NCBI GenBank assembly: GCA_963722305.1 | Contig: CAVRKE010000002.1 | Coordinates: 315,878 to 379,877, forward strand | Origin: Candidatus Levyibacteriota bacterium | Lineage (GTDB): Bacteria > Patescibacteriota > Microgenomatia > Levybacterales > UBA12049 | Direction: 5' to 3' | DNA: 64,000 nt | Shown here: positions 1 to 64,000 of the stretch, piece after piece | How positions within the stretch are numbered: position 1 is the first letter of the stretch | Layout of the letters: every line of letters begins with the position of its first letter | The notes under the pieces: generated by a model | The model's database searches: none | Told to the model about the DNA's origin: nothing | The model's input: the letters and a program-made list of their open reading frames with translations, nothing else | Made by a program: the position numbers and the translations under genes

Positions 1-205
1 CAACAATAGCCAACGGATTGTCAAGCTTTTATTTACCAAAACATAAATACTGAGCGTAGCCCGAGCTGCGCGAGGTCTTGAGTGAAGCTTGAGAGAAGCG
101 AAATCCTGAGCGGATGCGAAGTACTGAATTATTGAACGTACTGAGCGCAGACGAAGGAGAAATAGTTTACCTACCGACTGCACCACGGGAGATCGTGAAA
201 ATAGC

Positions 206-240
206 TTGACACTACTTCTCAAATTATATACGATTTATCT
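206..240 (+). promoter_or_regulatory. Candidate sigma70-like promoter: TTGACA at 206-211, TACGAT/TATATA -10-like at 225-234; ATG at 252
   Basis: Seen in sequence: exact TTGACA hexamer followed 13-17 nt later by an AT-rich TAnnnT element, just upstream of the first CDS. No strong Shine-Dalgarno sequence. Confidence 0.3.
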
Positions 241-251
241 ATCAAAGTATT

Positions 252-1436
252 ATGTCTGGTAAAAAGATTTTAGCGATCGGTTTTATTCTGGTTCTTTTGG
301 TGGCAATTCCTGTAACTGTTTATCTTGTCCAGCAGCAACAACGGACAAAAACCAACGCGGTGGCGGCCACAACGCTTAGCTTAACCCCTCCCCACAACCC
401 AATTACGCAAGGAAACCCGGTTACATTAACAGTGCATGTTGACCCCGGTACCAATCAGGTTTCATTTGTTAAATTTACGATTACTTATGATCCAAGCAAG
501 TTATCGGTTGTAGACAACAGCTTTAAAGTTCTCCCGATAAATGAATCCGATGGGAAAACCTATACACCCCACCTGCTTCAAGGGCCAATTTATAGCAACG
601 GCTCAATTGCGGCAACGATTTCTGTCGGACAAGAGGTACAATATGTGATCCAGAATCCAACCGATATTGCTTCGGTTACTTTTGATACTACCAATTTAAC
701 CGATACCACTACGGTTAGCATCGATACGACAAAATCCCAAGTTATGGCCATTGGCTTAACTGCTCAATTTAACGAAAACGTTCTGCTCACTGCTGAACCT
801 GCCGATATCACTGTCGGCACAAACATTACCGATACTCCAACCGACACACCAACCCCAACCGGGCAGCCAACCGATACACCAACGCCAACCGGGCAGCCAA
901 CCGATACACCAACGCCAACCGGGCAGCCAACCGACACGCCAACCCCAACCACTCAACAAACAAACGCCACCGGACCAACCTGTTCAAGTTTAAGCATTAA
1001 TCCCTCAACCAACGGAACCACTCCTTTTACGGTTAATTTGACGGCAACCGGACAAGACAATGCTTCCACCATCAGTAAAGTTACCTTTGATTTTGGTGAC
1101 GGACAAACTCAGGATATAACCAACTCGTCAGGCATCGGCACTAATTCGATTAGCGTTCTGCAATCTCATATTTACAATAATGCCGGAAATTATACTGCCA
1201 CAGCGGTTTTGACTGACGCCGCAGGCAGTGTCAGCCCGATAGGCAATTGCAGCCTAGCAATCAGCGTCAGCAGCACAATTGCATCATCAGGCACTACAAC
1301 AACCAATGTTTCAAATACCGTCGTTACCGAAACACCGGCCCCACTTGCACCAACAGGCCCAAGTCAACTGGTGACGGTTGGGTCAATCGGGGCAATCCTT
1401 ACCGTAATTGGAGCCGTACTACTTTTGGCTCTCTAA
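252..1436 (+). CDS. Secreted/cell-surface protein: N-terminal signal/TM helix, 4x PTDTPTPTGQ linker, PKD-like domain (TVNLTATG...FDFGDGQTQ...HIYNNAGNYTATAVLTD), C-terminal LAPTG motif + hydrophobic anchor
   Basis: ORF track. PKD signature FDFGDG and HxY..G.YT..V.TD seen in the translation. The tail ...PAPLAPTGPSQLVTVGSIGAILTVIGAVLLLAL resembles a sortase sorting signal. Confidence 0.6.
   Translation: MSGKKILAIGFILVLLVAIPVTVYLVQQQQRTKTNAVAATTLSLTPPHNPITQGNPVTLTVHVDPGTNQVSFVKFTITYDPSKLSVVDNSFKVLPINESDGKTYTPHLLQGPIYSNGSIAATISVGQEVQYVIQNPTDIASVTFDTTNLTDTTTVSIDTTKSQVMAIGLTAQFNENVLLTAEPADITVGTNITDTPTDTPTPTGQPTDTPTPTGQPTDTPTPTGQPTDTPTPTTQQTNATGPTCSSLSINPSTNGTTPFTVNLTATGQDNASTISKVTFDFGDGQTQDITNSSGIGTNSISVLQSHIYNNAGNYTATAVLTDAAGSVSPIGNCSLAISVSSTIASSGTTTTNVSNTVVTETPAPLAPTGPSQLVTVGSIGAILTVIGAVLLLAL
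829..955 (+). repeat. Roughly 4 tandem copies of a 30-nt unit (ccgatacaccaacgccaaccgggcagccaa) encoding PTDTPTPTGQ, inside the surface-protein gene
   Basis: Seen in sequence: near-identical 30-mers at 841-870, 871-900 and 901-930, with partial copies flanking. Confidence 0.85.
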
Positions 1437-3175
1437 CTTTGCAGCATTGACAGCAGCGCTTTCTGGGGAATTTCCACTTTCGAAACACTAATCATTCGCG
1501 ATTTACCTTTTTTTTGTGCTTCCAAAAGCTTATCTTTTCTGGTTCTGTCTCCACCTGACATTTTTGCCAAAACATCTTTCCTAAAAGGCGGAATCTCCGT
1601 CCGTGCCAAAATTTTTGCCCCAATTGCCGCCTGAATGATCTGCCGAAACTGTTGCTTCGGAAGATGTTGCTTCAGTTTATCAACTTTCTCTCTGGCCACA
1701 TACTCCGCTTCATCTTTATAAACAAGCTCCGCTAAAACATCAATCGGATTATCGTTGATAAGAATATCCATTTTCACCAAATTAGCCTGCCTAAAGCCGT
1801 TAATTTCGTAGTCAAGGCTGGCAAAACCCTGCGAAACGCTTTTCAGCTCGGAAGACAATCCCCGAATAAACATTGAGTATGGCATGTCATATTTTAAAAC
1901 CGCATTTTGTTTGTGGTATGCAATGTCCACAAGGCTGCCTTTTTTATTTTGCGCTACCGTCATTACCGCTCCGACATAAGTCGAGGGCACAAAAATCGTC
2001 AAAGCCATATACGGTTCGGAAATTATCCCTTCTTCTTCCTTGTATAAAACTCTGGGCATCGTCAAAAGGGGCTCTATCCCACTCTCCTGTTTTAACCGCT
2101 CTTTAACAATCTCTGCATGCAATAATCCCAAAAAACCAACCCTAAATCCGCTGCCCAAAAAGGCCGAATATTCATTAGCCACCGTCATTGAGCCGTCATT
2201 TAAAGACAATTTTGAGATGGCCTCCCGCAGATGAACGTATTCATTGGCAGTTTTTGGATAGACACCGAAAAAAACCATCGGTTTTGGAATTTGGTAACCT
2301 GCCAGCGGTTGAACACTTGAGATTTGAGATTTGAGATTTGAGATTTGCGTGATGGTGTCTCCAACCCTGGTTTTTCTGATATCTTTTATGCCGGTGACAA
2401 TGTAACCGATTTCTCCGGCAGTCAGTATGTCTTTGGCAACCAAAAACGGTGAAAAAAATCCGACTTCCGCAACATCAATTTTTGTTTTATTCTGGATAAA
2501 TTCAATTTTGTCGTGTTTTTTGACACTGCCGTCAACCAGTTTTGTAAAAATTACTACTCCCCTGTGCTCATCAAAAACCGCATCAAAAACCAATCCCCGA
2601 AGCACAGCATTTTCGTTAACGTTTGGCGGAGGAATTTTTTGAATAACCGCCTCAAGCAGCTCTTCGGCGTTTTCGCCGGTCTTGGCCGAAACATAATAAA
2701 TCTCTTCTTCCTTAAAACCAAACATTTCAATTAAGTCTTTTTTTACTTCTTCCGGTTTCGCTGTCGGAAGGTCGATTTTATTAATCGCCGGGATTAGCAC
2801 CAAACCCTCCTTTTTTGCAGAATTGAAATGCGCCACTGTCTGAGCCTGAATTCCTTTCGTGGCATCAACTAACAGTATCGCTCCCTCGCATGCGGCTAAT
2901 GTTCTGGAAACTTCATAGGAAAAGTCCATATGCCCCGGCGTATCAATCAGGTCAAGAACATAATCCTCCCCGTTGACTGCATATTTCATTCTCACCGGAG
3001 CAAGCTTGATAGTTATTCCCCTTTCTCTGGAAATCGGATTTTGGTCCAAAAATTGCTCCTGCAATTTATCTTTCTGAACAGTCCCGGTAATTTCCAAAAA
3101 CCTGTCCGCCAAGGTTGACTTACCGTGGTCAATGTGGGCAATAATGGCAAAATTTCGAATGTTTTTATAAGACAT
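1433..3175 (-). CDS. lepA: Elongation factor 4 (LepA), translational GTPase
   Basis: N-terminus NIRNFAIIAHIDHGKSTLADR (G1/P-loop), DTPGH, NKIDL. 580 aa. C-terminal LepA-specific region aligns with E. coli LepA (GDT[IL]T ... KLSLND ... GFLGLLH). Confidence 0.95.
   Translation of the reverse strand: MSYKNIRNFAIIAHIDHGKSTLADRFLEITGTVQKDKLQEQFLDQNPISRERGITIKLAPVRMKYAVNGEDYVLDLIDTPGHMDFSYEVSRTLAACEGAILLVDATKGIQAQTVAHFNSAKKEGLVLIPAINKIDLPTAKPEEVKKDLIEMFGFKEEEIYYVSAKTGENAEELLEAVIQKIPPPNVNENAVLRGLVFDAVFDEHRGVVIFTKLVDGSVKKHDKIEFIQNKTKIDVAEVGFFSPFLVAKDILTAGEIGYIVTGIKDIRKTRVGDTITQISNLKSQISSVQPLAGYQIPKPMVFFGVYPKTANEYVHLREAISKLSLNDGSMTVANEYSAFLGSGFRVGFLGLLHAEIVKERLKQESGIEPLLTMPRVLYKEEEGIISEPYMALTIFVPSTYVGAVMTVAQNKKGSLVDIAYHKQNAVLKYDMPYSMFIRGLSSELKSVSQGFASLDYEINGFRQANLVKMDILINDNPIDVLAELVYKDEAEYVAREKVDKLKQHLPKQQFRQIIQAAIGAKILARTEIPPFRKDVLAKMSGGDRTRKDKLLEAQKKGKSRMISVSKVEIPQKALLSMLQS
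2318..2347. repeat. Heptanucleotide microsatellite (tgagatt)x4 inside lepA; on the coding strand it encodes QISNLKSQIS
   Basis: Seen in sequence: tgagatttgagatttgagatttgagatt. The unit length is not a multiple of 3. Confidence 0.8.
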
Positions 3176-3186
3176 GTGTGGTTATT

Positions 3187-4854
3187 CTAAGGGTTAACAT
3201 GGCTTGCGTCAATCGTTTCTTCGCTACCTTTAAGAATTTGTCTCCAATCGCCCACCTTTTTAAACATTAAAATAAACATTTCAGCCTCTTTGACATCAAA
3301 CAGCCAGGTCAGGAAAAGATAAAGTAAAAGACCGATTGAACTGGAAATTCCGGTCAGTAAAATTAAATTAACAGTTTTCGTTGTATCAAACACTAATTGA
3401 TCTAAAAGCTTTATGGGAATATATAAAGCAAAGGCAGTAAAAAATGTTGCCAGAAAAATTTTGGAAACCGTGATTAAAAGCGGACGTTTGTTAAATCCTC
3501 CAACTTTTAAGTCAAGAAAAATAAATAAGACCAAAAAGTTAATAATCGAAGCAATTGAATAAGCAATTGCAATACCACCGACTCCTGCATGATAAAGGAA
3601 GATAAAACCGGCACCCATCAAGACCATCAAAGCCGTTGTTATTGCACCTATAATTAACGGCGTTCTTGTATCATGCAGCGCATAAAAACCTCTGGAAACT
3701 AGATATACTAGGGCTTGAGCAAAAATCGAAATACTAAAGAATGCCAGCGTTCTACCTGTTAAAACAGTAGCCGTCCAATCAAATTGTTCGGCTCCAAAGA
3801 TAAGTCTAACTATCGGAATTCTTAAAACCAGCAGCAACACCGAAACCGGCAGGACTAAATATAACATTTGGTTAAAACTGGTGATAAAAGTCACCTTAAA
3901 ATCCTCCAGCCGTTCTCTTTCTTTTGACAGAACTGGGAAAGCGGCCTGCGCTATTGCTTGTCCGAAGAGAGCAACTGGCGCAAAGGCAAGAGTTTGAGCG
4001 TAATCAAAGATTAGATAGTTTCTGCCTGGATTCTGTAAAAAAGAAACGAGTGTTACAATGATGATTGTTCCCAGTTGAAATACTGCAATCGAAATTGTTC
4101 TGGGCCAGATAAGTTTTAAAACATTTAATACACCCAAAGATTTAATTGACGTTAACGAAAGAGAAGGTTTAAAGGAAAAACCCATTTTTTTAGCCAATGG
4201 GATTTGAGCCAGAACGAATAACAGGGCTCCTATAACTACACCATAGGCGGCAGAATAGATTCCCCAGAACGACGAAAACAACACAATGCCGATAATTATT
4301 CCAAGATTATATAGCGCAGCTGCAAAACCGGGAATAAAAAAACGATTATATGATTGTAAGATTGCCGAAAGGAAACTACCAATGATAAAAAGTATCTCTC
4401 CAAAAATTACAATTCTGGTAAGATTAGTAAGTAAATCTATCTCTCCTTTTGAAAAACCCGGAGCCATAAGAGTTGAAAACTGTCTGGCGAAAATAAAAAG
4501 AATCAACGAGAAAAAAGCAAAAATTCCCAGACTTAAAAAAAGTAGTGTCGATGCAACCTTATGACCTTCATCTTCTTTGCCTTTAACGATATATTCCGAA
4601 AAAACCGGTATAAAGGCTGAGGATAAAGCACCCGCTATTAAAATTTGGAACAAAAAATCCGGCAATCTGGTAGACGCTAAGAAAATTCCGGAAGTATTTG
4701 AAGCGCCAAAAATAGCAACTAAAAGTCTTTGCCCGATAAGGCCCAAAACCTGCGAAAAGATAATCGTTGCCATGATTACGAAAGCCGCTGATAAAATGTT
4801 ATTTTGTCGTCTTAAAAGGAGGCTAATACCCTTCTTTAAAAAATCCTTTGGCAT
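3187..4854 (-). CDS. murJ: Lipid II flippase MurJ/MviN (MOP superfamily, ~14 TM)
   Basis: 555-aa polytopic membrane protein with a MurJ-like N-terminus (NILSAAFVIMATIIFSQVLGLIGQRLLVAIFGAS) and MurJ-like length/topology. Sits beside other envelope genes. Confidence 0.85.
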   Translation of the reverse strand: MPKDFLKKGISLLLRRQNNILSAAFVIMATIIFSQVLGLIGQRLLVAIFGASNTSGIFLASTRLPDFLFQILIAGALSSAFIPVFSEYIVKGKEDEGHKVASTLLFLSLGIFAFFSLILFIFARQFSTLMAPGFSKGEIDLLTNLTRIVIFGEILFIIGSFLSAILQSYNRFFIPGFAAALYNLGIIIGIVLFSSFWGIYSAAYGVVIGALLFVLAQIPLAKKMGFSFKPSLSLTSIKSLGVLNVLKLIWPRTISIAVFQLGTIIIVTLVSFLQNPGRNYLIFDYAQTLAFAPVALFGQAIAQAAFPVLSKERERLEDFKVTFITSFNQMLYLVLPVSVLLLVLRIPIVRLIFGAEQFDWTATVLTGRTLAFFSISIFAQALVYLVSRGFYALHDTRTPLIIGAITTALMVLMGAGFIFLYHAGVGGIAIAYSIASIINFLVLFIFLDLKVGGFNKRPLLITVSKIFLATFFTAFALYIPIKLLDQLVFDTTKTVNLILLTGISSSIGLLLYLFLTWLFDVKEAEMFILMFKKVGDWRQILKGSEETIDASHVNP

Positions 4855-4897
4855 ATATTGTGTTGTTTTTTACAGTATAGCATGCTAAAATAGCCGC

Positions 4898-5200
4898 ATG
4901 CCAGTCATAAAATCAGCTAAGAAAAAGCTAAGACAAGACAGAAAACGGGAAATAGTAAATAATCTTTTAAGAAAAGAGCTTAAAGACGCCATCAAAGGCG
5001 CACAAAAAACAAAAACCGCGGAAAAAGTCAGAAAAGCGGTTGTACTGGTAGACAAAGCAGTAAAAAGAAACTTAATCCACAAAAATAAAGCCGCCAGAAT
5101 TAAATCAAGACTGAGTAAGCTCGGAAAGCCCGCTGCAAAAGCCAAAGTCGCAACACCAAAAACAAAATCAGCCACTAAAAAGAAAACCCCGAAGAAATAA
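4898..5200 (+). CDS. rpsT: 30S ribosomal protein S20
   Basis: 100-aa highly basic protein starting MPVIKSAKKKLRQDRKR..., with KAVKRNLIHKNKAAR motifs typical of bS20. Confidence 0.9.
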   Translation: MPVIKSAKKKLRQDRKREIVNNLLRKELKDAIKGAQKTKTAEKVRKAVVLVDKAVKRNLIHKNKAARIKSRLSKLGKPAAKAKVATPKTKSATKKKTPKK

Positions 5201-5217
5201 ATCGCCCTGAAGTCCTT

Positions 5218-5553
5218 TTACTCCCAACTATGGCCAAGCTGGGTGAGGATAAGCCACACTTTTACTTCCCCGAGCTGCGGATACTCGGCTTTGATGTACT
5301 TTTGAGCATCCAGGCATATTTGGTCTTGCTTTTTTACTCTTTCCCCAAAAGCAAATGCAGTTATCTCAACTTCTACCACTCCTATCATGCCTGCTCCTTT
5401 CGTTTCAACCAATCTTACGCTTATGTCACCCTCTGTTAGCTTAATGTCTCCACAGGTAAGTTTCTCGGCAAGATAAGGTTTTAGTTTTAAGGCCAGCTCC
5501 CCTAAATCCTTCTTTTGTTCTTCTTTTGTGTAAAAAATGTTGGCTGTGGGCAT
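5218..5553 (-). CDS. Tautomerase-superfamily-like small protein (DUF1904-like). The likely start is the internal Met giving an N-terminal MPTANIF... (Pro-1)
   Basis: The ORF track gives 5218..5598. The internal Met at 5553 yields the Met-Pro N-terminus characteristic of tautomerase-fold proteins. Assignment rests on weak family resemblance only. Confidence 0.35.
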   Translation of the reverse strand: MPTANIFYTKEEQKKDLGELALKLKPYLAEKLTCGDIKLTEGDISVRLVETKGAGMIGVVEVEITAFAFGERVKKQDQICLDAQKYIKAEYPQLGEVKVWLILTQLGHSWE

Positions 5554-5650
5554 ACTATCTTGATTATAGCAAAACGAGGTCAATCTGTTACACGGCAATT
5601 ACCGGTCCGCAAATTTAAATATGTTTATAAAAACGCTCTCGTTTCTGCTT

Positions 5651-5685
5651 TGACAAACTTAAAAAAAACACTTAGACTAATCCTA
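5651..5685 (+). promoter_or_regulatory. Candidate promoter for the pilN-pilO operon: TTGACA (5651-5656) - 17 nt - TAGACT
   Basis: Seen in sequence, upstream of the ATG at 5688. Confidence 0.3.
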
Positions 5686-5687
5686 GT

Positions 5688-6254
5688 ATGGCGAAATCTT
5701 CCGCTTCGATAAATCTGTTGCGAAACGAAAATAAAGAAACTTTTGAACATATCATTGATTGGGCGGTAACCATCGGCAGAATACTGGTGATTGTAGTTGA
5801 GTTGGCAGCGCTGGCGGCTTTTCTTTACCGTTTTACGCTTGATAACAAGCTCCAGGATTTACAAACAGAAATCACGCAGAGACAAGCAATTGTGGCCTAT
5901 CAAAAAGACAGTGAAAACACCTACCGAAATCTCCAGCAAAGACTGTCAATTGCAGCTTCTTTTGGTAAAGTTGGCCAGCAAGATTTAAAAATACTTAAAG
6001 ATATTTTATCTTTTGCCCCGGATGGCTTCGCCTTTACATCTGTCGCCTTTGCTCCGGATAGAATGCAAGTTGAAGCAAACGTTAATTCCATTATCCCTTT
6101 AAGTATTTTTATCAATAAATTAAAGTCTTATCCTTTAATCGACACCGTCAGTTTAGACAAAATTGAGAATAAAACATCAAGTTCGGTCATTACTGTCGGA
6201 ATATCGACAACCTTTAAACAGCAAGGAGGAACAAATGCAAATTCCAACAATTAA
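5688..6254 (+). CDS. pilN: Type IV pilus assembly protein PilN-like (bitopic, N-in)
   Basis: N-terminal SINLL motif before a single TM helix (INLLP is characteristic of PilN), then a ~140-aa extracytoplasmic domain. Followed by an overlapping PilO-like gene. Confidence 0.6.
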   Translation: MAKSSASINLLRNENKETFEHIIDWAVTIGRILVIVVELAALAAFLYRFTLDNKLQDLQTEITQRQAIVAYQKDSENTYRNLQQRLSIAASFGKVGQQDLKILKDILSFAPDGFAFTSVAFAPDRMQVEANVNSIIPLSIFINKLKSYPLIDTVSLDKIENKTSSSVITVGISTTFKQQGGTNANSNN

Positions 6255-6882
6255 AAACTTACTTAGTGAAGCAAACAAACAACAGTATTCAAAATATCTG
6301 GCACTGATGCCGGATCTTAGACAGGAAAAGGCAAAGAAATTTACTACCATAGTGCTTACTTTAATTACCTCTATCATTCTTGGTCTTTTTGCAATCAGCC
6401 CGACTCTTTCCACTATCGCCAATTTGCAAAAACAAATTAATGATGACCAATTTGTTGATCAAAAACTGCAGGAAAAAATAAATGACCTTACTACCTTACA
6501 ACAGAATTATGCGGATATCCAAAATGATTTACCTGTAATCTATGCCGCAATCCCCAACTCAACCCAAATTCCCATTTTGGTTGGTGAAATACAATCTATT
6601 GCACAAGATTCCAGCTTAAAACTTGACAGTTTTCAAACGTATGAGGTTGATCTTTCAAAACCAACAAGTAAAAATTATTCTTCTTTTGATTTTGGGTTTT
6701 CCGGCGAAGGGACTTATCAGGACGTTATGAACTTCATGGATAAGCTGGTAAATTTTCAAAGAATAATTACCATTAGCAACGCTTCGATTTCCAAACAAAC
6801 CGACCAAAATTCCAACGAGCAAAATACCAACAGCGACAATTTACAGTTAAACATTAGAGGAACAGTATTTTTTAAACCGTAA
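6235..6882 (+). CDS. pilO: Type IV pilus assembly protein PilO-like. Start chosen at the ATG at 6235, which is preceded by AGGAGGA; the ORF track begins at 6163
   Basis: Coiled-coil N-terminus, a single TM helix (FTTIVLTLITSIILGLFAI) and a periplasmic domain. A strong SD (aggagga) sits 5 nt upstream of the ATG at 6235. The frame overlaps the pilN 3' end. Confidence 0.5.
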   Translation: MQIPTIKNLLSEANKQQYSKYLALMPDLRQEKAKKFTTIVLTLITSIILGLFAISPTLSTIANLQKQINDDQFVDQKLQEKINDLTTLQQNYADIQNDLPVIYAAIPNSTQIPILVGEIQSIAQDSSLKLDSFQTYEVDLSKPTSKNYSSFDFGFSGEGTYQDVMNFMDKLVNFQRIITISNASISKQTDQNSNEQNTNSDNLQLNIRGTVFFKP

Positions 6883-6886
6883 ATAT

Positions 6887-7234
6887 ATGAAGAAAAACGA
6901 TATCTTATCAATACTTATCCCATTATTCATATTTGTCATTGCCTGGATTGTGTTCAGTGTTCATCACAGTATTGTTACATCTACTATTTCCCAAACTTTA
7001 AATATGCAAATTAGCCCAATATCGCCAAGTTTTGACACAAATACGGTAGCCGCGCTTAAAAATAGACAAAATGTTACTCCTATTTACGACCTTACTGTCC
7101 CCGCTGGGAGCATCGTTACTCCCGCAACCCCATCTGCCCAAGTCACACCCACTCCAACTCCTACTGTGGCCATCCAGCCGGTTAGCTCAGGTAGCGCAAG
7201 TCAAGCAACATCTGGAGGGAGTTTATCGCAATGA
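6887..7234 (+). CDS. Small membrane-anchored protein with a Pro/Thr-rich tail; its stop overlaps the next start (ATGA)
   Basis: ORF track. N-terminal TM helix (ILSILIPLFIFVIAWIVF). No recognisable domain. Confidence 0.4.
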   Translation: MKKNDILSILIPLFIFVIAWIVFSVHHSIVTSTISQTLNMQISPISPSFDTNTVAALKNRQNVTPIYDLTVPAGSIVTPATPSAQVTPTPTPTVAIQPVSSGSASQATSGGSLSQ

Positions 7235-8667
7235 GAAAAAGTTTCTGGAACAAAAAAATTCCAACCCTGCTTGGACTGCTCCTTATTACAATCGGTATTG
7301 GCATCACAACCTTTTTAGTAAACGAGGGTGCAATATTTAAATCTAATGCCAGCACAACCGAACAGCCGCAAAATGTGCGAATCACCAATATCACGGATAG
7401 CTCTTTTTCCGTCTCATATGCGACCGAAGACTTGGTAATCGGTTCTTTAAATTATGGTAACGATAATAAACTGGGGAAATCGGCGCTTGATGACAGAGAC
7501 CAGCAAAGCGGAAATTTAACGACACATAAAATTCACAATATTACAGTCAGAAATCTTAATGCCCAGACAACATATTATTTTTCCATTACCAGCGGGCAAA
7601 ATAATTATCTTAACGGAAACCAACTGTTTGCGGTTACCACCGGCTCAACTCTTTCGGGAACCCCCCCCAAGCAAAACCCGATCAGCGGTAAAGTGATACT
7701 CTCCGATGGAAGCCCACCGAAAGAGGCCATTATCTATTTTACTGCCGATAACTCTCAAGTTGTTTCAACTTTGGTAAAAGCAGATGGCTCTTATATTCTT
7801 CCTTTAAATTCGCTGCGCACCAGCGATTATTCAGCCTATTATAATTTTTCACCCGCTATAAATTTAAAAATGTTAGTTTACGGGGATTCTTTAACTTCAA
7901 ACGTTTCTTTATCTCTTAATCAAACCAGCCCTGTTCCCACCATTATCCTTTCCAAAGATTATGATTTTAGAAATGGCCAGTCTCCAAGTACTTCTGCTCC
8001 CCAAACGTCAGCAAGTTTTCCCTCTTTTTCCAGCACATCATCGGGAACATTGAAAATATTAACTCCGCAAAAAGATCAAGGGTTTACGGACCAGCAACCT
8101 CTGTTTAGAGGAACCGGCCAACCAAACCAAAGTGTTAAAATAATTATCCATTCCGCTCAAATTGTCCAAGGCATTGTCAATACAGATCAAAACGGAATTT
8201 GGAATTTTAGACCTACTAGCACTCTCTCTCCCGGTACGCACACCATCACCGTTCAAACTGAAGACTCTTCCGGAATTTTACAAACTCTAACTCAGTCCTT
8301 CGTTGTTTATGCGGCCGGCCAGCAAATTAATCCTCCGGCTCCATCACCCACCTCAACTCCTACTCCCACACCTGTTTTAATTTCAAAAATTACGCCAACT
8401 CCAACAGTTTCGCCGACCCCTACTCCAACTGTGGTACCAACCATTGCTTTTGTATCCTCTATCTCTCAAACGCCAACACCAACGCCAACACAAATACCGA
8501 CATCAACACCGACAACAAAAGGCGGTATCATTATTAGCCCAACCCAAAAACTATTGTCTCCAACAGGTAATCCCTCTATAATGACAGCGGGAATTGTAGG
8601 CGCTGTTATTAGCCTGGTTGGTGGCCTCCTTTTCCTTCTGACCCGCGGGAGCATTCAAGCATTATGA
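7231..8667 (+). CDS. Large cell-surface protein: N-terminal TM/signal, FN3/Ig-like beta domains, PT-rich linker, C-terminal LSPTG + TM anchor
   Basis: ORF track. Tail ...KLLSPTGNPSIMTAGIVGAVISLVGGLLFLLTRGSIQAL. PT-rich segment PTPTPVLISKITPTPTVSPTPTPTVVPT. Confidence 0.55.
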   Translation: MRKSFWNKKIPTLLGLLLITIGIGITTFLVNEGAIFKSNASTTEQPQNVRITNITDSSFSVSYATEDLVIGSLNYGNDNKLGKSALDDRDQQSGNLTTHKIHNITVRNLNAQTTYYFSITSGQNNYLNGNQLFAVTTGSTLSGTPPKQNPISGKVILSDGSPPKEAIIYFTADNSQVVSTLVKADGSYILPLNSLRTSDYSAYYNFSPAINLKMLVYGDSLTSNVSLSLNQTSPVPTIILSKDYDFRNGQSPSTSAPQTSASFPSFSSTSSGTLKILTPQKDQGFTDQQPLFRGTGQPNQSVKIIIHSAQIVQGIVNTDQNGIWNFRPTSTLSPGTHTITVQTEDSSGILQTLTQSFVVYAAGQQINPPAPSPTSTPTPTPVLISKITPTPTVSPTPTPTVVPTIAFVSSISQTPTPTPTQIPTSTPTTKGGIIISPTQKLLSPTGNPSIMTAGIVGAVISLVGGLLFLLTRGSIQAL

Positions 8668-9953
8668 AAATCGCAGTTATCGGAGCCGGTTTTACCGGTC
8701 TCTCCGCCGCCTATGAATTGACTAAGCAAAAGCACAACGTCACTGTCTTTGAAAAGGATGCAATCCCGGGTGGCCTGGCTATCGGCTATTGGGAAAAAGG
8801 CTGGGACTGGTCTTTAGAAAAACATTATCACCATTGGTTCACAAACGATAAGAGCATTCTTACCCTTGCTCAGGAAATAAAACATGAGGTGGTTATAAAA
8901 AGGCCAAAAACATCGGTTTTTGTCAATGGCCAGATTTATCAACTTGATTCACCACTTTATGTTTTAAAATTTCCCCTGCTTTCACTTTTAGAAAGGCTAA
9001 GGATGGGGATGGCAATTGCAATGATGAAGTACAACCCCTTTTGGCAACCGCTTGAAAAATATAATGCCACTTTTACTCTTCCTAAGCTGATGGGCAGAAA
9101 AGCTTACAACCTGATTTGGGAAGCATTATTTATGAATAAATTCGGGAAGTTTGCCGACAATATTTCTCTGGCTTGGTTTTGGGCAAGAATTAGAAAGAGA
9201 ACTCCTTCCCTTGCTTATCCAAAAGGCGGATTTCTTGAGTTTGCCAAAGCCTTGACCAAACAAATTAAAAAAAACGGAGGCAAATTTTATTTCGGTACTG
9301 AAGTTCTGGGACTCTCCTTTACTACTAAACCCGAATTGAAAATTAGAGACATTAATAATTTAAAATTGAAAATTGAAAATTTTGATGCCGTAATTGTTAC
9401 TCTTCCGTCCTATGTATTTCTAAAAATTGCCCCACCATTACCAAAAGAATACACGGAAAAACTACAACAATTAAAACACTTAGGAGCAACCAGTTTAGTG
9501 TTAAGACTAAATAGACCTTTTTTTAAGGACAACACTTATTGGCTAAATGTTTGCGACAAAACTTCACCGGTGATGGCAATCGTTGAACACACCAACTACA
9601 TGGACAAAAGATTTTATAATAATGAGCATTTACTTTATCTGGGAAATTATAAGTCGGCGGATGACAAATATTTTTCGCTGAATAAAGACGAAATATTACA
9701 GTTATTTAAACCTTATTTAAGAAAAATAAATCCCGATTATGCCGAAAACATTATTGGCTATCAGTTTTTTAAAGACCCTTTTGCCCAACCGGTAATTCCC
9801 ATCAATTACTCCAAATTAATTCCGCCTTTTGCAACGCCGCTTAAAAATGTATACCTTGCAAACATTGAACAAGTTTATCCTTGGGACAGAGGCACTAACT
9901 ATGCGGTTGAGCTTGGCCAAAGAATCGTAGAAGAAGTTTTGAAAAATGCTTAA
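8664..9953 (+). CDS. FAD/NAD(P)-binding oxidoreductase (amine-oxidase / UDP-galactopyranose-mutase-like Rossmann)
   Basis: N-terminal MKIAVIGAGFTGLSAAYEL ... GGLA (GxGxxG plus downstream GG motif). The precise family cannot be fixed without a search. Confidence 0.65.
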   Translation: MKIAVIGAGFTGLSAAYELTKQKHNVTVFEKDAIPGGLAIGYWEKGWDWSLEKHYHHWFTNDKSILTLAQEIKHEVVIKRPKTSVFVNGQIYQLDSPLYVLKFPLLSLLERLRMGMAIAMMKYNPFWQPLEKYNATFTLPKLMGRKAYNLIWEALFMNKFGKFADNISLAWFWARIRKRTPSLAYPKGGFLEFAKALTKQIKKNGGKFYFGTEVLGLSFTTKPELKIRDINNLKLKIENFDAVIVTLPSYVFLKIAPPLPKEYTEKLQQLKHLGATSLVLRLNRPFFKDNTYWLNVCDKTSPVMAIVEHTNYMDKRFYNNEHLLYLGNYKSADDKYFSLNKDEILQLFKPYLRKINPDYAENIIGYQFFKDPFAQPVIPINYSKLIPPFATPLKNVYLANIEQVYPWDRGTNYAVELGQRIVEEVLKNA

Positions 9954-11601
9954 AAGAATAATTCTGAACAAAAAATTCCGCACTATTTTTCTTATTTTTT
10001 TATTAATCTTAATCGGAGGGTTTTTCCGATTTTATAATCTCAACTGGGACCAGGGAAATTATTTTCATCCCGACGAAAGGAATATTGCCAATGCCGTTTT
10101 AAGAATTAATTTTTTCTCCCAGCTTGATCCGCAATTTTTTGCCTATGGTGGTTTTACAATTTATCTCTATCGGTTGGCTGCAGATCTAGTTTTCTTAGCC
10201 ACAAAGGATACCTCATGGATAACCAATTGGGGAAATATAAATGTCATCGGAAGGTTTTTTTCCGCAGTTTTCTCAACAATTACAATTATTCCCTTGTATT
10301 TTTTGGCTAAAAAAATTTTCGCTAAAAAAACTGCCCTTTTAACAATTATTCTTTATACATTTACGGTCACTTCTATCCAAACGGCCCATTTCGGGGTAAC
10401 CGAAAGCTTAATAACTTTAATTGGCGTTTTAACTTGTTTGTTGTCCATAATCACATTGCGAAAAATAAGTTTCTTGGCCTCTTTGACGCTTGGGATAATA
10501 ACCGGAATAGGCATTGCCTCAAAAACTTCTGCCATAGCTTTTATAATTATGCCAATCCTTGCCTATCTTCTCGCCGAAAAAATATCAATAAAAACTTTTG
10601 GGAAGAAAATTATTCATCTCGTATTATTTCTAATGGTATCGTTTATTGTTTTTACGATATTTTCACCCTATACCTTCATTGACTGGAATAAATTTATCGA
10701 ATCAATGCGCTATGAATCGGGAGTTGCAACCGGTTCCTTACCGGTTGTCTACACTCTACAGTTTGACCATACTCTTCCTTACCTTTTCCAAATAAAAAAT
10801 TTCTTTTGGCAGATTGGGGTTGACGCATTATTTTGCCTACTTGGTTTTATTTTGCTGTTATTTGAAATGATAAAAAGGAGAAATAAAGAATTACTGGTTT
10901 TTTGTATATTCCCGTTACTTTATTTTTTATACGTTGGCTCATGGCATACCAAGTTCATCAGATATATGGTTCCCCTAATCCCTTTTTTGCTTATTGCTTC
11001 AAGCTTTTTTTTAGTAAAAATCAAATCGAAATTCAAATTATTGGGGAATGGTCTGATTGTGATTACTGTCCTGAGTACAATCGTTTGGGCGATTGCCTTT
11101 TTCTCAATTTACACAAAACCGCAAACCAGAATTACCGCATCACAGTGGATATATTTAGACATTCCCTATGGTTCAAGAATTCTCAATGAACAGTGGGATG
11201 ACGGTTTGCCAATCCCGCTGGGACAATTTAGTCCTTCACAATATTTGATAACTTCTCTGGCTATGTACGACCCGGATAATCAGGCAAAAGTAAATTATCT
11301 TTCGGCAAATCTTAGTAGTGCCGATTACCTCGTTTTTAACAGTCGACGACTTTATGGAACCTTAATTCATCTCACCGATAAATATCCCATTACCAGTAAG
11401 TACTATAGACTGCTTTTTACCGGCAAACTTGGGTATACAAAAGTAGCCCAGTTTACTTCTTATCCGTCTATTTTAGGCTTGACTATTAATGATGATGCCA
11501 GTGAAGAAACTTTCCAAGTTTACGACCATCCCAAAGTAATAATATTTAAAAATGAAAAGAAATTATCCGAACAAGCCTTGGCCAAGATAATTGGAGACTA
11601 A
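9946..11601 (+). CDS. GT-C fold membrane glycosyltransferase, ArnT/PMT (GT39/GT83)-like
   Basis: About 12 TM helices with an HPDE motif in the first extracytoplasmic loop (NYFHPDERNIANAV), as in polyprenyl-phosphate-sugar dependent GT-C enzymes. Confidence 0.65.
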   Translation: MLKRIILNKKFRTIFLIFLLILIGGFFRFYNLNWDQGNYFHPDERNIANAVLRINFFSQLDPQFFAYGGFTIYLYRLAADLVFLATKDTSWITNWGNINVIGRFFSAVFSTITIIPLYFLAKKIFAKKTALLTIILYTFTVTSIQTAHFGVTESLITLIGVLTCLLSIITLRKISFLASLTLGIITGIGIASKTSAIAFIIMPILAYLLAEKISIKTFGKKIIHLVLFLMVSFIVFTIFSPYTFIDWNKFIESMRYESGVATGSLPVVYTLQFDHTLPYLFQIKNFFWQIGVDALFCLLGFILLLFEMIKRRNKELLVFCIFPLLYFLYVGSWHTKFIRYMVPLIPFLLIASSFFLVKIKSKFKLLGNGLIVITVLSTIVWAIAFFSIYTKPQTRITASQWIYLDIPYGSRILNEQWDDGLPIPLGQFSPSQYLITSLAMYDPDNQAKVNYLSANLSSADYLVFNSRRLYGTLIHLTDKYPITSKYYRLLFTGKLGYTKVAQFTSYPSILGLTINDDASEETFQVYDHPKVIIFKNEKKLSEQALAKIIGD

Positions 11602-11603
11602 TT

Positions 11604-13181
11604 TTGAAAAATCATATTCTCTTTCAAAAATTAAAGATAAATTTATCTTTAATGCTATTTTTTGCAATCCTCATAATTGGTTTTTCTATACGCATATATA
11701 ACTTATCAAATATTCCGGCAGGCTTTTTTGCGGACGAAGCATCCGTTGGCTACAATGCTTACACGATTTTGACTAAAGGCACCGACCAATACGGAGTCTC
11801 TTTCCCCATATTTTTCAAAGCATTTGGAGAGTACAAAAACCCGGTTCAGATATACAGCAGCGTTCCCATAATCGCTATTTTGGGCCTTAATGAATTGTCT
11901 ACACGTTTAACATCGGTTATCTACGGTCTACTGGCCATAGTTGCAATATCTTTATTAAGCAAAGAGCTGTTTGGAAAGCAAAAGAAGCATTTGATTGCGC
12001 TTTTGTCCGCATTGTTTCTGGCAATTTCCCCCTGGGCAATTCACTTTAGCCGAGTCTCGCTTGAAGGGCTAATGCCTTTTGTATTTTTTACTACACTGGG
12101 GCTTTATCTATTTTTGAAAGCTCTAAAAATTCCCAAACTTCTTCCTTTCTCGATAATCTCCTTTACGTTAGGCTTGTACAGTTATTTTCCCGCCAGAATT
12201 TTTATCCCCTTATTTGGTATCGGGTTATTGCTTATCTATTTTCGTTTCTTTATCCAACATAAAAAAGAGACTATTATAACTGGCGTTTTATTATTATTCC
12301 TTTTGCTACCTTTTATTCTCAACTTTTTTTCATCCGCAGATTTTGCCCGCTGGGAACAGGTAAACATATTCTCAAACCCTCCTAAAAATGAAACTGTATT
12401 GCAACATATCGCTGCAAATTATTGGGGAAATTTTTCTGCCGACTTTCTCTTCCTTAAAGGCGACAGCGGCATGCCCGGAGAATTTATCACTAGACATTCT
12501 GTGCAAGGCATGGGAGAATTATATCTTTTTCAATTGCCTTTAATTATTTTCGGTTTATTTTATCTCTTAAAGAGAAACAAAAAGTTTTTTTTAGTTATTC
12601 TGCTTTGGTTAATCTTATACCCGACCGGCAGTATGTTTACGGCCGACGGCCCGCAAGCGACAAGAACAATTATTGGGGTTGTGCCTTTCCAGATTCTTGC
12701 GGCAGCAGGAGCAGTATATTTACTCAACTTCATTTCTAAGCAAAAAAAGCTTATCTATTCAGCTATTGTTTTAACCTCAATCATTGTGATTATTATTTCT
12801 GTTATTAATTATTTATCGTTATACTTTATTTATTATCCAAGCTATTCTTCCGATTTTTGGGGGTGGCAATATGGTGCAAAAGAGATTGTAAATTATTTTT
12901 CGCTACATCAGTCAGATTACGATAATTTGATTATGGCTCCCCAGTTTAACTCTCCCGAAATATTTTTTAGCTTTTATTCCCCCAATGACTGCCGTAAATG
13001 CTTAGTTGGGTTACCTGAGGATAAGTATGATCCGGATTTGAAACAATTGTTTGCCCTAACACCCGAGGATCTTACCAGCTACTTAAAACTACATGGTAAT
13101 TTAGGGTTTGAAGATTATAAAAATATCACTTATCCAAACGGCACTCTTGCTTTTGAGCTGGGAGAAGTGATAAAAAAGTAA
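11604..13181 (+). CDS. GT-C fold membrane glycosyltransferase, ArnT/PMT-like (second copy)
   Basis: Polytopic membrane protein with an ADE motif in loop 1 (GFFADEASVGYNAYTIL) and a C-terminal soluble domain. Confidence 0.65.
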   Translation: MKNHILFQKLKINLSLMLFFAILIIGFSIRIYNLSNIPAGFFADEASVGYNAYTILTKGTDQYGVSFPIFFKAFGEYKNPVQIYSSVPIIAILGLNELSTRLTSVIYGLLAIVAISLLSKELFGKQKKHLIALLSALFLAISPWAIHFSRVSLEGLMPFVFFTTLGLYLFLKALKIPKLLPFSIISFTLGLYSYFPARIFIPLFGIGLLLIYFRFFIQHKKETIITGVLLLFLLLPFILNFFSSADFARWEQVNIFSNPPKNETVLQHIAANYWGNFSADFLFLKGDSGMPGEFITRHSVQGMGELYLFQLPLIIFGLFYLLKRNKKFFLVILLWLILYPTGSMFTADGPQATRTIIGVVPFQILAAAGAVYLLNFISKQKKLIYSAIVLTSIIVIIISVINYLSLYFIYYPSYSSDFWGWQYGAKEIVNYFSLHQSDYDNLIMAPQFNSPEIFFSFYSPNDCRKCLVGLPEDKYDPDLKQLFALTPEDLTSYLKLHGNLGFEDYKNITYPNGTLAFELGEVIKK

Positions 13182-13182
13182 T

Positions 13183-15438
13183 ATGAATTTAGCGGATATT
13201 GTCTATATTCTGCAATGGTTCCTGGCTTTTTTTGCAATTGGCATTGCTTTTCTTCCGCTGACGTTTTCCATTTTTAATGGTTTTAAAGACAAAGGTTATA
13301 TTTTTTCAAAAATTATCGGGGTGGGGATTCTAACTTATTTTGTTTTTCTGCTTGGCACTTTAAGAATTGCTAAATTTTCTACCACTACTGTCTATCTTTC
13401 ACTGTTTCTTCTGTTTTTGCTTAATTATGCAATTTTTATCTATAAAAAACAGCACCTGTTAACTTTTATTCGCGGTAAAATACAAATTTTTGTGGCAGAA
13501 GAATTGGTCTTTTTAGTCACCCTCATTTTTTGGTCATTTATCAGAAGCAATATGCCGGATATTCATGGCCTGGAAAAATTTATGGACTTTGGCTTCTTGA
13601 ACTCAATCTTAAGAAGCGATTATTTTCCGACAAAAGACATGTGGTATACACCCCTTTCCATCAATTATTATTATTTTGGCCATCTAATTACTGCCGTTTT
13701 GACCAAACTGACAGCAATTCCTTCTTTTATCAGCTACAACTTGATGCTGGCGGCTTTATTCGCTTTCACCTTTACCCAGTCTCTATCCATCGGCATGAAC
13801 CTTTTCGATAAAGCCAGATTTTCCATAAAATCTATTCTGGCCGGGCTTATCTCCGGAATTCTTGTCTCCCTGGGGGGGAATTTAACTACAATTTATGCTT
13901 TTTTTGCCCCGTATATTCCCGCCGATAAAGCGGTTCCTTTTTGGCAACTGCCGTTTTTACCTTTTAGTTTCCCCAATAGCTATTGGTATCCAAACGCCAC
14001 CCGTTTTATTCCTTTTACCATTCATGAATTCCCGATTTATTCTTTTGTTGTTTCGGATTTACACGGTCATGTTTTAGACATCCCCTTTGTATTACTGACA
14101 ATTGCCCTGCTGTTTTTAGTGATATCAAAGGCTGAAGCCCTAAACTCAAAACGAGCTCATAAAGCTACGCCCAAAAATTCAAAATTGTTTAAAATCTTAA
14201 ACTTTATGAACAGGGATTTATTTAAAAATTGCCCCTCGATCCTGAGCTCGGGCTCGAAGGATAAATCCGAAATTGGAATTCTAATCTTAATGAGTTTTTT
14301 ATTGGCAATTATGTACATGACCAACGCCTGGGACGGATTAATCTATCTTTTATTGGCAATGCTAATTTTGGCTGCACTGAATTTTTACAAAGTGGGCAGA
14401 AAGTGGATTTTATCCGGCAAATATTTATTTGAGATTTTACAAAAATACTTAATCCTCTTCTTAGGTTTTTTTATCTTCGCTCTTCCTTTTAATTTAAACT
14501 TTAAACCTTTTGTCTCGGGCGTCGGCGTAATTTGTGCTCCAAAATTTTTGACTAACATCGGTAAAATCGGCCCATTTCTTTTCGAAGCGAATCATTGCCA
14601 AAGGTCTCCTTTATGGCAACTTATAATGCTTTATGGGTTCTTCTATTTTTTCGTTATCTCGTTTTTAGTCTTTTTAAAATTTAAGCGGAAATATAAATTT
14701 ACAGTTAGCGACCTTTTCGTTTTGGTTTTAATAATTTTGTCAACGATTTTAATCATCGTACCCGAATTTATTTACGTTAAAGATATTTATCCGACCTATT
14801 ACCGGGCAAACACCATGTTTAAACTGGTTTACGAAGCCTTCATCATGCTATCTTTATCTTCCGGCTACATCTTGATAAAATTAATTTCCTCAATTAAGAG
14901 AAAAAAACTGTTGATTCCCTTTGGCGTGATAACGGCAATTTTGCTTTCTTTAGTTTTGGTTTATCCTGTTTTTGCGATTAATGGTTACTATGGAAATTTA
15001 AAAACATATCATGGTTTAAATGGGATAACTTATTTGACAAAAAGCTATCCGGGTGATTACAACTTAATTAACTGGTTAAACAAATATATTCAGGGCCAAT
15101 CGGTAATTCTTGAGGCAAACGGAGATTCTTATACGGATTACGCCAGAATCTCCGCCAATACCGGGCTGCCGACGGTTATCGGTTGGCCGGTCCACGAATG
15201 GCTTTGGCGCGGAACTTACAATATTGTTGCCCCAAGAATTGCCGACGTCCAAACTTTATACACGACAAACGACCTTATTCTTGCAAACAATTTAATTAAA
15301 ACATACAACATCTCTTATGTCGTTGTCTCCGATCTTGAAAGGCAAAAATATCCGGCACTAAATGAATTAACTTTTATAAAACTGGGGAGGTTAATCTACC
15401 AAAATGGCAACACCAGGCTGTATAAAATTAACCGCTAA
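13183..15438 (+). CDS. Large polytopic membrane protein (751 aa), GT-C-like/DUF2298-like with a C-terminal extracytoplasmic domain
   Basis: ORF track: more than 15 predicted TM helices. Co-linear with two GT-C genes. Family assignment is tentative. Confidence 0.5.
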   Translation: MNLADIVYILQWFLAFFAIGIAFLPLTFSIFNGFKDKGYIFSKIIGVGILTYFVFLLGTLRIAKFSTTTVYLSLFLLFLLNYAIFIYKKQHLLTFIRGKIQIFVAEELVFLVTLIFWSFIRSNMPDIHGLEKFMDFGFLNSILRSDYFPTKDMWYTPLSINYYYFGHLITAVLTKLTAIPSFISYNLMLAALFAFTFTQSLSIGMNLFDKARFSIKSILAGLISGILVSLGGNLTTIYAFFAPYIPADKAVPFWQLPFLPFSFPNSYWYPNATRFIPFTIHEFPIYSFVVSDLHGHVLDIPFVLLTIALLFLVISKAEALNSKRAHKATPKNSKLFKILNFMNRDLFKNCPSILSSGSKDKSEIGILILMSFLLAIMYMTNAWDGLIYLLLAMLILAALNFYKVGRKWILSGKYLFEILQKYLILFLGFFIFALPFNLNFKPFVSGVGVICAPKFLTNIGKIGPFLFEANHCQRSPLWQLIMLYGFFYFFVISFLVFLKFKRKYKFTVSDLFVLVLIILSTILIIVPEFIYVKDIYPTYYRANTMFKLVYEAFIMLSLSSGYILIKLISSIKRKKLLIPFGVITAILLSLVLVYPVFAINGYYGNLKTYHGLNGITYLTKSYPGDYNLINWLNKYIQGQSVILEANGDSYTDYARISANTGLPTVIGWPVHEWLWRGTYNIVAPRIADVQTLYTTNDLILANNLIKTYNISYVVVSDLERQKYPALNELTFIKLGRLIYQNGNTRLYKINR

Positions 15439-16556
15439 GGCGCAGGCGTTGGTGTTGGAGAAACAGAACAATTCCCTTTGCTAATTTCGCAGGCGATGTA
15501 TTGTTGAATTTCCGAAAAATTCCCGTTACCGGTTCTGGGAATTAACGTCCAGGCATAATCATAATCACTGGTAAGCGGTGGGTTTAGCAAAAGACCCGGG
15601 CGCCCGGTTGTATCGTCCCCCTGATCAATAACCACGCTTTGGATCTTTGCATTGCGCATCTTTTCTGCCAGCCTGACAAAATCATCAAATTCACTTTGTT
15701 GAATATCCGTATCGATACTGCCCTGTAAAACCGTATAAAGGCTGATTATTTTCGCCGGGTTGATTAAAGTTTGGGCAGACAGCACTTTGTTTTTAAAAGC
15801 AGTGATTACTTTTTCCTGTCTCTTGCTTCTGGCAAAATCGCTGGCCTCAATTGGCTGGGACGCATGTCTTGAGCGGACAAATTCTAAAGCTGTTTCCCCA
15901 TCCATGTGTTGCAGACCTTTGTCAAAATGGATGTGTTTATACCGACAGGGGAAATCCGTAATCGCCTGGTCGGCCGAATCGCTGGCCATTGCTTGAAGTT
16001 CTGCTTGTGTATGTCCACAGGTATCGTCCTCTTTTCCGTCAATCGGGTACTGGTAATCGTCAAAAGTGTTATCAACATTAATATCTAAACCGCCGATAAT
16101 ATCGACGGCTTTAACAAAACCCGAAAAATCAATTCTGACCCCGTAATCAATATTTTGTCCGCTAATTTCCTTCATTACCGCTTCCGCTTCAATTAAACCT
16201 CCGCCTTTTCTGACCGATTCTCCGTCGGCGTATGCGTCATTGACTTTTTTAACGCTGCCTGTTAAGTCGGGAACCCAGAGATCTCTGGGGATAGAAACTA
16301 ATGTCACCTTATTATTTTTAGGGTCGAGGCTAGCAAAAATAATTGTGTCTGTTAAGTTTGGCCCATCATGACTTCCACCGCCGATACCAAGAATTAAAAG
16401 ATTTATACGATTATCGGTTGTCTGCTTTAAATCGATACCCCGATTAAAAACCAGCTGGAACAAAAACGGATAAAAACTGGCGGTTTTGGCCACAAAAATT
16501 ACTACCAAAACAACCACAAAAACCCCCAAGATAGCTAAAGCTTTCTTTTTAAGCAT
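15435..16556 (-). CDS. LytR-CpsA-Psr (LCP) family cell-wall glycopolymer phosphotransferase
   Basis: N-terminal TM, then NLLILGIGGGSHDGPNLTDTIIFASLDPKNNKVTLVSIPRDLWV, the canonical LCP core. Start placed at the internal Met (16556) to avoid a 41-nt overlap with tpiA; the ORF track gives 16589. Confidence 0.8.
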   Translation of the reverse strand: MLKKKALAILGVFVVVLVVIFVAKTASFYPFLFQLVFNRGIDLKQTTDNRINLLILGIGGGSHDGPNLTDTIIFASLDPKNNKVTLVSIPRDLWVPDLTGSVKKVNDAYADGESVRKGGGLIEAEAVMKEISGQNIDYGVRIDFSGFVKAVDIIGGLDINVDNTFDDYQYPIDGKEDDTCGHTQAELQAMASDSADQAITDFPCRYKHIHFDKGLQHMDGETALEFVRSRHASQPIEASDFARSKRQEKVITAFKNKVLSAQTLINPAKIISLYTVLQGSIDTDIQQSEFDDFVRLAEKMRNAKIQSVVIDQGDDTTGRPGLLLNPPLTSDYDYAWTLIPRTGNGNFSEIQQYIACEISKGNCSVSPTPTPAP

Positions 16557-17217
16557 TTTCGACAATTTTGAGAAATTCCTCCGCGTCAAGGCTCGCTCCT
16601 CCTACCAACACACCGTTAATGTTTGGTTTTTCGGTAAAACTTCTGACGTTTGTGGATTTAACGCTCCCGCCGTAGAGGACTTGAAGATCGCTTCTATTTA
16701 TCTTGATTGCTTGGGCGACAGTATCCGCGCTTTCCGGCGTATCGGGATTACCCGTGCCAATGGCAAAGACCGGTTCATAGGCCACAATTCTTACACCCTG
16801 AGGGATCGGCGTTTCTTTCCCCTGCACTAGAAAAATTGGAATAAGTCCGTATTTCAATGCCAGTTGCACTTTATTTGACAGCATATCTTCTGTTTCGCTA
16901 AAGTTTTTTCTTCTTTCCGAATGACCAACCAAAACAAACTTTGCAAAATCCTTAATTTGTTTTGCGTTTACTTCCCCTGTAAAAGCTCCTTCGTCAAAAG
17001 GCGAAACGTTTTGAGCACCGATGGCAGCATTAACATTATTAGAAGAAAAATATGAGAAAAAGCTGAAAAGTTGGGTAAAAGCAGGACAAACAATCACCTC
17101 TTTTTGCTCTGGGATAAGCCGTAGATCGTTTATTTTTTTAAAACTTTCTAACCAGTTTTTAGCCTCGTTTTCGTTCTTGTAAGACTTTAAATTCGCGACT
17201 ATAAAAAGCTTGTGCAT
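16549..17217 (-). CDS. tpiA: Triosephosphate isomerase
   Basis: VLVGHSERR active-site motif and a (GGA)SL motif near the C-terminus. 222 aa, a short TIM. Confidence 0.85.
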   Translation of the reverse strand: MHKLFIVANLKSYKNENEAKNWLESFKKINDLRLIPEQKEVIVCPAFTQLFSFFSYFSSNNVNAAIGAQNVSPFDEGAFTGEVNAKQIKDFAKFVLVGHSERRKNFSETEDMLSNKVQLALKYGLIPIFLVQGKETPIPQGVRIVAYEPVFAIGTGNPDTPESADTVAQAIKINRSDLQVLYGGSVKSTNVRSFTEKPNINGVLVGGASLDAEEFLKIVENA

Positions 17218-17223
17218 GCTTTA

Positions 17224-17262
17224 AGTCATGTCTGACGTGTACCTTGAGTCACGTCTGACGTG
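17224..17262. promoter_or_regulatory. Two operator-like sites (agtcaYGTCtGACGTG): imperfect CATGTC-t-GACGTG and near-perfect palindrome CACGTC-t-GACGTG, 23 bp apart in the tpiA/uvrD divergent intergenic region
   Basis: Seen in sequence at 17225-17239 and 17248-17262. A TATTAT box follows at 17267-17272, 7 nt before the uvrD ATG, which would make the mRNA leaderless. Confidence 0.45.
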
Positions 17263-17279
17263 ATGGTATTATTATACGT

Positions 17280-19136
17280 ATGAATAACGACTTTCTCAAG
17301 GACTTGAATAAAGAACAATTAGAAGCGGTCAGACAGCAAAACGGACCAATGATAATTTTAGCCGGCGCCGGCTCGGGAAAAACCCGGGTTTTGACTTATA
17401 AAGTGATTAATCTGATTAAGCAGGGCGTTGATGCAGACAACATTCTGATGGTGACTTTTACCAATAAGGCCGCCAACGAGATGAAGGAAAGAATGCAAAG
17501 ATTTTTCCAAAAAGACGTTCAAAAACTATCTAACCTTCCGACAATTTCTACTTTTCATGCCCTGTGTGCCAAAATTTTAAGGATTGACGGACATTTTTTG
17601 GGAATCCCCAAAAACTTTGTCATCTATGATGACCAGGACCAAAAAGACGCAGTCAAACAAGCATTTGAGCTCTTGGGAATTTCCGCCAAAGAATACAAAC
17701 CGTCATCGGTTCTGAATAATATTTCCCAGGCCAAAAACGAATTGATTGATGATAATGAATATCCAAATTATGCCCGCGGGCATTTTCAGGAAATCGTGGC
17801 GAGGACTTACGTCGTTTATCAAAAGCTATTAAAAGAAAATGCCGCCCTGGATTTTGACGATTTGATTTTAAAGACAGTTGAGCTGTTTAAAAAATTCCCG
17901 GAGGTCTTGGAAAAATACCAAAATAAATTTAAATATATTCTGGTTGACGAATACCAGGACACCAACCATGCCCAGTACCTACTGACAAAAATGCTGAGCA
18001 GTAAATGGAACAATATTTGCGTTGTCGGCGATTTCTCGCAAAGCATTTATAGTTTCCGGGGTGCAGACTTTTTAAATTTGGCTAAATTCAGGGAGGATTT
18101 TAAAAATACCAAAACCTTTTCTCTTTCGCAAAACTACCGCTCTACCCAAAAAATTTTGGACGCCGCAACGGCAGTTATTTCTAAAAACAGCACCCATCCT
18201 ATTTTGAAGCTGTGGACTGAAAATGAAAAAGGTGAAGAAGTAACGGTTTACGAATCACTTAACGAACAAAAAGAAGCCGACTTTATTGTCGACAAAATTC
18301 TGGAATTAAAATATCAAAATCCGAACCTTCGGAATTATGATTTTTGTGTTTTATACCGCACCAATGCCCAATCAAGGGCGATTGAAGAGGTGTTTATTCA
18401 CCGCGGCGTCCCCTACATTCTAATCGGCGGCACCAGATTTTACGAAAGGAAGGAAATAAAAGACGTTCTATCTTTTTTAAGAGTTCTGGCAAATCCCAAA
18501 GATAAAGTTTCTCTAAAAAGAATCGGAAAATTAGGTAAAGGAAGGCTGGCCAAATTTGGCCAATTCCAAAGTGAATTTTTGGGAAAAAATACCAGCGATT
18601 TTGCAACGATTGACATTTTGGACAGTGTCTTAAAGGCAACCGAATACCTTACTTTGTATGATGAAAAAGACGAAGAGGACGCACAAAGATTAGAGAATAT
18701 CAAGGAACTGCGCTCGGTGGCGATTGAATTTACGGACCTTAATCAATTTTTGGAAAATGTTTCTCTGGTTGAGCAGGAATATATGCCCGACCATGTAAGA
18801 GACGAGCAAGGCAAAAAAGACGCCGTCAACATGATGACTTTGCATGCGGCAAAAGGTTTGGAATTTAAAGTGGTGTTTATGGTAGGCATGGAAGAAGGTT
18901 TGTTTCCTCATTCAAGAAGCATGATGGATAAAAACGAGCTGGAGGAAGAAAGAAGACTTTGCTATGTCGGCATGACCAGAGCCAAGGAGAAATTATTCCT
19001 GACATATTCCCGAAAAAGACTTTTTTTCGGGCAAAAGACGACAAATATTGTTTCAAGGTTTATACTAGAATTACCGGAAGGAACATTGGAAAATAGTTTG
19101 AACAAGATGCAAAGTGACGCTCCGGATTATTTATGA
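17280..19136 (+). CDS. uvrD: ATP-dependent DNA helicase UvrD/PcrA (SF1)
   Basis: LNKEQLEAV...ILAGAGSGKTRVLT (Walker A), DEYQDTN (motif II), VGDFSQSIYSFRGA, and a C-terminal YVGMTRAKEKL. Confidence 0.9.
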   Translation: MNNDFLKDLNKEQLEAVRQQNGPMIILAGAGSGKTRVLTYKVINLIKQGVDADNILMVTFTNKAANEMKERMQRFFQKDVQKLSNLPTISTFHALCAKILRIDGHFLGIPKNFVIYDDQDQKDAVKQAFELLGISAKEYKPSSVLNNISQAKNELIDDNEYPNYARGHFQEIVARTYVVYQKLLKENAALDFDDLILKTVELFKKFPEVLEKYQNKFKYILVDEYQDTNHAQYLLTKMLSSKWNNICVVGDFSQSIYSFRGADFLNLAKFREDFKNTKTFSLSQNYRSTQKILDAATAVISKNSTHPILKLWTENEKGEEVTVYESLNEQKEADFIVDKILELKYQNPNLRNYDFCVLYRTNAQSRAIEEVFIHRGVPYILIGGTRFYERKEIKDVLSFLRVLANPKDKVSLKRIGKLGKGRLAKFGQFQSEFLGKNTSDFATIDILDSVLKATEYLTLYDEKDEEDAQRLENIKELRSVAIEFTDLNQFLENVSLVEQEYMPDHVRDEQGKKDAVNMMTLHAAKGLEFKVVFMVGMEEGLFPHSRSMMDKNELEEERRLCYVGMTRAKEKLFLTYSRKRLFFGQKTTNIVSRFILELPEGTLENSLNKMQSDAPDYL

Positions 19137-20086
19137 AAAACATCCATCCTTTACAATCGTTTGCATGGGGAGAATTTAGAGAAAAAACCGGAGTAAAAGT
19201 AATTCGGGAAAACGGTTTGCAAATCACCATCCATCAGGTGCCCCACAGCAAACTGACCATCGGCTATTTACCAAAAGGGCCAATACCTGGTAAGGACATG
19301 CTTGGTGAACTTGAAAAAATCGGTAAAGAAAATAATTGTATTTTTATTCAACTCGAGCCAAATGTCGAAAATTCTGAAAATTTAAAATTGAAAATTGAAA
19401 ATTTGGGACTAATCTCCGCGGCTCATCCGCTTTTTACCAAATACACTTTTGTTTTAGACCTGACAAAAACTGAAGAAGAACTATTAAGAAATATGCATCA
19501 AAAAACCAGATATAACCTGCGGGTTGCCGAGAAAAAAGGTGTGAAAGTAACAGAAGACAATTCCGATAGTGCATTCGAAGACTATCTTCGCTTGACCCGT
19601 GAAACAACCCAACGGCAAAATTTTTATGCGCACTCGGAGAAATATCACCGTCTGATGTGGGAAACCCTTCGACAAGCTCAGGGCAAACCCATTGACGTAA
19701 ACCAACTTTCGGCGCATCTTTTGAAGGCAACTTACAACGGCAAAACTTTGGTTACCTGGATTCTGTTTGTTTTAGGCGATACGCTTTATTATCCATATGG
19801 TGCATCAAGCAGTATACACCGTGAGGTAATGGCCTCAAATTTAATGATGTGGGAAGCGATCAGATTCGGCAAGAAATTAGGATTAAAAGATTTCGATATG
19901 TGGGGGGCACTCGGAGCAAATCCGAATCCGAAAGACCCCTGGTACGGCTTCAACCGCTTTAAAGAAGGATACGGCCCAAAACTAGTTGAATTTATCGGCA
20001 GTTACGATTTCGTGATTAACAAAAAAATGTACCTCGCCTATAAGCTGATGAACAAGGTCCGCTGGTTTATTTTGAGGGCTAAATGA
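19133..20086 (+). CDS. FemAB-family peptidoglycan interpeptide-bridge aminoacyltransferase (FemX/MurM-like)
   Basis: 317 aa with overall FemAB fold features (GNAT-like duplicated domain) and the C-terminal FNRFKEGYG motif typical of Fem proteins. Consistent with a Gram-positive-type wall. Confidence 0.65.
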   Translation: MKNIHPLQSFAWGEFREKTGVKVIRENGLQITIHQVPHSKLTIGYLPKGPIPGKDMLGELEKIGKENNCIFIQLEPNVENSENLKLKIENLGLISAAHPLFTKYTFVLDLTKTEEELLRNMHQKTRYNLRVAEKKGVKVTEDNSDSAFEDYLRLTRETTQRQNFYAHSEKYHRLMWETLRQAQGKPIDVNQLSAHLLKATYNGKTLVTWILFVLGDTLYYPYGASSSIHREVMASNLMMWEAIRFGKKLGLKDFDMWGALGANPNPKDPWYGFNRFKEGYGPKLVEFIGSYDFVINKKMYLAYKLMNKVRWFILRAK

Positions 20087-20597
20087 TATATAGTCTTAGC
20101 TTATTTTCTTTATCATAAGCTTTAAGAGGAAGATTAATTTCGTAAACAAAACTGACAATTCTTGTTCCCTTTTTTAATTCCTGCTTAAATTTCGGTAGCA
20201 GTCTTTCCAAAGTTTTAGGAATTAAATAGACAATAATCACGTCCGCATCTTTGATGTTTTGGTTAAAAAAATTATCCCTAATGACTTTTAGATTATTTGC
20301 TAAACCACTTTTCTGAAAACGTATTCTGGAAACCCAATACCTTATCGGGTCAATTTCAATCCCAACCCCTTTTGCCCCGAATTCCTTTGCCGCCGTAATT
20401 AAAGCAGTGCCGTCACCGCATCCCAAATCATAAACCATCTCCCCTTTTTTTATTTTGCCCAGTTTGCAGATTGCCAGGGCGGTTTTTTTGGATGTCCTCC
20501 ACCACGGTGCCCAAGGGCTATCCGGCGGCCAAACCGCCGAAAGCATTAATAATAAAGCTATAATTACTAATAGAATGAATAAGTTCAAAACCAACAT
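20079..20597 (-). CDS. Class I SAM-dependent methyltransferase with an N-terminal TM helix
   Basis: Motif I VYDLGCGDGTALITAA, motif post-I GIEIDP. Confidence 0.7.
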   Translation of the reverse strand: MLVLNLFILLVIIALLLMLSAVWPPDSPWAPWWRTSKKTALAICKLGKIKKGEMVYDLGCGDGTALITAAKEFGAKGVGIEIDPIRYWVSRIRFQKSGLANNLKVIRDNFFNQNIKDADVIIVYLIPKTLERLLPKFKQELKKGTRIVSFVYEINLPLKAYDKENKLRLYII

Positions 20598-20887
20598 TAT
20601 AATTTATAAATCATTTCACCGATAATTTGCTTTTTTGAAATATAGCCAAAGCTCCGGCTGTCTAAACTGTCACTGTTATTATCCCCTTCAACAAAATATT
20701 TCTCGTTGTTAACTTTGGCAATCCTTTTTACCAAAACTTTGCCCGACTTATCTTTAAATGCCACTATATCATTAATTTGGGGATTTTTAAACCAGTAAGG
20801 ACAATTGCTTACTAAAACTGCCGCTCCATTCTTGATTAGAGGCTCCATACTGTGGCCGATAACTTTAAACCTGGCTAAAACAAGCAT
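20597..20887 (-). CDS. sodX: S26-family signal-peptidase-like protease, candidate NiSOD maturation peptidase SodX
   Basis: GHSMEP (Ser box) and GDN..DS.DSR (box E) of S26 peptidases. 96 aa. Immediately downstream of, and overlapping, the nickel SOD gene. Confidence 0.7.
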   Translation of the reverse strand: MLVLARFKVIGHSMEPLIKNGAAVLVSNCPYWFKNPQINDIVAFKDKSGKVLVKRIAKVNNEKYFVEGDNNSDSLDSRSFGYISKKQIIGEMIYKL

Positions 20888-21384
20888 TATTTATAGAGAA
20901 CAACCTCTCCGCCTGTGGGATAAACTGATTTTACTCTGACAGGAGTAACTCCCTTTGTTTTATAAAATATTTCGGAGATTTCTAAAACCCCGGCCAAAAC
21001 TTCCTCAGCCGCCGCAGCATCGATATTTTGTCTGGCTTTGGATACGGATTTTAAAGTAGTAGTAAATAGCTCCTGCAGATTCGGGTAGGCTTTGTAGTGC
21101 TCGTCCTTAAAATAATCGTTTCTTAGCGTTTCCAGTTCTTCTTCGATAATTCCGGCGTGTTCCTCTTTAACATCGGTCATTCTGGCGACGTCATGTTGCG
21201 CTTTCGTATCGGAAGTTTTGATTTCCGAAAGAAGTTGCGTCATCCGAATTACCGTGTGGGCTGCCAGTTGTGCCAGGTGCGGGTCATAAATTCCACAGGG
21301 AATATCACAGTGTGCGTAAGCAAACTTGAGCGGTAATAGGTTAAACATATTTTTGATTTTCATTATTGCAATTTTTCCGCCCAT
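20887..21384 (-). CDS. sodN: Nickel superoxide dismutase precursor
   Basis: Propeptide followed by HCDIPCGIYDP, matching the Ni-hook (HCDLPCGVYDP in Streptomyces). The true start is probably an internal Met (21363 or 21348), giving a 12-17 aa propeptide. Confidence 0.9.
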   Translation of the reverse strand: MGGKIAIMKIKNMFNLLPLKFAYAHCDIPCGIYDPHLAQLAAHTVIRMTQLLSEIKTSDTKAQHDVARMTDVKEEHAGIIEEELETLRNDYFKDEHYKAYPNLQELFTTTLKSVSKARQNIDAAAAEEVLAGVLEISEIFYKTKGVTPVRVKSVYPTGGEVVLYK

Positions 21385-21899
21385 TTAACCAAGGCTTCCA
21401 ATAGTTCTTTTATTTTCTCCTTTGTGTGTTCATCTGTCAAATTTCCCTGCTCATCAAATTTTTCTTTTGCATTAGGTACCATCATTTCAGGTTTATTTAA
21501 AATGTGGACATTTAAATAAACCATCATCTGCCTTAAATGATATTGTGCTCTTGAGCCACTTATGATTCCCGTTGACTCGCTCATAATCGCCGCAGGTTTT
21601 CCTTCCCATGAGTTGTCGCCGTACGGTCTTGAGCCCCAGTCAATGGCGTTTTTTAAAGCTCCCGGAACAGAATAGTTATATTCCGCCGTTGAAAACACAA
21701 TCGCATCAGCTTCTTTGATGCTCTGCTTGAATTTTTGAATATTATCCGGCATCGGAATATCCGGATTATATAAAGGAAAATCGCCGATCTCTGTAATTTC
21801 TATTACAACACCCTCCGGTGCTAACTTCTGCGCTTCCAAAAGCAACGCTTTGCTATATGAACCTTTTCTTAGGGTTCCACCTATTCCTAAGATTTTCAT
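21363..21899 (-). CDS. NADPH-dependent FMN reductase / flavodoxin-like oxidoreductase
   Basis: MKILGIGGTLRKGSYSKALL... matches the NADPH-dependent FMN reductase N-terminus. Start placed at the internal Met (the ORF extends to 21965). Its stop overlaps the sodN internal start (TAATG). Confidence 0.7.
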   Translation of the reverse strand: MKILGIGGTLRKGSYSKALLLEAQKLAPEGVVIEITEIGDFPLYNPDIPMPDNIQKFKQSIKEADAIVFSTAEYNYSVPGALKNAIDWGSRPYGDNSWEGKPAAIMSESTGIISGSRAQYHLRQMMVYLNVHILNKPEMMVPNAKEKFDEQGNLTDEHTKEKIKELLEALVKWAEKLQ

Positions 21900-21978
21900 A
21901 ATTTTATTATACACTTTTAAATTAAAAACTGCTGAGAACATCCTAATAATTTGAAAAATAACCAAAATGTGCTAGGCT

Positions 21979-22440
21979 ATGACTATGAACCACGCAACGA
22001 TGCAAAAAATTAGAAAACAGTTCCCCGCCAAGAACGTTAACGTTATTCACCGCTCAAAAATGTCGCAGATGGACAGATTAGCTCTTTTTATCACCGAAAG
22101 AATCGGCACCATGGGCTTTTTCTTTATCATTTTAGTTTGGACAATTATCTGGCTGGGTTGGAATGTGTTTGCGCCAAAAAATTTACGCTTTGATCCGTTC
22201 CCTGCTTTCGTGCTATGGCTGTTTATTTCCAATCTTATCCAACTCCATTTAATGCCGCTTTTATTAATTGGCCAAAACGTACAAAGCAAACACGCGGAAC
22301 TTCGCTCGGAACACGATTTTGAAACCGACAAAAAAGCCGAAAAAGAAATCGAGGCAATTTTAATCCATTTGGAAAATCAGCAAAACTTAATTATGCAAAT
22401 TCTCAAAAAAATCGAGGCCTTGGAAGAGAAAAATAGCTAA
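21979..22440 (+). CDS. Small two-TM membrane protein (DUF1003-like)
   Basis: 153 aa with two adjacent TM helices (FFFIILVWTIIWLGW / FVLWLFISNLIQLHLMPLLL) and a charged C-terminal helix. Confidence 0.45.
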   Translation: MTMNHATMQKIRKQFPAKNVNVIHRSKMSQMDRLALFITERIGTMGFFFIILVWTIIWLGWNVFAPKNLRFDPFPAFVLWLFISNLIQLHLMPLLLIGQNVQSKHAELRSEHDFETDKKAEKEIEAILIHLENQQNLIMQILKKIEALEEKNS

Positions 22441-22442
22441 TT

Positions 22443-23063
22443 CTATTTTACTCTTATTTGTTTCCACTCAACACTTACCCTAGCATCTCCGGATGATGCA
22501 TCAAATCTTATCGGAGTTGACCTATCTGTAATTTTATGCACCCCCCTAAAAACTAAAGCTCTTTCCCATCCTCTTACATAAGTTTCTGGCTCTTCACCTG
22601 GAGGATACTTACCTTGTTCTATTATTAAAACCCTGCAGCCATTGATACTATCAAGCCTTCGTGCGCCCCAAGTATCAGGAGGAGAATTCCAAACCTCAAT
22701 TAAGGGGTGGCGCATCCCAATTGTATAAGATTTTCCCCATACAATTTCCTCCCGAGGAGTACCTTTATATAACGTATAGTGTTCTATCTCTCTTCGCGTA
22801 CCCTCTTGAACACCTGCATCGCTTGGTTCAGTTTGAGCTTCAGCATCCGGAAAAATCGCGCTTACCACAACCGGTGGTTTAATCTTATTTCTTCGTTCTC
22901 TTCTGGGAATCCTATGAACTCCATCTATCCCTATTGGCTGTTCATCCGAGTTATTTGGCCATGGTCCTGCCCCCAACGCTCTAGCAGCTTTTTTTGAAAG
23001 TCCTCTCTCACCCATGCCCAGATTATAGCATACCATGTTGAAGAAGAATTCTATTTGCTGCAT
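22443..23063 (-). CDS. Hypothetical protein, compositionally atypical (Gly/Arg/Pro/Trp-rich, GC-richer DNA). Possibly acquired, or not a real gene
   Basis: The 206-aa ORF exactly fills the gap between flanking genes. Its 5' end overlaps the pfkB-like ORF start. I recognise no family; a weak ...SINGCRV... resemblance to L,D-transpeptidase SHGC is not convincing. Confidence 0.4.
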   Translation of the reverse strand: MQQIEFFFNMVCYNLGMGERGLSKKAARALGAGPWPNNSDEQPIGIDGVHRIPRRERRNKIKPPVVVSAIFPDAEAQTEPSDAGVQEGTRREIEHYTLYKGTPREEIVWGKSYTIGMRHPLIEVWNSPPDTWGARRLDSINGCRVLIIEQGKYPPGEEPETYVRGWERALVFRGVHKITDRSTPIRFDASSGDARVSVEWKQIRVK

Positions 23064-23072
23064 AATGAATTT

Positions 23073-24068
23073 ATGTTGGATATTTTGTGTGTTGGTGATG
23101 CCAAAATCGATATTTTTTTAAGAATTCCCGAGAGTAATCCCCACTTTGGCTTGGACAAAGCCCAGAATAAATTATTTATCACTTACGGCGAGAAAATACA
23201 CGTTGAAAGATACATCCTGGAAATTGGCGGCAATGCCACCAATACCGCAGTTGGAATTTCCCGGCTTGGCTTAAACGTCGGGCTGTGTGCCGAAATCGGC
23301 AAAGACGAATTATCACAAAAAATCCTGAACCGCCTTAAAAAAGAACAAATAGATAGAAAATTGCTACTGCAAACCGACGAAGATGCCTCAATGTCAATTG
23401 CCCTCAGTTACAAAGGGGAAAGAACTCTCTTGACCGAACACGTCAAAAGAAGCCATAACTTTAATTTTGAGAAGATTGAGGCTAGATTTATTTATTTAAC
23501 CAGCCTTGGAGACACTTGGGAAAAAGCTTATGAAAAAGTTCTAGCAGTTGCAAAAACAAAACACCTTCAGCTGGCTTTTAATCCCGGCTCAGTTCAACTG
23601 GAAAAACGGGGAAAAGTCGTCATGGATATTATCGAAAATGCCGACTATCTTTTTGTCAACAAAGAAGAAGCCGAAGAGATTTTGTACGGAAAAGAATTGG
23701 GGCTTGGTCAAACAAGCGAAAGCCAGGTGAAAAAGCTGCTTTACGGTCTAAGGAGTTTAGGCGTAAAAAACGTAGTGATTACCGACGGCGAAAACGGGTC
23801 GTATGTTGAAGATGAAAGCAATCAGACCTTTCACTTGGGAATTATAAAGGTTGAGCTGGCCGAAAAGACCGGTGCCGGAGATGCCTACTCCGCCGGATTC
23901 TTAGCAGCCACTCTCCACGGCCTGGAAATTGCTGAGGCAATGAGGTGGGGAGCCATCAGTTCGGCTAATGTCATCCAAGGAATAGGTGCCGAAGTTGGGC
24001 TTTTGACAAAACCGGAAATGGAAGAAAGATTAAAAACCGAAAGTAGTCTTAAAGCGGAAAAAATTTAA
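23073..24068 (+). CDS. PfkB-family carbohydrate kinase (ribokinase-like)
   Basis: MLDILCVGDAKID... (GG/di-Gly region, GGNATNTAVG) and C-terminal GAGDAYSAGFLAA (anion hole). Start placed at the second Met; the ORF track gives 23055. Confidence 0.8.
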   Translation: MLDILCVGDAKIDIFLRIPESNPHFGLDKAQNKLFITYGEKIHVERYILEIGGNATNTAVGISRLGLNVGLCAEIGKDELSQKILNRLKKEQIDRKLLLQTDEDASMSIALSYKGERTLLTEHVKRSHNFNFEKIEARFIYLTSLGDTWEKAYEKVLAVAKTKHLQLAFNPGSVQLEKRGKVVMDIIENADYLFVNKEEAEEILYGKELGLGQTSESQVKKLLYGLRSLGVKNVVITDGENGSYVEDESNQTFHLGIIKVELAEKTGAGDAYSAGFLAATLHGLEIAEAMRWGAISSANVIQGIGAEVGLLTKPEMEERLKTESSLKAEKI

Positions 24069-24069
24069 A

Positions 24070-24618
24070 TTACTTTATAGACAGCAGTTCTACTTCAAAA
24101 ATGAGGGTTGAGTTTGGCGGAATACTGCCCATATTTTGCGAGCCGTAACCAAGGCTTGGCGGAACAATCAATTTTCTTTTCCCTCCGACTTTCATTCCGA
24201 CAATTCCTTCATCCCAACCTTTAATGACTTGTCCAACCCCGATTTGAGTTGTAAATGGCTGATTCCGGTCATATGAGCTATCAAATTTTGTGCCGTTGGT
24301 CAGCGTACCAAGGTAATTTACAGTCACCGTATCCCCACTTTTTACCTCTTGGCCTGTGCCAACCACCAAATCTTGCATTTGTAACCCATCCGCGGTGGTA
24401 ATTAAGTTTCCCATATTGGCTGCCGGACTTGCCGGCGATTCACTAATTATAGCAGATGGCGAAGCTTGCGTTGGTTCGGGAGTATTGGTCGGATAAATCG
24501 TCGGAACCAGATTAATTCCCGTATCTTGGGTTTTTTGATTGGAAAGAAAAAATATTCCGCCAATTCCCGCTAGAATGATAACTAAAACTATCAAGGCCGG
24601 AGCTAATGTTTTTGACAT
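24070..24618 (-). CDS. Membrane-anchored FKBP-type peptidyl-prolyl cis-trans isomerase
   Basis: N-terminal TM. FKBP domain with VTVNYLGTLTNGTKFDSSYDRNQPFTTQIGVGQVIKGWDEGIVGMKVGGKRKLIVPPSLGYG. Confidence 0.8.
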   Translation of the reverse strand: MSKTLAPALIVLVIILAGIGGIFFLSNQKTQDTGINLVPTIYPTNTPEPTQASPSAIISESPASPAANMGNLITTADGLQMQDLVVGTGQEVKSGDTVTVNYLGTLTNGTKFDSSYDRNQPFTTQIGVGQVIKGWDEGIVGMKVGGKRKLIVPPSLGYGSQNMGSIPPNSTLIFEVELLSIK

Positions 24619-24665
24619 GTTAAGATAATACTAAAAAAAGTAAAAAAAGTTAAGAGGCAAAATGG

Positions 24666-25295
24666 TTAACCAAGAATCAGCGAGAGCTGCTTAAAAAAAC
24701 TTTCCGGACCATTTAATGCCGTGACGTAATAATCTCCAGCATTTAAGTCTTGTCTAACGAAAATCGTGATGACATTTTTGTTTATCCTTTTAAAATTTTC
24801 CAGAACAGCCTGATTGTCATCAACTATATAGACTTTATAATCCCTGTAGTTATTTAATAGACCTTCGATTTTAATAATTTTGTTTTCAAAAATATAAATG
24901 TTTTGTGGAGAAATAAAAGCTTGAAATTCCTCTAATTTTCTATTCTGAAATGTTTTTTCTCCTTTGGAAAAAATCCCAATTATCGCTTTTTCCTGAAGCT
25001 TCTCAAAAAATTCCAGATTAACGAGCAAACACTGCTGGAATCGCACGTCATCCCACCATAATTTGTCCAGCTCTTCTTTAGTTATCAAAAAATTTAAGGA
25101 AATTTTGTTTAAGAGACTTTCGGGATCAAAAAATCCCTTTTCTTTTTTTACTTCGTGATAAAAATTTTCCAACTCCTGAATATTTTCTTGGGTTAAATTT
25201 AGTTTTTGGGAAAGCTGAATATAGAAGTCGTTTAAAAACCTCCTACTGTCAAATAGCACTCCGTCGATATCAAAAAAAATTATTTTTTTCTGCAT
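24666..25295 (-). CDS. HAD-superfamily hydrolase
   Basis: Motif I IIFFDIDGVLFDS at the N-terminus, DD motif near the C-terminus (YIVDDN). Confidence 0.6.
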   Translation of the reverse strand: MQKKIIFFDIDGVLFDSRRFLNDFYIQLSQKLNLTQENIQELENFYHEVKKEKGFFDPESLLNKISLNFLITKEELDKLWWDDVRFQQCLLVNLEFFEKLQEKAIIGIFSKGEKTFQNRKLEEFQAFISPQNIYIFENKIIKIEGLLNNYRDYKVYIVDDNQAVLENFKRINKNVITIFVRQDLNAGDYYVTALNGPESFFKQLSLILG

Positions 25296-25328
25296 TTAAA
25301 CTGATTATAACAAAAATGATTTCTGAAC

Positions 25329-26480
25329 TTAAAAATCAAAACCCAATATTTCCAGCATTTTCTTGGCCGTCGGTGCATTCTTTTTATTCCTGATAATTTC
25401 CGCAATAAATTTCAGGACGCCTTCCGTATCTAAATCATTGTCCATAAATTTTTCAAACCGGTCGAAATATTTTCTTTTTAGTTTTCCTTGCGAACTTTGA
25501 TTAATTTTTTTTTGAATATTTACAGTAAGATTTTCCGTTTTCTCAAGTTCGACATCGTCATATTCCCATGGCTTTCTGTAATGGTGTGATAAAAGAAACC
25601 ACCTGAGGGTATTTGAGGAGTATTTTTTAGACAGGTCAGAAATTAAAACTAAATTCCCCAAGGACTTGGCCATTTTCTCGCCTTCGTACATGACCATTCC
25701 GATATGCATCCAACATTTAGTAAACGGTTTTTTGCCGGTAAAACTTTCCGATTGGGCAATTTCACTTTCGTGATGTGGATAAATTAAATCCCTGCCGCCG
25801 CCATGAATATCTATTTGCTCGCTAAGAAAATCATTGATCATGGCGCTACATTCGATATGCCAGCCCGGTCTGCCTTTTCCAAAAGGACTATCCCACCAAG
25901 GCTCCCCCGGTTTGGACTTTTGCCAAAGAATAAAGTCCAAAGGATTTTTTTTCAACGGGTCATTTGGGTTTGCCCCCCTTTCTTTGGAAATTAAAATCAT
26001 TTGTTGTTTTGTAAATCTTGAAAGCTTGCCATAACTTTGGAATTTTGCAACATCAAAATAGACATTTCCTTCTTTGTTGTAAGCCAGATTTTTATTTACC
26101 AGGGCATCTGTTATCTCTATTATTTTTTTGATTGAACCTGTGGCTTTTACATAGTGTGTTGGCGGCAAAACATTGAGGAATTTTAAGTCCTGCAAATATT
26201 TTTCTGTCCAAAAATTTCCTAACTCTTGCCAGTCTCTATTTTGCTCCTTGGCTTTTCTTAAAATATCATCGTCAACGTCGGTAACATTTTGTGTATAATT
26301 TACTCTGAAACCTTTATATTTTAAATACCTAACCAGTGCATCAAAAGAAACATTTGTAAAAGCGTGGCCCAAATGTGCGGGCCCTTCGGGTGTTATTCCG
26401 CAAACATAAATGGTCACTTCATCCTTTGTTAGCGGCTTGAATTCTTCAAGTTTTCTTGATAAAGAACTGTAAATTCTCAT
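25329..26480 (-). CDS. cysS: Class I aminoacyl-tRNA-synthetase-like enzyme of the CysS/MshC type (cysteinyl-tRNA synthetase catalytic core, 383 aa, no obvious anticodon-binding extension)
   Basis: YVCGITPEGPAHLGHA (HIGH), WHIECSAM, KMAKSLGN (KMSKS). Length is closer to cysteine ligases (MshC ~410 aa) than to canonical CysS (~460 aa). Confidence 0.65.
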   Translation of the reverse strand: MRIYSSLSRKLEEFKPLTKDEVTIYVCGITPEGPAHLGHAFTNVSFDALVRYLKYKGFRVNYTQNVTDVDDDILRKAKEQNRDWQELGNFWTEKYLQDLKFLNVLPPTHYVKATGSIKKIIEITDALVNKNLAYNKEGNVYFDVAKFQSYGKLSRFTKQQMILISKERGANPNDPLKKNPLDFILWQKSKPGEPWWDSPFGKGRPGWHIECSAMINDFLSEQIDIHGGGRDLIYPHHESEIAQSESFTGKKPFTKCWMHIGMVMYEGEKMAKSLGNLVLISDLSKKYSSNTLRWFLLSHHYRKPWEYDDVELEKTENLTVNIQKKINQSSQGKLKRKYFDRFEKFMDNDLDTEGVLKFIAEIIRNKKNAPTAKKMLEILGFDF

Positions 26481-26530
26481 GGTAAGATATTTTACATCAA
26501 ATTCCTGTAAAAATGATATAATTCTGTATT

Positions 26531-27235
26531 ATGAAGTTTTTATTTGTCTTTGCCCATCCCGATGACGAAACGTTTTCAAGCGGCGGGACAATTGCAAAGC
26601 TGACACAAAATAAACATAAGGTTGTTTTGGCAACCGCCACCAAGGGAGAAGCCGGTGAACCGGGTAATCCCCCAATTACCACCCGCGATAAAGTGGGCGA
26701 AGTCAGAGAACAGGAATTAAGAAGGGCGGCTAAAATCTTAGGGATTTCCCACATTCATTTTTTGGGGTTTATTGACGGGAAAGTAAGATACGCCCGCAAT
26801 AAAAAACTGGAAGGGAAAATTCTCTCTGTCATTAAGAAAGAAAAACCCGATGTCATTATTACTTTTGATAAAGGCGGGGGCTCAAATCATCCGGATCATA
26901 AAGCTGTATCCAGAGCAACCACAAAAGTGTTTAAAGACTATAAAGCTCTTGCCAAAAAACACGTCCGGTTCTATCACACGGCTATGCCAAGAAGTCTGAT
27001 TAAAAGTTTTGCGCAACAAGGTACTGGCTATAGCGCTTTCGGAAAAGTCAGAGGGGTTAAAGATAATCAAATCACAACCATGATTGACATTAGCGACAGC
27101 TTAAAAACGAAAATCAAGGCTCTTCAAGAACATAAAACCCAACACCAGGATTGGGAAAGATTTATAAAGAGGCTAGACAAAACCAAATATGTTTATGAAT
27201 TTTTTAAGCTGGTTGACGAAAACGGACTGATTTGA
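26531..27235 (+). CDS. PIG-L/LmbE-family N-acetylglucosaminyl deacetylase
   Basis: MKFLFVFAHPDDETFSSGGTIAKL (HPDDE zinc-binding motif) and a downstream HPDH motif. Confidence 0.75.
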   Translation: MKFLFVFAHPDDETFSSGGTIAKLTQNKHKVVLATATKGEAGEPGNPPITTRDKVGEVREQELRRAAKILGISHIHFLGFIDGKVRYARNKKLEGKILSVIKKEKPDVIITFDKGGGSNHPDHKAVSRATTKVFKDYKALAKKHVRFYHTAMPRSLIKSFAQQGTGYSAFGKVRGVKDNQITTMIDISDSLKTKIKALQEHKTQHQDWERFIKRLDKTKYVYEFFKLVDENGLI

Positions 27236-27265
27236 GTATCTGCGAAAATCCTCTATAATAAAACC

Positions 27266-28438
27266 GTGGAACCTAAAAAGAAATCATTTTTTAATAACGT
27301 CTTCTTTATCGGTCTACTCAGTTTTTTCGGCGGAATAAGCCAGGATATGTTTGTCCCGATACTCCCGTTGTATCTTGCCAATGTTTTGCATTTTGATAAA
27401 TCGTTTATTGGTCTTACAGAAGGCTTAGTCACCAGTAGTGCCAGCATTTTTAAAATCGTTGCCGGGTTTTTGTCCGATAAATTCAGGAAAAATAAACCGA
27501 TTGTTTTTGCGGGATATCTTCTTTCTTTAGTGGCAAGGCCGCTTTTGGCAATATTGACGTCGGGAGTTGGAATTTTGACACTACGCTTTCTTGACGGTAT
27601 TGGTAAAGGAGTAAAAGATACCCCCAAAGACGCTTTGATTGCCGATTCGACCAAAATAGAAACCAGGGGTAAAGGCTTTGGTATTGTCCGGGCACTTGAT
27701 ACTTTCGGCTCGGTTGCCGGACCCTTACTTCTTTTTGTACTGCTGTTTTTCCTGAGCAATAATTCTTTAAAGTACCACTACATCTTTTTTATTACCGCTG
27801 TTCCGCTTGTTTTTACGCTGGGAATTTTGACAATTTTTGTCAAAGAAATAAAAATCGAAAACGAAGAGACTAAAACCGATACAAAAACACCACTGCCTTT
27901 AAAGTATTATTTATTTTTAGGGATTGTCCTGATTTTTTCAATTGGAAATTCCTCTGATACATTTTTAATTTTAAGGGCCCAAAATGTCGGAGTAACTCTT
28001 TTGGCAATCCCCTTGGTTTATGCTTTATTTAATTTCATTTATGCATCGGCATCAATTCCTTTGGGAAGTTTGTCGGACAAAATTGGGAGACAAAAAGTGA
28101 TTATCTTAGGTTGGCTGGCTTATGCGCTGGCGTATCTTGGTTTCGGACTGGCAAATTCCGCTTTGGCAATTTGGCTTTTATTTGCATTTTATGGCATCTA
28201 TTATGCAACGACTGAGGGAGTTGCCAAAGCCTATATCGCCGACGTGACAGTTCCGCAGCACCGCGGAAAAGCTTATGGACTTTATAATTCTTTAATTGGC
28301 ATAGCTACTCTTCCCGCCAGTATTATCGCCGGTTTTATGTGGGATAAAATTAATCCTCAAGCTCCATTCTTATTTGGCTCTGGCATTGCCGCCTTTTCAG
28401 TGGTTCTCCTCTTCGTCTACATGAGGTTTTATAAATAA
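27266..28438 (+). CDS. MFS transporter (12 TM)
   Basis: 390 aa, with typical MFS loop motifs (G..SDK.GR.K in loops 2-3 and 8-9: LSDKFRKNK, LSDKIGRQK). Confidence 0.75.
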   Translation: MEPKKKSFFNNVFFIGLLSFFGGISQDMFVPILPLYLANVLHFDKSFIGLTEGLVTSSASIFKIVAGFLSDKFRKNKPIVFAGYLLSLVARPLLAILTSGVGILTLRFLDGIGKGVKDTPKDALIADSTKIETRGKGFGIVRALDTFGSVAGPLLLFVLLFFLSNNSLKYHYIFFITAVPLVFTLGILTIFVKEIKIENEETKTDTKTPLPLKYYLFLGIVLIFSIGNSSDTFLILRAQNVGVTLLAIPLVYALFNFIYASASIPLGSLSDKIGRQKVIILGWLAYALAYLGFGLANSALAIWLLFAFYGIYYATTEGVAKAYIADVTVPQHRGKAYGLYNSLIGIATLPASIIAGFMWDKINPQAPFLFGSGIAAFSVVLLFVYMRFYK

Positions 28439-28439
28439 A

Positions 28440-29102
28440 CTATTTGCTTAGCCATTTTTTTACTATCTCAATCACTTCCAGCATATTTTTTGCCTTCGCT
28501 TGTCCAAGGTCAACTTGTTTATACCATGAAACAAGATTTTGACTAATACTGATTGTATAAGCTCTGCTGTCTACTGCTGATTTTATTCCCGCATTCGAAT
28601 CCTCGAGGATAATTGTTTCATTAGGACTTATTTTCATAATTCTCATCATTTCCGAATATCCGTCTGGGCTTGGTTTTGGTTGAAGATGCGAATGAAATCC
28701 TTCGTCCAATGAAAGAATGTTGGTGATATTTTTCGAGAATGGCAAACGCGGCAACACTCTGTTTACCCAACTCATTTTTGATGCTGAAACGAGCCCTATT
28801 TTAAAATTTTGTCTGATGAGATATCTCATCAGCTTATCGGTATCCGGAGTAACTACTGTCTTGTAATAAACACGAAAGGCGGTTTTGTCCCAAGTGTCTT
28901 GAACTTCTTCCAATGATTTTGAAAAACCTAATGATTTTGCTTTATTATAAATTGAAATAAGCGGTATACCGATAGTATCCCCGATTTGCCTGCCGATTTT
29001 TTCCCCAAAAAGTTTGTTAAGAAAATTTGGCTCGTATTTAAACCATGCTTTTTCGCTGTTGATCAATACTCCATCCATGTCAAAGATGAAAGCTTTAGTC
29101 AT
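28440..29102 (-). CDS. HAD-superfamily hydrolase (beta-phosphoglucomutase/phosphatase-like)
   Basis: AFIFDMDGVLINSE motif I. Confidence 0.65.
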   Translation of the reverse strand: MTKAFIFDMDGVLINSEKAWFKYEPNFLNKLFGEKIGRQIGDTIGIPLISIYNKAKSLGFSKSLEEVQDTWDKTAFRVYYKTVVTPDTDKLMRYLIRQNFKIGLVSASKMSWVNRVLPRLPFSKNITNILSLDEGFHSHLQPKPSPDGYSEMMRIMKISPNETIILEDSNAGIKSAVDSRAYTISISQNLVSWYKQVDLGQAKAKNMLEVIEIVKKWLSK

Positions 29103-29125
29103 AAAGCGATTATAGCAAAAGAGGA

Positions 29126-29458
29126 TTAAAATAATTTTCCGCCTAAAGGAACCGGTTTTGTCGGAGTGATTAGAACGGCATTGCCGTCTGCGTCGGGAAA
29201 ACCCAAAGTTAAAACTTCTGAAACTGCTCTCCCTATTTGCCGCGGAGGGAAATTAATAATACAGGCAACTAATTTCCCTTTTAATTCTTCTTTTGAATAA
29301 TTGGCTGGAAATTGCCCGATGGATTTTTTAATACCGGTTTTTGAACCAAAATCAATTTGCAATTTATAAGAAGGCTTTCGCGCTTCGGGATAATCTTCAA
29401 CGCTAATGATTTTCCCAACCCGAATATCGACTTTATCAAAATCTTCGTACGAAATCAT
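29126..29458 (-). CDS. tRNA-binding domain protein (CsaA/Trbp111-like OB fold)
   Basis: 110 aa, FDKVDIRVGKIISVEDYPEARKPSYKLQIDFG, the canonical EMAP/CsaA tRNA-binding motif. Confidence 0.7.
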   Translation of the reverse strand: MISYEDFDKVDIRVGKIISVEDYPEARKPSYKLQIDFGSKTGIKKSIGQFPANYSKEELKGKLVACIINFPPRQIGRAVSEVLTLGFPDADGNAVLITPTKPVPLGGKLF

Positions 29459-29476
29459 AAATAAATTATAGCAAAT

Positions 29477-29887
29477 TTATTCAAGCTGTTTTTCCCAAGG
29501 AAAATTTACGTTTTCGTTTATTTCTTTAAGAAAGTAGTCGACTTTTATTTCGGATATTGGCATTGTATATAAACAGGCCGTTTTAATAATTGCTCCTTTT
29601 TCTTCTAGATATTGTTTTGCAGCGATTAGACTTCTTCCTGTTTCAAGCATGTCCTCAACCAAAAGCACTTGTTTATCTTTAATATCCTCTTTTATTTCTG
29701 TTACTACTATTCGTTTGTTATCGGTTTTTTTGACAGTCAGACAATACATATCTTTTACGTTTAATTTGCCTGATAACAACCGCGCTGGAACAACACCTCC
29801 CCTGACAATACCGACAATTATATCCGGCTGTATCGTGATTTTATTTGACAGAGAGTTTATTTCACTTACTAATTCTTCCCAAGTCAT
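29477..29887 (-). CDS. Phosphoribosyltransferase (purine PRTase-like, 136 aa)
   Basis: PRPP-binding motif VLLVEDMLETGRSL. Confidence 0.65.
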   Translation of the reverse strand: MTWEELVSEINSLSNKITIQPDIIVGIVRGGVVPARLLSGKLNVKDMYCLTVKKTDNKRIVVTEIKEDIKDKQVLLVEDMLETGRSLIAAKQYLEEKGAIIKTACLYTMPISEIKVDYFLKEINENVNFPWEKQLE

Positions 29888-29911
29888 AATGCTAGTATAG
29901 CAAAACCAGGA

Positions 29912-29937
29912 ATGGCTGGAGTAAAATCTCCAGCCAT
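29912..29937 (-). terminator. Perfect 10-bp stem hairpin (atggctggag-taaaat-ctccagccat), followed on the minus strand by UCCUGGUUUUG. Candidate intrinsic terminator for gene 29997..30461
   Basis: Seen in sequence. It also lies about 25 nt upstream of the ATG of gene 29477..29887, next to a TATACT box, so it could alternatively be a leader structure. Confidence 0.5.
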
Positions 29938-29996
29938 ATACTTAAAGTAATGATTAGTTTTACTTAAGTTCGAGTTCGTTTCCTGCCACTTGCGAC

Positions 29997-30461
29997 CTAC
30001 TGAGCCGGTGCGGCCCCTTGACCTGCACCACCAGTTGGTCTGGTTGGAAATCCTCCTTGTGGAGGATTAATCTGAACTTGCTGTGCAGTTACTGAACCAT
30101 CAGAATTTGCTGTTCCGACAACATTAATAGTATCTCCTGTTTTGACATCGCTTAGTGCCGCTTTTGTTGATTGCATAAATGCGGTACTGGCTGAAAGAAC
30201 AACTATCTCTGTACTTCCATTGGACAGCTTAATAGTCATACTGTCGTTATTCATATCTAAGACTTGTCCACGGGCAGATCGAAAGCTCGAATTCTGACCG
30301 GCTTGGCCACCAAATCGGCCGGCATAACTTCCCCGTCCCGCTGTCCCCCCAATTGATGGTGTTTGATTTTTTTGGTACATCATGCCGCCAAAAAACCCAC
30401 CTGCTGCAGCGACAATTATTAGAACTACTGCGACAATTATCATTGTATTTTTATTTTTCAT
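29997..30461 (-). CDS. Secreted/membrane-anchored Gly-rich protein of unknown function
   Basis: N-terminal TM (MIIVAVVLIIVAAAGGFFGG), Gly-rich low complexity, a beta-rich middle. It is the last gene of the TCS-efflux gene string. Confidence 0.45.
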   Translation of the reverse strand: MKNKNTMIIVAVVLIIVAAAGGFFGGMMYQKNQTPSIGGTAGRGSYAGRFGGQAGQNSSFRSARGQVLDMNNDSMTIKLSNGSTEIVVLSASTAFMQSTKAALSDVKTGDTINVVGTANSDGSVTAQQVQINPPQGGFPTRPTGGAGQGAAPAQ

Positions 30462-30509
30462 CTTTTATCACCTGCCTTTCTTTATGTATTTTTACTTTTG
30501 ACTTCGATT

Positions 30510-31730
30510 TTATTCATATCTTAGAGCTTCAATCGGCGATAAATCGGCTGCTTTTTTAGCCGGATACCAACCGAATAATATTCCGATCCCGCCCGACACG
30601 CCGATGGCCAAAAATATCGCATATATAGAAATTGTGAAAGGTAAACTGATAAATACAGAGATTACATATGACAACGCGATTCCCAATACCATTCCGGTTA
30701 ATCCTCCTCCAATTGTCAGAATTATCGACTCAATCAAAAATTGAGCAATAACCAAATTGTCTTTTGCTCCCAAAGCTTTCCTGAGCCCAATTTCCCGAGT
30801 TCTCTCAATCACCGTCACCAACATAATATTCATGATACCAATCCCTCCAACCAGAAGTGAAATCGCGGCAATTCCGGCGAGGAGTGCCGTAAAAGTACCG
30901 GTGACGGAAGAAGCGGCACTTAAAATGTCTGACTGGGAAACCATCGAAAAATCGGCTAAGGTCGGATCGCTGATTTTATGCCTTTGCAACAAAAGATAAC
31001 CAGAGTCGTTTTCTGCCTGAATAATAGAATTTGCAGATGATGCCGACATAGCAATACTTGAAACATAGTCTATCCCAAAAACTGTTTTTTGAGCCGTGGT
31101 TATCGGAATAAAAACAATGTTATCCTGATTGGCAAATCCCGTCCCGCCTTTGGAAACGGTAATGCCGACAATTGTGAAAGGAATTTTATTAATGCGGATT
31201 ACCTGTCCGGTCGGATCTCCTCCGCCAAAGAGAGTGGTCACTACAGTTGGACCGACAACTGCCACGTCCCTTGTACTGCTAACGTCCTGATCTGTTATAA
31301 ATGTCCCGGAACTCATGGTCACATTGTGAACCTCCGTATAAGCCGCCGTTGCACCGATAATTGAGATGTTAGTATTATTTCTTCCGGCCGTGACCTGGCC
31401 ACGTCTGGAAACTTCCGGCGAAACTTGGTTAATTGAGGCAAATTTAGCATCCGTAATTGCGGTGGCATCGTCTAGTGTTAGCGTCTGACTGCTACCGAAT
31501 CCACCCTGAACTCCTCCGGCAGTTTGTTGTGAGCCTGGTGAGATCGTTACTAAATTCGCGCCCAAGCCTTGAATTGAATTTTGCACTGATGCTTGTGTTG
31601 CCTGACCCAAAGATACCAAAGCAATAACCGCTCCGATTCCAATCACAATTCCCAATCCCGCCAAAGCGGTTCTAACTTTATTCAACGCTAATGCTTCAAA
31701 AGATGACTGCAGTAATTCAAAAAAATCCAT
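30510..31730 (-). CDS. ABC transporter permease, FtsX/MacB-type (4 TM, large periplasmic loop)
   Basis: 406 aa, N-terminal TM, ~220-aa periplasmic domain, C-terminal 3-TM FtsX domain. Confidence 0.8.
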   Translation of the reverse strand: MDFFELLQSSFEALALNKVRTALAGLGIVIGIGAVIALVSLGQATQASVQNSIQGLGANLVTISPGSQQTAGGVQGGFGSSQTLTLDDATAITDAKFASINQVSPEVSRRGQVTAGRNNTNISIIGATAAYTEVHNVTMSSGTFITDQDVSSTRDVAVVGPTVVTTLFGGGDPTGQVIRINKIPFTIVGITVSKGGTGFANQDNIVFIPITTAQKTVFGIDYVSSIAMSASSANSIIQAENDSGYLLLQRHKISDPTLADFSMVSQSDILSAASSVTGTFTALLAGIAAISLLVGGIGIMNIMLVTVIERTREIGLRKALGAKDNLVIAQFLIESIILTIGGGLTGMVLGIALSYVISVFISLPFTISIYAIFLAIGVSGGIGILFGWYPAKKAADLSPIEALRYE

Positions 31731-31733
31731 AAG

Positions 31734-32423
31734 CTATACCTCCTTATTTTTTACTTCTTTATCTATTTTTCCGTCTTTAATGTGAATTGTTCTTTGCGCA
31801 TAGGCCGCAATTGAAGGCTCATGCGTAATAATTACAATCGTATGCCCTTGTTTTTGAAGCGATTGAAAAATTTTCATTATTTCTTCTGCCTGGACGGTTG
31901 AGATATTGCCGGTTGGTTCATCTGCCAAAATAATTGCCGGGTTCATCGATAAAGCTCTGGCAATCGCTACTCTTTGCATTTGTCCACCGGAAAGCTGACT
32001 GCTGGTATGAGTCATCCTGTCCCCTAAACCTACTTCTTTTAGAAGTTCTTCGGCTTTTTTTGTTCTTTCATCTTTATGAATACCGGCATAAGTCATTGGC
32101 AGTGCGACGTTTTTGATTGCCGTTGTACGGGGCAAAAGATTAAAGGACTGAAAAACAAAACCGATTTTTTTATTCCTAATCTCTGCTAATTGATCTTTGG
32201 ATAATTTACTGACGTCTTGTCCATCAAGAATGTAAGTTCCGCTGGTTGGAGTATCTAAAGCGCCAAGAACATGCATCAGAGTGGATTTTCCGCTACCCGA
32301 AGGCCCAACTATAGCCACAAATTCTCCTTTTTTAATCGAAAAAGAGATGTCGTCAAGAGCTACCGTCTCAACGTCTCCGGTATTATAGACTTTTCTGACA
32401 TGCGAGATAGAGATCTGATCCAT
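31734..32423 (-). CDS. ABC transporter ATP-binding protein (MacB/LolD-like)
   Basis: GPSGSGKST (Walker A), [15 protein letters not shown] (signature), ILADEPTGN (Walker B). Confidence 0.9.
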
Positions 32424-32426
32424 AAG

Positions 32427-33749
32427 TTATCTTCCTGCTGCGGCACCGCCTGCTCCTCCTGTTCTGGTTGTTGCTGCCCCGCCTCCGCCGCCGCCAAACC
32501 CACCCAGTCTTAATCCGCCACTGAATGGCGATGATGTAGCCGATGAGGTTGTTGTGGCTGTAGAAATTGCACTGGTCACAACCGTCTCTCCTTCGGAAAG
32601 ACCGGAAGTAATTACTGTTTGTGAGCCTGAAGTGTCACCAACTTGAACCGAAACTGTTGAAACCTGCCCGTTTTTGAGAATTCTCACCGTCGAAGCAGAG
32701 CCAACCGTTTGTACTGCTGCCGACGGCACCAGTAAAACGTTATCATCCACTTTGGTAATAATGTTGGCCGTAGCAGTCATGTTCGGCAGAATACTGGTAT
32801 TAGAAGTATCATCCAATTGAATTACCGCCGGATAAGTCGTTACACCTGATGTCACAGCACCGGTGGTATCTAATCCCATCACCTTGCCGGTAAAAGTTTG
32901 ATTCGGTAAGGCGTCAAAAGTAATCGTGGCCGCTTGTCCGACTTGGATTTGGGGAGCGTCCACTTCTGCAACATTAACCGAGACTGCCGTCGAATTACCG
33001 GTGATAACCGAGGCTATTGTCTGATTCGAAGTATTGGTTGACGATCCGGCAGTGGTATTACTTGAACCAACCTGCATTCCTTTCGTAATTATCAAGTCAC
33101 CGACCGTTCCGCTGGTCGGAGCAGTAATTGTTCCCGAAGTTAACTGATAAGCCAGGGATGCATTGTTAACATTTGCCTGCGCTTGGGCAATAACATTTGT
33201 TTGATTTTCATAAGCCGCTTCAGCAGCCAGCCAATTCGCGTTTTCCTCGATATAAACCGGGTCTTGCATATCTTGAGTGGTCGGATTTGGAATTCCTTTG
33301 TCATTAATAAACTTTTGGTTGGCAACAAATTCCTGACTCTGCAAAGTATTTAATTGTGCATTGGCATTTTGCAGATTATTCTGGGCGGATAAAAGAGAGG
33401 AATAAGCTTGTGCCTGGCGCTGTTGTCCGGCTGTATCCAGTGTGACATCGGCTATTTTATCTCCAGCATTTACCATCTGTCCGCTTTTAACATAAACGTT
33501 GCTGACAATGCCGGAGGCCTGCGTGACAACGCTGACTTTGTTTGCCACCGACACTTGTCCCGCCTCGGTTAAAGAAACTACTAATGTCCCTCTGGTAACC
33601 TGCGCTGTTTGGTATTGGGTTGCGCTTTTAGAGGCAGTAAAGCTTCGGTAAACAAAAAAGGCAATGATAACTAAAACTATTACCAAAACAATTTTTGTTT
33701 TTGTCCCTAATTTTTTTATTCTGGTTAAAACCCCTTTTATAAAATTCAT
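32427..33749 (-). CDS. Efflux periplasmic adaptor (HlyD/MacA membrane-fusion family) with a Gly-rich C-terminal tail
   Basis: N-terminal TM, coiled-coil rich in Q/N/A, beta-barrel/lipoyl-like segments. Tail GGLRLGGFGGGGGGAATTRTGGAGG. Confidence 0.7.
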   Translation of the reverse strand: MNFIKGVLTRIKKLGTKTKIVLVIVLVIIAFFVYRSFTASKSATQYQTAQVTRGTLVVSLTEAGQVSVANKVSVVTQASGIVSNVYVKSGQMVNAGDKIADVTLDTAGQQRQAQAYSSLLSAQNNLQNANAQLNTLQSQEFVANQKFINDKGIPNPTTQDMQDPVYIEENANWLAAEAAYENQTNVIAQAQANVNNASLAYQLTSGTITAPTSGTVGDLIITKGMQVGSSNTTAGSSTNTSNQTIASVITGNSTAVSVNVAEVDAPQIQVGQAATITFDALPNQTFTGKVMGLDTTGAVTSGVTTYPAVIQLDDTSNTSILPNMTATANIITKVDDNVLLVPSAAVQTVGSASTVRILKNGQVSTVSVQVGDTSGSQTVITSGLSEGETVVTSAISTATTTSSATSSPFSGGLRLGGFGGGGGGAATTRTGGAGGAAAGR

Positions 33750-33791
33750 TATTTTAAATGCTAAATGAGAAAGCTGAGAGTTGGCTTAAAA

Positions 33792-34835
33792 TTATTTCAC
33801 CCTCGGAAGAGTAACCACAAAAGTACTCCCCTTCCCGATCTCACTTTCAACTACTATATTTCCATTATGCAGAGTCACAATTCTTTTTGCAATCGAAAGT
33901 CCCAAACCATATCCCACTACCTCCTGTTTTGTTCTTGATTTATCGGCCCTGTAAAACCGGTCAAAAATATGCGGGAGATCTTCTTTTTTTATACCGATTC
34001 CGTTATCTTTAACCGTTATTCTTACTTTCGAATCGATTTTTTTAGCACCGACAACAACTGCCTTTTTGTTAGGGCTATATTTAATGGCATTATCCAAAAG
34101 AATGATAAAAAGCTCGGTCAAATCTCTTTTGTCCCCGTTTATCTCAATTTTCGGAACACTTAAGGTAATCGAAATGTTTTTCTTTTTGGCCAAAGCTTTT
34201 ACTTTTTCAACCGAAACTTGAATAATATCCGGGAGATAAAATTTTTCAACCTGAAGATTGCTGTTTTTATCCTGATCATGGTATTGCGTTAACTTGATAA
34301 GCTCCGCCGAAAGGAACTGCAGATTATTTACATCATCTAAATTACTTCGCAAAACAGCTTTGGCTTTTTCAGTGTTAAAATTCTCATCTCTTAAATTTAC
34401 TTCTATCGAAATCTTCAGAGAGGTTAATGGCGTATTTAACTCGTGCGAAGCATCGGTGATAAATCTGTTTTGCTCATCTATCATATTCTTAATTGGTCTT
34501 AGAGTCCTTCCGGCTAAAAAATATCCGGCCAGTGCCGAAAGGAATAAAATTACGACGTTTATGCCGAATAATGCTTCCAATACCCGTAACTTTGCCCATT
34601 CCACTAGTTCACTATCGGCTTGCGGAGAAAGCGGTAAGGGATTTAATTCTCCGAATGGTTGTTGGCTAATTCTCCCCGGTGGGCTTGGATGCTCAACGCG
34701 ATATTGTTCAAGTCTGGAAATCCGGTCGTATTCTCTGGCCGCGCCAAAATAAATAAAAGCGCTAAAAGAAATACTGATGGCCATGATGATGATTAAATAC
34801 CAGGCGGTTAATTTTAGGCGTGTTGAATGAAACAT
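33792..34835 (-). CDS. Sensor histidine kinase (2 TM, HisKA + HATPase_c)
   Basis: H-box ASHELNTPLTSL, N-box ILLDNAIKYS, G-boxes DNGIGI and GYGLGLSIAKRIV. Confidence 0.85.
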   Translation of the reverse strand: MFHSTRLKLTAWYLIIIMAISISFSAFIYFGAAREYDRISRLEQYRVEHPSPPGRISQQPFGELNPLPLSPQADSELVEWAKLRVLEALFGINVVILFLSALAGYFLAGRTLRPIKNMIDEQNRFITDASHELNTPLTSLKISIEVNLRDENFNTEKAKAVLRSNLDDVNNLQFLSAELIKLTQYHDQDKNSNLQVEKFYLPDIIQVSVEKVKALAKKKNISITLSVPKIEINGDKRDLTELFIILLDNAIKYSPNKKAVVVGAKKIDSKVRITVKDNGIGIKKEDLPHIFDRFYRADKSRTKQEVVGYGLGLSIAKRIVTLHNGNIVVESEIGKGSTFVVTLPRVK

Positions 34836-34850
34836 ATTATGAAATAAGTA

Positions 34851-35519
34851 CTAACCTATTTTATAGCCAAAACCCCTCACTGTATGGATAAGCTCTTTTT
34901 TATCTTTAAACGGCCTGTCGATTTTATTTCGAAGATATCCCACAAAAACCTCAACCGTATTGGGAAGAATATTCGCATCATAGCTCCAGACATGATCGAT
35001 AATCTGTTCTTTGGTTAAAGTTCTGTTTGGGTGACGGATGAGATATTCCAGTAAAGCAAACTCCTTTGAGGATAGAATGATTTGGGTTTTTCCCCGCTTC
35101 ACTTCGTAAGTATCGGTATCTAAAGTCAAATCTTCTACCCCAAAAGTGTGCCCCTCCGTGGTTTTTGGCCTTCTGATTAAAGCTTTTATTCTTGCCAGCA
35201 GTTCTTCAAAGGCAAAAGGTTTGGTTAAATAATCGTCAGCTCCGCTATTTAACCCTTCAACTCTATCGATAACTTGTCCTTTAGCCGTCAGCATCAGAAT
35301 CGGGGTGTGGTTTCCTTGTCCTCTAAGCTTCTTGCAGATTTCTAAGCCGTCCATACCCGGCAAAAGCCGGTCTAAAATTATTAGATCGTGGTATTCCGAA
35401 GCAAGGTCATAACCGCTTGTCCCATCATATGCAACGTCAACGGTAAAATGTTCTTGTTCAAGACCTTGCTTTATTAAATTGGCAATTTTATGCTCGTCTT
35501 CAACGATTAGAAGTTTCAT
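34851..35519 (-). CDS. OmpR-family response regulator
   Basis: MKLLIVEDE...ILDRLLPGMDG (receiver), C-terminal winged helix ...TVRGFGYKI. Confidence 0.9.
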   Translation of the reverse strand: MKLLIVEDEHKIANLIKQGLEQEHFTVDVAYDGTSGYDLASEYHDLIILDRLLPGMDGLEICKKLRGQGNHTPILMLTAKGQVIDRVEGLNSGADDYLTKPFAFEELLARIKALIRRPKTTEGHTFGVEDLTLDTDTYEVKRGKTQIILSSKEFALLEYLIRHPNRTLTKEQIIDHVWSYDANILPNTVEVFVGYLRNKIDRPFKDKKELIHTVRGFGYKIG

Positions 35520-35561
35520 GTAGGTATTATTATAGCAGGAAAACTTAAAATTAGCTGAGAA

Positions 35562-36032
35562 TTAGAAGTTTAAGATGACGACGGCTAAATTGAGGATTGA
35601 GGCAAAACTCACCCAGCAAAGGTAAGGAATCAAAAACCATGCTGACAATTTTGATAATTTCCAGGAATTGATAATTAATAAAAGGATTGAAAGCCAAAGT
35701 AAAATAATTTCTAAGAATGCGGCCAACGGTAAATGCAGGCCGAAAAATATTACCGACCATAAAAAATTAAGAAAGAGTTGAACTAAAAAAAGGACAACAA
35801 GAGAGTCTGTCTGCTTTTTTATTTTTTTTTCTAAAACCAGGAACAAAGAAACCCCCATTAGTAAATAAATCGCCGTCCAAACCGGGCCGAACAGCCAATT
35901 TGGTGGGCTGAATGGCGGTTTATTTAACTGTGCATACCAGGTGGATATTGAGGGAATGGTGAATAATGAACCTAATAAGCCTACGCCTTCACAAACAATA
36001 ATTAATCCCAACAATTTAAGTAGTTTTATCAC
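35562..36032 (-). CDS. TspO/MBR (tryptophan-rich sensory protein) family membrane protein
   Basis: 156 aa, 5 TM, Trp-rich (WYAQLNKPPFSPPNWLFGPVWTAIY). Confidence 0.7.
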   Translation of the reverse strand: MIKLLKLLGLIIVCEGVGLLGSLFTIPSISTWYAQLNKPPFSPPNWLFGPVWTAIYLLMGVSLFLVLEKKIKKQTDSLVVLFLVQLFLNFLWSVIFFGLHLPLAAFLEIILLWLSILLLIINSWKLSKLSAWFLIPYLCWVSFASILNLAVVILNF

Positions 36033-36448
36033 TTTATCTTAAATTTATTAATGTTAAGGTATACGGCTAATAAAAATACCAACAGCATTACCAACTGGCA
36101 AGTCAGACAGACCGGGCAAATGACTCTTAGACGGAATAATTCCTGGTAAGTCAAAGATAAGCAAAAACACATTCCGAAAATTGCCATAAAAAGCACGGTT
36201 TTCTGCTTTTTGTAAATTGAGGAGAGCAAAATAACAATATATCCCGTCAGTCCAACTAAAGAAACGGGAATTCCAAAAAGGGTTGATAAAGAGCCTTTCG
36301 TTACTGCATCACAATTTATGTGGCTGTTAAAGTAGCAAGACTCAACCAGAGGTTTGGTGAGAAAATTATAGAAAAGATAGCTAGCGAGCAGTATTCCCAA
36401 AACCGACAAAACAATTAAGGCTTTCCAAATATGATCTTTAACAAACAT
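36029..36448 (-). CDS. Vitamin K epoxide reductase (VKOR)-like thiol-disulfide oxidoreductase
   Basis: 139 aa, 4 TM. Loop cysteine pair (CYFNSHINC) and an in-membrane CPVC (CXXC) motif. Confidence 0.55.
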   Translation of the reverse strand: MFVKDHIWKALIVLSVLGILLASYLFYNFLTKPLVESCYFNSHINCDAVTKGSLSTLFGIPVSLVGLTGYIVILLSSIYKKQKTVLFMAIFGMCFCLSLTYQELFRLRVICPVCLTCQLVMLLVFLLAVYLNINKFKIK

Positions 36449-36558
36449 ATACTATATACTTAATACTTATAATATCACTTTTAGGAAAACCCATTTATTT
36501 TGCCTCACCACAAAAAATAAATCCTGAAGCCAAGCACTAGAATTACCGATTGAAGAAC

Positions 36559-36699
36559 CTATTTAGTAACCATTAGCACATAAAGAAAAACCAGTACGCC
36601 AACTGCAAAGATTGGCAGTAACCAGGTTAAATTCTTATGGCTGTCAAACAAGCTCTGGTAGCTTGGTTTTTTGGGCTTAGCCCTTTTTTTAGTTGCCAT
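36559..36699 (-). CDS. Possible small single-TM protein (46 aa, MATKKRAKPKKPSYQSLFDSHKNLTWLLPIFAVGVLVFLYVLMVTK). Below the ORF-track cutoff
   Basis: Open frame found by manual reading in an otherwise ORF-free region. Basic N-terminus plus hydrophobic helix looks protein-like, but there is no other support. Confidence 0.25.
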   Translation of the reverse strand: MATKKRAKPKKPSYQSLFDSHKNLTWLLPIFAVGVLVFLYVLMVTK

Positions 36700-36846
36700 G
36701 AATAAATCATGTCAGATAAAAAAAATGTTGTCAAGTGGTTTGTGATAACCAAGCGTAAAGAAAATTCAAATTTGAAGACTAACCCTTGCCATCTACTACT
36801 CAAAGGTAATTGCCTGCTTAAAACTCTAATTCATCCTTCCTGCAAG

Positions 36847-36992
36847 ACTACGCCTCAGTTCATGCCGAGCTAATCCTTAGCCTCGCTGCTTGCTATTTTT
36901 TTTGGGGGAAAAATGACATTATCCGCCTTCTCTCTCCTTAACCTAAAACTATCTTAATCCTGTCTGGCTAGAGCATGAACTGGGCGTAGTAT
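36847..36992. repeat. 19-bp imperfect inverted repeat (actacgcctcagttcatgc ... gcatgaactgggcgtagt) enclosing 107 bp. Candidate structured ncRNA or MITE-like relic
   Basis: Seen in sequence. 18/19 matches with one unpaired T. The interior contains a T8-G5-A5 homopolymer run. Confidence 0.5.
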
Positions 36993-37309
36993 AGTTTGCT
37001 TATATTTCCAAGAGCATTTTTTAATCTTAACGCTATTTCCGATAATTTCTTTCTCATGATTATCAACTCCCTTCTATTACTATTTTGCCACTGTAATGTT
37101 TATATAACACTAGATATAGAGCTTTCAGTAAGTAAAAACACTAAATAAGCGTATTGCAAATTACAAATGACCAACAGTCCTAAAAGGAATCTCAATCCTA
37201 TATACATTTCTGTCTTGACATTAAGAGATAGATATTGTCTACTAGAAATAGAGGTTATCTTTTGCCCTAGTTTAATTATGTGTAAAACACACAAGGATAA
37301 TCTATATAA

Positions 37310-39139
37310 ATGATTAAATTTATCGGTACCGCCCAACAGGATAATAAAGCACTTCTCTACTACGGCCAAAACGAAAATGGCAATCAATTCTTCAAATTCT
37401 CCACCAGCCCAGACGGAATTAAATTTACTGGAGAATCTAAGTACGCGTTTATATTTGACCAGATGCAACACGAAGAGCAGGATTATGATTGGAAAAGACT
37501 AAGACTCGCAAAACTGGGATCCGAATACTTAATCACTTACAAACTGAATTCAAAAACCAATTCCAGTGTCTTTGCTGCAACTTCAACCGATTTACTGCGC
37601 TGGCAAAAGATTGGAGAAATCGACAAAATCAAAGAAACAGCCACAATTGTTTCCGATTTTAGATATAAAGACCAATATGTGATGTATTTTGGCGAAAAAA
37701 ACATCAATATGGCAGTTTCACCTGATCTAAGAACCTGGATAGTTGATAAAAAAACCGTGCTCGAACCACGCAGCGATCATTTTGATAACCAAAATCTTGA
37801 GGTTGGTAATGTTTACGAGATTAATGGATTAATATTGTTAACTTATTACGTAAAAAAACCGGTTGGTAAATTGACTCATTATGCTGTCGGAGCAGCCTTT
37901 TTTGATAAAACAAACCCTGCCAAATGTCTCTGGCGGTCGGAAAATCCTATTTGGGAAAGTCCGCTTGAATTTAGCCAGCTGGAGATTACTCCTCTTGGCA
38001 GTGTAGTTTTAAATAATGAGCTTATTCTTCATTGGCTGATTGGAGATAGTCATATTTTTGCCGTTTCCTGCCAATTACCTGCACTAGATGATGCTAAATA
38101 CAATAAAGTATTTTCAAACTTGGTTAAAAAGCACAAAAACAATCCGATTATTACTCCGCGGCCGGACAGACCCTGGGAATCACGGGCAACCTTTAACAGT
38201 GCGGCAATTTATGAAGACGGAAAAGTCCATTTTCTCTATCGGGCACTTGGCGATAAAGATTTATCCGTTTTGGGCTATGCTTCAAGCAGTGACGGAGTAA
38301 CCATTGAAGAAAGATCGGAAGAACCGGCTTATATCCCCCGCGAACCGTTTGAAACACCGGGCAATAATGCTTTCAATACCTTTGCCGAACATTTTGCATC
38401 TGGCGGCGGATATGGCGGTATTGAGGACCCGAGAATTACCAAGATAGATAATAAGATTTACCTTACTTACGTGGCTTTTGACGGAACAAACCATCCAAGA
38501 GTGGCTATGTCCTCTATTGGTATCGAAGATTTTTTAGGAAAACAGTGGGATAAATGGAAGAAACCAAAGCTTATTTCTGCTCCCGGAATGATTAATAAGA
38601 GTGCTGTTATTTTGCCTAAAAAAGTCAATGGCAAATATGTTGTTTTCCACCGGGTTTATCCCAATATTTTAGTTGATTTTCTTGACGATTTGGAGTTCAG
38701 TAGCTATCTACAAGGCCATTATTTTATTCCTCCCCGAAAAAATTATTGGGACAGCAAAAAAGTCGGTGCGGGAGCACCGCCGATGGAAACCAAAGACGGC
38801 TGGCTGATGATCTACCAATCGGTTGGCTATCAAGACCCCAGCCGCTACAAAATTGGGGCAATGATGCTTGATAAAAATAACCCTGCAAAAGTTTTATACA
38901 GAACCCACACTCCGATTATCGAACCGGACGAGGCTTATGAAAATGAGGGTTTTAAAAGAGGCGTTGTCTATCCTTGCGGAGCAGTGATTATGAACAATCA
39001 ATTAAATGTCTATTACGGTGGCGCAGATACAGTCCTTTGCGCAGCCACTACACCTTTGGATGAATTCCTGGGCGCAATGAAACGCCATCAGGAACCAAAA
39101 CTTACAAAAGTTGCAAGCCCGCAATTTAACTTGAATTAA
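37310..39139 (+). CDS. Two-domain GH130-like protein (beta-mannoside phosphorylase/glycosidase family). Divergent N-terminal beta-propeller-like half plus canonical C-terminal GH130 domain
   Basis: C-terminal half carries GIEDPRITKID and YYGGADTV, the GH130 hallmark motifs. The N-terminal half has the same periodicity but degenerate motifs. Confidence 0.7.
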   Translation: MIKFIGTAQQDNKALLYYGQNENGNQFFKFSTSPDGIKFTGESKYAFIFDQMQHEEQDYDWKRLRLAKLGSEYLITYKLNSKTNSSVFAATSTDLLRWQKIGEIDKIKETATIVSDFRYKDQYVMYFGEKNINMAVSPDLRTWIVDKKTVLEPRSDHFDNQNLEVGNVYEINGLILLTYYVKKPVGKLTHYAVGAAFFDKTNPAKCLWRSENPIWESPLEFSQLEITPLGSVVLNNELILHWLIGDSHIFAVSCQLPALDDAKYNKVFSNLVKKHKNNPIITPRPDRPWESRATFNSAAIYEDGKVHFLYRALGDKDLSVLGYASSSDGVTIEERSEEPAYIPREPFETPGNNAFNTFAEHFASGGGYGGIEDPRITKIDNKIYLTYVAFDGTNHPRVAMSSIGIEDFLGKQWDKWKKPKLISAPGMINKSAVILPKKVNGKYVVFHRVYPNILVDFLDDLEFSSYLQGHYFIPPRKNYWDSKKVGAGAPPMETKDGWLMIYQSVGYQDPSRYKIGAMMLDKNNPAKVLYRTHTPIIEPDEAYENEGFKRGVVYPCGAVIMNNQLNVYYGGADTVLCAATTPLDEFLGAMKRHQEPKLTKVASPQFNLN

Positions 39140-39149
39140 GGCTAGTAAA

Positions 39150-41087
39150 ATGATCACACTAACGCGCGTCCCGGAAAATCCGATACTTACACCGCATAGC
39201 GAACATGACTGGGAGCATGACGGCTCATTTAATGGTTGTGTTGCCTATGCTAACGGCGCCTATCACATGGTTTATCGTGCTCTCTCCTACCCCAAGGAGC
39301 AAAACGGTGTCAACATGCAGGTTTCCTCCGTCGGCTATGCCAAAAGTGAAGATGGAATACATTTTGTCGACCACAGGCCAATCATTTTTCCGACAGAAGA
39401 TTGGGAAATTTACGGTTGTGAGGACCCAAGAATTACCTACATGGACGGAAGATTTTATATTTTTTATACTGCCCTTTCTGAGTTTCCCTTTAAACCACAT
39501 GGGATTAAGTTGGGACTGGCGGTAACTCGTGATTTTGAAGCTTTTGAAAAACACCCGGTTACCACCTTTAATTCAAAAGCCATGGCACTGTTTCCGGACA
39601 AAGTTAACGGTAAAATGACAGCGCTTTTAACCATGCATACGGATTTACCGCCGGCTAAAATTGCTCTGGCACAGTTTGACAGTCAGGAAGATATTTGGTC
39701 ACCGGTCTTTTGGACCCACTGGTATGATGATGCCAATACTCATATTATTAATCTACTGCGTGATATCCGTGACCAGGTTGAGTTGGGAGCCCCACCAATC
39801 AAAACCAACCGCGGTTGGCTGGTAATCTACTCTTACATTAAAAATTACATGTCAAACAATAAATCGTTTGGGATTGAGGCTATGCTTTTAGACGGCGACA
39901 ATCCGCGTAAAGTCATCGGCAGGACGGAAGGACCGCTTTTAATTCCCCAGGATAAATATGAGCTTGAAGGAAATGTACCAAACGTTGTTTTCCCATCCGG
40001 CGCGTTAGTTAAAGACGACGAGTTGTTTGTTTATTATGGCGCCGCGGATACCAACTGCGCTGTCGCAACTTGTGAACTTGAGGTACTGCTTGACGATCTA
40101 AAACCGGTCACAAATTCCGTTTCTACCAGTTTTGCTTTACCCGATACCGATAAGTTTGTCCGGTTTGAAGGAAATCCTATTATCACACCTATTTTGGAAT
40201 TGGATTGGCAAAAAAAGGGCACTTTTAATCCTGCCGCAGTTTACGCAAACGGAAGAGTCCATTTGGTTTACCGCTCCCAAAGCGCCGAAGGGACCTCCGT
40301 TTTAGGTTATGCTTCCAGCAAAGACGGTGTCACCATTGATGAAAGGTTAGATTATCCCATCTATACTCCCAGGGAAGATTTTGAGATGAAAATCAATCAG
40401 AAAGGTAATTCCGGCTGCGAAGATCCAAGAATTACAAAAATTAACGACCGTTATTTTATGACCTATACTGCTTACGACGGAGTTAATCCGCCAAGAGTGG
40501 CTTTAACTTCAATCTCTATTAATGATTTCTTAAATAAAAATTGGAATTGGGAAAAAGCAAAACTTATTTCTCCGCCGGGGGTCGATGATAAAGATTCTTG
40601 TATCGTCAAAAGAGTCAGAGGGGACGGTTATATTGCTTTCCATCGCTTAGGAGACGTTATCTGGATGGATAAATTAAGAGACCTGGATTTTCCGGAAAAG
40701 AAATTTTTATCCGGCGGGATTATCGCTCAACCCAGAAAAGACAAATGGGATAATGTAAAAGTCGGCATTGCCAGCCCGCCGATTGAGTCGGAACACGGTT
40801 GGATTCTTTTATACCATGCCGTTTCTAACCCGGGATTTCTTTATAAAGTTGGGGCAATGCTTTTGGATTATGATGATCCCAAAAACATACTCGCCCGCAC
40901 CAATGAACCGGTTTTTGAACCGGAAAAACCATATGAATTAAAAGGCAATGTGCCAAATGTTGTTTTCCCATGCGGCACTGTTACCATTGACGAAACCATT
41001 TATATGTATTATGGCGGTGCAGATAAGGTCATCGGCGTTGCCACCATGCCACTTCAGACACTGGTTGAAATTCTGCTTGGAAGATAA
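39150..41087 (+). CDS. Tandem-duplicated GH130 protein (two complete GH130 domains in one 645-aa polypeptide)
   Basis: Domain 1: GCEDPRITYMDGRFY ... VYYGAADTNCAV. Domain 2: GCEDPRITKINDRYF ... YYGGADKVIGVA. Confidence 0.75.
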   Translation: MITLTRVPENPILTPHSEHDWEHDGSFNGCVAYANGAYHMVYRALSYPKEQNGVNMQVSSVGYAKSEDGIHFVDHRPIIFPTEDWEIYGCEDPRITYMDGRFYIFYTALSEFPFKPHGIKLGLAVTRDFEAFEKHPVTTFNSKAMALFPDKVNGKMTALLTMHTDLPPAKIALAQFDSQEDIWSPVFWTHWYDDANTHIINLLRDIRDQVELGAPPIKTNRGWLVIYSYIKNYMSNNKSFGIEAMLLDGDNPRKVIGRTEGPLLIPQDKYELEGNVPNVVFPSGALVKDDELFVYYGAADTNCAVATCELEVLLDDLKPVTNSVSTSFALPDTDKFVRFEGNPIITPILELDWQKKGTFNPAAVYANGRVHLVYRSQSAEGTSVLGYASSKDGVTIDERLDYPIYTPREDFEMKINQKGNSGCEDPRITKINDRYFMTYTAYDGVNPPRVALTSISINDFLNKNWNWEKAKLISPPGVDDKDSCIVKRVRGDGYIAFHRLGDVIWMDKLRDLDFPEKKFLSGGIIAQPRKDKWDNVKVGIASPPIESEHGWILLYHAVSNPGFLYKVGAMLLDYDDPKNILARTNEPVFEPEKPYELKGNVPNVVFPCGTVTIDETIYMYYGGADKVIGVATMPLQTLVEILLGR

Positions 41088-41128
41088 CCCCTATCTTTTA
41101 TTAATTGAGGTATAATTAGAATAACTGT

Positions 41129-41950
41129 ATGTTTTCCTTCCGAACAAAAATCATTATCTTAAGCATTCTCTTTTGTATTTCTCTAACCATCACCAAAACT
41201 GTATTTGCGCAAACGCCAACGGCAGCACAAAACACTTCAACAGCCGTTGAAGGAGCAGCAACTTTAGGTGTGGCCCATATCGTTGAAGTTGCGAATAACA
41301 ATATTCCGGACGGAAGTATTCTTTCTTCTTCAAAACAAGGCGCCGTACTGTCGACCATTCCCTATGATTCCCAAGTTTTAGGCATTGTTTCACGGGATGC
41401 GGCAATTATTTTAGATACTACCGGAGAAAAAAACGGTGTCCCCGTTATTTCGGTCGGCACAGTTTATATTTTGGTATCAACCCAACAAGGTTCGATTAAA
41501 AAGGGTGACACTCTGACTACCTCAACCATTCCCGGGGTGGCTGTCAAAGCGGTTAAGGACGGTTATGTTTTAGGCGAAGCTTTGGAAGATTATACAAACC
41601 CAAATATCAAACAAGTTGATAAAATGGCTGTTAATCTTGAGCTCCATTATTTTAACTCGAAACCAACCTTAGCCGGAACTTTATCGGATATTCTGAAACT
41701 GGTCGTTTTACCAACCCAAGAAGGACCCGGCCCAATCTTTAAATACCTGGTGGCGGCAGGGGTTGTACTGGCATCCCTTGCTCTAGGATTTCTAAGTTTT
41801 GGGCGAACAGCTGCCAAAGGCGTTGAGGCACTGGGAAGAAATCCGGCGGCAGGCAGAATTATTCAATTGGGAATTATTTTTAATGTTACTATCGTGGTGG
41901 TAATAGTTGCAGCCGGTTTAATTATCGGATTTTTAATTTTGCGGCTCTAA
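41129..41950 (+). CDS. Secreted protein with a C-terminal two-helix membrane hairpin
   Basis: Signal peptide ending TVFA-QT, then a ~200-aa soluble domain. C-terminal ...LASLALGFLSFGRTAAKGVEALGRNPAAGRIIQLGIIFNVTIVVVIVAAGLIIGFLILRL. Confidence 0.5.
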   Translation: MFSFRTKIIILSILFCISLTITKTVFAQTPTAAQNTSTAVEGAATLGVAHIVEVANNNIPDGSILSSSKQGAVLSTIPYDSQVLGIVSRDAAIILDTTGEKNGVPVISVGTVYILVSTQQGSIKKGDTLTTSTIPGVAVKAVKDGYVLGEALEDYTNPNIKQVDKMAVNLELHYFNSKPTLAGTLSDILKLVVLPTQEGPGPIFKYLVAAGVVLASLALGFLSFGRTAAKGVEALGRNPAAGRIIQLGIIFNVTIVVVIVAAGLIIGFLILRL

Positions 41951-41971
41951 CTGCCCCCAAAAATTTAGGAC

Positions 41972-43681
41972 ATGAAGCGCGAAAAACCGTTAACTTTTCA
42001 AAGTATATTTTTCCCTTTCACTACTAAGAAGGCAATTATTTTTATTATCCTTATTGGATTTGTCGTCTACTTTAATAGTCTGTTTAACGGGTTTGCTATC
42101 GATGACCTGGGATTAATTGTAACCAATCCGAACGTTCACACAATTGCTTCTATACCGGATATCTTCCTAAACTATACCCGAACTCAACTGGGAAGTAATA
42201 GACCGCTGCCAAGCTCTATTTATGCAATATTGTATACCTTCTTTCAAACAAACACCTTTGCCTACCATCTGATTCAAATTATTTTACATATCTCCAATGC
42301 CGTCCTTATTTTTATTATCTTCAAAAAATTCTTAAAACAGGGACTGTCTTTCTTTTTGGCTGTGCTGTTTTTGGTTCATCCGATTAATGAAGAAACAGTC
42401 GTATATATAGCAAATTTGCAGGATGTTTTGTTTGTTTTCTGCGGATTATTGTCATTATATCTTTTGCAAATAAATTCTAGATTAAGACACGTCATTTTTG
42501 CCAATATTTTATTGCTGATGAGCCTATTTTCCAAAGAAACGGCAATCCTTTTTCTAGCCGTTACATCTCTCTATGTCTATTTTTATAAAAAGAGCCGCTT
42601 ACTGCTGCATGGATTGTTTATGTTAATTATAAGTGCTATTTATATTTGCTTTAGATTGATTTCCAATTCTTCCGTTTTACCGGATCAATATGTTCCGATT
42701 ATGAGAATGTCACTTCCGGAAAGAATGGTTAACATACCCGCTATAATTTTATATTACATACGGATCTTGCTTTTCCCTAAAGACATGGTTGCTCTTCATT
42801 CTTGGGTAATCAGAGAGATACAATTTTCCAATTTTTTTCTTCCATTAATCATTGACCTTCTATTTATTGCTACTTTATCTTTAATGTTTATCTATATTTA
42901 CAGAAAAGAAAAAGACAGAAAACCGGTTATATTTTTTTCTGTATGGTTTTTGTGCGGATTAGTTCTTACTCTACAATTCATTCCGCTTAACGTAACTGTT
43001 GCAGATCGCTATTTTTATTTTCCTCTTATCGGTCTTTTGGCAATTATCGGCTTATTCTATCAAGCGATTAAACCAAAAAGAATTGAAAAGGTATTTTTAG
43101 TAATGGCAGTGGCTCTTTTGCTTGTGCTTTCTTTAAGGACTATGGTGAGAAATTCAAATTGGAAAAATCAATCTATACTACTTGCCCATGACGAAAAATT
43201 AGCTAAAAATGACTATTTACAAGAACTATCCTTTGGCCTAAACCTTATAGAGCAGAATAAATATAACCAGGCTTTCCCCCACGTACAACAAGCTATAAAT
43301 CTTTACCCCCAAAGCTGGAAAGCCTGGACAACCTTAGGTGCGCTGTACTACATAAAAGGTAACTTTCCCCAAGCGGAAAATGCTTATTTTAAAGTTATCT
43401 CAATTAGAAATTATTCTGTCGCCTATGAGGACTTGGCGCTAATTTTAATAAAATACGATAATATTATTAAGGCCAGAGATTTTATTAGAAAAGCTGTCAA
43501 GCTTTACCCAAATAGTCAGAAACTGTGGTTTTACAGTATAGTAACCGAAAACAAAACCGGTAATTATGCAAAGGCTTTACAATCCGCTAAAAATTATTAT
43601 GAATTAACAAAGGATAAAGAAGGATTAATTATTTATTCTCATTTGGAGCAAAAACTGCCAATAGATATAGAATTAAGATAA
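41972..43681 (+). CDS. GT-C fold membrane glycosyltransferase + C-terminal TPR repeats (TMTC/PMT_2-TPR-like), paralog 1
   Basis: Conserved N-terminus LTFQSIFFPFTTKKAI, loop-1 DD motif (GFAIDDLGLI), ~11 TM, and TPR-like C-terminus (NLYPQSWKAWTTLGALYYIKGNFPQAENAY...). Confidence 0.7.
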   Translation: MKREKPLTFQSIFFPFTTKKAIIFIILIGFVVYFNSLFNGFAIDDLGLIVTNPNVHTIASIPDIFLNYTRTQLGSNRPLPSSIYAILYTFFQTNTFAYHLIQIILHISNAVLIFIIFKKFLKQGLSFFLAVLFLVHPINEETVVYIANLQDVLFVFCGLLSLYLLQINSRLRHVIFANILLLMSLFSKETAILFLAVTSLYVYFYKKSRLLLHGLFMLIISAIYICFRLISNSSVLPDQYVPIMRMSLPERMVNIPAIILYYIRILLFPKDMVALHSWVIREIQFSNFFLPLIIDLLFIATLSLMFIYIYRKEKDRKPVIFFSVWFLCGLVLTLQFIPLNVTVADRYFYFPLIGLLAIIGLFYQAIKPKRIEKVFLVMAVALLLVLSLRTMVRNSNWKNQSILLAHDEKLAKNDYLQELSFGLNLIEQNKYNQAFPHVQQAINLYPQSWKAWTTLGALYYIKGNFPQAENAYFKVISIRNYSVAYEDLALILIKYDNIIKARDFIRKAVKLYPNSQKLWFYSIVTENKTGNYAKALQSAKNYYELTKDKEGLIIYSHLEQKLPIDIELR

Positions 43682-43686
43682 TATTT

Positions 43687-45441
43687 ATGACAACCCAAGA
43701 TGACAACAAAGAGCAAGGATTAACTTTTAAGAGTTTATTCTTCCCTCTGACTACCAAAAAAATTGTCGCTATAATTACCGGCGTCGGGTTTTTGGTGTAC
43801 TTTAATATCCTCTTTAACGGTTTTGTCTGGGACGATTTGACTTATATCATCGGCAATACCGACTTAAAACCTTTTTACCTGTTGAAACTAATGGGCGGGA
43901 ACACTTTTAATTCAAGCGGCTATTACCGTCCGCTGCCGGCTATTTATTTTTCTATCCTTTATAACCTTTTTGATAACTCCGCTTTTTTCTATCACTTTAT
44001 CCAATTATCTTTGCATGTTGTTTGCGCTATTTTGCTGTTTTTTATTTTTAGGAAATTTTTCAAAAAGACCTTAGCCTTGGTTATTGCTCTTATTTTTCTT
44101 GTCCATCCGATTAACGTTGAATCTGTTGCCTATATCGGAGCTTCGCAGAGCGAGCTTTATTTTCTTTTTGGTGGACTGGCTTTTTACTTATGTCTTAAAG
44201 ACGTTTTGGAAAATAAAAAAATATTTTTTGTCCATATACTATTATTACTGGCGCTTTTGACTAAGGAAGTTTCAGTTTTATTCTTTTTTCTAATTTATTT
44301 TTACCGTTGGCTTTATAAAAAGGGGCTTTCAAAAATATTTTTCTTGTCTTCTGTGGTTACATTCTTTACTTATTTAAGTATCCGCTTTTGGGGATTGGGG
44401 GGAACCATTCTTGAAAAAATGCATCTTATTCCTATTTCGGAAATTTCTCTCTTGGCAAGAATAACAAATATTCCGATTATATTTTTTTATTATTTGAAAA
44501 CTTTCTTTTTACCCGTAACTTTAGTTATCGACCAAATCTGGACGATCAAAACAATCGATTTTGGGAATTTTTATTTTCCGCTTATTGTTGACGTATCTTT
44601 TTTAATTTTTATTTTTGCCGCTCTCTTTTATTTTATCCGTAAAAAGAATCCTGACTGGAAACCATTTTTATTTTTTATGATTTGGTACTTGCTAAGCATG
44701 AGCTTACTTTTGCAAATATTTCCCTTGGATATGACTGTTGCCGACCGTTGGTTTTATTTTCCGATGGTCGGGATTTTGGGGATGATGGGAATTTTAGCTA
44801 AGCAGGTTTTACCGCAAATTTTGAAAAAGTATTCGGTCTTGGCGTTAAGCGCGCTGATAGTGTTGTTGGTTGTTTTATCGCTTCGGACAATGATTAGAAA
44901 CGCCGACTGGTATAGCATATTTACGCTTTATTCAAAAGATACAACAGTTTATCCAAATTACGACCTGGAAGATTTTCTTGGTGCATATTTGGTTGGGTTA
45001 AAGGATTACCAGGGAGCAAAATATCATTTCGAAAAATCCGTGCAACTTCTTCCTCATGACACTAATATGTTTAATCTGGGCTCTGTTTATGAAACCCTTG
45101 GAGACTATAAGAAAGCAATGACTTATTATCAAGAAGCCCTTGACGTCAAGAACAAATACTCAATCCATACAGATGTCAGACGGGTTGCTTATATAGGCTT
45201 GGGAAGATTAATTCTTCTTCACGAACATCCGACAACCATTGTTCCTCAACTAAAAAATGCCACAGAAGAATTTCCAAGCAATGGCACATTTTGGGCATAC
45301 CTGGCAATTAATCAATATTTTGCAAATCAAGACAAACAAGCCTTAATTTCCGCCAAGAAAGCAATAACTTTATTCCCGAATGAGTATACCAATCAACTTT
45401 ATCAAAAAATTTTGCATAAACAAGCACTAATGCTGCAATAG
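43687..45441 (+). CDS. GT-C + TPR membrane glycosyltransferase, paralog 2
   Basis: LTFKSLFFPLTTKK..., GFVWDDLTYI, C-terminal TPRs (LGSVYETLGDYKKAMTYYQEAL). Confidence 0.7.
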   Translation: MTTQDDNKEQGLTFKSLFFPLTTKKIVAIITGVGFLVYFNILFNGFVWDDLTYIIGNTDLKPFYLLKLMGGNTFNSSGYYRPLPAIYFSILYNLFDNSAFFYHFIQLSLHVVCAILLFFIFRKFFKKTLALVIALIFLVHPINVESVAYIGASQSELYFLFGGLAFYLCLKDVLENKKIFFVHILLLLALLTKEVSVLFFFLIYFYRWLYKKGLSKIFFLSSVVTFFTYLSIRFWGLGGTILEKMHLIPISEISLLARITNIPIIFFYYLKTFFLPVTLVIDQIWTIKTIDFGNFYFPLIVDVSFLIFIFAALFYFIRKKNPDWKPFLFFMIWYLLSMSLLLQIFPLDMTVADRWFYFPMVGILGMMGILAKQVLPQILKKYSVLALSALIVLLVVLSLRTMIRNADWYSIFTLYSKDTTVYPNYDLEDFLGAYLVGLKDYQGAKYHFEKSVQLLPHDTNMFNLGSVYETLGDYKKAMTYYQEALDVKNKYSIHTDVRRVAYIGLGRLILLHEHPTTIVPQLKNATEEFPSNGTFWAYLAINQYFANQDKQALISAKKAITLFPNEYTNQLYQKILHKQALMLQ

Positions 45442-45527
45442 TTAAATAATTTATGCATCACCGGAGTAATGATATTGCAATGATAGATTGTTTAAACTAA
45501 TATTTATACGCCCGGTGCCTTTTACAT

Positions 45528-47537
45528 ATGCTTAATTATTTCTTCCTTTATGGAAAACGTTTAAGAGCAGAAATTATTATTTTCCTATCTTCCTTAATTG
45601 TTTACTGTTTGATGCTTTCGCATTCTGTCGTACTTGGTGATAGTGGTGAATTTTTAACTGCTGCCGCTATTAACGGTGTCCCTCATGATCCGGGTTTTCC
45701 CTTATACAGTTTGCTTACCAGGATTTTTTTCTTGCTAGGACATAGTGCCTGGGCCGTTAATCTTACTTCCGCTATTTTTGCTTCTTTAGCTCTTACCTTT
45801 ACCTATCGTTTGGTAAAAACCATGACGGGAAATGGTTCGGCCGCATTATTTGCCACACTTTCGCTTGGCACTTACGAGTTCTTCTGGTTTTATGCTTTGG
45901 TGGTGCAAATCCATACGTTACAAGTTTTTATTTTATCCCTTCTTTACCTTTCTCTAGTGTATTTTTTAAAAACCGGGAAGCTTAAATATCTATATTTAAC
46001 CGGTATTGCCTTCGGTCTAGGAATGACCAATAGTCAAACCATAGTTCTTGCTTTACCAAGTATTTTTATCGCTCTTTTTTTTATGCGCAAAATTATTTCT
46101 TGGCGCGTCGTTGTAAAACTAGTGGCTTTTTCGGTTTCTTGTCTTTTGCTTTATTTTTATACGTTTATCTCTGCCTCCTTTAGGCCCGCCTTAAATTGGG
46201 GACAAATTCACGATTTACAAAGTTTAGCACATATGTTTTTCCGCATGGACTACGGCACTTTTAACCTAACTTCCGGAAATCTATCCGCTCCTTTTATTTA
46301 TTCATCTTTTGTTTATTATCTTGAAGTTATGATAAAAAGCGGTTGGCTGGTTTTGCTCTTTGCTTTAATTTCACTTTATTATTTAAAGAAAAAAGACGCT
46401 ACTTACTTAGCTATTCTTTTTGGGCTTTTATTCAACGGTCCTTTTTACTATCTAATTATGAATCAACATATCTTTTCGGTAGTTTACAAAGCAAACGTAG
46501 AGCAATACCTGTCTTACTCATTCTTTTTTGTGGCGGTATTAGGAGGATTGGGATTTTATATTCTGACCAGTCGTTATAAAATAGACTCAAAAGTTTTATA
46601 TCTTATCGCTTTCCTTTTATTTGTTCCACTGTTTTTCATTAATCTTGGAAAAATAAATTTAAGCAGGAATAATTTGGTTTCGGAAACTACAAAATTTCAG
46701 TTCTCGCAAATTCCTAAAGATGGCATTGTTTTAACCGTCGGTGACGACTTTTATTTCCCATCCCTTTATCTTCAAAATCTTGAACGGTTTAGAACCGACA
46801 TCACGGTAATTGATCTAGGATTACCGGAAAGCTGGTATCAAGATTCGGTTTTTAAAAAAAGACCGGAACTTGCTTCTTATTTTAATAATTCCGGTCCCGA
46901 TTATATAAAATTCTGTCAATATTTTTCAGCCCAAGGCAAATTATTTATCTATCCCTGGTATCCCGATTACGATGTTTATTTTAAAAATAAATGTGACATT
47001 ATTCCCTACGGACTTTTGGCCAAAGTTGTTCCCAAAAATCAAGCCGGAAATATTTCGGCAATAAAAAATTACAACGACGAATCATGGGTAAACTATTTAA
47101 AAATCGCTTCCTTGGAAAGTTACAAAAATAGTACGCAAAGGTCCAGAGAAGAGTTATTTCTTTTGGCCGAACAAAAAAATTTTATCGGAATTTATTATAA
47201 CCGCAGCGGCAAACAAAGCTGGGCGTTAAACGAATTTGTTGAAGCAAGGACAATTTCTTTGGATGAATATTATTCTTTTTTAAACGAAGCTGAAATTTAT
47301 TTTGAAAAAGGAAATTATAAGAAAGCTGCCGATTTGCTTGAGAAGGCTATTGCCCGCGAACCAAATGCTTCCGACTTGTATTACTCTTTGGGCATCATAA
47401 ATGTCAAACTGAATAACTTGGATAAAGCTTATGAAAACTTTAAGGACTATAGTGATTTTAATCCTCCGGCCGACGAAAGACTCAAAAATGCCCAGGATTT
47501 TATTCAACAGTATCAAACAACAAATAACGTTTTATAA
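45528..47537 (+). CDS. GT-C + TPR membrane protein of a different subfamily (DUF2723/TMEM260-like, GDSGEF motif)
   Basis: N-terminal ...LGDSGEFLTAAAINGVPHDPGFPLY. Polytopic membrane protein with TPR-like C-terminus (YYSLGIINVKLNNLDKAYENF). Confidence 0.6.
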   Translation: MLNYFFLYGKRLRAEIIIFLSSLIVYCLMLSHSVVLGDSGEFLTAAAINGVPHDPGFPLYSLLTRIFFLLGHSAWAVNLTSAIFASLALTFTYRLVKTMTGNGSAALFATLSLGTYEFFWFYALVVQIHTLQVFILSLLYLSLVYFLKTGKLKYLYLTGIAFGLGMTNSQTIVLALPSIFIALFFMRKIISWRVVVKLVAFSVSCLLLYFYTFISASFRPALNWGQIHDLQSLAHMFFRMDYGTFNLTSGNLSAPFIYSSFVYYLEVMIKSGWLVLLFALISLYYLKKKDATYLAILFGLLFNGPFYYLIMNQHIFSVVYKANVEQYLSYSFFFVAVLGGLGFYILTSRYKIDSKVLYLIAFLLFVPLFFINLGKINLSRNNLVSETTKFQFSQIPKDGIVLTVGDDFYFPSLYLQNLERFRTDITVIDLGLPESWYQDSVFKKRPELASYFNNSGPDYIKFCQYFSAQGKLFIYPWYPDYDVYFKNKCDIIPYGLLAKVVPKNQAGNISAIKNYNDESWVNYLKIASLESYKNSTQRSREELFLLAEQKNFIGIYYNRSGKQSWALNEFVEARTISLDEYYSFLNEAEIYFEKGNYKKAADLLEKAIAREPNASDLYYSLGIINVKLNNLDKAYENFKDYSDFNPPADERLKNAQDFIQQYQTTNNVL

Positions 47538-47585
47538 ACTTTTGTCAGACTTGCAAATTAAATCTACTCAGACTAATATTTATCC

Positions 47586-49352
47586 ATGAACGAAGAGAAA
47601 GAATTAACTTTTAAAAGTCTTTTTCTTCCCTTTACCAGCAAAAAAGCGGTTATTCTTATTGTCTTAATCGGACTGCTTATTTTCTCTAATGGCCTCTTTA
47701 ATAATTTCGTCAGGGACGACGTTTCACAAATATTATCAAATCCAAATATTCAATCGCTTAAAAACGTTCCCGGCTTATTTTTAGGAAATAGATTGGTATC
47801 GGAAAAAAATACCTTGCTTGGAGGAACTTACTTCAAACCGCTGCTGGATACAACCTTTTCTTTAACCTATGCCCTATTCGGCGCAAACCCTTTTCCTTTT
47901 CATTTTTTTCAGATAAGCTTATACATTGTTAATGCTTGCATCCTGTTTGTTTTATTAAAGCAATTTTTTAAGCAATCCCTTGCCTTTATTCTGTCTTTGG
48001 CTTTTTTGCTCCATCCGATAAATAGCGAAGTTGCATTATACATTTCGGCAACTCAGGAAGTTTTATTTTTATTCTTTGGATTATTATCTTTACTGGTATT
48101 AAAAAAAACTGAATCGCTAAAAGGAATTTTATTAACAGGTTTACTTCTATTTTTTTCTTTACTTTCAAAAGAAACCGGGATTCTGTTTATTTTTATCGCT
48201 TTAGTTTATTCGGTTATTTATAAAAGAAAAGTATTTTATCCTTTGTTGGCGTTTTCCTCTTTATCAACAGTCATCTACCTTCTTTTACGCATTCAGGCAA
48301 TTGGAATATTTACCAATCTGTCTAATTTCCCCTTCGGAAGACTTGATTTAATGACACGGCTAATAAATATACCGGAAATTATTTTATTCTATCTTAAATC
48401 TTTCTTTTTTCCTTTTTACTTTTCAACTTCATATAATTGGTTTTATACTAAAATTAACTTCAGTCATTTTTTAATTCCGCTGCTAATTGATATTGTATTT
48501 TTTTCTTTGATTTTAACTAGTACCGTTTTTATTTTTAGGAAATCTTCCCGAAAATTTTTCCTGCTGTTTGTTTTTTTTGTAGTCTGGTTTTTATCCGGAA
48601 TGCTATTCCATTTACAAATTATTCCTCTTGACCAGACTGTTGCCCCAAGGTGGTTTTATTTCCCAATGATTGGACTATTTGGAATGATTGGAGTTTTACT
48701 GGAAATTTTTCGAATTAACTTTAACAACAAATGGATTATCTTTATTGTTGCGTTAATACTAGTAACTCTTTCTCTAAAAACTTCTTCACACAGTTTTGAG
48801 TTTCGTGATGATGTGACCTTGACCAATCTCGATTTGGCAACTTCCAAATACACAACAGACTACAATATGGAATACCTGATTAGTTATATGTATTATAACC
48901 AAGGACGTTTGGAGGAAGCAAAAATCCATGCACTAAAATCAATAGCGCTTTTCCCTACCATCACTAATAATACAAACTTAGGGACGATCTATAGCCGTTT
49001 GGGAAATTACGAAATGGCAAAAGCTTCATATCTTCAGGCCTTGCAATACGGAATCGATAGGCTTCCTTACGAAAATTTAGCCTACCTTACCATTTTATCC
49101 GTCAAACCGGAGGACGAAAATTTTATCAAAAACGTTTCTCTTAAAAAATACCCCGATGACGGGGTGCTTTGGTTTAATCTGGCAATTGTGCAATATAAAT
49201 TAGGGGAAGCAAGTGATGCAAAAGCGTCTATTCAGAAAGCGGAAATGTATTACGAAAATCCTAATCTTAATTTTGTTGATTACATAATTACAAATCATAA
49301 GCAGCTCAATATAAAGGCTAAAAACGGTAATGTTACTTTCTATACATATTAA
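47586..49352 (+). CDS. GT-C + TPR membrane glycosyltransferase, paralog 3
   Basis: LTFKSLFLPFTSKKAV, NFVRDDVSQI, TPR C-terminus. Confidence 0.7.
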   Translation: MNEEKELTFKSLFLPFTSKKAVILIVLIGLLIFSNGLFNNFVRDDVSQILSNPNIQSLKNVPGLFLGNRLVSEKNTLLGGTYFKPLLDTTFSLTYALFGANPFPFHFFQISLYIVNACILFVLLKQFFKQSLAFILSLAFLLHPINSEVALYISATQEVLFLFFGLLSLLVLKKTESLKGILLTGLLLFFSLLSKETGILFIFIALVYSVIYKRKVFYPLLAFSSLSTVIYLLLRIQAIGIFTNLSNFPFGRLDLMTRLINIPEIILFYLKSFFFPFYFSTSYNWFYTKINFSHFLIPLLIDIVFFSLILTSTVFIFRKSSRKFFLLFVFFVVWFLSGMLFHLQIIPLDQTVAPRWFYFPMIGLFGMIGVLLEIFRINFNNKWIIFIVALILVTLSLKTSSHSFEFRDDVTLTNLDLATSKYTTDYNMEYLISYMYYNQGRLEEAKIHALKSIALFPTITNNTNLGTIYSRLGNYEMAKASYLQALQYGIDRLPYENLAYLTILSVKPEDENFIKNVSLKKYPDDGVLWFNLAIVQYKLGEASDAKASIQKAEMYYENPNLNFVDYIITNHKQLNIKAKNGNVTFYTY

Positions 49353-49386
49353 TATTTTGAATTAGTTTGTATACTTAACTTGGAAA

Positions 49387-51168
49387 ATGAATTTATTTAA
49401 AAATATTCTTCAGCGCAAAAGGCCAATTCTTAAGATAATAATTAGTTATTCACCTTATCTTCTGCTTCTATTCTTTGCCTTCTCCTTCTTTTTTAGAAGT
49501 GACGTTTCCTTTGACCAGGACCTTGGCAGACACTTAAAACTGGGACAAATTATCGTACAAACATTACAAGTTCCCAAAATTAACCTATTTTCTTATACAA
49601 ATCCCGGCTTTCCTTTTATTAACCACCATTGGCTGTTTGAAGTAATTGCTTACTTGGGAAACATCACTATCGGCGTGCAGGCTTTACTGATAATTAAGCT
49701 AATTATTTTGTTGTGCGTAACTTTTGTAAGTTTGGTTCTCGCCAGAAGAACAAAGTCGGCTTTATTTATTCCAATTTCGTTCTTATTCCTTCATCTCTTA
49801 AGAGAAAGAACCGATCTTAGACCGGAAATTTTCAGTTTTCTTTTTACAGTTATAACTTTTTACATCTTGGATAAATTCGAAAAAAGTGAATCAAAATTAA
49901 TTTATCTTTTACCCCTAATTTCACTGATATGGGTCAACACTCATATTTATTTCCCCGTGGGAATTTTTTTACAATTAATTTTTTTAGCCAGCTTCTTGTT
50001 CCAGCGGTTTTTCCAAAAAAACTCTAAACCGGAAACTTTAAGAAAGATTAAAACATTGGGGGCAATTACCGGAGCTTCAATTGTAGTGTCTTTATTGAAC
50101 CCGAATTTTCTAACCGGTGCTTTATACCCGTTTACCGTTTTTAACAACTACGGCGTGGCTATAACCGAAAATCAAACTGTTTTTACGCTTATAAATATCG
50201 GCTTCCCCGACCAAAATTTTTTGTTTTATTATATTGCCGGTTTTATTGTTTTGGCTTCTATTTATTTTAGTTTATGGCGAAAACCAAATTTTAAGAATAT
50301 TTTGCTTTCTCTTTTGGGACTTGGGCTTGCTAGCCAAAGTATCAGGGGCTTCCCTTACCTTGTTTTTATATCCCTGCCGGCAGTCTTGCAAAATTTTAGC
50401 TATCAAAAATCTAATTTTGCCACAAAAATTCTGAACTTGATAGTAGTTATTTTAATTTGCGTTGAAGCTATCTTTTACTTTAATGGAAATTATCACTTTC
50501 TAACTTATCTTCCCAATAAAGCTTCCTTAACTTTTGACCAGGATGCAAAACCGGCCCTGGATTTTCTTTTGAAAAACAATCTACCGCAACCTATTTTTAA
50601 CAATTTTGACATCGGCAGCTACATTATTTACCGCGCATATCCAAAATACAAAGTTTTTATTGACGGTAGGCCCGAAGCGTATCGGGCCAGTTTTTTTCAG
50701 AAAATTTATCTCCCCATGCAAGAAAACTATCAATTATTTAAAAAGGAAGATAAGAACTATAACTTTAAAACGGTCATTTTTTCAATTACCGACCAAAACC
50801 CAAGAACTATTAACTTTTTGAATTTGATTACAAAAGACCCTGCATGGAAAACTGTCTTTTTAGATCAGTTTATGATTATCTTGGTAAGAAACGGCTTCGA
50901 AAATAATCTAAAAACAATTGACTTGAACGCACTTAATCCCAACAATTACAATTATAAGGATTGTGTAGCTTATACAAACTTAAGTGCTTTTCTTTGCAAC
51001 ACCCAACATTTGAATCGCGGCGAGGCGTTTGATGAAAAAGCTCTCAAGCTTTGTCCCAATAATCCGGCCGCCAATGATATTATGGCCAATATCTTAGCCC
51101 GTGAAGGTAAAAGTCAGAATCTTGTCTCACAATACAGTGCAAAAGCTAAAAACTGGGTTTTCTGGTAA
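49387..51168 (+). CDS. Polytopic GT-C-like membrane protein + C-terminal TPR-like region (third subfamily; FDQDLGRHLKLG loop motif)
   Basis: 593 aa, ~12 TM, acidic loop-1 motif, TPR-like tail (...ALKLCPNNPAANDIMANILAREG). Confidence 0.55.
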   Translation: MNLFKNILQRKRPILKIIISYSPYLLLLFFAFSFFFRSDVSFDQDLGRHLKLGQIIVQTLQVPKINLFSYTNPGFPFINHHWLFEVIAYLGNITIGVQALLIIKLIILLCVTFVSLVLARRTKSALFIPISFLFLHLLRERTDLRPEIFSFLFTVITFYILDKFEKSESKLIYLLPLISLIWVNTHIYFPVGIFLQLIFLASFLFQRFFQKNSKPETLRKIKTLGAITGASIVVSLLNPNFLTGALYPFTVFNNYGVAITENQTVFTLINIGFPDQNFLFYYIAGFIVLASIYFSLWRKPNFKNILLSLLGLGLASQSIRGFPYLVFISLPAVLQNFSYQKSNFATKILNLIVVILICVEAIFYFNGNYHFLTYLPNKASLTFDQDAKPALDFLLKNNLPQPIFNNFDIGSYIIYRAYPKYKVFIDGRPEAYRASFFQKIYLPMQENYQLFKKEDKNYNFKTVIFSITDQNPRTINFLNLITKDPAWKTVFLDQFMIILVRNGFENNLKTIDLNALNPNNYNYKDCVAYTNLSAFLCNTQHLNRGEAFDEKALKLCPNNPAANDIMANILAREGKSQNLVSQYSAKAKNWVFW

Positions 51169-51183
51169 GAGCATTAAAAGGAT

Positions 51184-52926
51184 ATGAAAAATGAAGAACA
51201 ACCGCTGACTTTTAAAAGTCTTTTTGTCCCTTTTACCAATAAAAAGGCAGTTACTCTGATGATAATTATTGGCTTAATTGTTTTTTCAAACGGACTGCTT
51301 AACGGTTTCGTCGGCGATGACCAGGGGCAAATTATCGACAATTCATTTGTCCACTCAATCGGCAATATCCCTATTTTTTTCCAAAGCAGCACCTTTTTTA
51401 ACGGCAACTACCACCTGCTTATCGGCAATTATTTTCGGCCGCTAATGCTTACCTATTTCTCTATCCTTTATCATTTTTTTGGGGCTAACCCTTTTTTCTT
51501 CCATTTTGCGCAAGCTTTTCTTCATCTTGCGAACGCCATTTTAGTATTCTTATTTTTGAGATATTTTCTGAAAACTCTACCGGCGTTAATTTTGTCTTTA
51601 ATTTTTCTTGTCCATCCGATAAATAGTGAAGTTGTCTATTATATTTCCGATTCCCAAGAAATTTTATTTTTCTTATTTGGCATGCTTTCCTTACTCACGT
51701 TTTTGAAAATAAATTCCAAAAGATATCTTTTCCTACCGGCTATATTTCTATTTCTCTCATTGGTTTCAAAAGAAAGCGGAATATTGTTTTTCCTGTTAAT
51801 AATAATTTACGCTTTGCTATTTAAACGAAAACATTTATTGAATATTTTGATTTATTGCTGTTTATCGGTTTTGCTTTTTTTAATATTACGGGTTCATGCT
51901 GTTGGGTTGTTTTCTACTCCGTCAAATTCTTCAATTGCCGGATTTTCTCTTTTAATCCGGATGCTGAATATTCCGGCGATGTTTTTCTATTACCTTAAAA
52001 CTTTTCTTTTTCCGCTTGAACTCGCCTCGAATTATCAATGGGTTGTTACAAACTTTAATTTAAATAACTTTTTTATTCCGCTGATTATTGATTTACTTTT
52101 TATTAGTTTAATTTTGGCTCCAATATTTATTTTATTTAAAAAGCATTCCAAGTTTTTAATTTCGTACATATTTTTTACTTTTTGGTTTTTACTTGGCATG
52201 GCTATTCATATGCAAGTCATTCCTTTGGATGCCACTGTTGCCGAGGGCTGGTTTTATTTTCCGATAGTCGGATTCTTAGGGATGATTGGTATAAGTTTTG
52301 CCGCAGCGAAAATTAAATTTAATCAGAACTTAATTATTGCGGTAGTTTTAATATTGATATTAGTCTTGTCGGCAAGGACAATCGTTCGTAGTTTTAATTG
52401 GAGAGACGCATTTACATTAACCTCGCATGATACCAAAATATCAAAAGACTCCTGGGCACTGGAAAATGCTTTAAGCTATGCCTACTTTGAAAAGGGTTTG
52501 TACGAAGATGCAAAAATCCAGGCAGAAAAGTCAATTAAGCTTCACCCGTACTCGACGAATTTCTTAAATCTTGGATCGGCCGAAGCGTATCTTGGAGATT
52601 ATAAAGAAGCAAAGCGAGCGTTTTTAAACTCAATTAAATACGGAGACTACTACCAGACATATGATAATCTTAGTTTTTTAGGCTTACTTTATGGAGATCC
52701 TAAAGAAGACGTAAGTTTTATCCAAGATAAAGCGCTTAAGAAATTCCCCAATGATCCAAAGCTTTGGACTTATCTTTCTATACTTGAGTATAATTTCGGT
52801 GATAAAAATAGGGCAAAAAATGATATTCAGAATGGCTATATCTTAGACCCGGAGGGACAAACTGCGGCCGTTTATAACGCGATCATGAATAATAAACCTG
52901 TGACCGTAAATAATAAACTGCAATAA
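51184..52926 (+). CDS. GT-C + TPR membrane glycosyltransferase, paralog 4
   Basis: LTFKSLFVPFTNKKAV, GFVGDDQGQI, TPR C-terminus. Confidence 0.7.
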   Translation: MKNEEQPLTFKSLFVPFTNKKAVTLMIIIGLIVFSNGLLNGFVGDDQGQIIDNSFVHSIGNIPIFFQSSTFFNGNYHLLIGNYFRPLMLTYFSILYHFFGANPFFFHFAQAFLHLANAILVFLFLRYFLKTLPALILSLIFLVHPINSEVVYYISDSQEILFFLFGMLSLLTFLKINSKRYLFLPAIFLFLSLVSKESGILFFLLIIIYALLFKRKHLLNILIYCCLSVLLFLILRVHAVGLFSTPSNSSIAGFSLLIRMLNIPAMFFYYLKTFLFPLELASNYQWVVTNFNLNNFFIPLIIDLLFISLILAPIFILFKKHSKFLISYIFFTFWFLLGMAIHMQVIPLDATVAEGWFYFPIVGFLGMIGISFAAAKIKFNQNLIIAVVLILILVLSARTIVRSFNWRDAFTLTSHDTKISKDSWALENALSYAYFEKGLYEDAKIQAEKSIKLHPYSTNFLNLGSAEAYLGDYKEAKRAFLNSIKYGDYYQTYDNLSFLGLLYGDPKEDVSFIQDKALKKFPNDPKLWTYLSILEYNFGDKNRAKNDIQNGYILDPEGQTAAVYNAIMNNKPVTVNNKLQ

Positions 52927-52973
52927 AATTAAATGATATTGTAAGTTAATTTTCCCAATGTTAATATTGGTTC

Positions 52974-54704
52974 ATGCAAGAACAACCGCTGACTTTTAAA
53001 AACCTATTTCTCCCTTTTACTACCAAAAAAGCAGTTGCGTTTATTATAATTATCGGCCTGGTTGTCTTTTTTAACGGGCTTTTTAACGGTTTTGTGGGCG
53101 ATGACAAACCATTAATTAGCAGTAACGTTGCCATCCAAAGCTTACAAAACTTACCGCAATTTTTTACCAATAGCGAAAGTGGCCATGTTTTGGAAAGGTT
53201 TTCGTACAGGCCTTTAACAACGACTATTTTTTCCGTTCTGTATTTATTATTTGGCCCAAGCTCTTTTGCCTACCATTTTTTCTTAATTATCTTTTACATC
53301 ATTAATGCCTGCCTGGTATTTTTATTCTTAAAGCAATTTTTCCAAAAACCGCTGGCTTTTGTCTTGTCTCTTGCTTTTTTGCTTCATCCGATAAATAGCG
53401 AAGTTGCTTTATACATCGCCGATATTCAAGAAGTATTCTTCCTCTTTTTTGGCATGCTGGCGCTGGTAACCCTTAGTAATTTTAAGTCCTACAAAAGTAT
53501 TGTTTTGGTAAACGTCTTGTTATTTTTATCTCTCCTGGCAAAAGAAACCGGCATTCTTTTCTATTTGGTGTCCCTGCTTTATATCTTTATCTATCAACGA
53601 AAAACTTTTTATCGCTTATTTATAAGTTTTGTATTCTCGTCCGTTGCTTATTTGGCACTGCGCTTATTTGCCCTTGGAGTTACATCCGATGCAAATGTGC
53701 TTGCTCCAATTCATGACTTAAACTTACCGGCACGTTTAATGAACATACCGGCAATTATCTTTTTTTATCTTAAGACTTTTGTTTTTCCGCTTGATTTAGC
53801 AATGTCTTATCACTGGGTTGTAACGAAAATAAATTTTAGCGGGTTTTTTCTGCCGCTAATTTTAGATCTGCTATTTTTCTCTGCCTTAATGGGTTTTGCT
53901 TTTCTAATTTACAAAAAATTCTCCCGTAAGCACCTGGCGCTTTATCTATTTTTTACTGTCTGGTTTTTAGCAGGAATTTTAATGCACTTACAAATCATTC
54001 CGCTTGACCTGACCGTTTCCGACCGCTGGTTCTATTTCCCGATTATCGGTTTACTGGGAATAATTGGAGTATTGCTGACGGTCTATAAAATAAATTTAGG
54101 TAGCAAAGCAGTAATTATAATAATCGTAGGCCTTTTACTACTCTTGTCATTAAGAACTTTCATTCGCAGTTTTGACTGGCGAGATAATTTTACTCTGGCA
54201 ACGCATGATTTGAGAATCTCAAAACAGGCTTACAATTTGGAACTCATCTTAAGCGGTGAGTATTATAACCAGAAAAATTTTAAATTTGCCGCTGTGCACG
54301 CTCAAAATTCAATTGCTTTATATCCTAATCCGGTAAGTTATACCGTTTTGGGATTAGTATACTATAATCTGGGTAATTATAAACAGTCTCGGCAATCGTT
54401 TCTGAAGGCTTTGCGCTATGCGGATTTCGAAGTTGTCTACACCAATCTAGCCATCATCAGCTTGTCGTATGGAGACAAAAATAAGAGCATCAGTTTTATT
54501 AAAAATGTGGCCCTTAAAAAATACCCCGAAAATGCCGAACTTTGGCTTTGTTTAGCCTGGCTGGAATATAACAACAATGATAAAGATAATGCCAAAAAAG
54601 CGATTACGCGAGCTTACCAATTGGATAAAAACCAACAAACTTCCACTATCTATCACGTAATTATGAATAATTTACCGCTCAAAAATAATACTACCAAGCT
54701 CTAA
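52974..54704 (+). CDS. GT-C + TPR membrane glycosyltransferase, paralog 5
   Basis: LTFKNLFLPFTTKKAV, GFVGDDKPLI, TPR C-terminus. Confidence 0.7.
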   Translation: MQEQPLTFKNLFLPFTTKKAVAFIIIIGLVVFFNGLFNGFVGDDKPLISSNVAIQSLQNLPQFFTNSESGHVLERFSYRPLTTTIFSVLYLLFGPSSFAYHFFLIIFYIINACLVFLFLKQFFQKPLAFVLSLAFLLHPINSEVALYIADIQEVFFLFFGMLALVTLSNFKSYKSIVLVNVLLFLSLLAKETGILFYLVSLLYIFIYQRKTFYRLFISFVFSSVAYLALRLFALGVTSDANVLAPIHDLNLPARLMNIPAIIFFYLKTFVFPLDLAMSYHWVVTKINFSGFFLPLILDLLFFSALMGFAFLIYKKFSRKHLALYLFFTVWFLAGILMHLQIIPLDLTVSDRWFYFPIIGLLGIIGVLLTVYKINLGSKAVIIIIVGLLLLLSLRTFIRSFDWRDNFTLATHDLRISKQAYNLELILSGEYYNQKNFKFAAVHAQNSIALYPNPVSYTVLGLVYYNLGNYKQSRQSFLKALRYADFEVVYTNLAIISLSYGDKNKSISFIKNVALKKYPENAELWLCLAWLEYNNNDKDNAKKAITRAYQLDKNQQTSTIYHVIMNNLPLKNNTTKL

Positions 54705-54788
54705 AATCCTAGGCCAGCGGAGGCGATTTTGGCATCTTTAAACTAAATTGGATTTGTTTTTACGCACCAGGGGGTATAAAATAATGAT

Positions 54789-55424
54789 ATGCCCAACCTG
54801 CTCTTTCAGTTCATTTCAATCACGGCTGACCTTGTAATTTTTATCTTCATTGGCTTTTACCTTTGGAGACTCCGAAGAGAAGAAAAAGAGCTAAAAAACA
54901 AAGAAACCAAGGTTGACACAAGTTACCACGAAATCGTTAATGACGCCTTAAGTAAAGAAAGAAAAATTATGGAAGATGCTGTCGGTGAAGCCGATCAAAT
55001 CATTATTAATGCCGAATATATTAAAAAATCATCCAAAGAAATCGTTGACCAAGCCTTGCAACAGATGGTTGCCCATATTCAAAAAGAGTCGATTGAAACA
55101 GCCAGTCGGTTTATGAACAGCTATTCCGATTCATTAAAAAAACTGGCTACTACCTCGCTTATCGATTTTGAAAATGTGGCCAGGGGTCTGGAAGGAGACC
55201 TGCAAAGACAAATTAAGGAATTTCGAGAAACTTTACTTCCCGATTTAAAAAAAGAGCTCGATGATTATAAGCAAGTACGCCTAAAGCAATCCGAGGAGAT
55301 TATTAATCATGTTATCCAAAAAGCCTCACAGGAAATCATGAATAAGGCGATCTCTTTGGATGACCACCAAAAATTGCTGACCGATGCCCTGGAAAGGGCA
55401 AAAACGGAGGGGGTGTTTGATTAG
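54789..55424 (+). CDS. atpF: F-type ATP synthase subunit b
   Basis: N-terminal single TM, then a ~180-aa charged coiled coil. Positioned first in the atpFHAGDC block. Confidence 0.65.
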   Translation: MPNLLFQFISITADLVIFIFIGFYLWRLRREEKELKNKETKVDTSYHEIVNDALSKERKIMEDAVGEADQIIINAEYIKKSSKEIVDQALQQMVAHIQKESIETASRFMNSYSDSLKKLATTSLIDFENVARGLEGDLQRQIKEFRETLLPDLKKELDDYKQVRLKQSEEIINHVIQKASQEIMNKAISLDDHQKLLTDALERAKTEGVFD

Positions 55425-55970
55425 TTGGAAGAGCTAGATTTGTCGGATTTTTTTCATACAAAGGCAGAGGCAAATGATTTTTCAATTCACCTTTCGCAAA
55501 TTTCAGAAAGCATATATAAAACCGGTTTTAATCTGGAAAAAGAACTCACCGAGCATTTTGGTGTCGAAAAAAAGGATAAATTCATTTCGCTTCTAAGAAA
55601 TAATAAGGTTAATATCTATTCAAGCCCCGACTTAAAAACCTTTCTTGATAAAATTCAAGCAATAATTGCCAACCTTCCGCTGCTTTCTCTGGTGATTGCT
55701 TTTGAGCCAAACGAAGAAACACTAAAGTCTCTTTCCGAATGGCTTTTTTTAAATACGCACAAAGAGGTTTTGCTCGATATTACTGTTGACAGCAAAATCA
55801 TTGGCGGTGCAACCATTAGTTTTAACGGTAAATACACTGACTGTTCGATTAAAACTAAATTTGACCAGATTTTTCAAGATGTTTGGGCCAATAAACCGAC
55901 GACATCTGAAAAGATTGTTCTTCCCCATGGAGACCATCAAAGTGTTGAACATATTGTGGTTAGTAGATAA
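55425..55970 (+). CDS. atpH: F-type ATP synthase subunit delta (OSCP)
   Basis: 181 aa. C-terminal ...VDSKIIGGATISFNGKYTDCSIKTKFDQ matches the OSCP C-domain. Synteny supports the call. Confidence 0.7.
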   Translation: MEELDLSDFFHTKAEANDFSIHLSQISESIYKTGFNLEKELTEHFGVEKKDKFISLLRNNKVNIYSSPDLKTFLDKIQAIIANLPLLSLVIAFEPNEETLKSLSEWLFLNTHKEVLLDITVDSKIIGGATISFNGKYTDCSIKTKFDQIFQDVWANKPTTSEKIVLPHGDHQSVEHIVVSR

Positions 55971-55986
55971 AGCATAAATCGAAGAT

Positions 55987-57456
55987 ATGGATACAGAATT
56001 TAACCAATCATTGAAAAAGACAGGAGAATACGGAATTGTTTATCAAGTCAGCCACCCGATTGTTTTTATTGAAGGCTTACCGTTAGTCAGAGCCCATGAA
56101 GTAATTGAGTTTGAAAGTGGACAAAAGGGCGAAGTTTTTACTATTGACCACGGCAACGTGGAAGCAAGAGTTTTTTCCCATGAACCGATTAAAGTCGGAA
56201 CAAAAGTGACCAGAACAGACAGGTTATTGTCAATCCCGGTCGGAAAGGAACTTCTAGGACACGCCATTAATCCTCTGGGAGAGCCTTTGGACCAAAACGT
56301 AAAAATTACTCCGCCAAAAGAATTCCGTGAACTGGAATCAAACCCGATAGGTATTTCCGGCAGGAAAAAAATTACCGTCCAGCTAACAACCGGAATTTCT
56401 TTAGTAGACTTACTCCTGCCTTTAGGTAGAGGACAAAGAGAGTTGATTATCGGAGACCGTAAAACTGGAAAAACTTCTTTTTTAATGACCACCATTAAAA
56501 AACAGGCTTATGAAGGAGTAGTTTGTATTTATGTCGCCATCGCCAAGAAAAAAAGCGATATTAAAAAACTGCAGGAATTTTTTGTGCAGGAAAAAATTAT
56601 GGATAAGGTAATCATTGTCGCAACCAGTTCTTATGACTCGCCAACGCTTATTTACCAGACCCCTTACGCCGCCATGACTATTGCCGAATATTTTCGCGAC
56701 CAGGGAATACATACCTTGCTTATTCTTGATGATCTGTCGACTCACGCCAAGTTCTATCGTGAATTGTCCCTTTTAGCCAGACGTTTTCCCGGCCGTGATT
56801 CATACCCCGGTGATATCTTTTTCGTCCACTCAAGCCTTCTGGAAAGAGCCGGGAACTTTAAACACCCGACGGCCGGGGAAGTTTCAATCACTTGCCTACC
56901 GGTAATTGAAATTATCGAAGGAGATTTTACCGGTTACATCTCAACTAATGTCATGGGAATTACCGACGGCCACATTTATCTTGACAGCAATATTTACTAT
57001 CAGGGCATGCGACCGGCCATCAATATCCCCTTATCTGTTACCCGTGTCGGCAGACAAACTTTAAGTCAACTGTCGCGCGAAATTAATAAAAACCTGACCA
57101 CGTTTTTGTCTTCATACGATAAGCTGCAAAACCTGTCTCATTTTGGTCAAGAACTAACCGATGACGTTAAAAATACTCTCAGGCTTGGACAACTAATTTA
57201 TAATTTTTTTAACCAACCTTACCAAATGGTTGTCCCAAAAATTGTCCAAATGATTATTTTGTCAATGATTTTGCAAAACATCGTCACCGATAAAGACGTT
57301 CTTAAAACGATTCAAACCGGCTTAATTGCCGCCTTTTACGACCGTGGAAAACAAAAATTGCTTTATGATATTGTTAATACCAACGATTTAAAAATTTTTA
57401 ACCAAAACGTCTTAAATAATAAAGACAAATTATTTGATTTGGCAAAGACAAAATAA
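55987..57456 (+). CDS. atpA: F-type ATP synthase subunit alpha
   Basis: GDRKTGKTSF (Walker A of alpha), RLLSIPVGKELLGHAINPLGEPLD, DDLSTHA. Slightly short at 489 aa. Confidence 0.93.
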   Translation: MDTEFNQSLKKTGEYGIVYQVSHPIVFIEGLPLVRAHEVIEFESGQKGEVFTIDHGNVEARVFSHEPIKVGTKVTRTDRLLSIPVGKELLGHAINPLGEPLDQNVKITPPKEFRELESNPIGISGRKKITVQLTTGISLVDLLLPLGRGQRELIIGDRKTGKTSFLMTTIKKQAYEGVVCIYVAIAKKKSDIKKLQEFFVQEKIMDKVIIVATSSYDSPTLIYQTPYAAMTIAEYFRDQGIHTLLILDDLSTHAKFYRELSLLARRFPGRDSYPGDIFFVHSSLLERAGNFKHPTAGEVSITCLPVIEIIEGDFTGYISTNVMGITDGHIYLDSNIYYQGMRPAINIPLSVTRVGRQTLSQLSREINKNLTTFLSSYDKLQNLSHFGQELTDDVKNTLRLGQLIYNFFNQPYQMVVPKIVQMIILSMILQNIVTDKDVLKTIQTGLIAAFYDRGKQKLLYDIVNTNDLKIFNQNVLNNKDKLFDLAKTK

Positions 57457-57459
57457 GTT

Positions 57460-58347
57460 ATGGCGCAAAAAAAACTAATCGTTGAAGAGCTGGAAGCCTT
57501 AAACAGTTTAAAAGACCTGGCGGAAAGTTATGAAGAAATAGCAGCTATCGAAATGCAAAAAATTAGAGACTCGGTTTTGAAAACCCGCGAGTTTTTGATA
57601 GATATTTCCGATGTTTTTGTTGACCTAAAAGCCTCTTACACCAGAGAGGTGAATGATTTAATTGCCCGACGGAAAAAGGGGGACAAAAGCATATTACCGA
57701 TCCTGCAAAAAATCAATAAAGTATTAATGGTTTATTTATCGTCAAACGGAAAGCTCTATGGACCAGTTACCCAGAAAACTTTTAGGCTTTTTAGCGAAAG
57801 CCTTAAAAAAACAGACCCAAGTAGCACCGACCTTGTGATTATCGGCAATGCCGGTAAGGAATTGTATGAAAATGCAATGATTCAGAGAAAGTTTGAATAT
57901 TTTGAAATTCCCGATACCAAAGTTAATATTCAACACATCAAGAAACTGATGCAAAAATTTTTACAGTACGAAAAAGTTTATGTTTATTATGGAAAGTTTG
58001 GGAATCTGGTTACGCAATCTCCAATATTCACCAGTATTACCGGCGAGGATATTTTTGAAACCGAAAAGGTGACCCCGGTTCCCCGTGAAGATCGCTTTAT
58101 TTTTGAGCCCACCCTTGAGAAAATTTTTCATTTTTTTGAAACACAAATTATGACAAACTTATTCAGTCAAACACTGCTGGAGAACCAACTGGCCCGTGAT
58201 GTCTCCAGGGTAAACGCCATGGAAGAAGCCTTGTTAAACATCGAGGAAGAATCAAAAAAATTAAACCGAATTAGTCTTCGTTTAAAACACGCGCTGTCCA
58301 ATAAAAAACAGCTGGAAACTATTTCGGGGTTGTTGTTGTGGACATAA
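57460..58347 (+). CDS. atpG: F-type ATP synthase subunit gamma
   Basis: 295 aa. N-terminal ...LKDL..SYEEIAAIEMQKIRD and C-terminal coiled coil (RISLRLKHALSNKKQLETISGLLL). Synteny supports the call. Confidence 0.8.
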   Translation: MAQKKLIVEELEALNSLKDLAESYEEIAAIEMQKIRDSVLKTREFLIDISDVFVDLKASYTREVNDLIARRKKGDKSILPILQKINKVLMVYLSSNGKLYGPVTQKTFRLFSESLKKTDPSSTDLVIIGNAGKELYENAMIQRKFEYFEIPDTKVNIQHIKKLMQKFLQYEKVYVYYGKFGNLVTQSPIFTSITGEDIFETEKVTPVPREDRFIFEPTLEKIFHFFETQIMTNLFSQTLLENQLARDVSRVNAMEEALLNIEEESKKLNRISLRLKHALSNKKQLETISGLLLWT

Positions 58348-58427
58348 GGTGTAAAAAATTAATGAATATTTATATTATTCAAGAATTACAATTTAGTATA
58401 CAAATAAATATAAATTTATTTACATAA

Positions 58428-59924
<1,497 letters not shown>

Positions 59925-59926
59925 AA

Positions 59927-60202
59927 ATGGCAAATAAAAAAACAATCAACGTTACAATCCGCGATACAGAAAATATTATTTTTACCGGCGACGTTGACAG
60001 AATAAGTTCATATAATGAAGTTGGAAAATTTGATATATATCCAATGCACGCCAATTTCATTTCCATCATTAGACAGGAAATAGAACTTTTTAAAGACAAA
60101 CAACTAATTAAAAAAATTGACATTGAGCAAGCTGTCTTAAAAGTCAAACAAGATGTCGCTCACATTTTCCTGGGAATTGAAACACTTTTTATAGAAGAGT
60201 AA
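59927..60202 (+). CDS. atpC: F-type ATP synthase subunit epsilon
   Basis: 91 aa. INVTIRDTENIIFTGDVDRISSYNEVGKFDIYPMHANFISII is a typical epsilon beta-sandwich N-domain. Confidence 0.75.
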   Translation: MANKKTINVTIRDTENIIFTGDVDRISSYNEVGKFDIYPMHANFISIIRQEIELFKDKQLIKKIDIEQAVLKVKQDVAHIFLGIETLFIEE

Positions 60203-60535
60203 TTTCTAATATCTCCGGATAATATTTTTTCACAAAAATCGTTGAAAAACTCAATTTTATGCTATATATAATAGATTGTTAAATCAATATATTCAATTGC
60301 TTATATACATTAATTATGTTCGAAATATATATAATATACCTATAGGACAGCCTATACATATTCACCTAACATGTATCTCTTCAACTACTTTTGACCCATT
60401 TTGACCTATTGACTACTATTATAAAAAGACCTACAGTAAATATAGGCTGAAAAATTTTAATATTTTCACAAATTTATTCTGGCGCATGGTTTAGAAGAAT
60501 TTCGGCCAAAAATTTATATTTTCTAATAAAAATTA

Positions 60536-61915
60536 ATGGACTCGACTCGCCCAGTTGGATTAGAACAATTATTAACTTTACAGCAAGCTGCTCAAAAGTT
60601 AGCGGTTTCTATTGACGTCCTTCTGAAGTGGAATGAGTTCAACATCCTTAAACCCACTATCACCCAAACCGGAGAAATCGGATACACGCAGCAACAAATT
60701 GACCAATTCTTGGCAATTCGTCAGGCAACGCGAGCTGTTACCAAACTAGAACAAATTCCTGTCACAAAACCCGAATCTGGCATAACCATAAATAATCATT
60801 TCCAAAAAGACTATAATAACTTTCATCCAAAATTGGAGTCTCCGGATTTTCATAGAGCCAGAAACAGTTACTTCTCTATCGGTCCCATCTTTGCTGTTTT
60901 AGCTTTAGGCGTAACGTTAGTGGTAATATTTATGACCCAACCGATAAACATTAAGCTTTTATTTGATGAGGCAAATAGTATGCGGGTGGCTTTAGCATCA
61001 CAAATAAGCCAGTTCAATCTGTCGGGATCCCAAAACTCTCCATTACCAATTCAACTCAAAAATATTATCGCTTCCGGAAATGGGCTTAACAATGAAGGAG
61101 CAACTATTTTAGGCGATAAGCTTACTACGTTTAACACCCCTTTAGGAAAAAAGTCCGGGAAAAACACCGCCGCCCGCAACCAAACAGCAGCTGAAGCGGT
61201 TCTCGGCAGTAGCGCAAATGCTAACAACTCAACCTACAGTGAAACCCAAAATTTTGCCTCGAATGAGAATACGACCAGTAACTTTATCTTTGATAGCAGA
61301 GGCAACATTAAGGGAGAAGCCACCAGCGCCAATCTTTTGGCTTCGGCTATCGGCACTGCCGGACTCGCAGAAAATGACAACTCACCGCAACAAACCACAA
61401 ACCCGAATATTTTATTACTCTTTTTAAGCGTGGGCCTCGTATTTGTGCTTTTCGCTTTCCGAAAGCAACTGGCTTATTCCACCGTAAAAGATTTAGATAC
61501 AGGCGTCGCAGGCTCTCCCAATTTTACCGGCAATGTTGAAAAACAGAAAATTCTTGAAATTGACCAAAAAACCGACGGAACTGTTGTTTTGTATTTCCAA
61601 GGACAGGAATATAAAGTTAGTAAACCCGAGTTAGATAGCGAGTCCGACCAGTTTATCGAAAGACTAATGGGGCTTATTTCACCCGGCGTTAAGGAAATCT
61701 ATTATGACACTTCCAGTGATGAAAAAATTAGATTAAGTGCTCCCCTTAGCAAACTGGTCACACGGCTGGGATTTGTAGGCATAAAAAGAGACTTGTTCTT
61801 TCCGAGAACTTCCAAAAACCGGGTTCTTTTTAGAAGGTACCTGACAGAGCAAGACCTAACTGCGATGAATTTGACCACCGAGCAAATTTTAAACGATTTC
61901 AGACTGAGTAATTGA
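60536..61915 (+). CDS. Membrane protein with N-terminal excisionase/MerR-like HTH (HTH_17-like), two TM helices flanking an Asn/Ser/Thr-rich extracytoplasmic segment, and a C-terminal cytoplasmic domain
   Basis: N-terminus LEQLLTLQQAAQKLAVSIDVLLKWNEFNILKPTITQTGEIGYTQQQIDQFL fits the HTH_17 pattern (LLT..EAA..LGVS..TL.RW...G.L....IG....Y....I..FL). TM1 YFSIGPIFAVLALGVTLVVIF, TM2 ILLLFLSVGLVFVLFAF. Confidence 0.55.
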   Translation: MDSTRPVGLEQLLTLQQAAQKLAVSIDVLLKWNEFNILKPTITQTGEIGYTQQQIDQFLAIRQATRAVTKLEQIPVTKPESGITINNHFQKDYNNFHPKLESPDFHRARNSYFSIGPIFAVLALGVTLVVIFMTQPINIKLLFDEANSMRVALASQISQFNLSGSQNSPLPIQLKNIIASGNGLNNEGATILGDKLTTFNTPLGKKSGKNTAARNQTAAEAVLGSSANANNSTYSETQNFASNENTTSNFIFDSRGNIKGEATSANLLASAIGTAGLAENDNSPQQTTNPNILLLFLSVGLVFVLFAFRKQLAYSTVKDLDTGVAGSPNFTGNVEKQKILEIDQKTDGTVVLYFQGQEYKVSKPELDSESDQFIERLMGLISPGVKEIYYDTSSDEKIRLSAPLSKLVTRLGFVGIKRDLFFPRTSKNRVLFRRYLTEQDLTAMNLTTEQILNDFRLSN

Positions 61916-62031
61916 GGCTAAGCCTCCAGGTCCACACAGGTCCACTTGAGCTCATTCATATCTCACGCCTGTCCCCTTTCTTACGGCCAGCTTAATCTAA
62001 ATATAATAGTAGAATTTATTTCTCTAAGAAG

Positions 62032-64000
62032 ATGGATTCAGCTCGCCAAGTTGACTCAAAAAAATTATTAAACCTACAGCAGGCCGCCGAGAAATTGGGG
62101 CTGTCTGTTGACGCTTTAATTGACTTAAGCGAGAATAATATTTTAGTGCCAACGGTTGGCAAAAATGGCCTCATTTCCTACTCTGAAGAACAAATTGAAA
62201 GATACTTTCACCCGGAGGCTTTTATTGAGGAAGTAAAACCCGCAATTGAAGTAAAACCCGCAATTGAAGTAAAAAAAGTTGAACAACCAATAGAAGAAGC
62301 ACTTCAGGAACAAGCTAGGCGAGCTGAATCCGAAGTGAAGTTAATTGTTTCTGCCCCTGTGGCAGAAAAGGCACCCATCCCTTCCGGTCCAACGAGCGAG
62401 TCGGTATTCGACAAACTTGTGCGTTGGGCCGGAAATGGGTTTTATCGGGACGAATTTGCCAAGGAATATACAAAAGCCTCAACCGAACCGAATCTAAACC
62501 TTAATTTCAGCTTCAAACTGCCGCCGATTAACTTTAGGCCAACCAGAAGGCAAGTCGCATTTTCTTTAGCTATGTTTCTCATCTTAGTGGTTTTAGGCGT
62601 CTTTACGCAACAAGAGAGGATTGCCTTCTTCCTGGAAAAATCACAAAACCAAACGCCCAGCTTTGCTACGCAAACAAATCAGGCGGTTTTAGGTGCCCAA
62701 ACCAGTAAGATGAAAATAATCGGAAATATTATCTTAGCCCTACCTTTGGTTGCCAAGGAAAATGCCTCCTTAAACCAGAACCTGGAGGTTGGAGGCACCA
62801 GCATCTTTAAGGGAAACATCACCGCCCCAAATATTTTATACGGTATTAAGGCCGGAGACCATATTGTCATCACCAATGCGGCCAGCCAGACGCCGACCAT
62901 TTCGGCCGATTTATCAGGCACAGTTTCTTCTTTCCAAGGCCAAACCGGCGATGTAACTTTAGTAGCCGGAAGTGACATTTCGATCAGTGGAACGACCATT
63001 AGCAATGTCTCCACCTTAGGCACGGTTGTCTCCCGCGGCGGCTGTGATTCCTGCATTACCGACGCCGATGTCTCCAATAGTTTAACCATTGATGCAACCG
63101 GCAATGTTGCCGGTGAGGCAATTACAAGCGGTGTCATTTCTCCGACTGTCGGAGGCACCGGCTTAACCAGTTATAATCCCGGCGACATGCTTTATGCCTC
63201 CACCACCAACACCTTAACTACCTTATCTGCCAGCGATACCGGACAATTCTTAATGATGGGCATGAATAGCGCTCCGGAATGGCAATATGTTGGCTCGTTT
63301 GCCGTGGCAGTAGTTAAAGAAGATAACGTCGTAATCTCGCCGGTGACCAATGTTTTAAATTTCTCCAGCGGAGACTTTGTTCCGGTCGTTTCACCGGTTG
63401 GCCAGGTTAACTTTACGCTCGCTCCAACCTTAACTTCGGTAGTCGGCGTTGCCAATAACTTTAATGTCGGCGGCACCAATTTGACCTTTAGTAATGCGGG
63501 AACGATTACCTCAAGCGGCGCAAATTCTCTGACGATTGACTCCGGAACAACCGGCAGCGTGAATATCGGCACCGGCGACAATTCTAAAACCATTAATATC
63601 GGTACCGGCTCCGGCGGGGACAATATCAATATAGCAACTAATGGTACAAACCCTAACACGATTACGCTTGGCGCCACTACCGACAGCACCACGATTAGCG
63701 GCAATATCGCTCTCTCTACTGCCGCCGGCGCTACCACTACTATTGGCAACTCAACCGGAAATTTACAAATCAACTCAACCGGTTTGCAGGTTGCCAGCAG
63801 TGGCGCCATTACCATTCCCGCAAGCCAGACTTTAACCGTTGGGACTATTGGGCTTAATGCCAGTGGCAGCAGCAATCTTACTTCCGGGGCAAACCTGGTT
63901 GGAGTCTATAATCAGTTCAATAACTCCAGCTCAAACGATTTACAACAGGTCTTGAAAGACTTTGACGCGGCTATCACTTCCGCCGGCATCACTCCGTTCT
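62032..64000 (+). CDS. Paralogous membrane protein: N-terminal HTH_17-like domain, EVKPAI tandem repeat, one TM, then a long Gly/Thr/Ser/Asn-rich beta-helix-like repeat domain. 3'-partial (runs off the window) and absent from the supplied ORF track
   Basis: I translated codon by codon from the ATG at 62032 and found no stop through 64000 (656 codons). The N-terminus MDSARQVDSKKLLNLQQAAEKLGLSVDALIDLSENNILVPTVGKNGLISYSEEQIERYF is homologous to the 60536 protein. TM VAFSLAMFLILVVLGVF. Repeats such as TIDSGTTGSVNIGTGDNSKTINIGTGSGGDNINIATNG. Confidence 0.65.
   Translation, partial: MDSARQVDSKKLLNLQQAAEKLGLSVDALIDLSENNILVPTVGKNGLISYSEEQIERYFHPEAFIEEVKPAIEVKPAIEVKKVEQPIEEALQEQARRAESEVKLIVSAPVAEKAPIPSGPTSESVFDKLVRWAGNGFYRDEFAKEYTKASTEPNLNLNFSFKLPPINFRPTRRQVAFSLAMFLILVVLGVFTQQERIAFFLEKSQNQTPSFATQTNQAVLGAQTSKMKIIGNIILALPLVAKENASLNQNLEVGGTSIFKGNITAPNILYGIKAGDHIVITNAASQTPTISADLSGTVSSFQGQTGDVTLVAGSDISISGTTISNVSTLGTVVSRGGCDSCITDADVSNSLTIDATGNVAGEAITSGVISPTVGGTGLTSYNPGDMLYASTTNTLTTLSASDTGQFLMMGMNSAPEWQYVGSFAVAVVKEDNVVISPVTNVLNFSSGDFVPVVSPVGQVNFTLAPTLTSVVGVANNFNVGGTNLTFSNAGTITSSGANSLTIDSGTTGSVNIGTGDNSKTINIGTGSGGDNINIATNGTNPNTITLGATTDSTTISGNIALSTAAGATTTIGNSTGNLQINSTGLQVASSGAITIPASQTLTVGTIGLNASGSSNLTSGANLVGVYNQFNNSSSNDLQQVLKDFDAAITSAGITPF
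62230..62274 (+). repeat. Tandem 18-nt repeat (gaagtaaaacccgcaatt x2 + partial) encoding EVKPAI EVKPAI EVK
   Basis: Seen in sequence. Confidence 0.85.

Follow-up and report, generated by a model that had tools for sequence, protein, structure and literature searches.

The canonical LPXTG sorting signal, as represented by the models TIGR01167 and PF00746, combines the pentapeptide L-P-x-T-G with a hydrophobic segment of ~20 residues at the extreme C-terminus and a cluster of positive charges, and its substrates carry an N-terminal signal sequence, a Pro-rich stalk that spans the wall and beta-sandwich passenger domains. The usual acceptor for sortase is the interpeptide bridge of lipid II, which is made by FemAB-family enzymes. 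Two anchored proteins are of particular relevance here: the ScaE-type protein of Ruminococcus flavefaciens, which is a sortase-anchored cohesin scaffoldin, and GspA of Actinomyces oris, an LPXTG glycoprotein that Wu and colleagues (2014, cited in PMC11623550) reportedly showed to be modified through an LCP enzyme before it is anchored by sortase. A related signal, LAXTG, is borne together with basic tails by the substrates of class E sortases, such as the chaplins of Streptomyces and proteins of Corynebacterium (PMC5148588). As regards the lineage studied here, a published survey found sortase to be near-ubiquitous in Microgenomates, and among the families in its supplement is a PF04203 one, ~231 aa long and with a single transmembrane helix, that is flagged as enriched in CPR; moreover, a sortase is encoded in a closed Microgenomates genome (PMC7143001), and 'sortase motifs' have been noted in CPR surface proteins (PMC5220378).

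We analysed a stretch of 64,000 nucleotides (the window) from an uncultured Levybacteria-like bacterium (Microgenomatia, CPR), in which two proteins, hereafter proteins 1 and 2, share the classical plan of a sortase substrate: a putative signal sequence, beta-sandwich domains, Pro-rich stalk and sorting signal (Table 1). The ORFs and C-termini that an earlier note on this DNA had given for both proteins were reproduced exactly. The domains it had proposed, PKD in the first (Pfam scan, 3.1e-9) and FN3-like in the second (weak matches to fn3/Pur_ac_phosph_N), were also found, and to these we add a cohesin-like domain in protein 1 and, in protein 2, a weak CarboxypepD_reg match and a Big_13 domain (1.7e-10).

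Table 1. Coordinates of the two surface proteins, their sorting signals and the neighbouring genes in the window.
Feature	Position	Strand	Length	Description
Protein 1	252..1436	+	394 aa	Putative signal sequence (aa 1-36), cohesin-like domain (~aa 40-190), Pro/Thr repeat stalk, PKD (aa 248-328), sorting signal; C-terminal end ...PAPLAPTGPSQLVTVGSIGAILTVIGAVLLLAL
Tandem repeat	837..950	+	30 nt x 3.8 copies	Period 30, 94% matches; encodes the TDTPTPTGQP stalk of protein 1
LAPTG of protein 1	1344..1358	+		LPXTG-type, Ala at position 2 (P3)
Hydrophobic segment of protein 1	1368..1433	+		C-terminal, LVTVGSIGAILTVIGAVLLLAL; reaches the last residue, no basic tail
Promoter-like site	5650-5678			TTGACA-17-TAGACT, upstream of the PilN-like ORF
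PilN-like protein	5688..6254	+	188 aa	N-terminal INLL, one transmembrane helix, extracytoplasmic domain
PilO	6235..6882	+	215 aa (gene call; 215-239 aa by start codon, longest ORF from 6163)	PF04350 2.6e-15, GspM 1.2e-6
Conserved ORF	6887..7234	+	115 aa	N-terminal transmembrane helix, P-I-x-P-x-F-D-T core, Pro/Thr/Ser tail
Protein 2	7231..8667	+	478 aa	Putative signal sequence (aa 1-40), FN3-like (45-136), second beta-sandwich (151-245), Big_13 Ig-like (275-359), disordered Pro/Thr stalk (365-436), sorting signal; C-terminal end ...KLLSPTGNPSIMTAGIVGAVISLVGGLLFLLTRGSIQAL
LSPTG of protein 2	8554..8568	+		LPXTG-type, Ser at position 2 (P3)
Hydrophobic helix and tail of protein 2	8578..8664	+		IMTAGIVGAVISLVGGLLFLLT, then short tail RGSIQAL; helix 449-472 in AlphaFold
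FAD amine oxidase	8664-9953	+		Packed behind protein 2
PMT_2 GT-C glycosyltransferases (two)	9946-11601, 11604-13181	+		
DUF2298	13183-15438	+		
LytR-CpsA-Psr (LCP) protein	15435..16589	-		Glycopolymer-to-peptidoglycan transferase, 9e-33
FemAB-family peptidyltransferase	19133..20086	+		PF02388, 5.1e-26

The N-terminal domain of protein 1 was recognised as cohesin-like when the family profile was compared with PDB 3GHP, a type II ScaB cohesin, the similarity being just 8e-7, and PF00963 (Cohesin) is present in protein 1 orthologues. Protein 1 thereby resembles ScaE in joining a cohesin-like domain to a sortase-type C-terminal anchor, but differs from it in its PKD domain, which is bracketed by the invariant Cys244 and Cys333. 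For protein 2 the AlphaFold model (mean pLDDT 71 overall) has a helix at residues 5-31, three beta-sandwiches in which the means of 10-residue blocks range from 73 to 95, disorder in the stalk (below 50) and a second helix after it. When this model was compared with the PDB by Foldseek, the matches were all of the generic tandem-FN3 kind and gave no clue to function. At E<=1e-30 protein 2 is matched by 896 cluster representatives, a count that includes giant Big_13-repeat adhesins matching the Big_13 domain alone. One relative, P0160, was considered as a paralogue in another genomic context and proved to be the same locus. The N-termini of both proteins combine a basic n-region with an extended hydrophobic core, which is unusually conserved, and with an Ala that is invariant (Ala36 in protein 1, Ala40 in protein 2) and lies in a site resembling S-x-A; conservation across the family extends over residues 1-36 in protein 1 and 1-40 in protein 2.

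We then considered the C-terminal signal itself. In the 58 largest non-overlapping ORFs of the window (19,965 residues) L[PAS]xTG occurs exactly twice, ~1.5 occurrences being expected anywhere from composition, and both sites directly precede a C-terminal hydrophobic segment, of which there are just six in these ORFs. The placement of the motif in the window proteome is more than chance. Like canonical signals, both tails have the L, T and G of the pentapeptide and, directly after it, a hydrophobic segment at the extreme C-terminus, with 22 hydrophobic residues in each protein. They are unlike canonical signals in that position 2 is Ala or Ser, and in that the cluster of positive charges is replaced by no charge at all in protein 1 and by a single Arg (R472) in protein 2, which agrees with the observation in the earlier note that only the second tail has a basic residue. 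Further departures are the CPR host, the replacement of Thr in related lineages and the scores of the tails, neither of which matched TIGR01167 or PF00746 at E<=10.

Relatives of the two proteins place these departures in context. Across ~240 Microgenomatia relatives the residues at the motif position are mainly LPPTG, with a Gly that hardly ever varies, and the Pro/Thr linker beside them is unconserved. Among the matches listed for protein 1, 102 of 120 relatives have [LM][PA]x[TS]G 25-26 residues from the C-terminus, 57 of them as LPPTG, and the composition of the motif is L 88%/M 10%, P 79%/A 11%, P 80%, T 88%/S 8% and G 100%. In this family 25-26 residues follow the Gly in 102/102 members, the C-terminus is AL in 94/102, and none of the 102 has K or R in its last 12 residues. 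The protein 2 family (255 tails) is more varied, with L 67%/I 16%, P 68%/A 15%, P 65%, T 56%/P 27%/A 7%/S 7% and G 99.6%; LPPTG is again the commonest form and roughly half of the members have K/R near the end. Since ~20 of the 70 Pro residues at P1 in this family result from misalignment of the LAPGG subclade, the real share of Pro there is ~20%. Mean column conservation is 0.87 in the pentapeptide vs 0.48 in the adjoining stalk. Moreover, the tail of one orthologue (locus L044, LPKTG) scored 23.8 against TIGR01167 (cut-off 15.9) and 25.2 against PF00746 (cut-off 20), and that of another (L008) scored 15.9 and 19.7, respectively. The earlier reading of the tails as sortase-type signals is therefore supported by a pentapeptide whose spacing from the C-terminus stays constant across hundreds of orthologues amid linkers that are not conserved, as well as by orthologue tails that pass curated models of LPXTG anchors.

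In related genomes the signal occurs on no fewer than three unrelated families, namely those of proteins 1 and 2 and the small Pro/Thr-rich proteins of Woesebacteria-type loci, and its form follows the lineage. The residue ahead of the Gly is Thr in both families in Levybacteria-type genomes (11 T/T pairs), Ala/Ser in protein 2 and the third family alike in Woesebacteria-type genomes, and Pro in both families in four genomes. Such co-variation across unrelated substrates is the pattern that a shared, lineage-specific enzyme would give. Over the class as a whole, Thr ahead of the invariant Gly can give way to Ala/Ser, Gly (LAPGG) or Pro (IAPPG, ISSPG), at times mixed within one genome, and we know of no sortase that uses a Pro-Gly scissile bond.

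The search for the enzyme covered the window and its orthologous loci. Consistent with the earlier statement that the window holds no sortase gene, S. aureus SrtA gave a best E of 0.43 against the six-frame translation of the window, PF04203 was absent from Pfam scans of ~50 window ORFs and a TLxTC-type regular expression found nothing in the window. When the search was extended to 68 orthologous loci (1.25 Mb, within ~10 kb; 67 of them from the genome scan), SrtA had no match at E<=1 and a regular expression for the catalytic motif returned false positives only. As sortase is missing near its substrates in these loci, it is not syntenic with them, and we assume a sortase elsewhere in this genome because the literature reports near-ubiquity in Microgenomates.

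Taken together these results make it probable that proteins 1 and 2 are ordinary sortase substrates of this bacterium, although other explanations of the tails have to be weighed. They might be uncleaved C-terminal membrane anchors, in which the conserved [LI][PA]x[TP]G-N/P-S would serve as a juxtamembrane hinge or helix cap. This would account for the absence of a basic tail from protein 1 and its entire family, for the good conservation of the hydrophobic segment itself (0.65; GSIGAIxTxIGAxLL), for the many orthologues with Pro, Gly or Ala in place of Thr, where Gly alone is invariant, for the failure of the window tails against the curated models and for the lack of a sortase in the window and 67 related loci. 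Against it, Leu at position 1 and Pro/Ala at position 2 are kept amid low-complexity linkers that are not, the commonest form is exactly LPPTG, orthologue tails pass TIGR01167 and PF00746, the type of motif co-varies by lineage in unrelated proteins, and the lineage is one in which sortase is reported to be near-ubiquitous; we consider plain anchors unlikely. Less likely still is the suggestion of the earlier note that a class-E-type sortase with LAXTG specificity reads the signal. In its favour are the LAPTG of protein 1, the lack of Pro at position 2 in either window protein and in their closest relatives (LSPTG in P0122 and P0002, LAPTG in P0123), a hint that specificity has shifted locally, and the NCBIfam LAVTG model, the sole sorting-signal model to touch the tail of protein 1, if weakly (E 0.14); NCBIfam and Pfam scans of the protein 2 tail alone gave nothing relevant. 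Protein 1 also shares the tripartite plan and the Ala of class E substrates, but these have basic tails, protein 2 has Ser, and Ala at position 2 is not a conserved trait of either family (11% and 15% in those of proteins 1 and 2, vs Pro in 79% and 68%). LPPTG, the form that predominates in both, is disfavoured by class E enzymes (PMC5148588), which have been described for Actinobacteria, the lineage here being Patescibacteria, and Pro and Ala forms coexist within single genomes (LPPTG and LAPTG in L004; LAPTG and LPASG in L005). Because the orthologues are mainly LPPTG, LAPTG and LSPTG are position-2 variants of canonical LPXTG rather than a class E signature.

Two further readings fit the data less well. 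A different C-terminal sorting system, whether a rhombosortase acting on Gly-rich signals or a CPR-specific peptidase, would recognise the invariant Gly and the conserved helix, and it is consistent with Gly being the sole invariant residue, with the resemblance of the LAPGG subclade to GlyGly-CTERM and with a conserved, Gly-rich hydrophobic segment that has no basic tail. GlyGly-CTERM signals, however, bear a basic cluster that is missing here, neither protein has a PEP, PGF or terminal GG signature, the only NCBIfam sorting-signal models matched were of the LPXTG type, the window ORFs scanned include no rhomboid or exosortase gene, and the majority motif is textbook LPXTG, which together make such a system very improbable. 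The combination of Ig-like/FN3 domains with an LPXTG-type tail also recalls the subunits of a pilus polymerised by a class C sortase, and pilus anchoring had been raised in the earlier note. We regard this as scarcely credible, since the YPK pilin motif, with its linking Lys, and the E-box (ET.AP.GY) are absent from both proteins, no pilus-specific sortase adjoins them in 67 loci, and the neighbouring pilus genes (PilN/PilO) belong to type IV pili, a different machinery.

Under the sortase-substrate reading, the anchoring of both proteins would proceed in four steps, by analogy with established sortase biology. Each would be exported by Sec through its conserved N-terminal signal sequence, probably with cleavage after the invariant Ala, and the hydrophobic segment at its C-terminus would retain it in the membrane. 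A membrane sortase whose gene lies elsewhere in the genome would then cut between Thr and Gly of LAPTG or LSPTG and pass the protein to the lipid II peptide, which would result in covalent attachment to peptidoglycan. With the disordered Pro/Thr stalk spanning the wall, the folded domains would be kept outside (cohesin-like and PKD in protein 1, three FN3/Ig-like in protein 2), and Ala or Ser at position 2 would be lineage variants within a family that has the canonical LPPTG as its consensus. The window also encodes FemAB, LCP and MurJ, the wall context expected for a sortase system. Surface display by LPXTG-type anchoring is what is expected for this lineage and not a new system.

The surroundings of protein 2 connect it to the type IV pilus. 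A PilN-like gene and pilO lie upstream in one overlapping or abutting string, as would suit the PilM-PilN-PilO(-PilP) alignment subcomplex known from both diderm and monoderm bacteria, but unlike that subcomplex no pilM, pilB, pilC or pilin gene adjoins them in the window locus. The PilN-like ORF has no Pfam match at E<=0.01, and INLLP/INLL followed by a transmembrane helix is present in it and in its orthologues; sites like the promoter-like one upstream of it are no more numerous than in shuffled sequences. Protein 2 had been said to follow pilN-pilO directly, which needs correction, as the conserved 115-aa ORF intervenes: its stop and the start of protein 2 share 4 nt, and in 45-46 loci it is placed between the genes for PilO and for protein 2. 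The block pilN-pilO-(115 aa)-protein 2 is conserved class-wide, in ~60 of 67 related genomes, so on grounds of gene order protein 2 may plausibly be linked in function to the type IV pilus platform. Of the pilus association proposed earlier, then, the part that stands is this conserved block, and the part that does not is a sortase-polymerised pilus. Protein 2 would be co-transcribed with pilN, pilO and the gene for the 115-aa membrane protein and would probably act at or near the platform. As we know of no described alignment complex with a wall-anchored Ig-domain protein, it is without a named counterpart.

Downstream of protein 2 the genes from 8664 to 15438 have overlapping or abutting stops and starts, and their synteny was examined in related loci. 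The glycosyltransferases among them may glycosylate the Pro/Thr stalks. The setting is like that of A. oris GspA in that an LPXTG-type, Ser/Thr/Pro-rich protein lies beside glycosyltransferases (two PMT_2 and DUF2298) and an LCP gene, and unlike it in that the glycosyltransferase families are different. The LCP gene also gives context for a wall of the Gram-positive type.

One further proposal, which we hold as speculative and rather doubtful, combines the pilN-pilO-115 aa-protein 2 block, as a module running from platform to wall, with a distinct CPR variant of the sorting signal. If it were true, the alignment platform would be tied to peptidoglycan, in a cell that has no outer membrane, by an Ig-domain protein that sits on a Pro/Thr stalk and is anchored by sortase, and the four-gene Microgenomatia module would be a functional stand-in for the connection that PilP/PilQ make to the wall in diderms. 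The signal variant would then be defined by the lack of a basic tail, the invariant Gly and a lineage-specific preceding residue (Thr, Ala/Ser, even Pro), and the sortases that recognise it would be specific to CPR and shifted in their specificities.

A life attached to other cells is generally supposed for CPR bacteria, with type IV pili central to this host attachment, and most of their surface proteins are unannotated. While the current picture of sortase biology is unchanged by these findings, they would allow two large, class-wide families of 'hypothetical' proteins to be labelled, from their sequences, as putative wall-anchored surface proteins (one cohesin-like with PKD, the other with triple Ig/FN3 domains), and they provide a motif with which to look for further CPR anchors: [LIM]-[PAS]-x-[TSA]-G, followed by ~25 residues, with the charged tail often lacking. 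Protein 2 keeps a fixed place after pilN-pilO, which suggests that the type IV pilus machine and anchoring in the wall are linked, and the drift of the motif between lineages is a natural experiment on sortase specificity.

The earlier note had described two surface proteins with sorting-signal-like tails, and translation of the window reproduced both reading frames and both endings: protein 1 (394 aa) ends in ...PAPLAPTG-PSQ-LVTVGSIGAILTVIGAVLLLAL and protein 2 (478 aa) in ...KLLSPTG-NPS-IMTAGIVGAVISLVGGLLFLLT-RGSIQAL. No basic residue follows the helix in protein 1, and a single Arg does in protein 2. The window's 58 largest non-overlapping ORFs, 19,965 residues in all, contain the pattern L[PAS]xTG exactly twice, the composition-based expectation for any position in these ORFs being about 1.5. 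C-terminal hydrophobic segments number only six in this set, and each copy directly precedes one of them; this co-location is therefore not due to chance. As an internal contrast, a secreted protein of 273 aa has both a signal peptide and a hydrophobic C-terminal helix (…RNPAAGRIIQLG…) but no LPXTG-like motif.

Positions of the features discussed, in window coordinates
Feature	Position (nt)	Strand	Basis
Protein 1	252-1436	+	translation
N-terminal signature of the protein-1 family	252-359	+	
LAPTG pentapeptide of protein 1	1344-1358	+	translation
Promoter-like site	5650-5678		consensus scan
115-aa ORF	6887-7234	+	
Protein 2	7231-8667	+	translation
LSPTG pentapeptide of protein 2	8554-8568	+	translation
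Amine oxidase, two PMT_2, DUF2298 and LCP genes (region)	8664-16589		
FemAB-family peptidyltransferase	19133-20086	+	PF02388, 5e-26
Nickel superoxide dismutase-like ORF (region)	20597-21384	-	
VKOR-family gene	36029-36448	-	
Two GH130 mannoside phosphorylases	37310-41087		
273-aa secreted protein	41129-41950	+	
Seven tandem paralogues	41972-54704	+	
Paralogues with GT-C domain and TPR repeats	41972-43681; 45528-47537	+	Pfam
Paralogue without Pfam match	49387-51168	+	Pfam
F1Fo ATP synthase operon and following ORFs (region)	54789-64000	+	
MerR-like HTH ORF	60536-61915	+	
MerR-like HTH ORF with fibre-like region	61996 to beyond window end	+	

The same pentapeptide is found throughout the orthologues. 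In 102 of 120 protein-1 relatives [LM][PA]x[TS]G lies exactly 25-26 residues from the C-terminus, with family frequencies of L88/M10, P79/A11, P80, T88/S8 and G100 % across the five positions, 57 members having LPPTG and 6 having LAPTG. The 255 protein-2 tails, taken from 90%- and 50%-identity representatives, gave L67/I16, P68/A15, P65, T56/P27/A7/S7 and G99.6 %, where some 20 of the 70 fourth-position Pro calls arise artefactually from the alignment of a LAPGG subclade and the true Pro share is about 20%. Mean column conservation in an alignment of 31 protein-2 sequences was 0.87 for the pentapeptide versus 0.48 for the stalk just before it, and the hydrophobic segment that follows is itself conserved. 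The nearest relatives of the window proteins also have a residue other than Pro at position 2 (LSPTG in orthologues P0122 and P0002, LAPTG in P0123), while LPPTG appears in slightly more distant ones; given the Pro-dominated family consensus, LAPTG and LSPTG are thus position-2 variants within a family of the textbook LPXTG consensus. When scored with the curated LPXTG sorting-signal models, the LPKTG tail from locus L044 reached 23.8 bits with TIGR01167 (cut-off 15.9) and 25.2 with PF00746 (cut-off 20), the LPPTG tail from locus L008 reached 15.9 and 19.7, and the window's own two tails matched neither model.

The relatives of both proteins are named Levybacteria or Levyibacteriota, Woesebacteria, Microgenomates or 'Patescibacteria group', the best species-representative locus being that of a Levyibacteriota MAG (L042, 61% identity), and this places the source organism in class Microgenomatia (CPR) as a Levybacteria-like member. 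Many Microgenomatia MAG records of the species-representative collection (e.g. L007, L011-L013, L018) are titled 'uncultured Gammaproteobacteria bacterium', which from their gene content looks like a submission-level mislabel.

The tail is not confined to these two families. Across the 67 related loci recovered by the genome scan (1.25 Mb) at least three protein families with no relation to one another carry it, the third comprising small (140-290 aa) Pro/Thr-rich proteins of Woesebacteria-type genomes (L045-L064, at about 12,000-14,000 in each locus), which sit 1-3 kb downstream of the protein-2 orthologue and end in LPEAG, LPDAG, LPVAG or LPVSG followed by a helix without a basic tail. In these loci the residue preceding the invariant Gly (the fifth of the pentapeptide) tracks the lineage and not the protein family: it is Thr in both protein-1 and protein-2 families of Levybacteria-type genomes (11 T/T pairs, window included), Ala or Ser in Woesebacteria-type genomes, for protein 2 as well as for the third family, and Pro in both families of four genomes (L020, L022, L023, L034), with Thr and Pro forms mixed in some others (L015, L021, L029). 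This pattern, which is not clean and is uncorrected for phylogeny, is the one that would be expected from a single lineage-specific enzyme reading unrelated substrates. Within the variants drawn from a subset of the protein-2 orthologues P0069-P0120 and loci L006, L007, L009, L025 and L039, one Levybacteria subclade has LAPGG-NSPGPDGK in place of LPPTG-NPS, and other lineages place Pro before the invariant Gly (IAPPG, ISSPG or LPAPG), a form that to our knowledge matches no known sortase motif.

Both proteins are ordered as a putative signal sequence, beta-sandwich passenger domains, a Pro-rich stalk and a C-terminal signal, the order classically seen in wall-anchored proteins of Gram-positive bacteria. 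Their N-termini are strongly conserved: each starts with basic residues, continues into a long hydrophobic core and has an Ala that is invariant (Ala36 in protein 1, Ala40 in protein 2) in an S-x-A-like site, features of a putative Sec signal sequence with a signal-peptidase site. Protein 1 contains a PKD domain (3.1e-9) and an N-terminal domain resembling the cellulosomal cohesin 3GHP (8e-7, family profile against PDB), Pfam Cohesin being present in many of its orthologues; a 30-nt tandem repeat codes for the TDTPTPTGQP stalk that lies between the two. Protein 2 contains a Big_13 domain (1.7e-10) and weak matches to fn3/purple-acid-phosphatase-N and CarboxypepD_reg; in an AlphaFold model based on 31 orthologues it begins with a helix (5-31) and ends with another (449-472), and between them are three beta-sandwich domains modelled with confidence and 70 disordered Pro/Thr-rich residues (365-436), and Foldseek against PDB returned generic tandem FN3 arrays only. 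The N-terminal signature of the protein-1 family, KK-(I/L)L-x-GF-x-VLL-x-AIP-(L/V)-TV-(Y/F)-LVQQQQK-TK-x-x-A, shows much stronger conservation than signal peptides ordinarily do, so that an export signal specific to the lineage is a possibility. Protein 1 also has exactly two cysteines, Cys244 and Cys333, both invariant and on either side of the PKD domain, and together with the VKOR-family gene of the window they fit what has been described for surface proteins of CPR bacteria, a disulfide pathway of the MdbA/VKOR type.

Wall functions encoded in the window include MurJ, an LCP transferase and a FemAB-family enzyme, which fit a Gram-positive-type envelope. FemAB enzymes make the cross-bridge of lipid II, the acceptor used by sortases, and the FemAB-family gene would imply an interpeptide bridge on this usual acceptor. 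As the earlier note had stated, the window holds no sortase gene: the best SrtA match in its six-frame translation had an E of 0.43, and Pfam scans of about 50 of its ORFs found no PF04203. Nor was a sortase found in the 67 related genomes when about 10 kb around the orthologous locus was examined. Meheust et al. (2019) report a sortase family in more than half of CPR genomes, 'near ubiquitous in Microgenomates', and list in their supplement a PF04203/K07284 family (about 231 aa, one transmembrane helix, flagged CPR-enriched); a closed Microgenomates genome encodes a sortase (PMC7143001), and Peribacteria encode a sortase A. From this literature we infer that a sortase is probably encoded elsewhere in this genome.

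Protein 2 belongs to a co-directional string with a PilN-like gene (INLL motif, one transmembrane helix), a PilO gene (PF04350) and the 115-aa ORF, whose junctions abut or overlap (…6882/6887 for PilO/115-aa ORF, 7234/7231 for 115-aa ORF/protein 2). The view that protein 2 directly follows pilN-pilO needs correcting, since the conserved 115-aa ORF, which the note did not mention, intervenes; its product has a transmembrane helix at the N-terminus, then a core reading P-I-x-P-x-F-D-T, and a tail of Pro, Thr and Ser. A consensus scan, with site counts no higher than in shuffled sequence, gave a promoter-like site at 5650-5678 and, inside the string, no terminator-like site. Recurrence of the block spans Levybacteria to Woesebacteria and Blackburnbacteria; of the 67 loci, PilN then PilO occurs in 63, PilO then the 115-aa ORF in 45, the latter then protein 2 in 46, and PilO then protein 2 directly in 19; the genes downstream vary, and no pilM, pilB, pilC or pilin gene adjoins the block. 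This recurrence makes some functional tie of protein 2 to the type IV pilus platform plausible.

Past protein 2 the string continues with overlapping stops and starts through an FAD amine oxidase, two PMT_2 glycosyltransferases (GT-C, protein-mannosyltransferase-like) and DUF2298, an arrangement shared by most Levybacteria loci, and a convergent LCP gene follows on the opposite strand. This neighbourhood suggests that the Thr/Pro stalks may be O-glycosylated. Elsewhere in the window lie seven tandem paralogues of 570-670 aa, preceded by two GH130 mannoside phosphorylases; together they devote unusually much of a small genome to protein mannosylation. Of three paralogues scanned, the two listed with TPR repeats combine a PMT_2/TMEM260-like GT-C membrane domain with those C-terminal repeats, and the third had no Pfam match at E<=0.001. 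Both ORFs behind the F1Fo ATP synthase operon begin with a MerR-like HTH, the second continuing into a transmembrane helix and a long Gly/Thr/Ser/Asn-rich fibre-like region of higher GC without Pfam match. The nickel superoxide dismutase-like ORF, which by inspection of its sequence has an N-terminal HCDIPC motif, adjoins a small S26/S24 peptidase, the probable protease for its maturation.

Both window proteins carry the tripartite C-terminus, which is conserved in their orthologues with LPXTG as the consensus and is modular across families, and their domains are arranged as in sortase substrates; we consider it probable that both proteins are sortase substrates. Canonical sorting signals end with a basic cluster (PMC5148588), and such a tail occurs in none of the 102 protein-1 family members and is reduced to one Arg in protein 2. 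Together with the conserved hydrophobic segment and a Thr that is not universal across the class, this keeps other readings alive, among them that the tails are uncleaved membrane anchors, which is unlikely in general and could be true of the 'PG' lineages at least, and that another peptidase keyed on the invariant Gly cuts them, which we regard as very unlikely.

The class E (LAXTG) assignment, which had been prompted by LAPTG, is disfavoured and as a statement about the enzyme seems improbable, because position 2 is Pro-dominated in both families, protein 2 has Ser there, and Pro and Ala forms are mixed in single genomes. Of the proposed pilus link, the tie to the type IV platform is plausible given the conserved PilN-PilO block, but a sortase-polymerised pilus is highly improbable, as neither protein has a YPK motif or E-box and no sortase adjoins them.

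As sortase substrates, by analogy with known sortase biology (PMC5148588), the proteins would be exported via Sec and kept in the membrane by the C-terminal helix; the Cys of a putative sortase would then attack the Thr-Gly bond, and transfer to lipid II and wall incorporation would follow, leaving the Pro/Thr stalk across the wall. Among known systems the nearest is that of Gram-positive bacteria, in which a housekeeping sortase reads the canonical LPXTG signal. Compared with a strict LPXTG signal the window proteins lack Pro at position 2 and a basic tail and fall short of the model cut-offs, whereas most orthologues carry LPPTG and some of their tails pass the models; the window proteins most likely function like sortase substrates.

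A CPR sortase and 'sortase motifs' on CPR surface proteins (PMC5220378) are already in the literature, and what is worth recording here are the variant features, namely the missing or minimal basic tail, the drift of the motif between lineages and the class-wide pilN-pilO linkage of protein 2. If protein 2 is indeed tied to the pilus platform, it could be anchored in the wall as a partner of the alignment complex, in a cell that lacks an outer membrane.

Follow-up and report, generated by a model that had tools for sequence, protein, structure and literature searches.

Two adjacent genes with four unlike GH130-type domains as a candidate β-1,2-mannoside turnover module

Gene pair and domain layout

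Two genes of an ultrasmall (CPR) bacterium, here called O1 and O2, lie 10 nt apart in the 64-kb window (the whole stretch of DNA that was analysed), and both open reading frames sit exactly at the coordinates listed in Table 1. Split over them are four five-bladed propeller domains of family GH130 (Pfam PF04041), the number of GH130-like domains that a preliminary description of this DNA had proposed. Each half matched PF04041 when searched alone: the N-half of O2 at E = 6.5e-46 (positions 20-316 of the 320 in the profile), its C-half at 1.2e-54, the C-half of O1 at 1.1e-49 (positions 3-319), and the N-half of O1 partially, at 7.7e-15 (positions 55-266). The preference for GH130 over GH43, GH32 and GH117 also stood up to the profile searches. 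GH43 and GH32N were far weaker, with E values from 1e-4 to 1e-5; GH43 reached 24.7 bits against a Pfam cut-off of 32.2, and GH32N reached 22.2 bits for the whole protein and 21.6 for the half alone against a cut-off of 22.1.

Table 1. Genes, domains and linkers at the locus, with positions in the window.
Feature	Positions	Strand	Residues	Description
O1	37310..39139	+	609 aa	ORF; Pfam GH130, E 2.8e-64
O1 N-domain	37310..38083	+	1-258	Apparently dead propeller derived from GH130; first part of the fold missing
O1 helical linker			259-271	From the AlphaFold model
O1 C-domain	38123..39085	+	272-592	GH130 with β-1,2 signature; aligned to Teth514_1788/1789
O2	39150..41087	+	645 aa	ORF; Pfam GH130, E 4.8e-101, two stretches
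O2 N-domain	39150..40103	+	1-318	From HMMER and MAFFT alignments
O2 inter-domain linker	40107..40145	+	320-332	Disordered; sole segment with pLDDT below 50
O2 C-domain	40152..41084	+	335-645	Full β-1,2-mannoside phosphorylase residue set
U273	41129..41950	+	273 aa	Signal-peptide-like N-terminus; two C-terminal hydrophobic helices

The closest solved structures are the Teth514_1788/1789 phosphorylases (9fj8, 7fip), with E values down to 1e-63, and Foldseek placed the AlphaFold models on Teth514_1788 with TM-scores of 0.86-0.90 relative to the target. AlphaFold predicted two separate all-beta domains both for O2 (mean pLDDT 90.7, pTM 0.63) and for O1 (mean pLDDT 88.7, pTM 0.76). The models indicate that O1 and O2 are genuine domain tandems and exclude a single domain with insertions, in line with the tandem fusion earlier claimed for O2. 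The GCEDPRIT and YYG[GA]AD hallmarks reported for O2 were found twice: GCEDPRIT at residues 89-96 and 422-429, YYGAAD at residues 295-300 and YYGGAD at residues 620-625. A by-eye reading revealed no signal peptide-like N-terminus in O1 or O2, and both proteins appear to be cytoplasmic.

Active-site residues of the four domains

Judged by their residues, the four domains look unlike one another: one normal, one slightly altered, one with a hydrolase-like site and one catalytically dead. The preliminary description had held that the distinction between phosphorylase and hydrolase hinges on the basic phosphate ligands; it does, and the answer varies from domain to domain. The Glu/Lys pair, a marker of β-1,2 linkage specificity in GH130 (PMC7660257), is invariant in all three catalytic domains (O2 C, O2 N and O1 C).

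The O2 C-domain aligned to 7fip and 9fj8 at E values of about 2e-55 and has Arg375, Glu424, Asp425, Lys481, Arg499, Lys537, His556 and Asp625; of the phosphate site, both the Arg/His pair and the other basic residue are present. In the two homologue sets (121 sequences and 80 loci) these positions vary little or not at all; the exceptions are Asn for His556 in 1 of 121 sequences and Arg for Lys537 in 15 of 80 loci. This domain looks like a canonical GH130 of the β-1,2-mannoside-phosphorylase type, with the corresponding activity predicted.

The O1 C-domain, in a protein with 120 full-length homologues at 58-100% identity, has Arg311, Glu372, Asp373 (the acid), Lys430, Arg448, Lys484 and Asp573. 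Gln503 replaces the phosphate-binding His, as it does in 119 of 121 homologues, and the other sites are invariant or nearly so among the 121 sequences. Among the upstream partners in the 80 loci, the Gln503 site is occupied by His, Gln or Tyr; the others belong to a different subtype in which Ser or Asn replaces the Arg. Overall, the O1 C-domain looks like a slightly altered β-1,2-phosphorylase.

O2 had been described as carrying two complete GH130 domains. Both are indeed GH130, but the N-domain lacks the phosphate-binding residues, and the two are not equivalent. Arg43, Glu91, Asp92 (the acid), Lys143 and Asp300 are kept in the N-domain and are invariant in 200 sequences. The phosphate ligands are swapped: Thr161/Thr164 take the place of the Arg, Gln209 (Gln or His across homologues) that of the Arg/Lys and Ser228 that of the His. 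Glu211, Thr164 and Asp165 are invariant in the 121 sequences and the 80 loci. The domain also has a helical insertion at about residues 177-198 and its own invariant Thr-Asp-x-Pro-Pro loop, and its mean identity to homologues is 70%, against 71% for the C-domain. Free-standing proteins of 320-340 aa carry the same Thr/Asp/Glu/Ser(Cys, Ala) signature.

Glu211 corresponds to Glu268 of BT3780 (numbering verified) both in ungapped HMMER alignments and in an hhalign profile-profile alignment. This is the position of the main catalytic-base glutamate in GH130 β-1,2-mannosidases, and we take the O2 N-domain to be a putative hydrolase. The E268Q mutant of BT3780 retains 0.4% activity, and the published criterion for a GH130 hydrolase is the loss of three basic residues together with new carboxylates (PMC4599007). 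In the related GT108 family, residue-based calls of phosphorylase, transferase or hydrolase are known to fail (PMC10913872). For Glu227, the second base of BT3780, the O2 N-domain offers no firm match; Asp165 lies in a loop that is five residues longer, and its alignment varies with the method. The domain scores nearer to GH130_6-type phosphorylases (208 bits) than to GH130_3 hydrolases (114 bits), so a hydrolase-like site would be convergent. Hydrolysis also squanders bond energy that phosphorolysis conserves, which counts against the hydrolase reading.

In the O1 N-domain, Trp61-Lys62 stands in place of the catalytic Glu-Asp pair and is variable among 121 sequences, and the +1 subsite Arg is gone. 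The domain retains a hydrolase-like MYFGE motif (Glu129) and Glu164. Homologues share on average 49% identity with it, compared with 77% for the O1 C-domain. By these measures it is catalytically dead and fast-evolving, and the degenerate N-terminal copy noted earlier is thus confirmed as a GH130 relative that has lost its catalytic pair.

Spread of the pair and its neighbours

A genome scan matched at least 599 stretches, of which at least 589, from genomes that each represent a species, code for an O2 relative. According to record titles, the fused O2 type spans CPR together with Dehalococcoidia/Chloroflexi, Omnitrophota and one cultured Bacteroidota, and these genomes are mostly very small. 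O2 homologues are all about 640 aa long with 66-94% identity, and in each of the 80 loci kept the alignment runs over essentially the full 645 aa of O2. In 72 of these loci an O1-like gene, read from the same strand, lies immediately 5' of O2. Two of the remaining eight have no upstream contig room, and five have opposite-strand or unassigned ORFs in a non-overlapping ORF set; a clear unrelated upstream gene is present only in L009. Natural O1C-O2N-O2C triple fusions also occur (P0119 and P0244). The earlier view that intramolecular fusion is unusual fits CAZy, where multimodular GH130 proteins make up 6 of 1592 entries (PMC7660257), yet it does not fit the number of species genomes encoding an O2 relative. 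In the literature searched we found no account of how the active sites differ, of how widely the fusion occurs or of its conserved partner gene.

Downstream of O2, U273 matched no Pfam or NCBIfam family. It adjoins ATP synthase genes in five loci (L001, L003, L004, L020 and L071); it travels with them, not with the GH130 pair, and probably lies outside the module. A mannosyltransferase-like array (PMT_2 plus TPR) of seven genes lies on the same strand and begins 885 nt past the stop codon of O2, and this layout is repeated in a 94%-identical relative and, among the relatives compared, only there. Four related genomes, with O2 69-72% identical, have the order O1-O2-U273-ATP synthase genes and no array; in L001, L003, L004 and L020, U273 is followed by the ATP synthase genes with no array in between, and the flanking genes are all collinear. 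A PMT_2-like neighbour is found in only 2 of the 80 loci. The array is a lineage-specific insertion that is not tied to the GH130 pair.

The neighbours that do recur are mannose-6-phosphate isomerase and phosphomannomutase-like genes. A cupin of the mannose-6-phosphate isomerase type adjoins the pair in 13 of the 80 loci, and HAD phosphomannomutase-like and cytidylyltransferase-like genes adjoin the isomerase in some loci; about 5 of 80 have a nucleotidyltransferase (cytidylyltransferase-like) neighbour. Two results weigh against the turnover reading proposed below: genes for phosphomannomutase and mannose-6-phosphate isomerase were not found within the window, and no sugar importer is consistently near the pair in the loci examined. 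We know of no natural β-1,2-mannoside source for these organisms.

Proposed function and comparison with known systems

We propose, with a probability of roughly 0.55, that O1 and O2 form a cytoplasmic β-1,2-mannoside turnover module that combines phosphorylase and hydrolase-type domains. Fold, family, residue patterns, conservation and gene linkage are established; what each domain catalyses, on which substrate and in which direction the flux runs is inferred. The two genes would act as one operon-like module with three specialised GH130 catalytic domains and one dead. The O2 C-domain would be a reversible phosphorylase (mannoside(n) + Pi <-> α-mannose-1-phosphate + mannoside(n-1)), with Asp425 as proton donor via a 3-OH relay and phosphate held by Arg499, Lys537 and His556. 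The O1 C-domain would be another such phosphorylase, probably with another chain-length or donor preference, a division of labour that we liken to that of the two Thermoanaerobacter paralogues. The O2 N-domain would bind mannose in subsites -1 and +1 and keep the acid Asp92 but not hold phosphate, acting as a hydrolase that cuts what the phosphorylases cannot start or finish, and the O1 N-domain would be a structural, non-catalytic remnant. The mannose-1-phosphate freed would pass through phosphomannomutase and mannose-6-phosphate isomerase into glycolysis.

An internal, mannogen-like β-1,2-mannan reserve is an unlikely alternative, in which mannose-1-phosphate or nucleotide-mannose would be polymerised by some domains and the polymer phosphorolysed or trimmed by others, making the module a carbon and energy buffer in minimal fermenters. 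The tested β-1,2 GH130 phosphorylases are all reversible, with weak GDP-mannose transferase activity, although the authors doubted its physiological relevance (PMC12814180). Leishmania has a paralogous GH130-like set of bacterial origin with graded transferase/phosphorylase activity (PMC10913872). The cytoplasmic location, the lack of a linked importer and the retention of the pair in mostly very small genomes would suit such a cycle, as would the cytidylyltransferase-like gene beside phosphomannomutase-like and isomerase genes, the sole recurrent neighbour fitting biosynthesis, but its rarity among the 80 loci speaks against it. So do the acidic residues of the O2 N-domain where the phosphate of a nucleotide sugar would sit, and we found no report of β-1,2-mannan for these bacteria in the literature searched.

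It is rather improbable that the O2 N-domain is no enzyme but merely binds sugar or plays a structural part, taking within one polypeptide the place of the second subunit in the dimers of single-domain relatives and presenting or holding the mannoside chain for the C-domain. Its phosphate site is gone, the O1 N-domain is a precedent for a GH130 domain persisting without catalytic residues, and Teth514_1788 and Uhgb_MS are dimers whose active site is shaped by the interface (PMC12814180). However, both the retained catalytic residues and the new Glu211, Thr164 and Asp165 are invariant, and the domain is conserved like the active C-domain and unlike the dead O1 N-domain. The free-standing proteins with its signature imply that it needs no fused partner, and the disordered linker and low pTM of O2 leave a fixed pseudo-dimer unsupported. 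The functional tie to the array suggested in the preliminary description, by which the GH130 genes, working with the array, would recycle or make its β-mannosides, is very improbable. The array's proximity and its recurrence in the close relative favour it, but the array is missing from loci with collinear flanks, and the pair is conserved across lineages whatever its neighbours. PMT/GT-C enzymes act outside the membrane on polyprenyl-phosphate-mannose and yield α-mannosides, whereas O1 and O2 seem to stay in the cytoplasm and show the residues that mark β-1,2 linkages.

The proposed turnover module most resembles the adjacent paralogous genes of Thermoanaerobacter sp. X-514 for the GH130_6 enzymes β-1,2-oligomannan phosphorylase (Teth514_1788) and β-1,2-mannobiose phosphorylase (Teth514_1789), which give the best hits, by sequence and by structure, for each of the three catalytic domains. 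The propeller and the Glu-Asp, Lys and Arg sugar-site residues are common to both systems, and the O2 C-domain shares the phosphate ligands and a short L2 loop. In contrast to our tandem fusions, the Thermoanaerobacter enzymes are single-domain dimers of ~300 aa, and identity is only about 34-36% (Foldseek). The phosphate site is missing altogether from the O2 N-domain, Gln stands for the phosphate-binding His in the O1 C-domain, the C-domains add 5-6 residues before the Lys, and the O1 C-domain adds about 12-18 residues before the catalytic motif.

Like the GH130_3 β-1,2-mannosidases BT3780 and BACOVA_03624 (5a7v, 3qc2; PMC4599007), the O2 N-domain has none of the three basic phosphate ligands and keeps the β-1,2 Lys, the Glu-Asp pair and a glutamate at the Glu268 position; the O1 N-domain keeps the MY(W/F)GE motif that holds Glu227. 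Besides its profile score, its lack of a firm Glu227 counterpart, its loop and its insertion, the O2 N-domain differs in being apparently cytoplasmic and fused to a phosphorylase, whereas the Bacteroides enzymes belong to secreted/periplasmic yeast-mannan loci. The Leishmania mannogen enzymes MTP1-7 are likewise a set of GH130-like propeller paralogues whose phosphate pockets are altered to differing degrees, and they act together on a cytoplasmic β-1,2-mannan. They are separate proteins of another family (GT108) in a eukaryote, with an Arg/His switch rather than the loss of all basic residues. The rare GH130-GH130 entries in CAZy have the same architecture as our proteins, but the survey handled sequences as single modules and left the second domain aside (PMC7660257). 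One of our loci, L075, comes from a complete Wolfebacteria genome from 2015, so these CAZy entries may be the same proteins.

Family, fold and neighbourhood of the two genes

Each half of the two adjacent proteins O1 and O2, searched alone, matched Pfam PF04041 (GH130). Profile coverage was near full length for both domains of O2 (O2N and O2C, N- and C-terminal) and for the C-terminal domain of O1 (O1C), and two thirds for the N-terminal domain of O1 (O1N). The genes lie on the + strand, 10 nt apart. AlphaFold models built on 32-sequence alignments had a mean pLDDT of 90.7 for O2, with a single disordered linker (aa 320-332), and of 88.7 for O1, with two all-beta domains joined by a helix (aa 259-271). 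The top Foldseek match of both models was the GH130_6 phosphorylase Teth514_1788 (TM-score 0.86-0.90 relative to the target, 9fj8/9gph). Each whole-protein search aligned one propeller-sized region of about 312-331 columns, domain not specified; the separate fold of each domain, O1N included, comes from secondary structure, pLDDT and sequence profiles. No solved chain spanning both domains was among the Foldseek matches.

The Pfam matches and models bear out the preliminary description, which had seen four GH130-like domains in these genes, and confirm that the genes encode four domains of GH130 type, with O1N degenerate. Pfam matches to GH43, GH32 and GH117 were at or below cut-offs, with E values tens of orders of magnitude weaker than those for GH130; placement in these families, which the preliminary description had named as grounds for refutation, was not seen. 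We reject a single domain with insertions, given two profile matches of full length and models with two propellers; the tandem is a true one. No hydrophobic leader was seen by eye at the N-termini, MIKFIGTAQQDNK and MITLTRVPENPIL; phosphate is available to phosphorylases in the cytoplasm, and a signal peptide is hence not expected.

Features of the GH130 pair and its surroundings, with active-site assignments (canonical role in brackets)
Feature	Position	Strand	Description
PMT_2 genes	9946..13181, 13183..15438		two further PMT_2 genes; with a DUF2298 gene, 30 kb upstream of the array
MacB-type exporter genes	30510..33749		upstream of the pair
Intergenic gap	36449..37309		860 nt, between a divergently oriented VKOR gene and O1
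O1	37310..39139	+	609 aa; PF04041, E 2.8e-64
O1 N-half			PF04041 E 7.7e-15, profile positions 55-266 of 320
O1N sites			+1 Arg lost; Trp61 (+1 Glu); Lys62 (proton donor, variable); Gly128 (phosphate site; Gly of hydrolase 'WGE' motif); Asn162, variable (third basic); Tyr180 (His); Asp246 (-1; Asp/Glu/Asn among homologues); β-1,2 Lys not assigned
O1 C-half			PF04041 E 1.1e-49, profile positions 3-319 of 320
O1C sites			Arg311, Glu372 (+1); Asp373 (proton donor); Lys430 (β-1,2); Arg448, Lys484 (third basic), Gln503 at His position (phosphate); Asp573 (-1)
O2	39150..41087	+	645 aa; PF04041, E 4.8e-101
O2 N-half			PF04041 E 6.5e-46, profile positions 20-316 of 320
O2N sites			Arg43, Glu91 (+1); Asp92 (proton donor); Lys143 (β-1,2); former phosphate sites Thr161 or Thr164 (Arg), Gln209, Gln or His (third basic), Ser228 (His); Asp300 (-1)
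O2 C-half			PF04041 E 1.2e-54, profile positions 34-318 of 320
O2C sites			Arg375, Glu424 (+1); Asp425 (proton donor); Lys481 (β-1,2); Arg499, Lys537 (third basic), His556 (phosphate); Asp625 (-1)
U273	41129..41950	+	273 aa; signal-peptide-like start
PMT_2 + TPR array	41972..54704	+	seven tandem paralogues: PMT_2 (GT-C) membrane domain, C-terminal TPR region
Array member	49387..51168		no Pfam hit
ATP synthase genes	54789..59924		downstream of the array

The pair had also been linked to the O-mannosyltransferase-like array, and this part of the description was not supported. The array sits between U273, the gene downstream of O2, and the ATP synthase genes; in four related genomes the ATP synthase genes come straight after O1-O2-U273, and the array is absent. 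It is present in one 94%-identical relative and only there, and a PMT_2-like neighbour occurs in only 2 of the 80 loci kept with O2 relatives. On comparative gene order, we reject a functional tie.

U273 matches no Pfam or NCBIfam family. Its C-terminal two-helix hairpin (...GVEALGRNPAAGR...) weakly resembles ATP synthase subunit c (3v3c, 4bem; E 0.54, whole c subunit covered), and in relatives the gene immediately precedes those for the ATP synthase b-like, delta, alpha, gamma and beta subunits, at the usual site of the a and c subunit genes. In the gap upstream of O1 we looked for a small gene, such as one for phosphomannose isomerase, and found short unsupported ORFs only; promoter-like and terminator-like sites there were no commoner than in shuffled sequence, with no Rfam hit. 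No tRNA or Rfam feature was found in the whole window.

Active-site residues of the four domains

In GH130, the proton donor is an Asp, phosphate is held by an Arg/His pair, and Glu/Lys at the +1 subsite (UhgbMP Tyr103 and Arg150 positions) marks β-1,2 specificity (PMC7660257). Key residues of Uhgb_MS are Arg47, Glu136, Asp137, Lys184, Arg202 and Arg242, plus the L2 loop (PMC12814180). The hydrolase BT3780, a GH130_3 β-1,2-mannosidase, has none of the three basic residues, with Glu227 and Glu268 serving as base (PMC4599007). As references we took Asp104 of UhgbMP and Asp142 of BT3780 for the proton donor, and Arg168/His231 of UhgbMP with Arg202 and the third basic Arg242 of Uhgb_MS for the phosphate ligands; Uhgb_MS and BT3780 numbering was checked against HMMER alignments. 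Conservation was scored in 121 close homologues of O2, likewise 121 of O1, and in the 80 distant loci.

The phosphate ligands and catalytic Asp, which the preliminary description had been unable to score by eye, were scored for all four domains, and the result differs by domain. In O2N, O2C and O1C the Glu/Lys +1 pair (Glu91/Lys143, Glu424/Lys481 and Glu372/Lys430) and the proton-donor Asp (Asp92, Asp425 and Asp373) are invariant. O2C carries the complete β-1,2 phosphorylase residue set, invariant or nearly so in the 121 close homologues and 80 distant loci. O1C has the phosphate ligands in part: Arg448 and Lys484 are present, and His is replaced by Gln503, its sole deviation from the phosphorylase set (Gln in 119 of 121 homologues).

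O2N has none of the three basic phosphate ligands; across 200 sequences Thr, Gln/His and Ser/Ala/Cys stand in their place, and the Arg position is Thr whichever alignment register is used. The earlier view of O2 as two complete GH130 domains therefore stands as to near full-length PF04041 matches but not as to the phosphate site of O2N. Two residues past the lost third basic residue, where phosphorylases have Gly, Glu211 of O2N is invariant and aligns with BT3780 Glu268, in hhalign as well as in two ungapped HMMER alignments. A Thr164-Asp165-x-Pro-Pro motif is also invariant; the L2 loop that contains it exceeds that of Teth514 by five residues. In the ungapped alignment, the BT3780 Glu227 position falls on Met/Ile162, three residues short of the invariant Asp165, whose placement varies with the method. 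Phmmer and MAFFT made Asp165 the Glu227 equivalent; we withdrew this claim because hmmalign, hhalign and a broader MAFFT alignment did not repeat it.

By profile score, the Teth514 enzymes, rather than the GH130_3 hydrolases, are the nearest relatives of O2C, O1C and O2N alike; the O2N profile gave 208 bits to Teth514_1788 versus 114 bits to BACOVA_02161 (GH130_3). On these residues and scores O2N is predicted to work like GH130_3, yet is not a GH130_3 member, and its hydrolase-like site therefore appears to have arisen separately.

O1N was rightly described as degenerate, and we find its catalytic residues lost: its acid pair has become Trp61-Lys62, both positions variable, and the +1 Arg is gone. 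It keeps 'MYFGE' and Glu164, mimicking both hydrolase glutamate motifs, and scores 73-74 bits to hydrolase and phosphorylase references alike.

Automatic annotation calls these proteins β-1,2-mannobiose or β-1,2-oligomannan phosphorylase. Against NCBIfam NF052550 (β-1,2-mannobiose phosphorylase equivalog, cut-off 450 bits), O2 scored 456 bits with two domains summed, O1 288 bits and a free O2N-type protein 181 bits. Taken singly, every domain falls well short of the cut-off, and the equivalog name is therefore not transferable; 'β-1,2-mannobiose phosphorylase' suits no more than one domain out of the four.

Relatives, partner gene and distribution

For both O1 and O2, the close homologues span the full protein, and their source bins carry the names Levyibacteriota or Patescibacteria. 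This places the window in a Microgenomates-type CPR bacterium, and its other genes agree. When one genome was scanned per species, at least 599 stretches matched, at least 589 of them encoding an O2 relative. The tandem fusion is thus unusual, as first described, in the sense that CAZy records GH130-GH130 as a rarity (PMC7660257), but not by its number of relatives. The 80 loci kept align across essentially all 645 aa of O2, and their titles cover many CPR lineages, Dehalococcoidia/Chloroflexi, Omnitrophota and the cultured Bacteroidota Arthrospiribacter ruber (L034). Many bins are titled Gammaproteobacteria, Eisenbacteria, Methylomirabilota, Rhizobiaceae and so on despite a CPR-typical pair. 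Such titles are probably wrong, and taxonomic spread is therefore not readable from titles alone. In two loci titled Chloroflexi and Dehalococcoidaceae (L046 3227-6640, L047 1753-4935), the O2-type protein is extended at its C-terminus by about 420-470 aa without any Pfam match.

Of the 80 loci, 72 have an O1-like gene immediately before the O2 relative, in the same orientation. Among the other eight, two have no upstream room on the contig, five have opposite-strand or unassigned ORFs in the ORF set, and L009 alone clearly has an unrelated upstream gene. In Microgenomates-type genomes, and in a number of others, the partner has about 600 aa, dead N-domain included; the remaining genomes often have a single-domain form (340-470 aa). 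At the phosphate site the partner has His, Gln or Tyr, or belongs to a Ser/Asn subtype. A Doudnabacteria bin (L029 9105-9986) has a third GH130 gene, of 293 aa, between the O1-like and O2-like genes.

With O2N as query against 1.84 billion representative proteins, we found free-standing relatives, 320-340 aa long, that share the Thr / Asp-loop / Glu / Ser(Cys, Ala) signature. Two other arrangements occur: O1C-O2N-O2C triple fusions (P0244, 971 aa; P0119, 1110 aa) and, in one protein, the reversed order O2C-O2N (P0247, 645 aa). P0119 retains a dead N-domain fragment at aa 35-86. Gene order in the pair matches domain order in the natural triple fusions, which is good evidence that O1 and O2 act together.

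Mean identity to 120 homologues is 70% for O2N versus 71% for O2C; for O1N it is 49% versus 77% for O1C. As judged from these identities, O2N is not decaying. Its conservation equal to that of O2C, together with the free-standing and fused relatives, therefore points to a distinct GH130 clade under selection.

Other genes recur beside the pair. A mannose-6-phosphate-isomerase cupin adjoins it in 13 of 80 loci, and HAD phosphomannomutase-like and small cytidylyltransferase-like genes sometimes do. MacB-type exporter genes recur nearby, and in the window too they lie upstream. A MacB permease / ABC ATPase / HlyD-type set lies just upstream in L023, L037, L055, L061, L062, L064, L074 and L080, frequently accompanied by a DUF5666 protein and a sigma factor, in several distant lineages; it could reflect inherited gene order or a functional link.

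A candidate β-1,2-mannoside module

The best-supported reading, at a probability of roughly 0.55, is a cytoplasmic β-1,2-mannoside module that would combine phosphorylase and hydrolase-type domains. O2C and O1C, being phosphorylase-type, would interconvert β-1,2-mannosides and α-mannose-1-phosphate; O2N, hydrolase-type, is predicted to split bonds without phosphate; O1N would be a dead domain with a structural role. The mannose-phosphate enzymes sometimes adjoining the pair could provide a connection to fructose-6-phosphate. We hold the mechanism only slightly above even odds because residue-based activity calls have failed earlier in this fold family (PMC10913872).

One alternative is that O2N is non-catalytic. 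The missing phosphate ligands would fit such a domain, and set against it are the invariant proton donor, +1 pair and Glu211 and the conservation shared with O2C; we regard it as quite improbable. Another alternative concerns the source of the mannoside, an internal mannogen-like store turned over in a reserve cycle as against scavenging. Neither a sugar importer nor a polysaccharide-utilisation locus recurs among the neighbours, non-CPR carriers included, and the Arthrospiribacter and Chloroflexi pair neighbourhoods have no polysaccharide-utilisation locus and no transporter. The MacB-type genes that do recur are of exporter type. A reserve cycle seems unlikely, if somewhat less so than a non-catalytic O2N.

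Under the preferred reading of a mixed mannoside module, one chain would fuse phosphorylase-type and hydrolase-type sites. GH130 is a textbook case for inferring phosphorylase versus hydrolase from a few active-site residues, and an enzyme source for β-mannoside synthesis. The hydrolase-type site seems born within the phosphorylase lineage and would then amount to a natural experiment on mechanism switching. The pair is among the few sugar-active gene sets that a very large assemblage of uncultured bacteria with reduced genomes has retained, and its cultured carrier, Arthrospiribacter ruber, opens the question to experiment. For one complete Microgenomates genome, no more than five glycoside hydrolases are reported, of which two are GH130 (PMC7143001); with so few, the identity of the substrate would tell what these cells eat or store.

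A bolder version, which we offer as a long shot, would make the pair the core of a bacterial counterpart to the Leishmania mannogen cycle: three specialised GH130 domains would build, phosphorolyse and trim a β-1,2-mannan store in the cytoplasm, kept throughout the CPR radiation as a main carbon and energy buffer for such minimal cells; O2N would then be an independently evolved, unrecognised hydrolase or non-phosphate GH130 clade, also free-standing. In the literature searched, we found no paper on the fusion, its unequal active sites, the partner gene or their spread. Compared with known GH130 enzymes, the fold and family are ordinary; the architecture is unusual, and so is the apparent mechanism switch within one polypeptide.

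Follow-up and report, generated by a model that had tools for sequence, protein, structure and literature searches.

Metazoan TMTC1-4 (CAZy GT105) are protein O-mannosyltransferases of the ER that act on cadherins and protocadherins, and human TMEM260 (CAZy GT117; PDB 9rql) is the O-mannosyltransferase for the IPT domains of plexins, MET and RON. All of these animal enzymes are linked to disease. Actinobacterial Pmt (PMT/POMT, GT39) mannosylates Sec-exported, PT-rich proteins from polyprenyl-phosphate-mannose. Bacterial relatives of the TMTC enzymes form a large family (48,273 representative clusters at E≤1e-10), which is abundant in small-genome bacteria of the kind studied here and is already annotated automatically, the JGI pipeline label being "protein O-mannosyl-transferase". 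A characterised enzyme of this family was not found in the literature searched, and searches for O-mannosyltransferases of Patescibacteria, TPR-glycosyltransferases of the CPR and bacterial TMTC-like enzymes returned no paper, in agreement with an earlier note on this DNA, whose author knew of no characterised bacterial system of this type. No TMTC-type enzyme had a solved structure in the PDB copy searched.

The locus consists of seven back-to-back genes for membrane GT-C glycosyltransferases in a small-genome bacterium of the Patescibacteria/CPR; the window analysed was the whole stretch of 64,000 nucleotides. The genes lie uninterrupted on the + strand at exactly the coordinates given beforehand and encode proteins of 569-669 aa. 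G1 (41972-43681, 569 aa), G2 (43687-45441, 584 aa), G4 (47586-49352, 588 aa), G6 (51184-52926, 580 aa) and G7 (52974-54704, 576 aa; the reference copy, which was modelled) encode TMTC-like enzymes with a C-terminal TPR domain. G1, G2, G4 and G6 were assigned by ORF, paralogy, Pfam, the N-domain HMM and motifs. G3 (45528-47537, 669 aa) encodes a TMEM260-like (DUF2723/GT117-type) GT-C protein, and G5 (49387-51168, 593 aa) an enzyme with the GT-C fold from an unnamed family. The genes are separated by spacers of 5-86 bp. Scanning 36.0-55.6 kb for promoters and terminators gave counts within the shuffle expectation and no site in any array spacer, so that a single operon is neither proven nor excluded. 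Rfam and tRNA scans gave no match, and an exact-sequence look-up found no names attached to the array proteins in public records.

All seven products have a polytopic membrane domain with a GT-C fold, split over three families. The earlier note had called them seven paralogs; instead, five paralogs and two unrelated GT-C families were found. Its proposal that the two interleaved genes come from other GT-C subfamilies was borne out, G3 carrying GDSGEF and G5 SFDQD directly after the first TM helix. A TMTC/TMEM260-like architecture, claimed for all seven, was recovered for the five TMTC-like proteins and for G3, and G5 belongs to neither type. Likewise, a TPR region had been assigned to each protein, and Pfam TPR matches were obtained for six of the seven, G5 being the exception. 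Profile-to-single-sequence comparisons with hhalign among the TMTC-like, G3 and G5 families and a PMT_2 protein of the window gave nothing significant; hence no sequence-level link among the three families is demonstrable.

G1, G2, G4, G6 and G7 are full-length paralogs (35-49% identity, E=1e-75 to 1e-176) and, judged by sequence, a bacterial branch of the TMTC family. The N-domain profile of the five copies scored 62-108 bits against metazoan TMTC1-4 in HMMER, and hhalign joined G7 residues 17-399 to columns 4-433 of the TMTC alignment (99.4%, E=1.3e-21, 372 columns), the 11-TM GT-C domain thus being homologous over its full length at ~23% identity. The remaining GT-C proteins of the window scored negative in this comparison. 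G1 reached 474.7 bits with the family N-domain HMM, which also matches metazoan TMTCs. The sequence affinity is to TMTC, not PMT: no MIR or PMT (PF02366) Pfam match was found in any of the seven array proteins, the TMTC-like proteins have TPR in place of the MIR domain of PMT/POMT, and PDB searches gave no sequence-level match to solved PMTs. Searches of the PDB with single sequences and with the 5-sequence N-domain profile returned no GT-C match for the TMTC-like family; the best structural match was Pmt4. The Pfam matches foreseen in the earlier note were obtained for TPR and, in G3, for the TMEM260-like model. DUF1736 was absent (0/38 family members at E<=0.01), and PMT_2 matches in the window copies were mostly below cut-off; G1 showed a weak PMT_2 match besides TPR, and the G4 match (1.3e-6) exceeded the curated cut-off.

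The shared N-terminus of the five copies, previously described as near-identical, proved to be a conserved motif and not near-identical sequence, with L6, T7, F8, F12, P14, T16, K18, K19, N38, F40, D43 and D44 among the invariant residues. D43-D44 was invariant in 38/38 family members and, by sequence alignment and topology, lies in the outward loop after TM1, as had been proposed for an acidic DD motif in the first extracytoplasmic loop. In G7 it is encoded at 53100..53105 (+) and aligns to TMTC1 D52/D53 (TMTC motif M1). DD, YRP, HPxxxE, KET and ERxxY were all placed in outward-facing loops, and TMTC1-4 and the bacterial copies have FVxDD, YRPL, HPI[HN][TS]E, KETG and AER(x)(x)YxP in common. 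DD and KE[T/S/V] occur in all five window copies; G1, for example, has DD, RPL, HPINEE, KET and DRYFY. Of the TMTC motifs, M1 (DD), M4 (KE[T/Q]) and M7 (ERxxY) were recovered, M7 as [D/E/P]-R-x-F-Y in G1, G2, G4 and G7 and as EGWFY, with G instead of R, in G6. M2 (SHKSYRP), M3 (RxD), M5 (DW) and M6 (PxxP) were not found in the window copies. M2 is reduced to Y-[RK]-P, its SHK not being conserved in the bacterial family, and M5 to W, its Asp being replaced by S/I/N/Q/H; the Arg of M3 is not conserved and its Asp is E/D in most copies, and M6 did not align with the TMTC-like copies. The DUF1736 region (TM7-TM8 loop) aligns in hhalign without the DNPA signature. Since the DUF1736 signature, the M5 Asp (a proposed metal ligand) and M6 are missing, the chemistry may differ from that of TMTC.

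From the odd number of TM helices (11) and the positive-inside rule, the N-terminus was predicted to lie inside and the TPR domain outside, as in TMTC1-4. The TPR domain corresponds to ten helices at residues 405-564 of the G7 model and, with ~5 repeats or 160 aa, is much shorter than that of TMTC1-4. Several diverged paralogs per genome are a further feature in common with TMTC1-4, and the arrangement in a tandem array is a difference.

G3 was recognized from its sequence as a TMEM260 homolog, as had been suggested for the gene at 45528. It matches Pfam TMEM260-like (PF11028) at 7.7e-17 (62.1 bits, cut-off 24.2) and PMT_2 at 1.2e-13. The alignment to human TMEM260 structure 9rql (E=8.3e-29) covers residues 12-448 and runs into the Rossmann-like domain; TPR matches follow at 547-656. 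An alpha/beta domain would thus separate the GT-C part from the TPR, in the domain order of TMEM260. Five of the six functionally tested TMEM260 residues are kept, D38/H53/R238/Y241/D406 of G3 corresponding to D52/H67/R264/Y267/D441. The sixth, R355, is Q326 in G3; human R355A retains ~20% activity. D441 is the catalytic base acting on the peptide threonine, and the TPR of TMEM260 binds peptide acceptors. To our knowledge, bacteria have no plexin-type clients. The search for close relatives of G3 gave only about ten, and the closest relative carries a truncated ortholog.

G5 belongs to an unnamed GT-C family of ~1,200 matches, for which neither Pfam nor NCBIfam offers a model. Its acidic residue in the first extracytoplasmic loop, D45, is invariant in 33/33 members, and the structural model of G5 shows an alpha/beta domain followed by only about two TPR-like hairpins; searches against the PDB gave weak TPR matches only. 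There is no detectable sequence similarity to STT3/PglB/AglB or to the DPY19 C-mannosyltransferase, from which the C-terminal module also differs, and neither an STT3 Pfam match nor WWDxG/WWD was found in the protein. A detectable relationship to TMEM260 was dropped, hhalign being not significant. G5 was also rejected as a conserved array member, its homolog standing mostly alone in 80 genomes.

Upstream of the array, two genes with two GH130 domains each (beta-1,2-mannoside phosphorylase-like; 37310..41087, +; Pfam 2.8e-64 and 4.8e-101) account for the four domains seen earlier. They encode no signal peptide, their four domains are mutually 23-44% identical, and the second gene scored 456 bits with the NCBIfam beta-1,2-mannobiose phosphorylase model (cut-off 450). 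Both are syntenic in the related genome L126; as this was seen in only one other genome, their proximity may reflect inherited gene order and not a functional link. Between them and G1 lies the gene for U273 (41129..41950, +), a conserved protein that has a signal peptide and, at its C-terminal end, two TM helices; it gave no Pfam or NCBIfam match and keeps its position in L126. The conserved downstream boundary is formed by D211 (54789..55424, +), which has one TM helix and a long charged helix, is probably ATP synthase subunit b by its sequence and is always followed by atpH/atpA (window, L081, L090, L126, L129). The three additional GT-C enzymes reported at 9.9-15.4 kb were confirmed as two PMT_2 proteins and one DUF2298 protein. 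Proteins with PT-rich linkers are encoded at 252-1436 and 7231-8667. No polyprenyl-phosphate-sugar synthase, flippase or other donor-synthesis gene was found in the window.

The array position is conserved among relatives in the order GH130, GH130, the unknown protein, array, ATP synthase. Between 2 and 6 copies are present in different relatives, and a 5 kb indel as well as truncated copies were seen. The duplications behind the five paralogs are judged to be old, since each copy has orthologs in other genomes; G2, for instance, groups with L084_6340, L126_8216 and L090_6871. Recent tandem amplification was ruled out by the separation of the paralogs into distinct orthogroups.

With moderate confidence, the array is interpreted as a set of lipid-phosphate-sugar GT-C enzymes that most likely serve protein O-glycosylation, the paralogs acting on different clients. 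Each enzyme would transfer a sugar from a polyprenyl-phosphate carrier, a donor to which fold and motifs point, to an acceptor on the external side of the cytoplasmic membrane. Outward loops with DD (following TM1), Y-[RK]-P, HPxNxE, KE(T) and [DE]RxxY would make up the active site of the TMTC-like copies, and the outward C-terminal domain of ~five TPR repeats would present the acceptor. The likeliest reaction would be the O-glycosylation of proteins that are secreted or anchored to the wall, at Ser/Thr and probably with mannose. Through its more divergent TPR domain, each anciently diverged paralog may have its own client set. G3 would follow the TMEM260 mechanism, its TPR capturing the peptide and its alpha/beta domain supplying the catalytic base, and G5 would represent a third GT-C type, unnamed, that carries an alpha/beta and TPR-like module of its own. 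The evidence establishes the array and its paralogs, the GT-C fold, the TMTC and TMEM260 homology, the kept functional residues, the topology, the age of the duplications and the variation in copy number, whereas mannose, protein acceptors, the lipid-phosphate donor and TPR-based choice of clients are inferred. More tentatively, the whole may be a prokaryotic multi-enzyme, client-specific O-mannosylation system, in which each TMTC-like paralog would serve one class of surface proteins via its TPR alongside the TMEM260-type and the unnamed GT-C enzyme.

The same GT-C chemistry may, at a similarly low probability, be directed to non-protein acceptors such as cell-wall glycopolymers, lipoglycans or lipid-linked intermediates, with the TPRs docking to the envelope-assembly machinery and the paralogs adding different branches or sugars. 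Many bacterial GT-C enzymes modify lipids or glycans rather than proteins, which counts against protein acceptors, and precedents are ArnT, YfhO/GtcA-type enzymes, Emb/Aft and the GtrB-GtrA-GT-C three-component systems. On the other hand, the closest sequence relatives are the protein O-mannosyltransferases TMTC, and structural comparison gave Pmt4 as the best match. G3 retains the catalytic base through which TMEM260 acts on peptide threonine, and peptide acceptors are bound by the TPR domains of TMEM260.

It is less probable still that only some copies are catalytic and that others, notably those of the G6 orthogroup, are non-catalytic or altered-specificity partners in hetero-oligomers, the array then encoding subunits of one or few complexes. 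Members of the G6 orthogroup from three genomes (G6, L081_3195 and L092_9699) all have G in place of R351, the phosphate-binding arginine, and some G4-type orthologs have R->Q in M7. The tight same-strand packing, with spacers free of terminator-like sites, and the analogy with PMTs, described as obligate dimers in two papers (PMC12705809, PMC7759382), would fit such complexes. However, DD, HPxNxE, KE and W281 are present in every window copy, G6 included, which argues for retained catalysis, and copy content differs between close relatives, which is awkward for a fixed complex. Most improbable is a non-glycosyltransferase assignment, in which the domains N-terminal to the TPR would be transporters or polymerases of the O-antigen ligase/Wzy type. 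It finds a Pfam Wzy_C_2 match (C-terminal region) in 2/38 family members and is contradicted by the TMTC-profile homology and the structural comparison. The GT-C identity proposed earlier holds.

Overall, the previous interpretation was partly supported, and the locus is a real, well-supported, uncharacterised bacterial relative of a known kind of enzyme. Small-genome bacteria keep compact TMTC relatives of ~580 aa with intact core motifs, often as several long-diverged paralogs beside a TMEM260 homolog, and G5 marks a sizeable GT-C family still without a Pfam or NCBIfam model. If the favoured reading as protein glycosylation is true, these proteins would lend themselves as models of TMTC structure and of TPR-based acceptor choice and would inform the origin of the animal pathways. 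If client-specific O-mannosylation is true, the locus would be a co-localised bacterial counterpart, and possibly the evolutionary source, of both "non-classical" animal O-mannosylation pathways. Patescibacteria, whose life is one of attachment to other cells, rely on their surfaces; protein glycosylation of this kind would imply an unexplored surface glycoproteome in these bacteria.

ORF calling in the window returned seven consecutive plus-strand genes at 41972-54704 (G1, 41972-43681; G2, 43687-45441; G3, 45528-47537; G4, 47586-49352; G5, 49387-51168; G6, 51184-52926; G7, 52974-54704), separated by spacers of 5-86 bp. The same-strand array reported in an earlier note was thereby confirmed at its exact coordinates. 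A single operon was neither supported nor excluded by promoter and terminator scanning. The GC content was 0.32-0.35 in the array region versus 0.42-0.43 in the flanking GH130 genes. The description as seven paralogs held for five genes: G1, G2, G4, G6 and G7 (the T family, TMTC-like proteins with a C-terminal TPR domain) were full-length mutual paralogs in BLASTP (35-49% identity, E 1e-75 to 1e-176), whereas G3 and G5 had no match at E≤1e-3 to these five or to one another and belong to other families. The N-terminal motif ascribed to the five is real, their invariant residues including L6, T7, F8, F12, P14, T16, K18, K19, N38, F40, D43 and D44. The array comprises three families, all of them bacterial variants of known enzyme kinds: the TMTC-like T family, which homology relates to GT105; G3, which is TMEM260-like and by homology of the GT117 type; and G5, from a GT-C family without a name. 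Exact-sequence look-up in public records gave no names for the G1-G7 proteins; homologs occurred in Microgenomates-type Patescibacteria (CPR), from the Woese-, Levy-, Curtiss- and Daviesbacteria.

TMTC N-domain sequences (human and Drosophila) were taken from the alignment in the supplement of PMC7801869 and scored against a T-family membrane-domain HMM. TMTC1-4 reached 62-108 bits (HMMER), and hhalign aligned T family and TMTC over 372 columns (G7 residues 17-399) with 99.4% probability and E=1.3e-21. Since TMTC was matched while negative scores were obtained for G3, G5, and the two PMT_2 proteins and the DUF2298 protein of the window, the T family belongs to the TMTC family as a bacterial branch, an assignment more specific than generic GT-C. 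Among the TMTC motifs M1-M7 as defined in PMC7801869, M1 (DD, aligned with TMTC1 D52/D53), M4 (KE[T/Q]) and M7 (ERxxY) were kept, as was HPI[HN][TS]E, which is common to both families and has no motif name; M2 (SHKSYRP) retained Y-[RK]-P alone. In contrast to TMTC, M3 (RxD) was without its Arg and had Glu/Asp in place of its Asp in most copies, M5 (DW) had kept Trp and lost Asp, the proposed metal binder, and M6 (PxxP) was absent. Pfam profiles matched G3 (TMEM260-like, 7.7e-17; PMT_2, 1.2e-13; TPR). DUF1736 matched no T-family member. With the M5 Asp and the DUF1736 signature both lost, there is room for a chemistry different from that of TMTC.

Topology was derived from a model of G7, the reference copy. 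Its helices gave 11 TM segments, and all five internal cytoplasmic loops carried 2-4 Lys/Arg and no acidic residue, which places the N-terminus inside. All conserved motifs and the TPR domain (about five repeats, residues 405-564) accordingly face outward, as in TMTC.

G3 was aligned with the solved structure of human TMEM260 (9rql; E=8.3e-29, residues 12-448), and residue roles, with D441 as catalytic base, were taken from bioRxiv 10.64898/2026.03.17.711096. TMEM260 D52, H67, R264, Y267 and D441 corresponded to G3 D38, H53, R238, Y241 and D406; R355 was the sole differing residue of those compared (Q326 in G3). In the same preprint, about 20% of activity was left in human TMEM260 R355A, and the isolated TPR domain bound the acceptor peptide. 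Close relatives of G3 were few, about 10 at >43% identity in a word-index search of limited reach. The structural reading of the earlier note (GT-C plus TPR, TMTC/TMEM260-like) was thus correct by direct HMM, hhalign and 9rql comparison.

Its sense of rarity was overstated. Exhaustive HMMER search with the membrane-domain profile of the five paralogs matched 82,005 representative clusters at a threshold of E≤1e-3; the number was 48,273 with E≤1e-10 and 3,474 with E≤1e-30. Many relatives already carry automatic labels ('protein O-mannosyl-transferase' at JGI, 'glycosyltransferase family 39 protein' at NCBI). The searchable literature records no more than GT105 in prokaryotes 'to a limited degree', TMTC homologues in prokaryotes and distant bacterial homologs of TMEM260; no characterised bacterial member was found there.

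Of 79 metagenome loci with a T-family gene at the centre, most held one or two copies. The G5 homolog was mostly without a TMTC-like neighbour across 80 species-representative genomes; the place of G5 in the array is therefore not a conserved feature. A related lineage with the same frame as the window was represented by the loci L126 (GH130, GH130, U273, G5-like, five T genes, D211, ATP synthase), L090 (six T genes, then D211 and atp) and L129 (two T genes). The duplications were placed with a neighbour-joining tree without bootstrap, for which the broad pattern alone is claimed: each window paralog grouped with orthologs of other genomes, not with its array neighbours, so the duplications are old and the copies have been kept as separate subfamilies. 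The TPR domains were more diverged (20-40% identity) than the membrane domains (36-54%). The collinear locus L081 (about 89% nucleotide identity to the window) had gained a clean insertion of 5.0 kb exactly in the spacer between G6 and G7 (L081 4988-10024 versus window 52976-52995). The insertion held three additional T genes (390, 591 and 451 aa), of which two were truncated. Apart from the insertion (L081 1-1363), the G4 ortholog of this locus was broken up into two ORFs and the G3 ortholog was cut short at 434 aa. This indicates that copies are still gained, lost and decaying among close relatives. The tandem array is old yet still changing.

Upstream of the array, two adjacent GH130 genes (37310-41087) each encoded two divergent GH130 domains and no signal peptide. 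The four domains were mutually 23-44% identical, and the second gene exceeded the NCBIfam cut-off for beta-1,2-mannobiose phosphorylase. GH130 genes also adjoin the array in L126, where the intervening position of U273 was kept. This 273-aa protein (41129-41950) combined a signal peptide with a roughly 190-aa ectodomain and two C-terminal TM helices; it had no Pfam or NCBIfam match. Downstream, D211 (54789-55424; 211 aa, TM segment and coiled coil) is probably ATP synthase b and opens a run at 54789-59924 directly after the array, continuing with atpH, atpA, atpG and atpD (delta, alpha, gamma, beta). Genes for subunits a and c were missing upstream of this run, so that the array takes up the usual site of atpB/atpE. 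The same junction was present in L081, L090, L126 and L129.

A second GT-C cluster (9946-15438) encoded two PMT_2 proteins and then the DUF2298 protein, which strongly matched NCBIfam TIGR03662 ('chlor_Arch_YYY domain', 490 bits). Weak similarity to TIGR03663, the archaeal 'flippase activity-associated protein Agl23', was seen in the second PMT_2 protein (below cut-off at E=1e-9). Such a pairing has been described from Chloroflexi and Archaea; here the similar pair lies in Patescibacteria and adjoins an opposite-strand LytR-CpsA-Psr gene. Nickel superoxide dismutase (20887-21384), adjoining TspO/MBR and VKOR genes (35562-36448) and a PilO-like pilus assembly protein (6163-6882) are notable in a small genome. 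Two consecutive proteins (60536-61915 and 62032-64000) had an unusual architecture in common, with a MerR-like helix-turn-helix N-terminus, one TM helix and a long Ser/Thr/Asn/Gly-rich ectodomain. The second protein runs off the window end, with at least 656 aa inside the window and no fewer than 1,649 aa in L081; its gene causes the GC rise at 62-64 kb, and minus-strand ORFs there are spurious.

These analyses establish the GT-C fold, the family assignments, the conservation of functional residues and a topology that faces outward. From the families, the donor would be a polyprenyl-phosphate-sugar, transfer would occur on the outer side of the membrane, and the acceptor would be captured by the TPR domain. 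Donor-synthesis genes were absent from the 64-kb window. Mannose is suggested by homology, the adjoining beta-mannoside-phosphorylase-like genes and ManC near the T-gene array of the locus L083. In the main rival explanation the acceptors are wall polymers or lipids, as for ArnT, Aft and YfhO-type enzymes; protein Ser/Thr is most likely, because protein O-mannosyltransferases are both the nearest relatives in sequence (TMTC, TMEM260) and the best match in structure (Pmt4). In a minor rival explanation, some copies would serve as partner subunits instead of independent enzymes. An M7-type arginine touches the donor phosphate in related GT-C enzymes; in the G6 orthogroup Gly replaces it in three genomes (EGWFY versus ERWFY; window 52231-52233, L081_3195, L092_9699; aligned with G7 R351), and some G4-type orthologs have Gln. 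Mannose-centred surface glycosylation, as proposed earlier, remains a plausible proposal.

Predicted surface proteins at 252-1436 and 7231-8667, adjoined by the PilO-like protein, showed a PKD domain, Big_13/fn3 domains and long Pro/Thr-rich linkers (TDTPTPTGQP ×4, PTPTPT runs). Their C-termini (LAPTG or LSPTG plus a hydrophobic TM helix) resembled sortase sorting signals. Both are plausible candidate O-glycosylation acceptors. The array would be useful mainly as a route to the structure and mechanism of TMTC and as a hint that Patescibacteria may have a surface glycoproteome yet to be explored.
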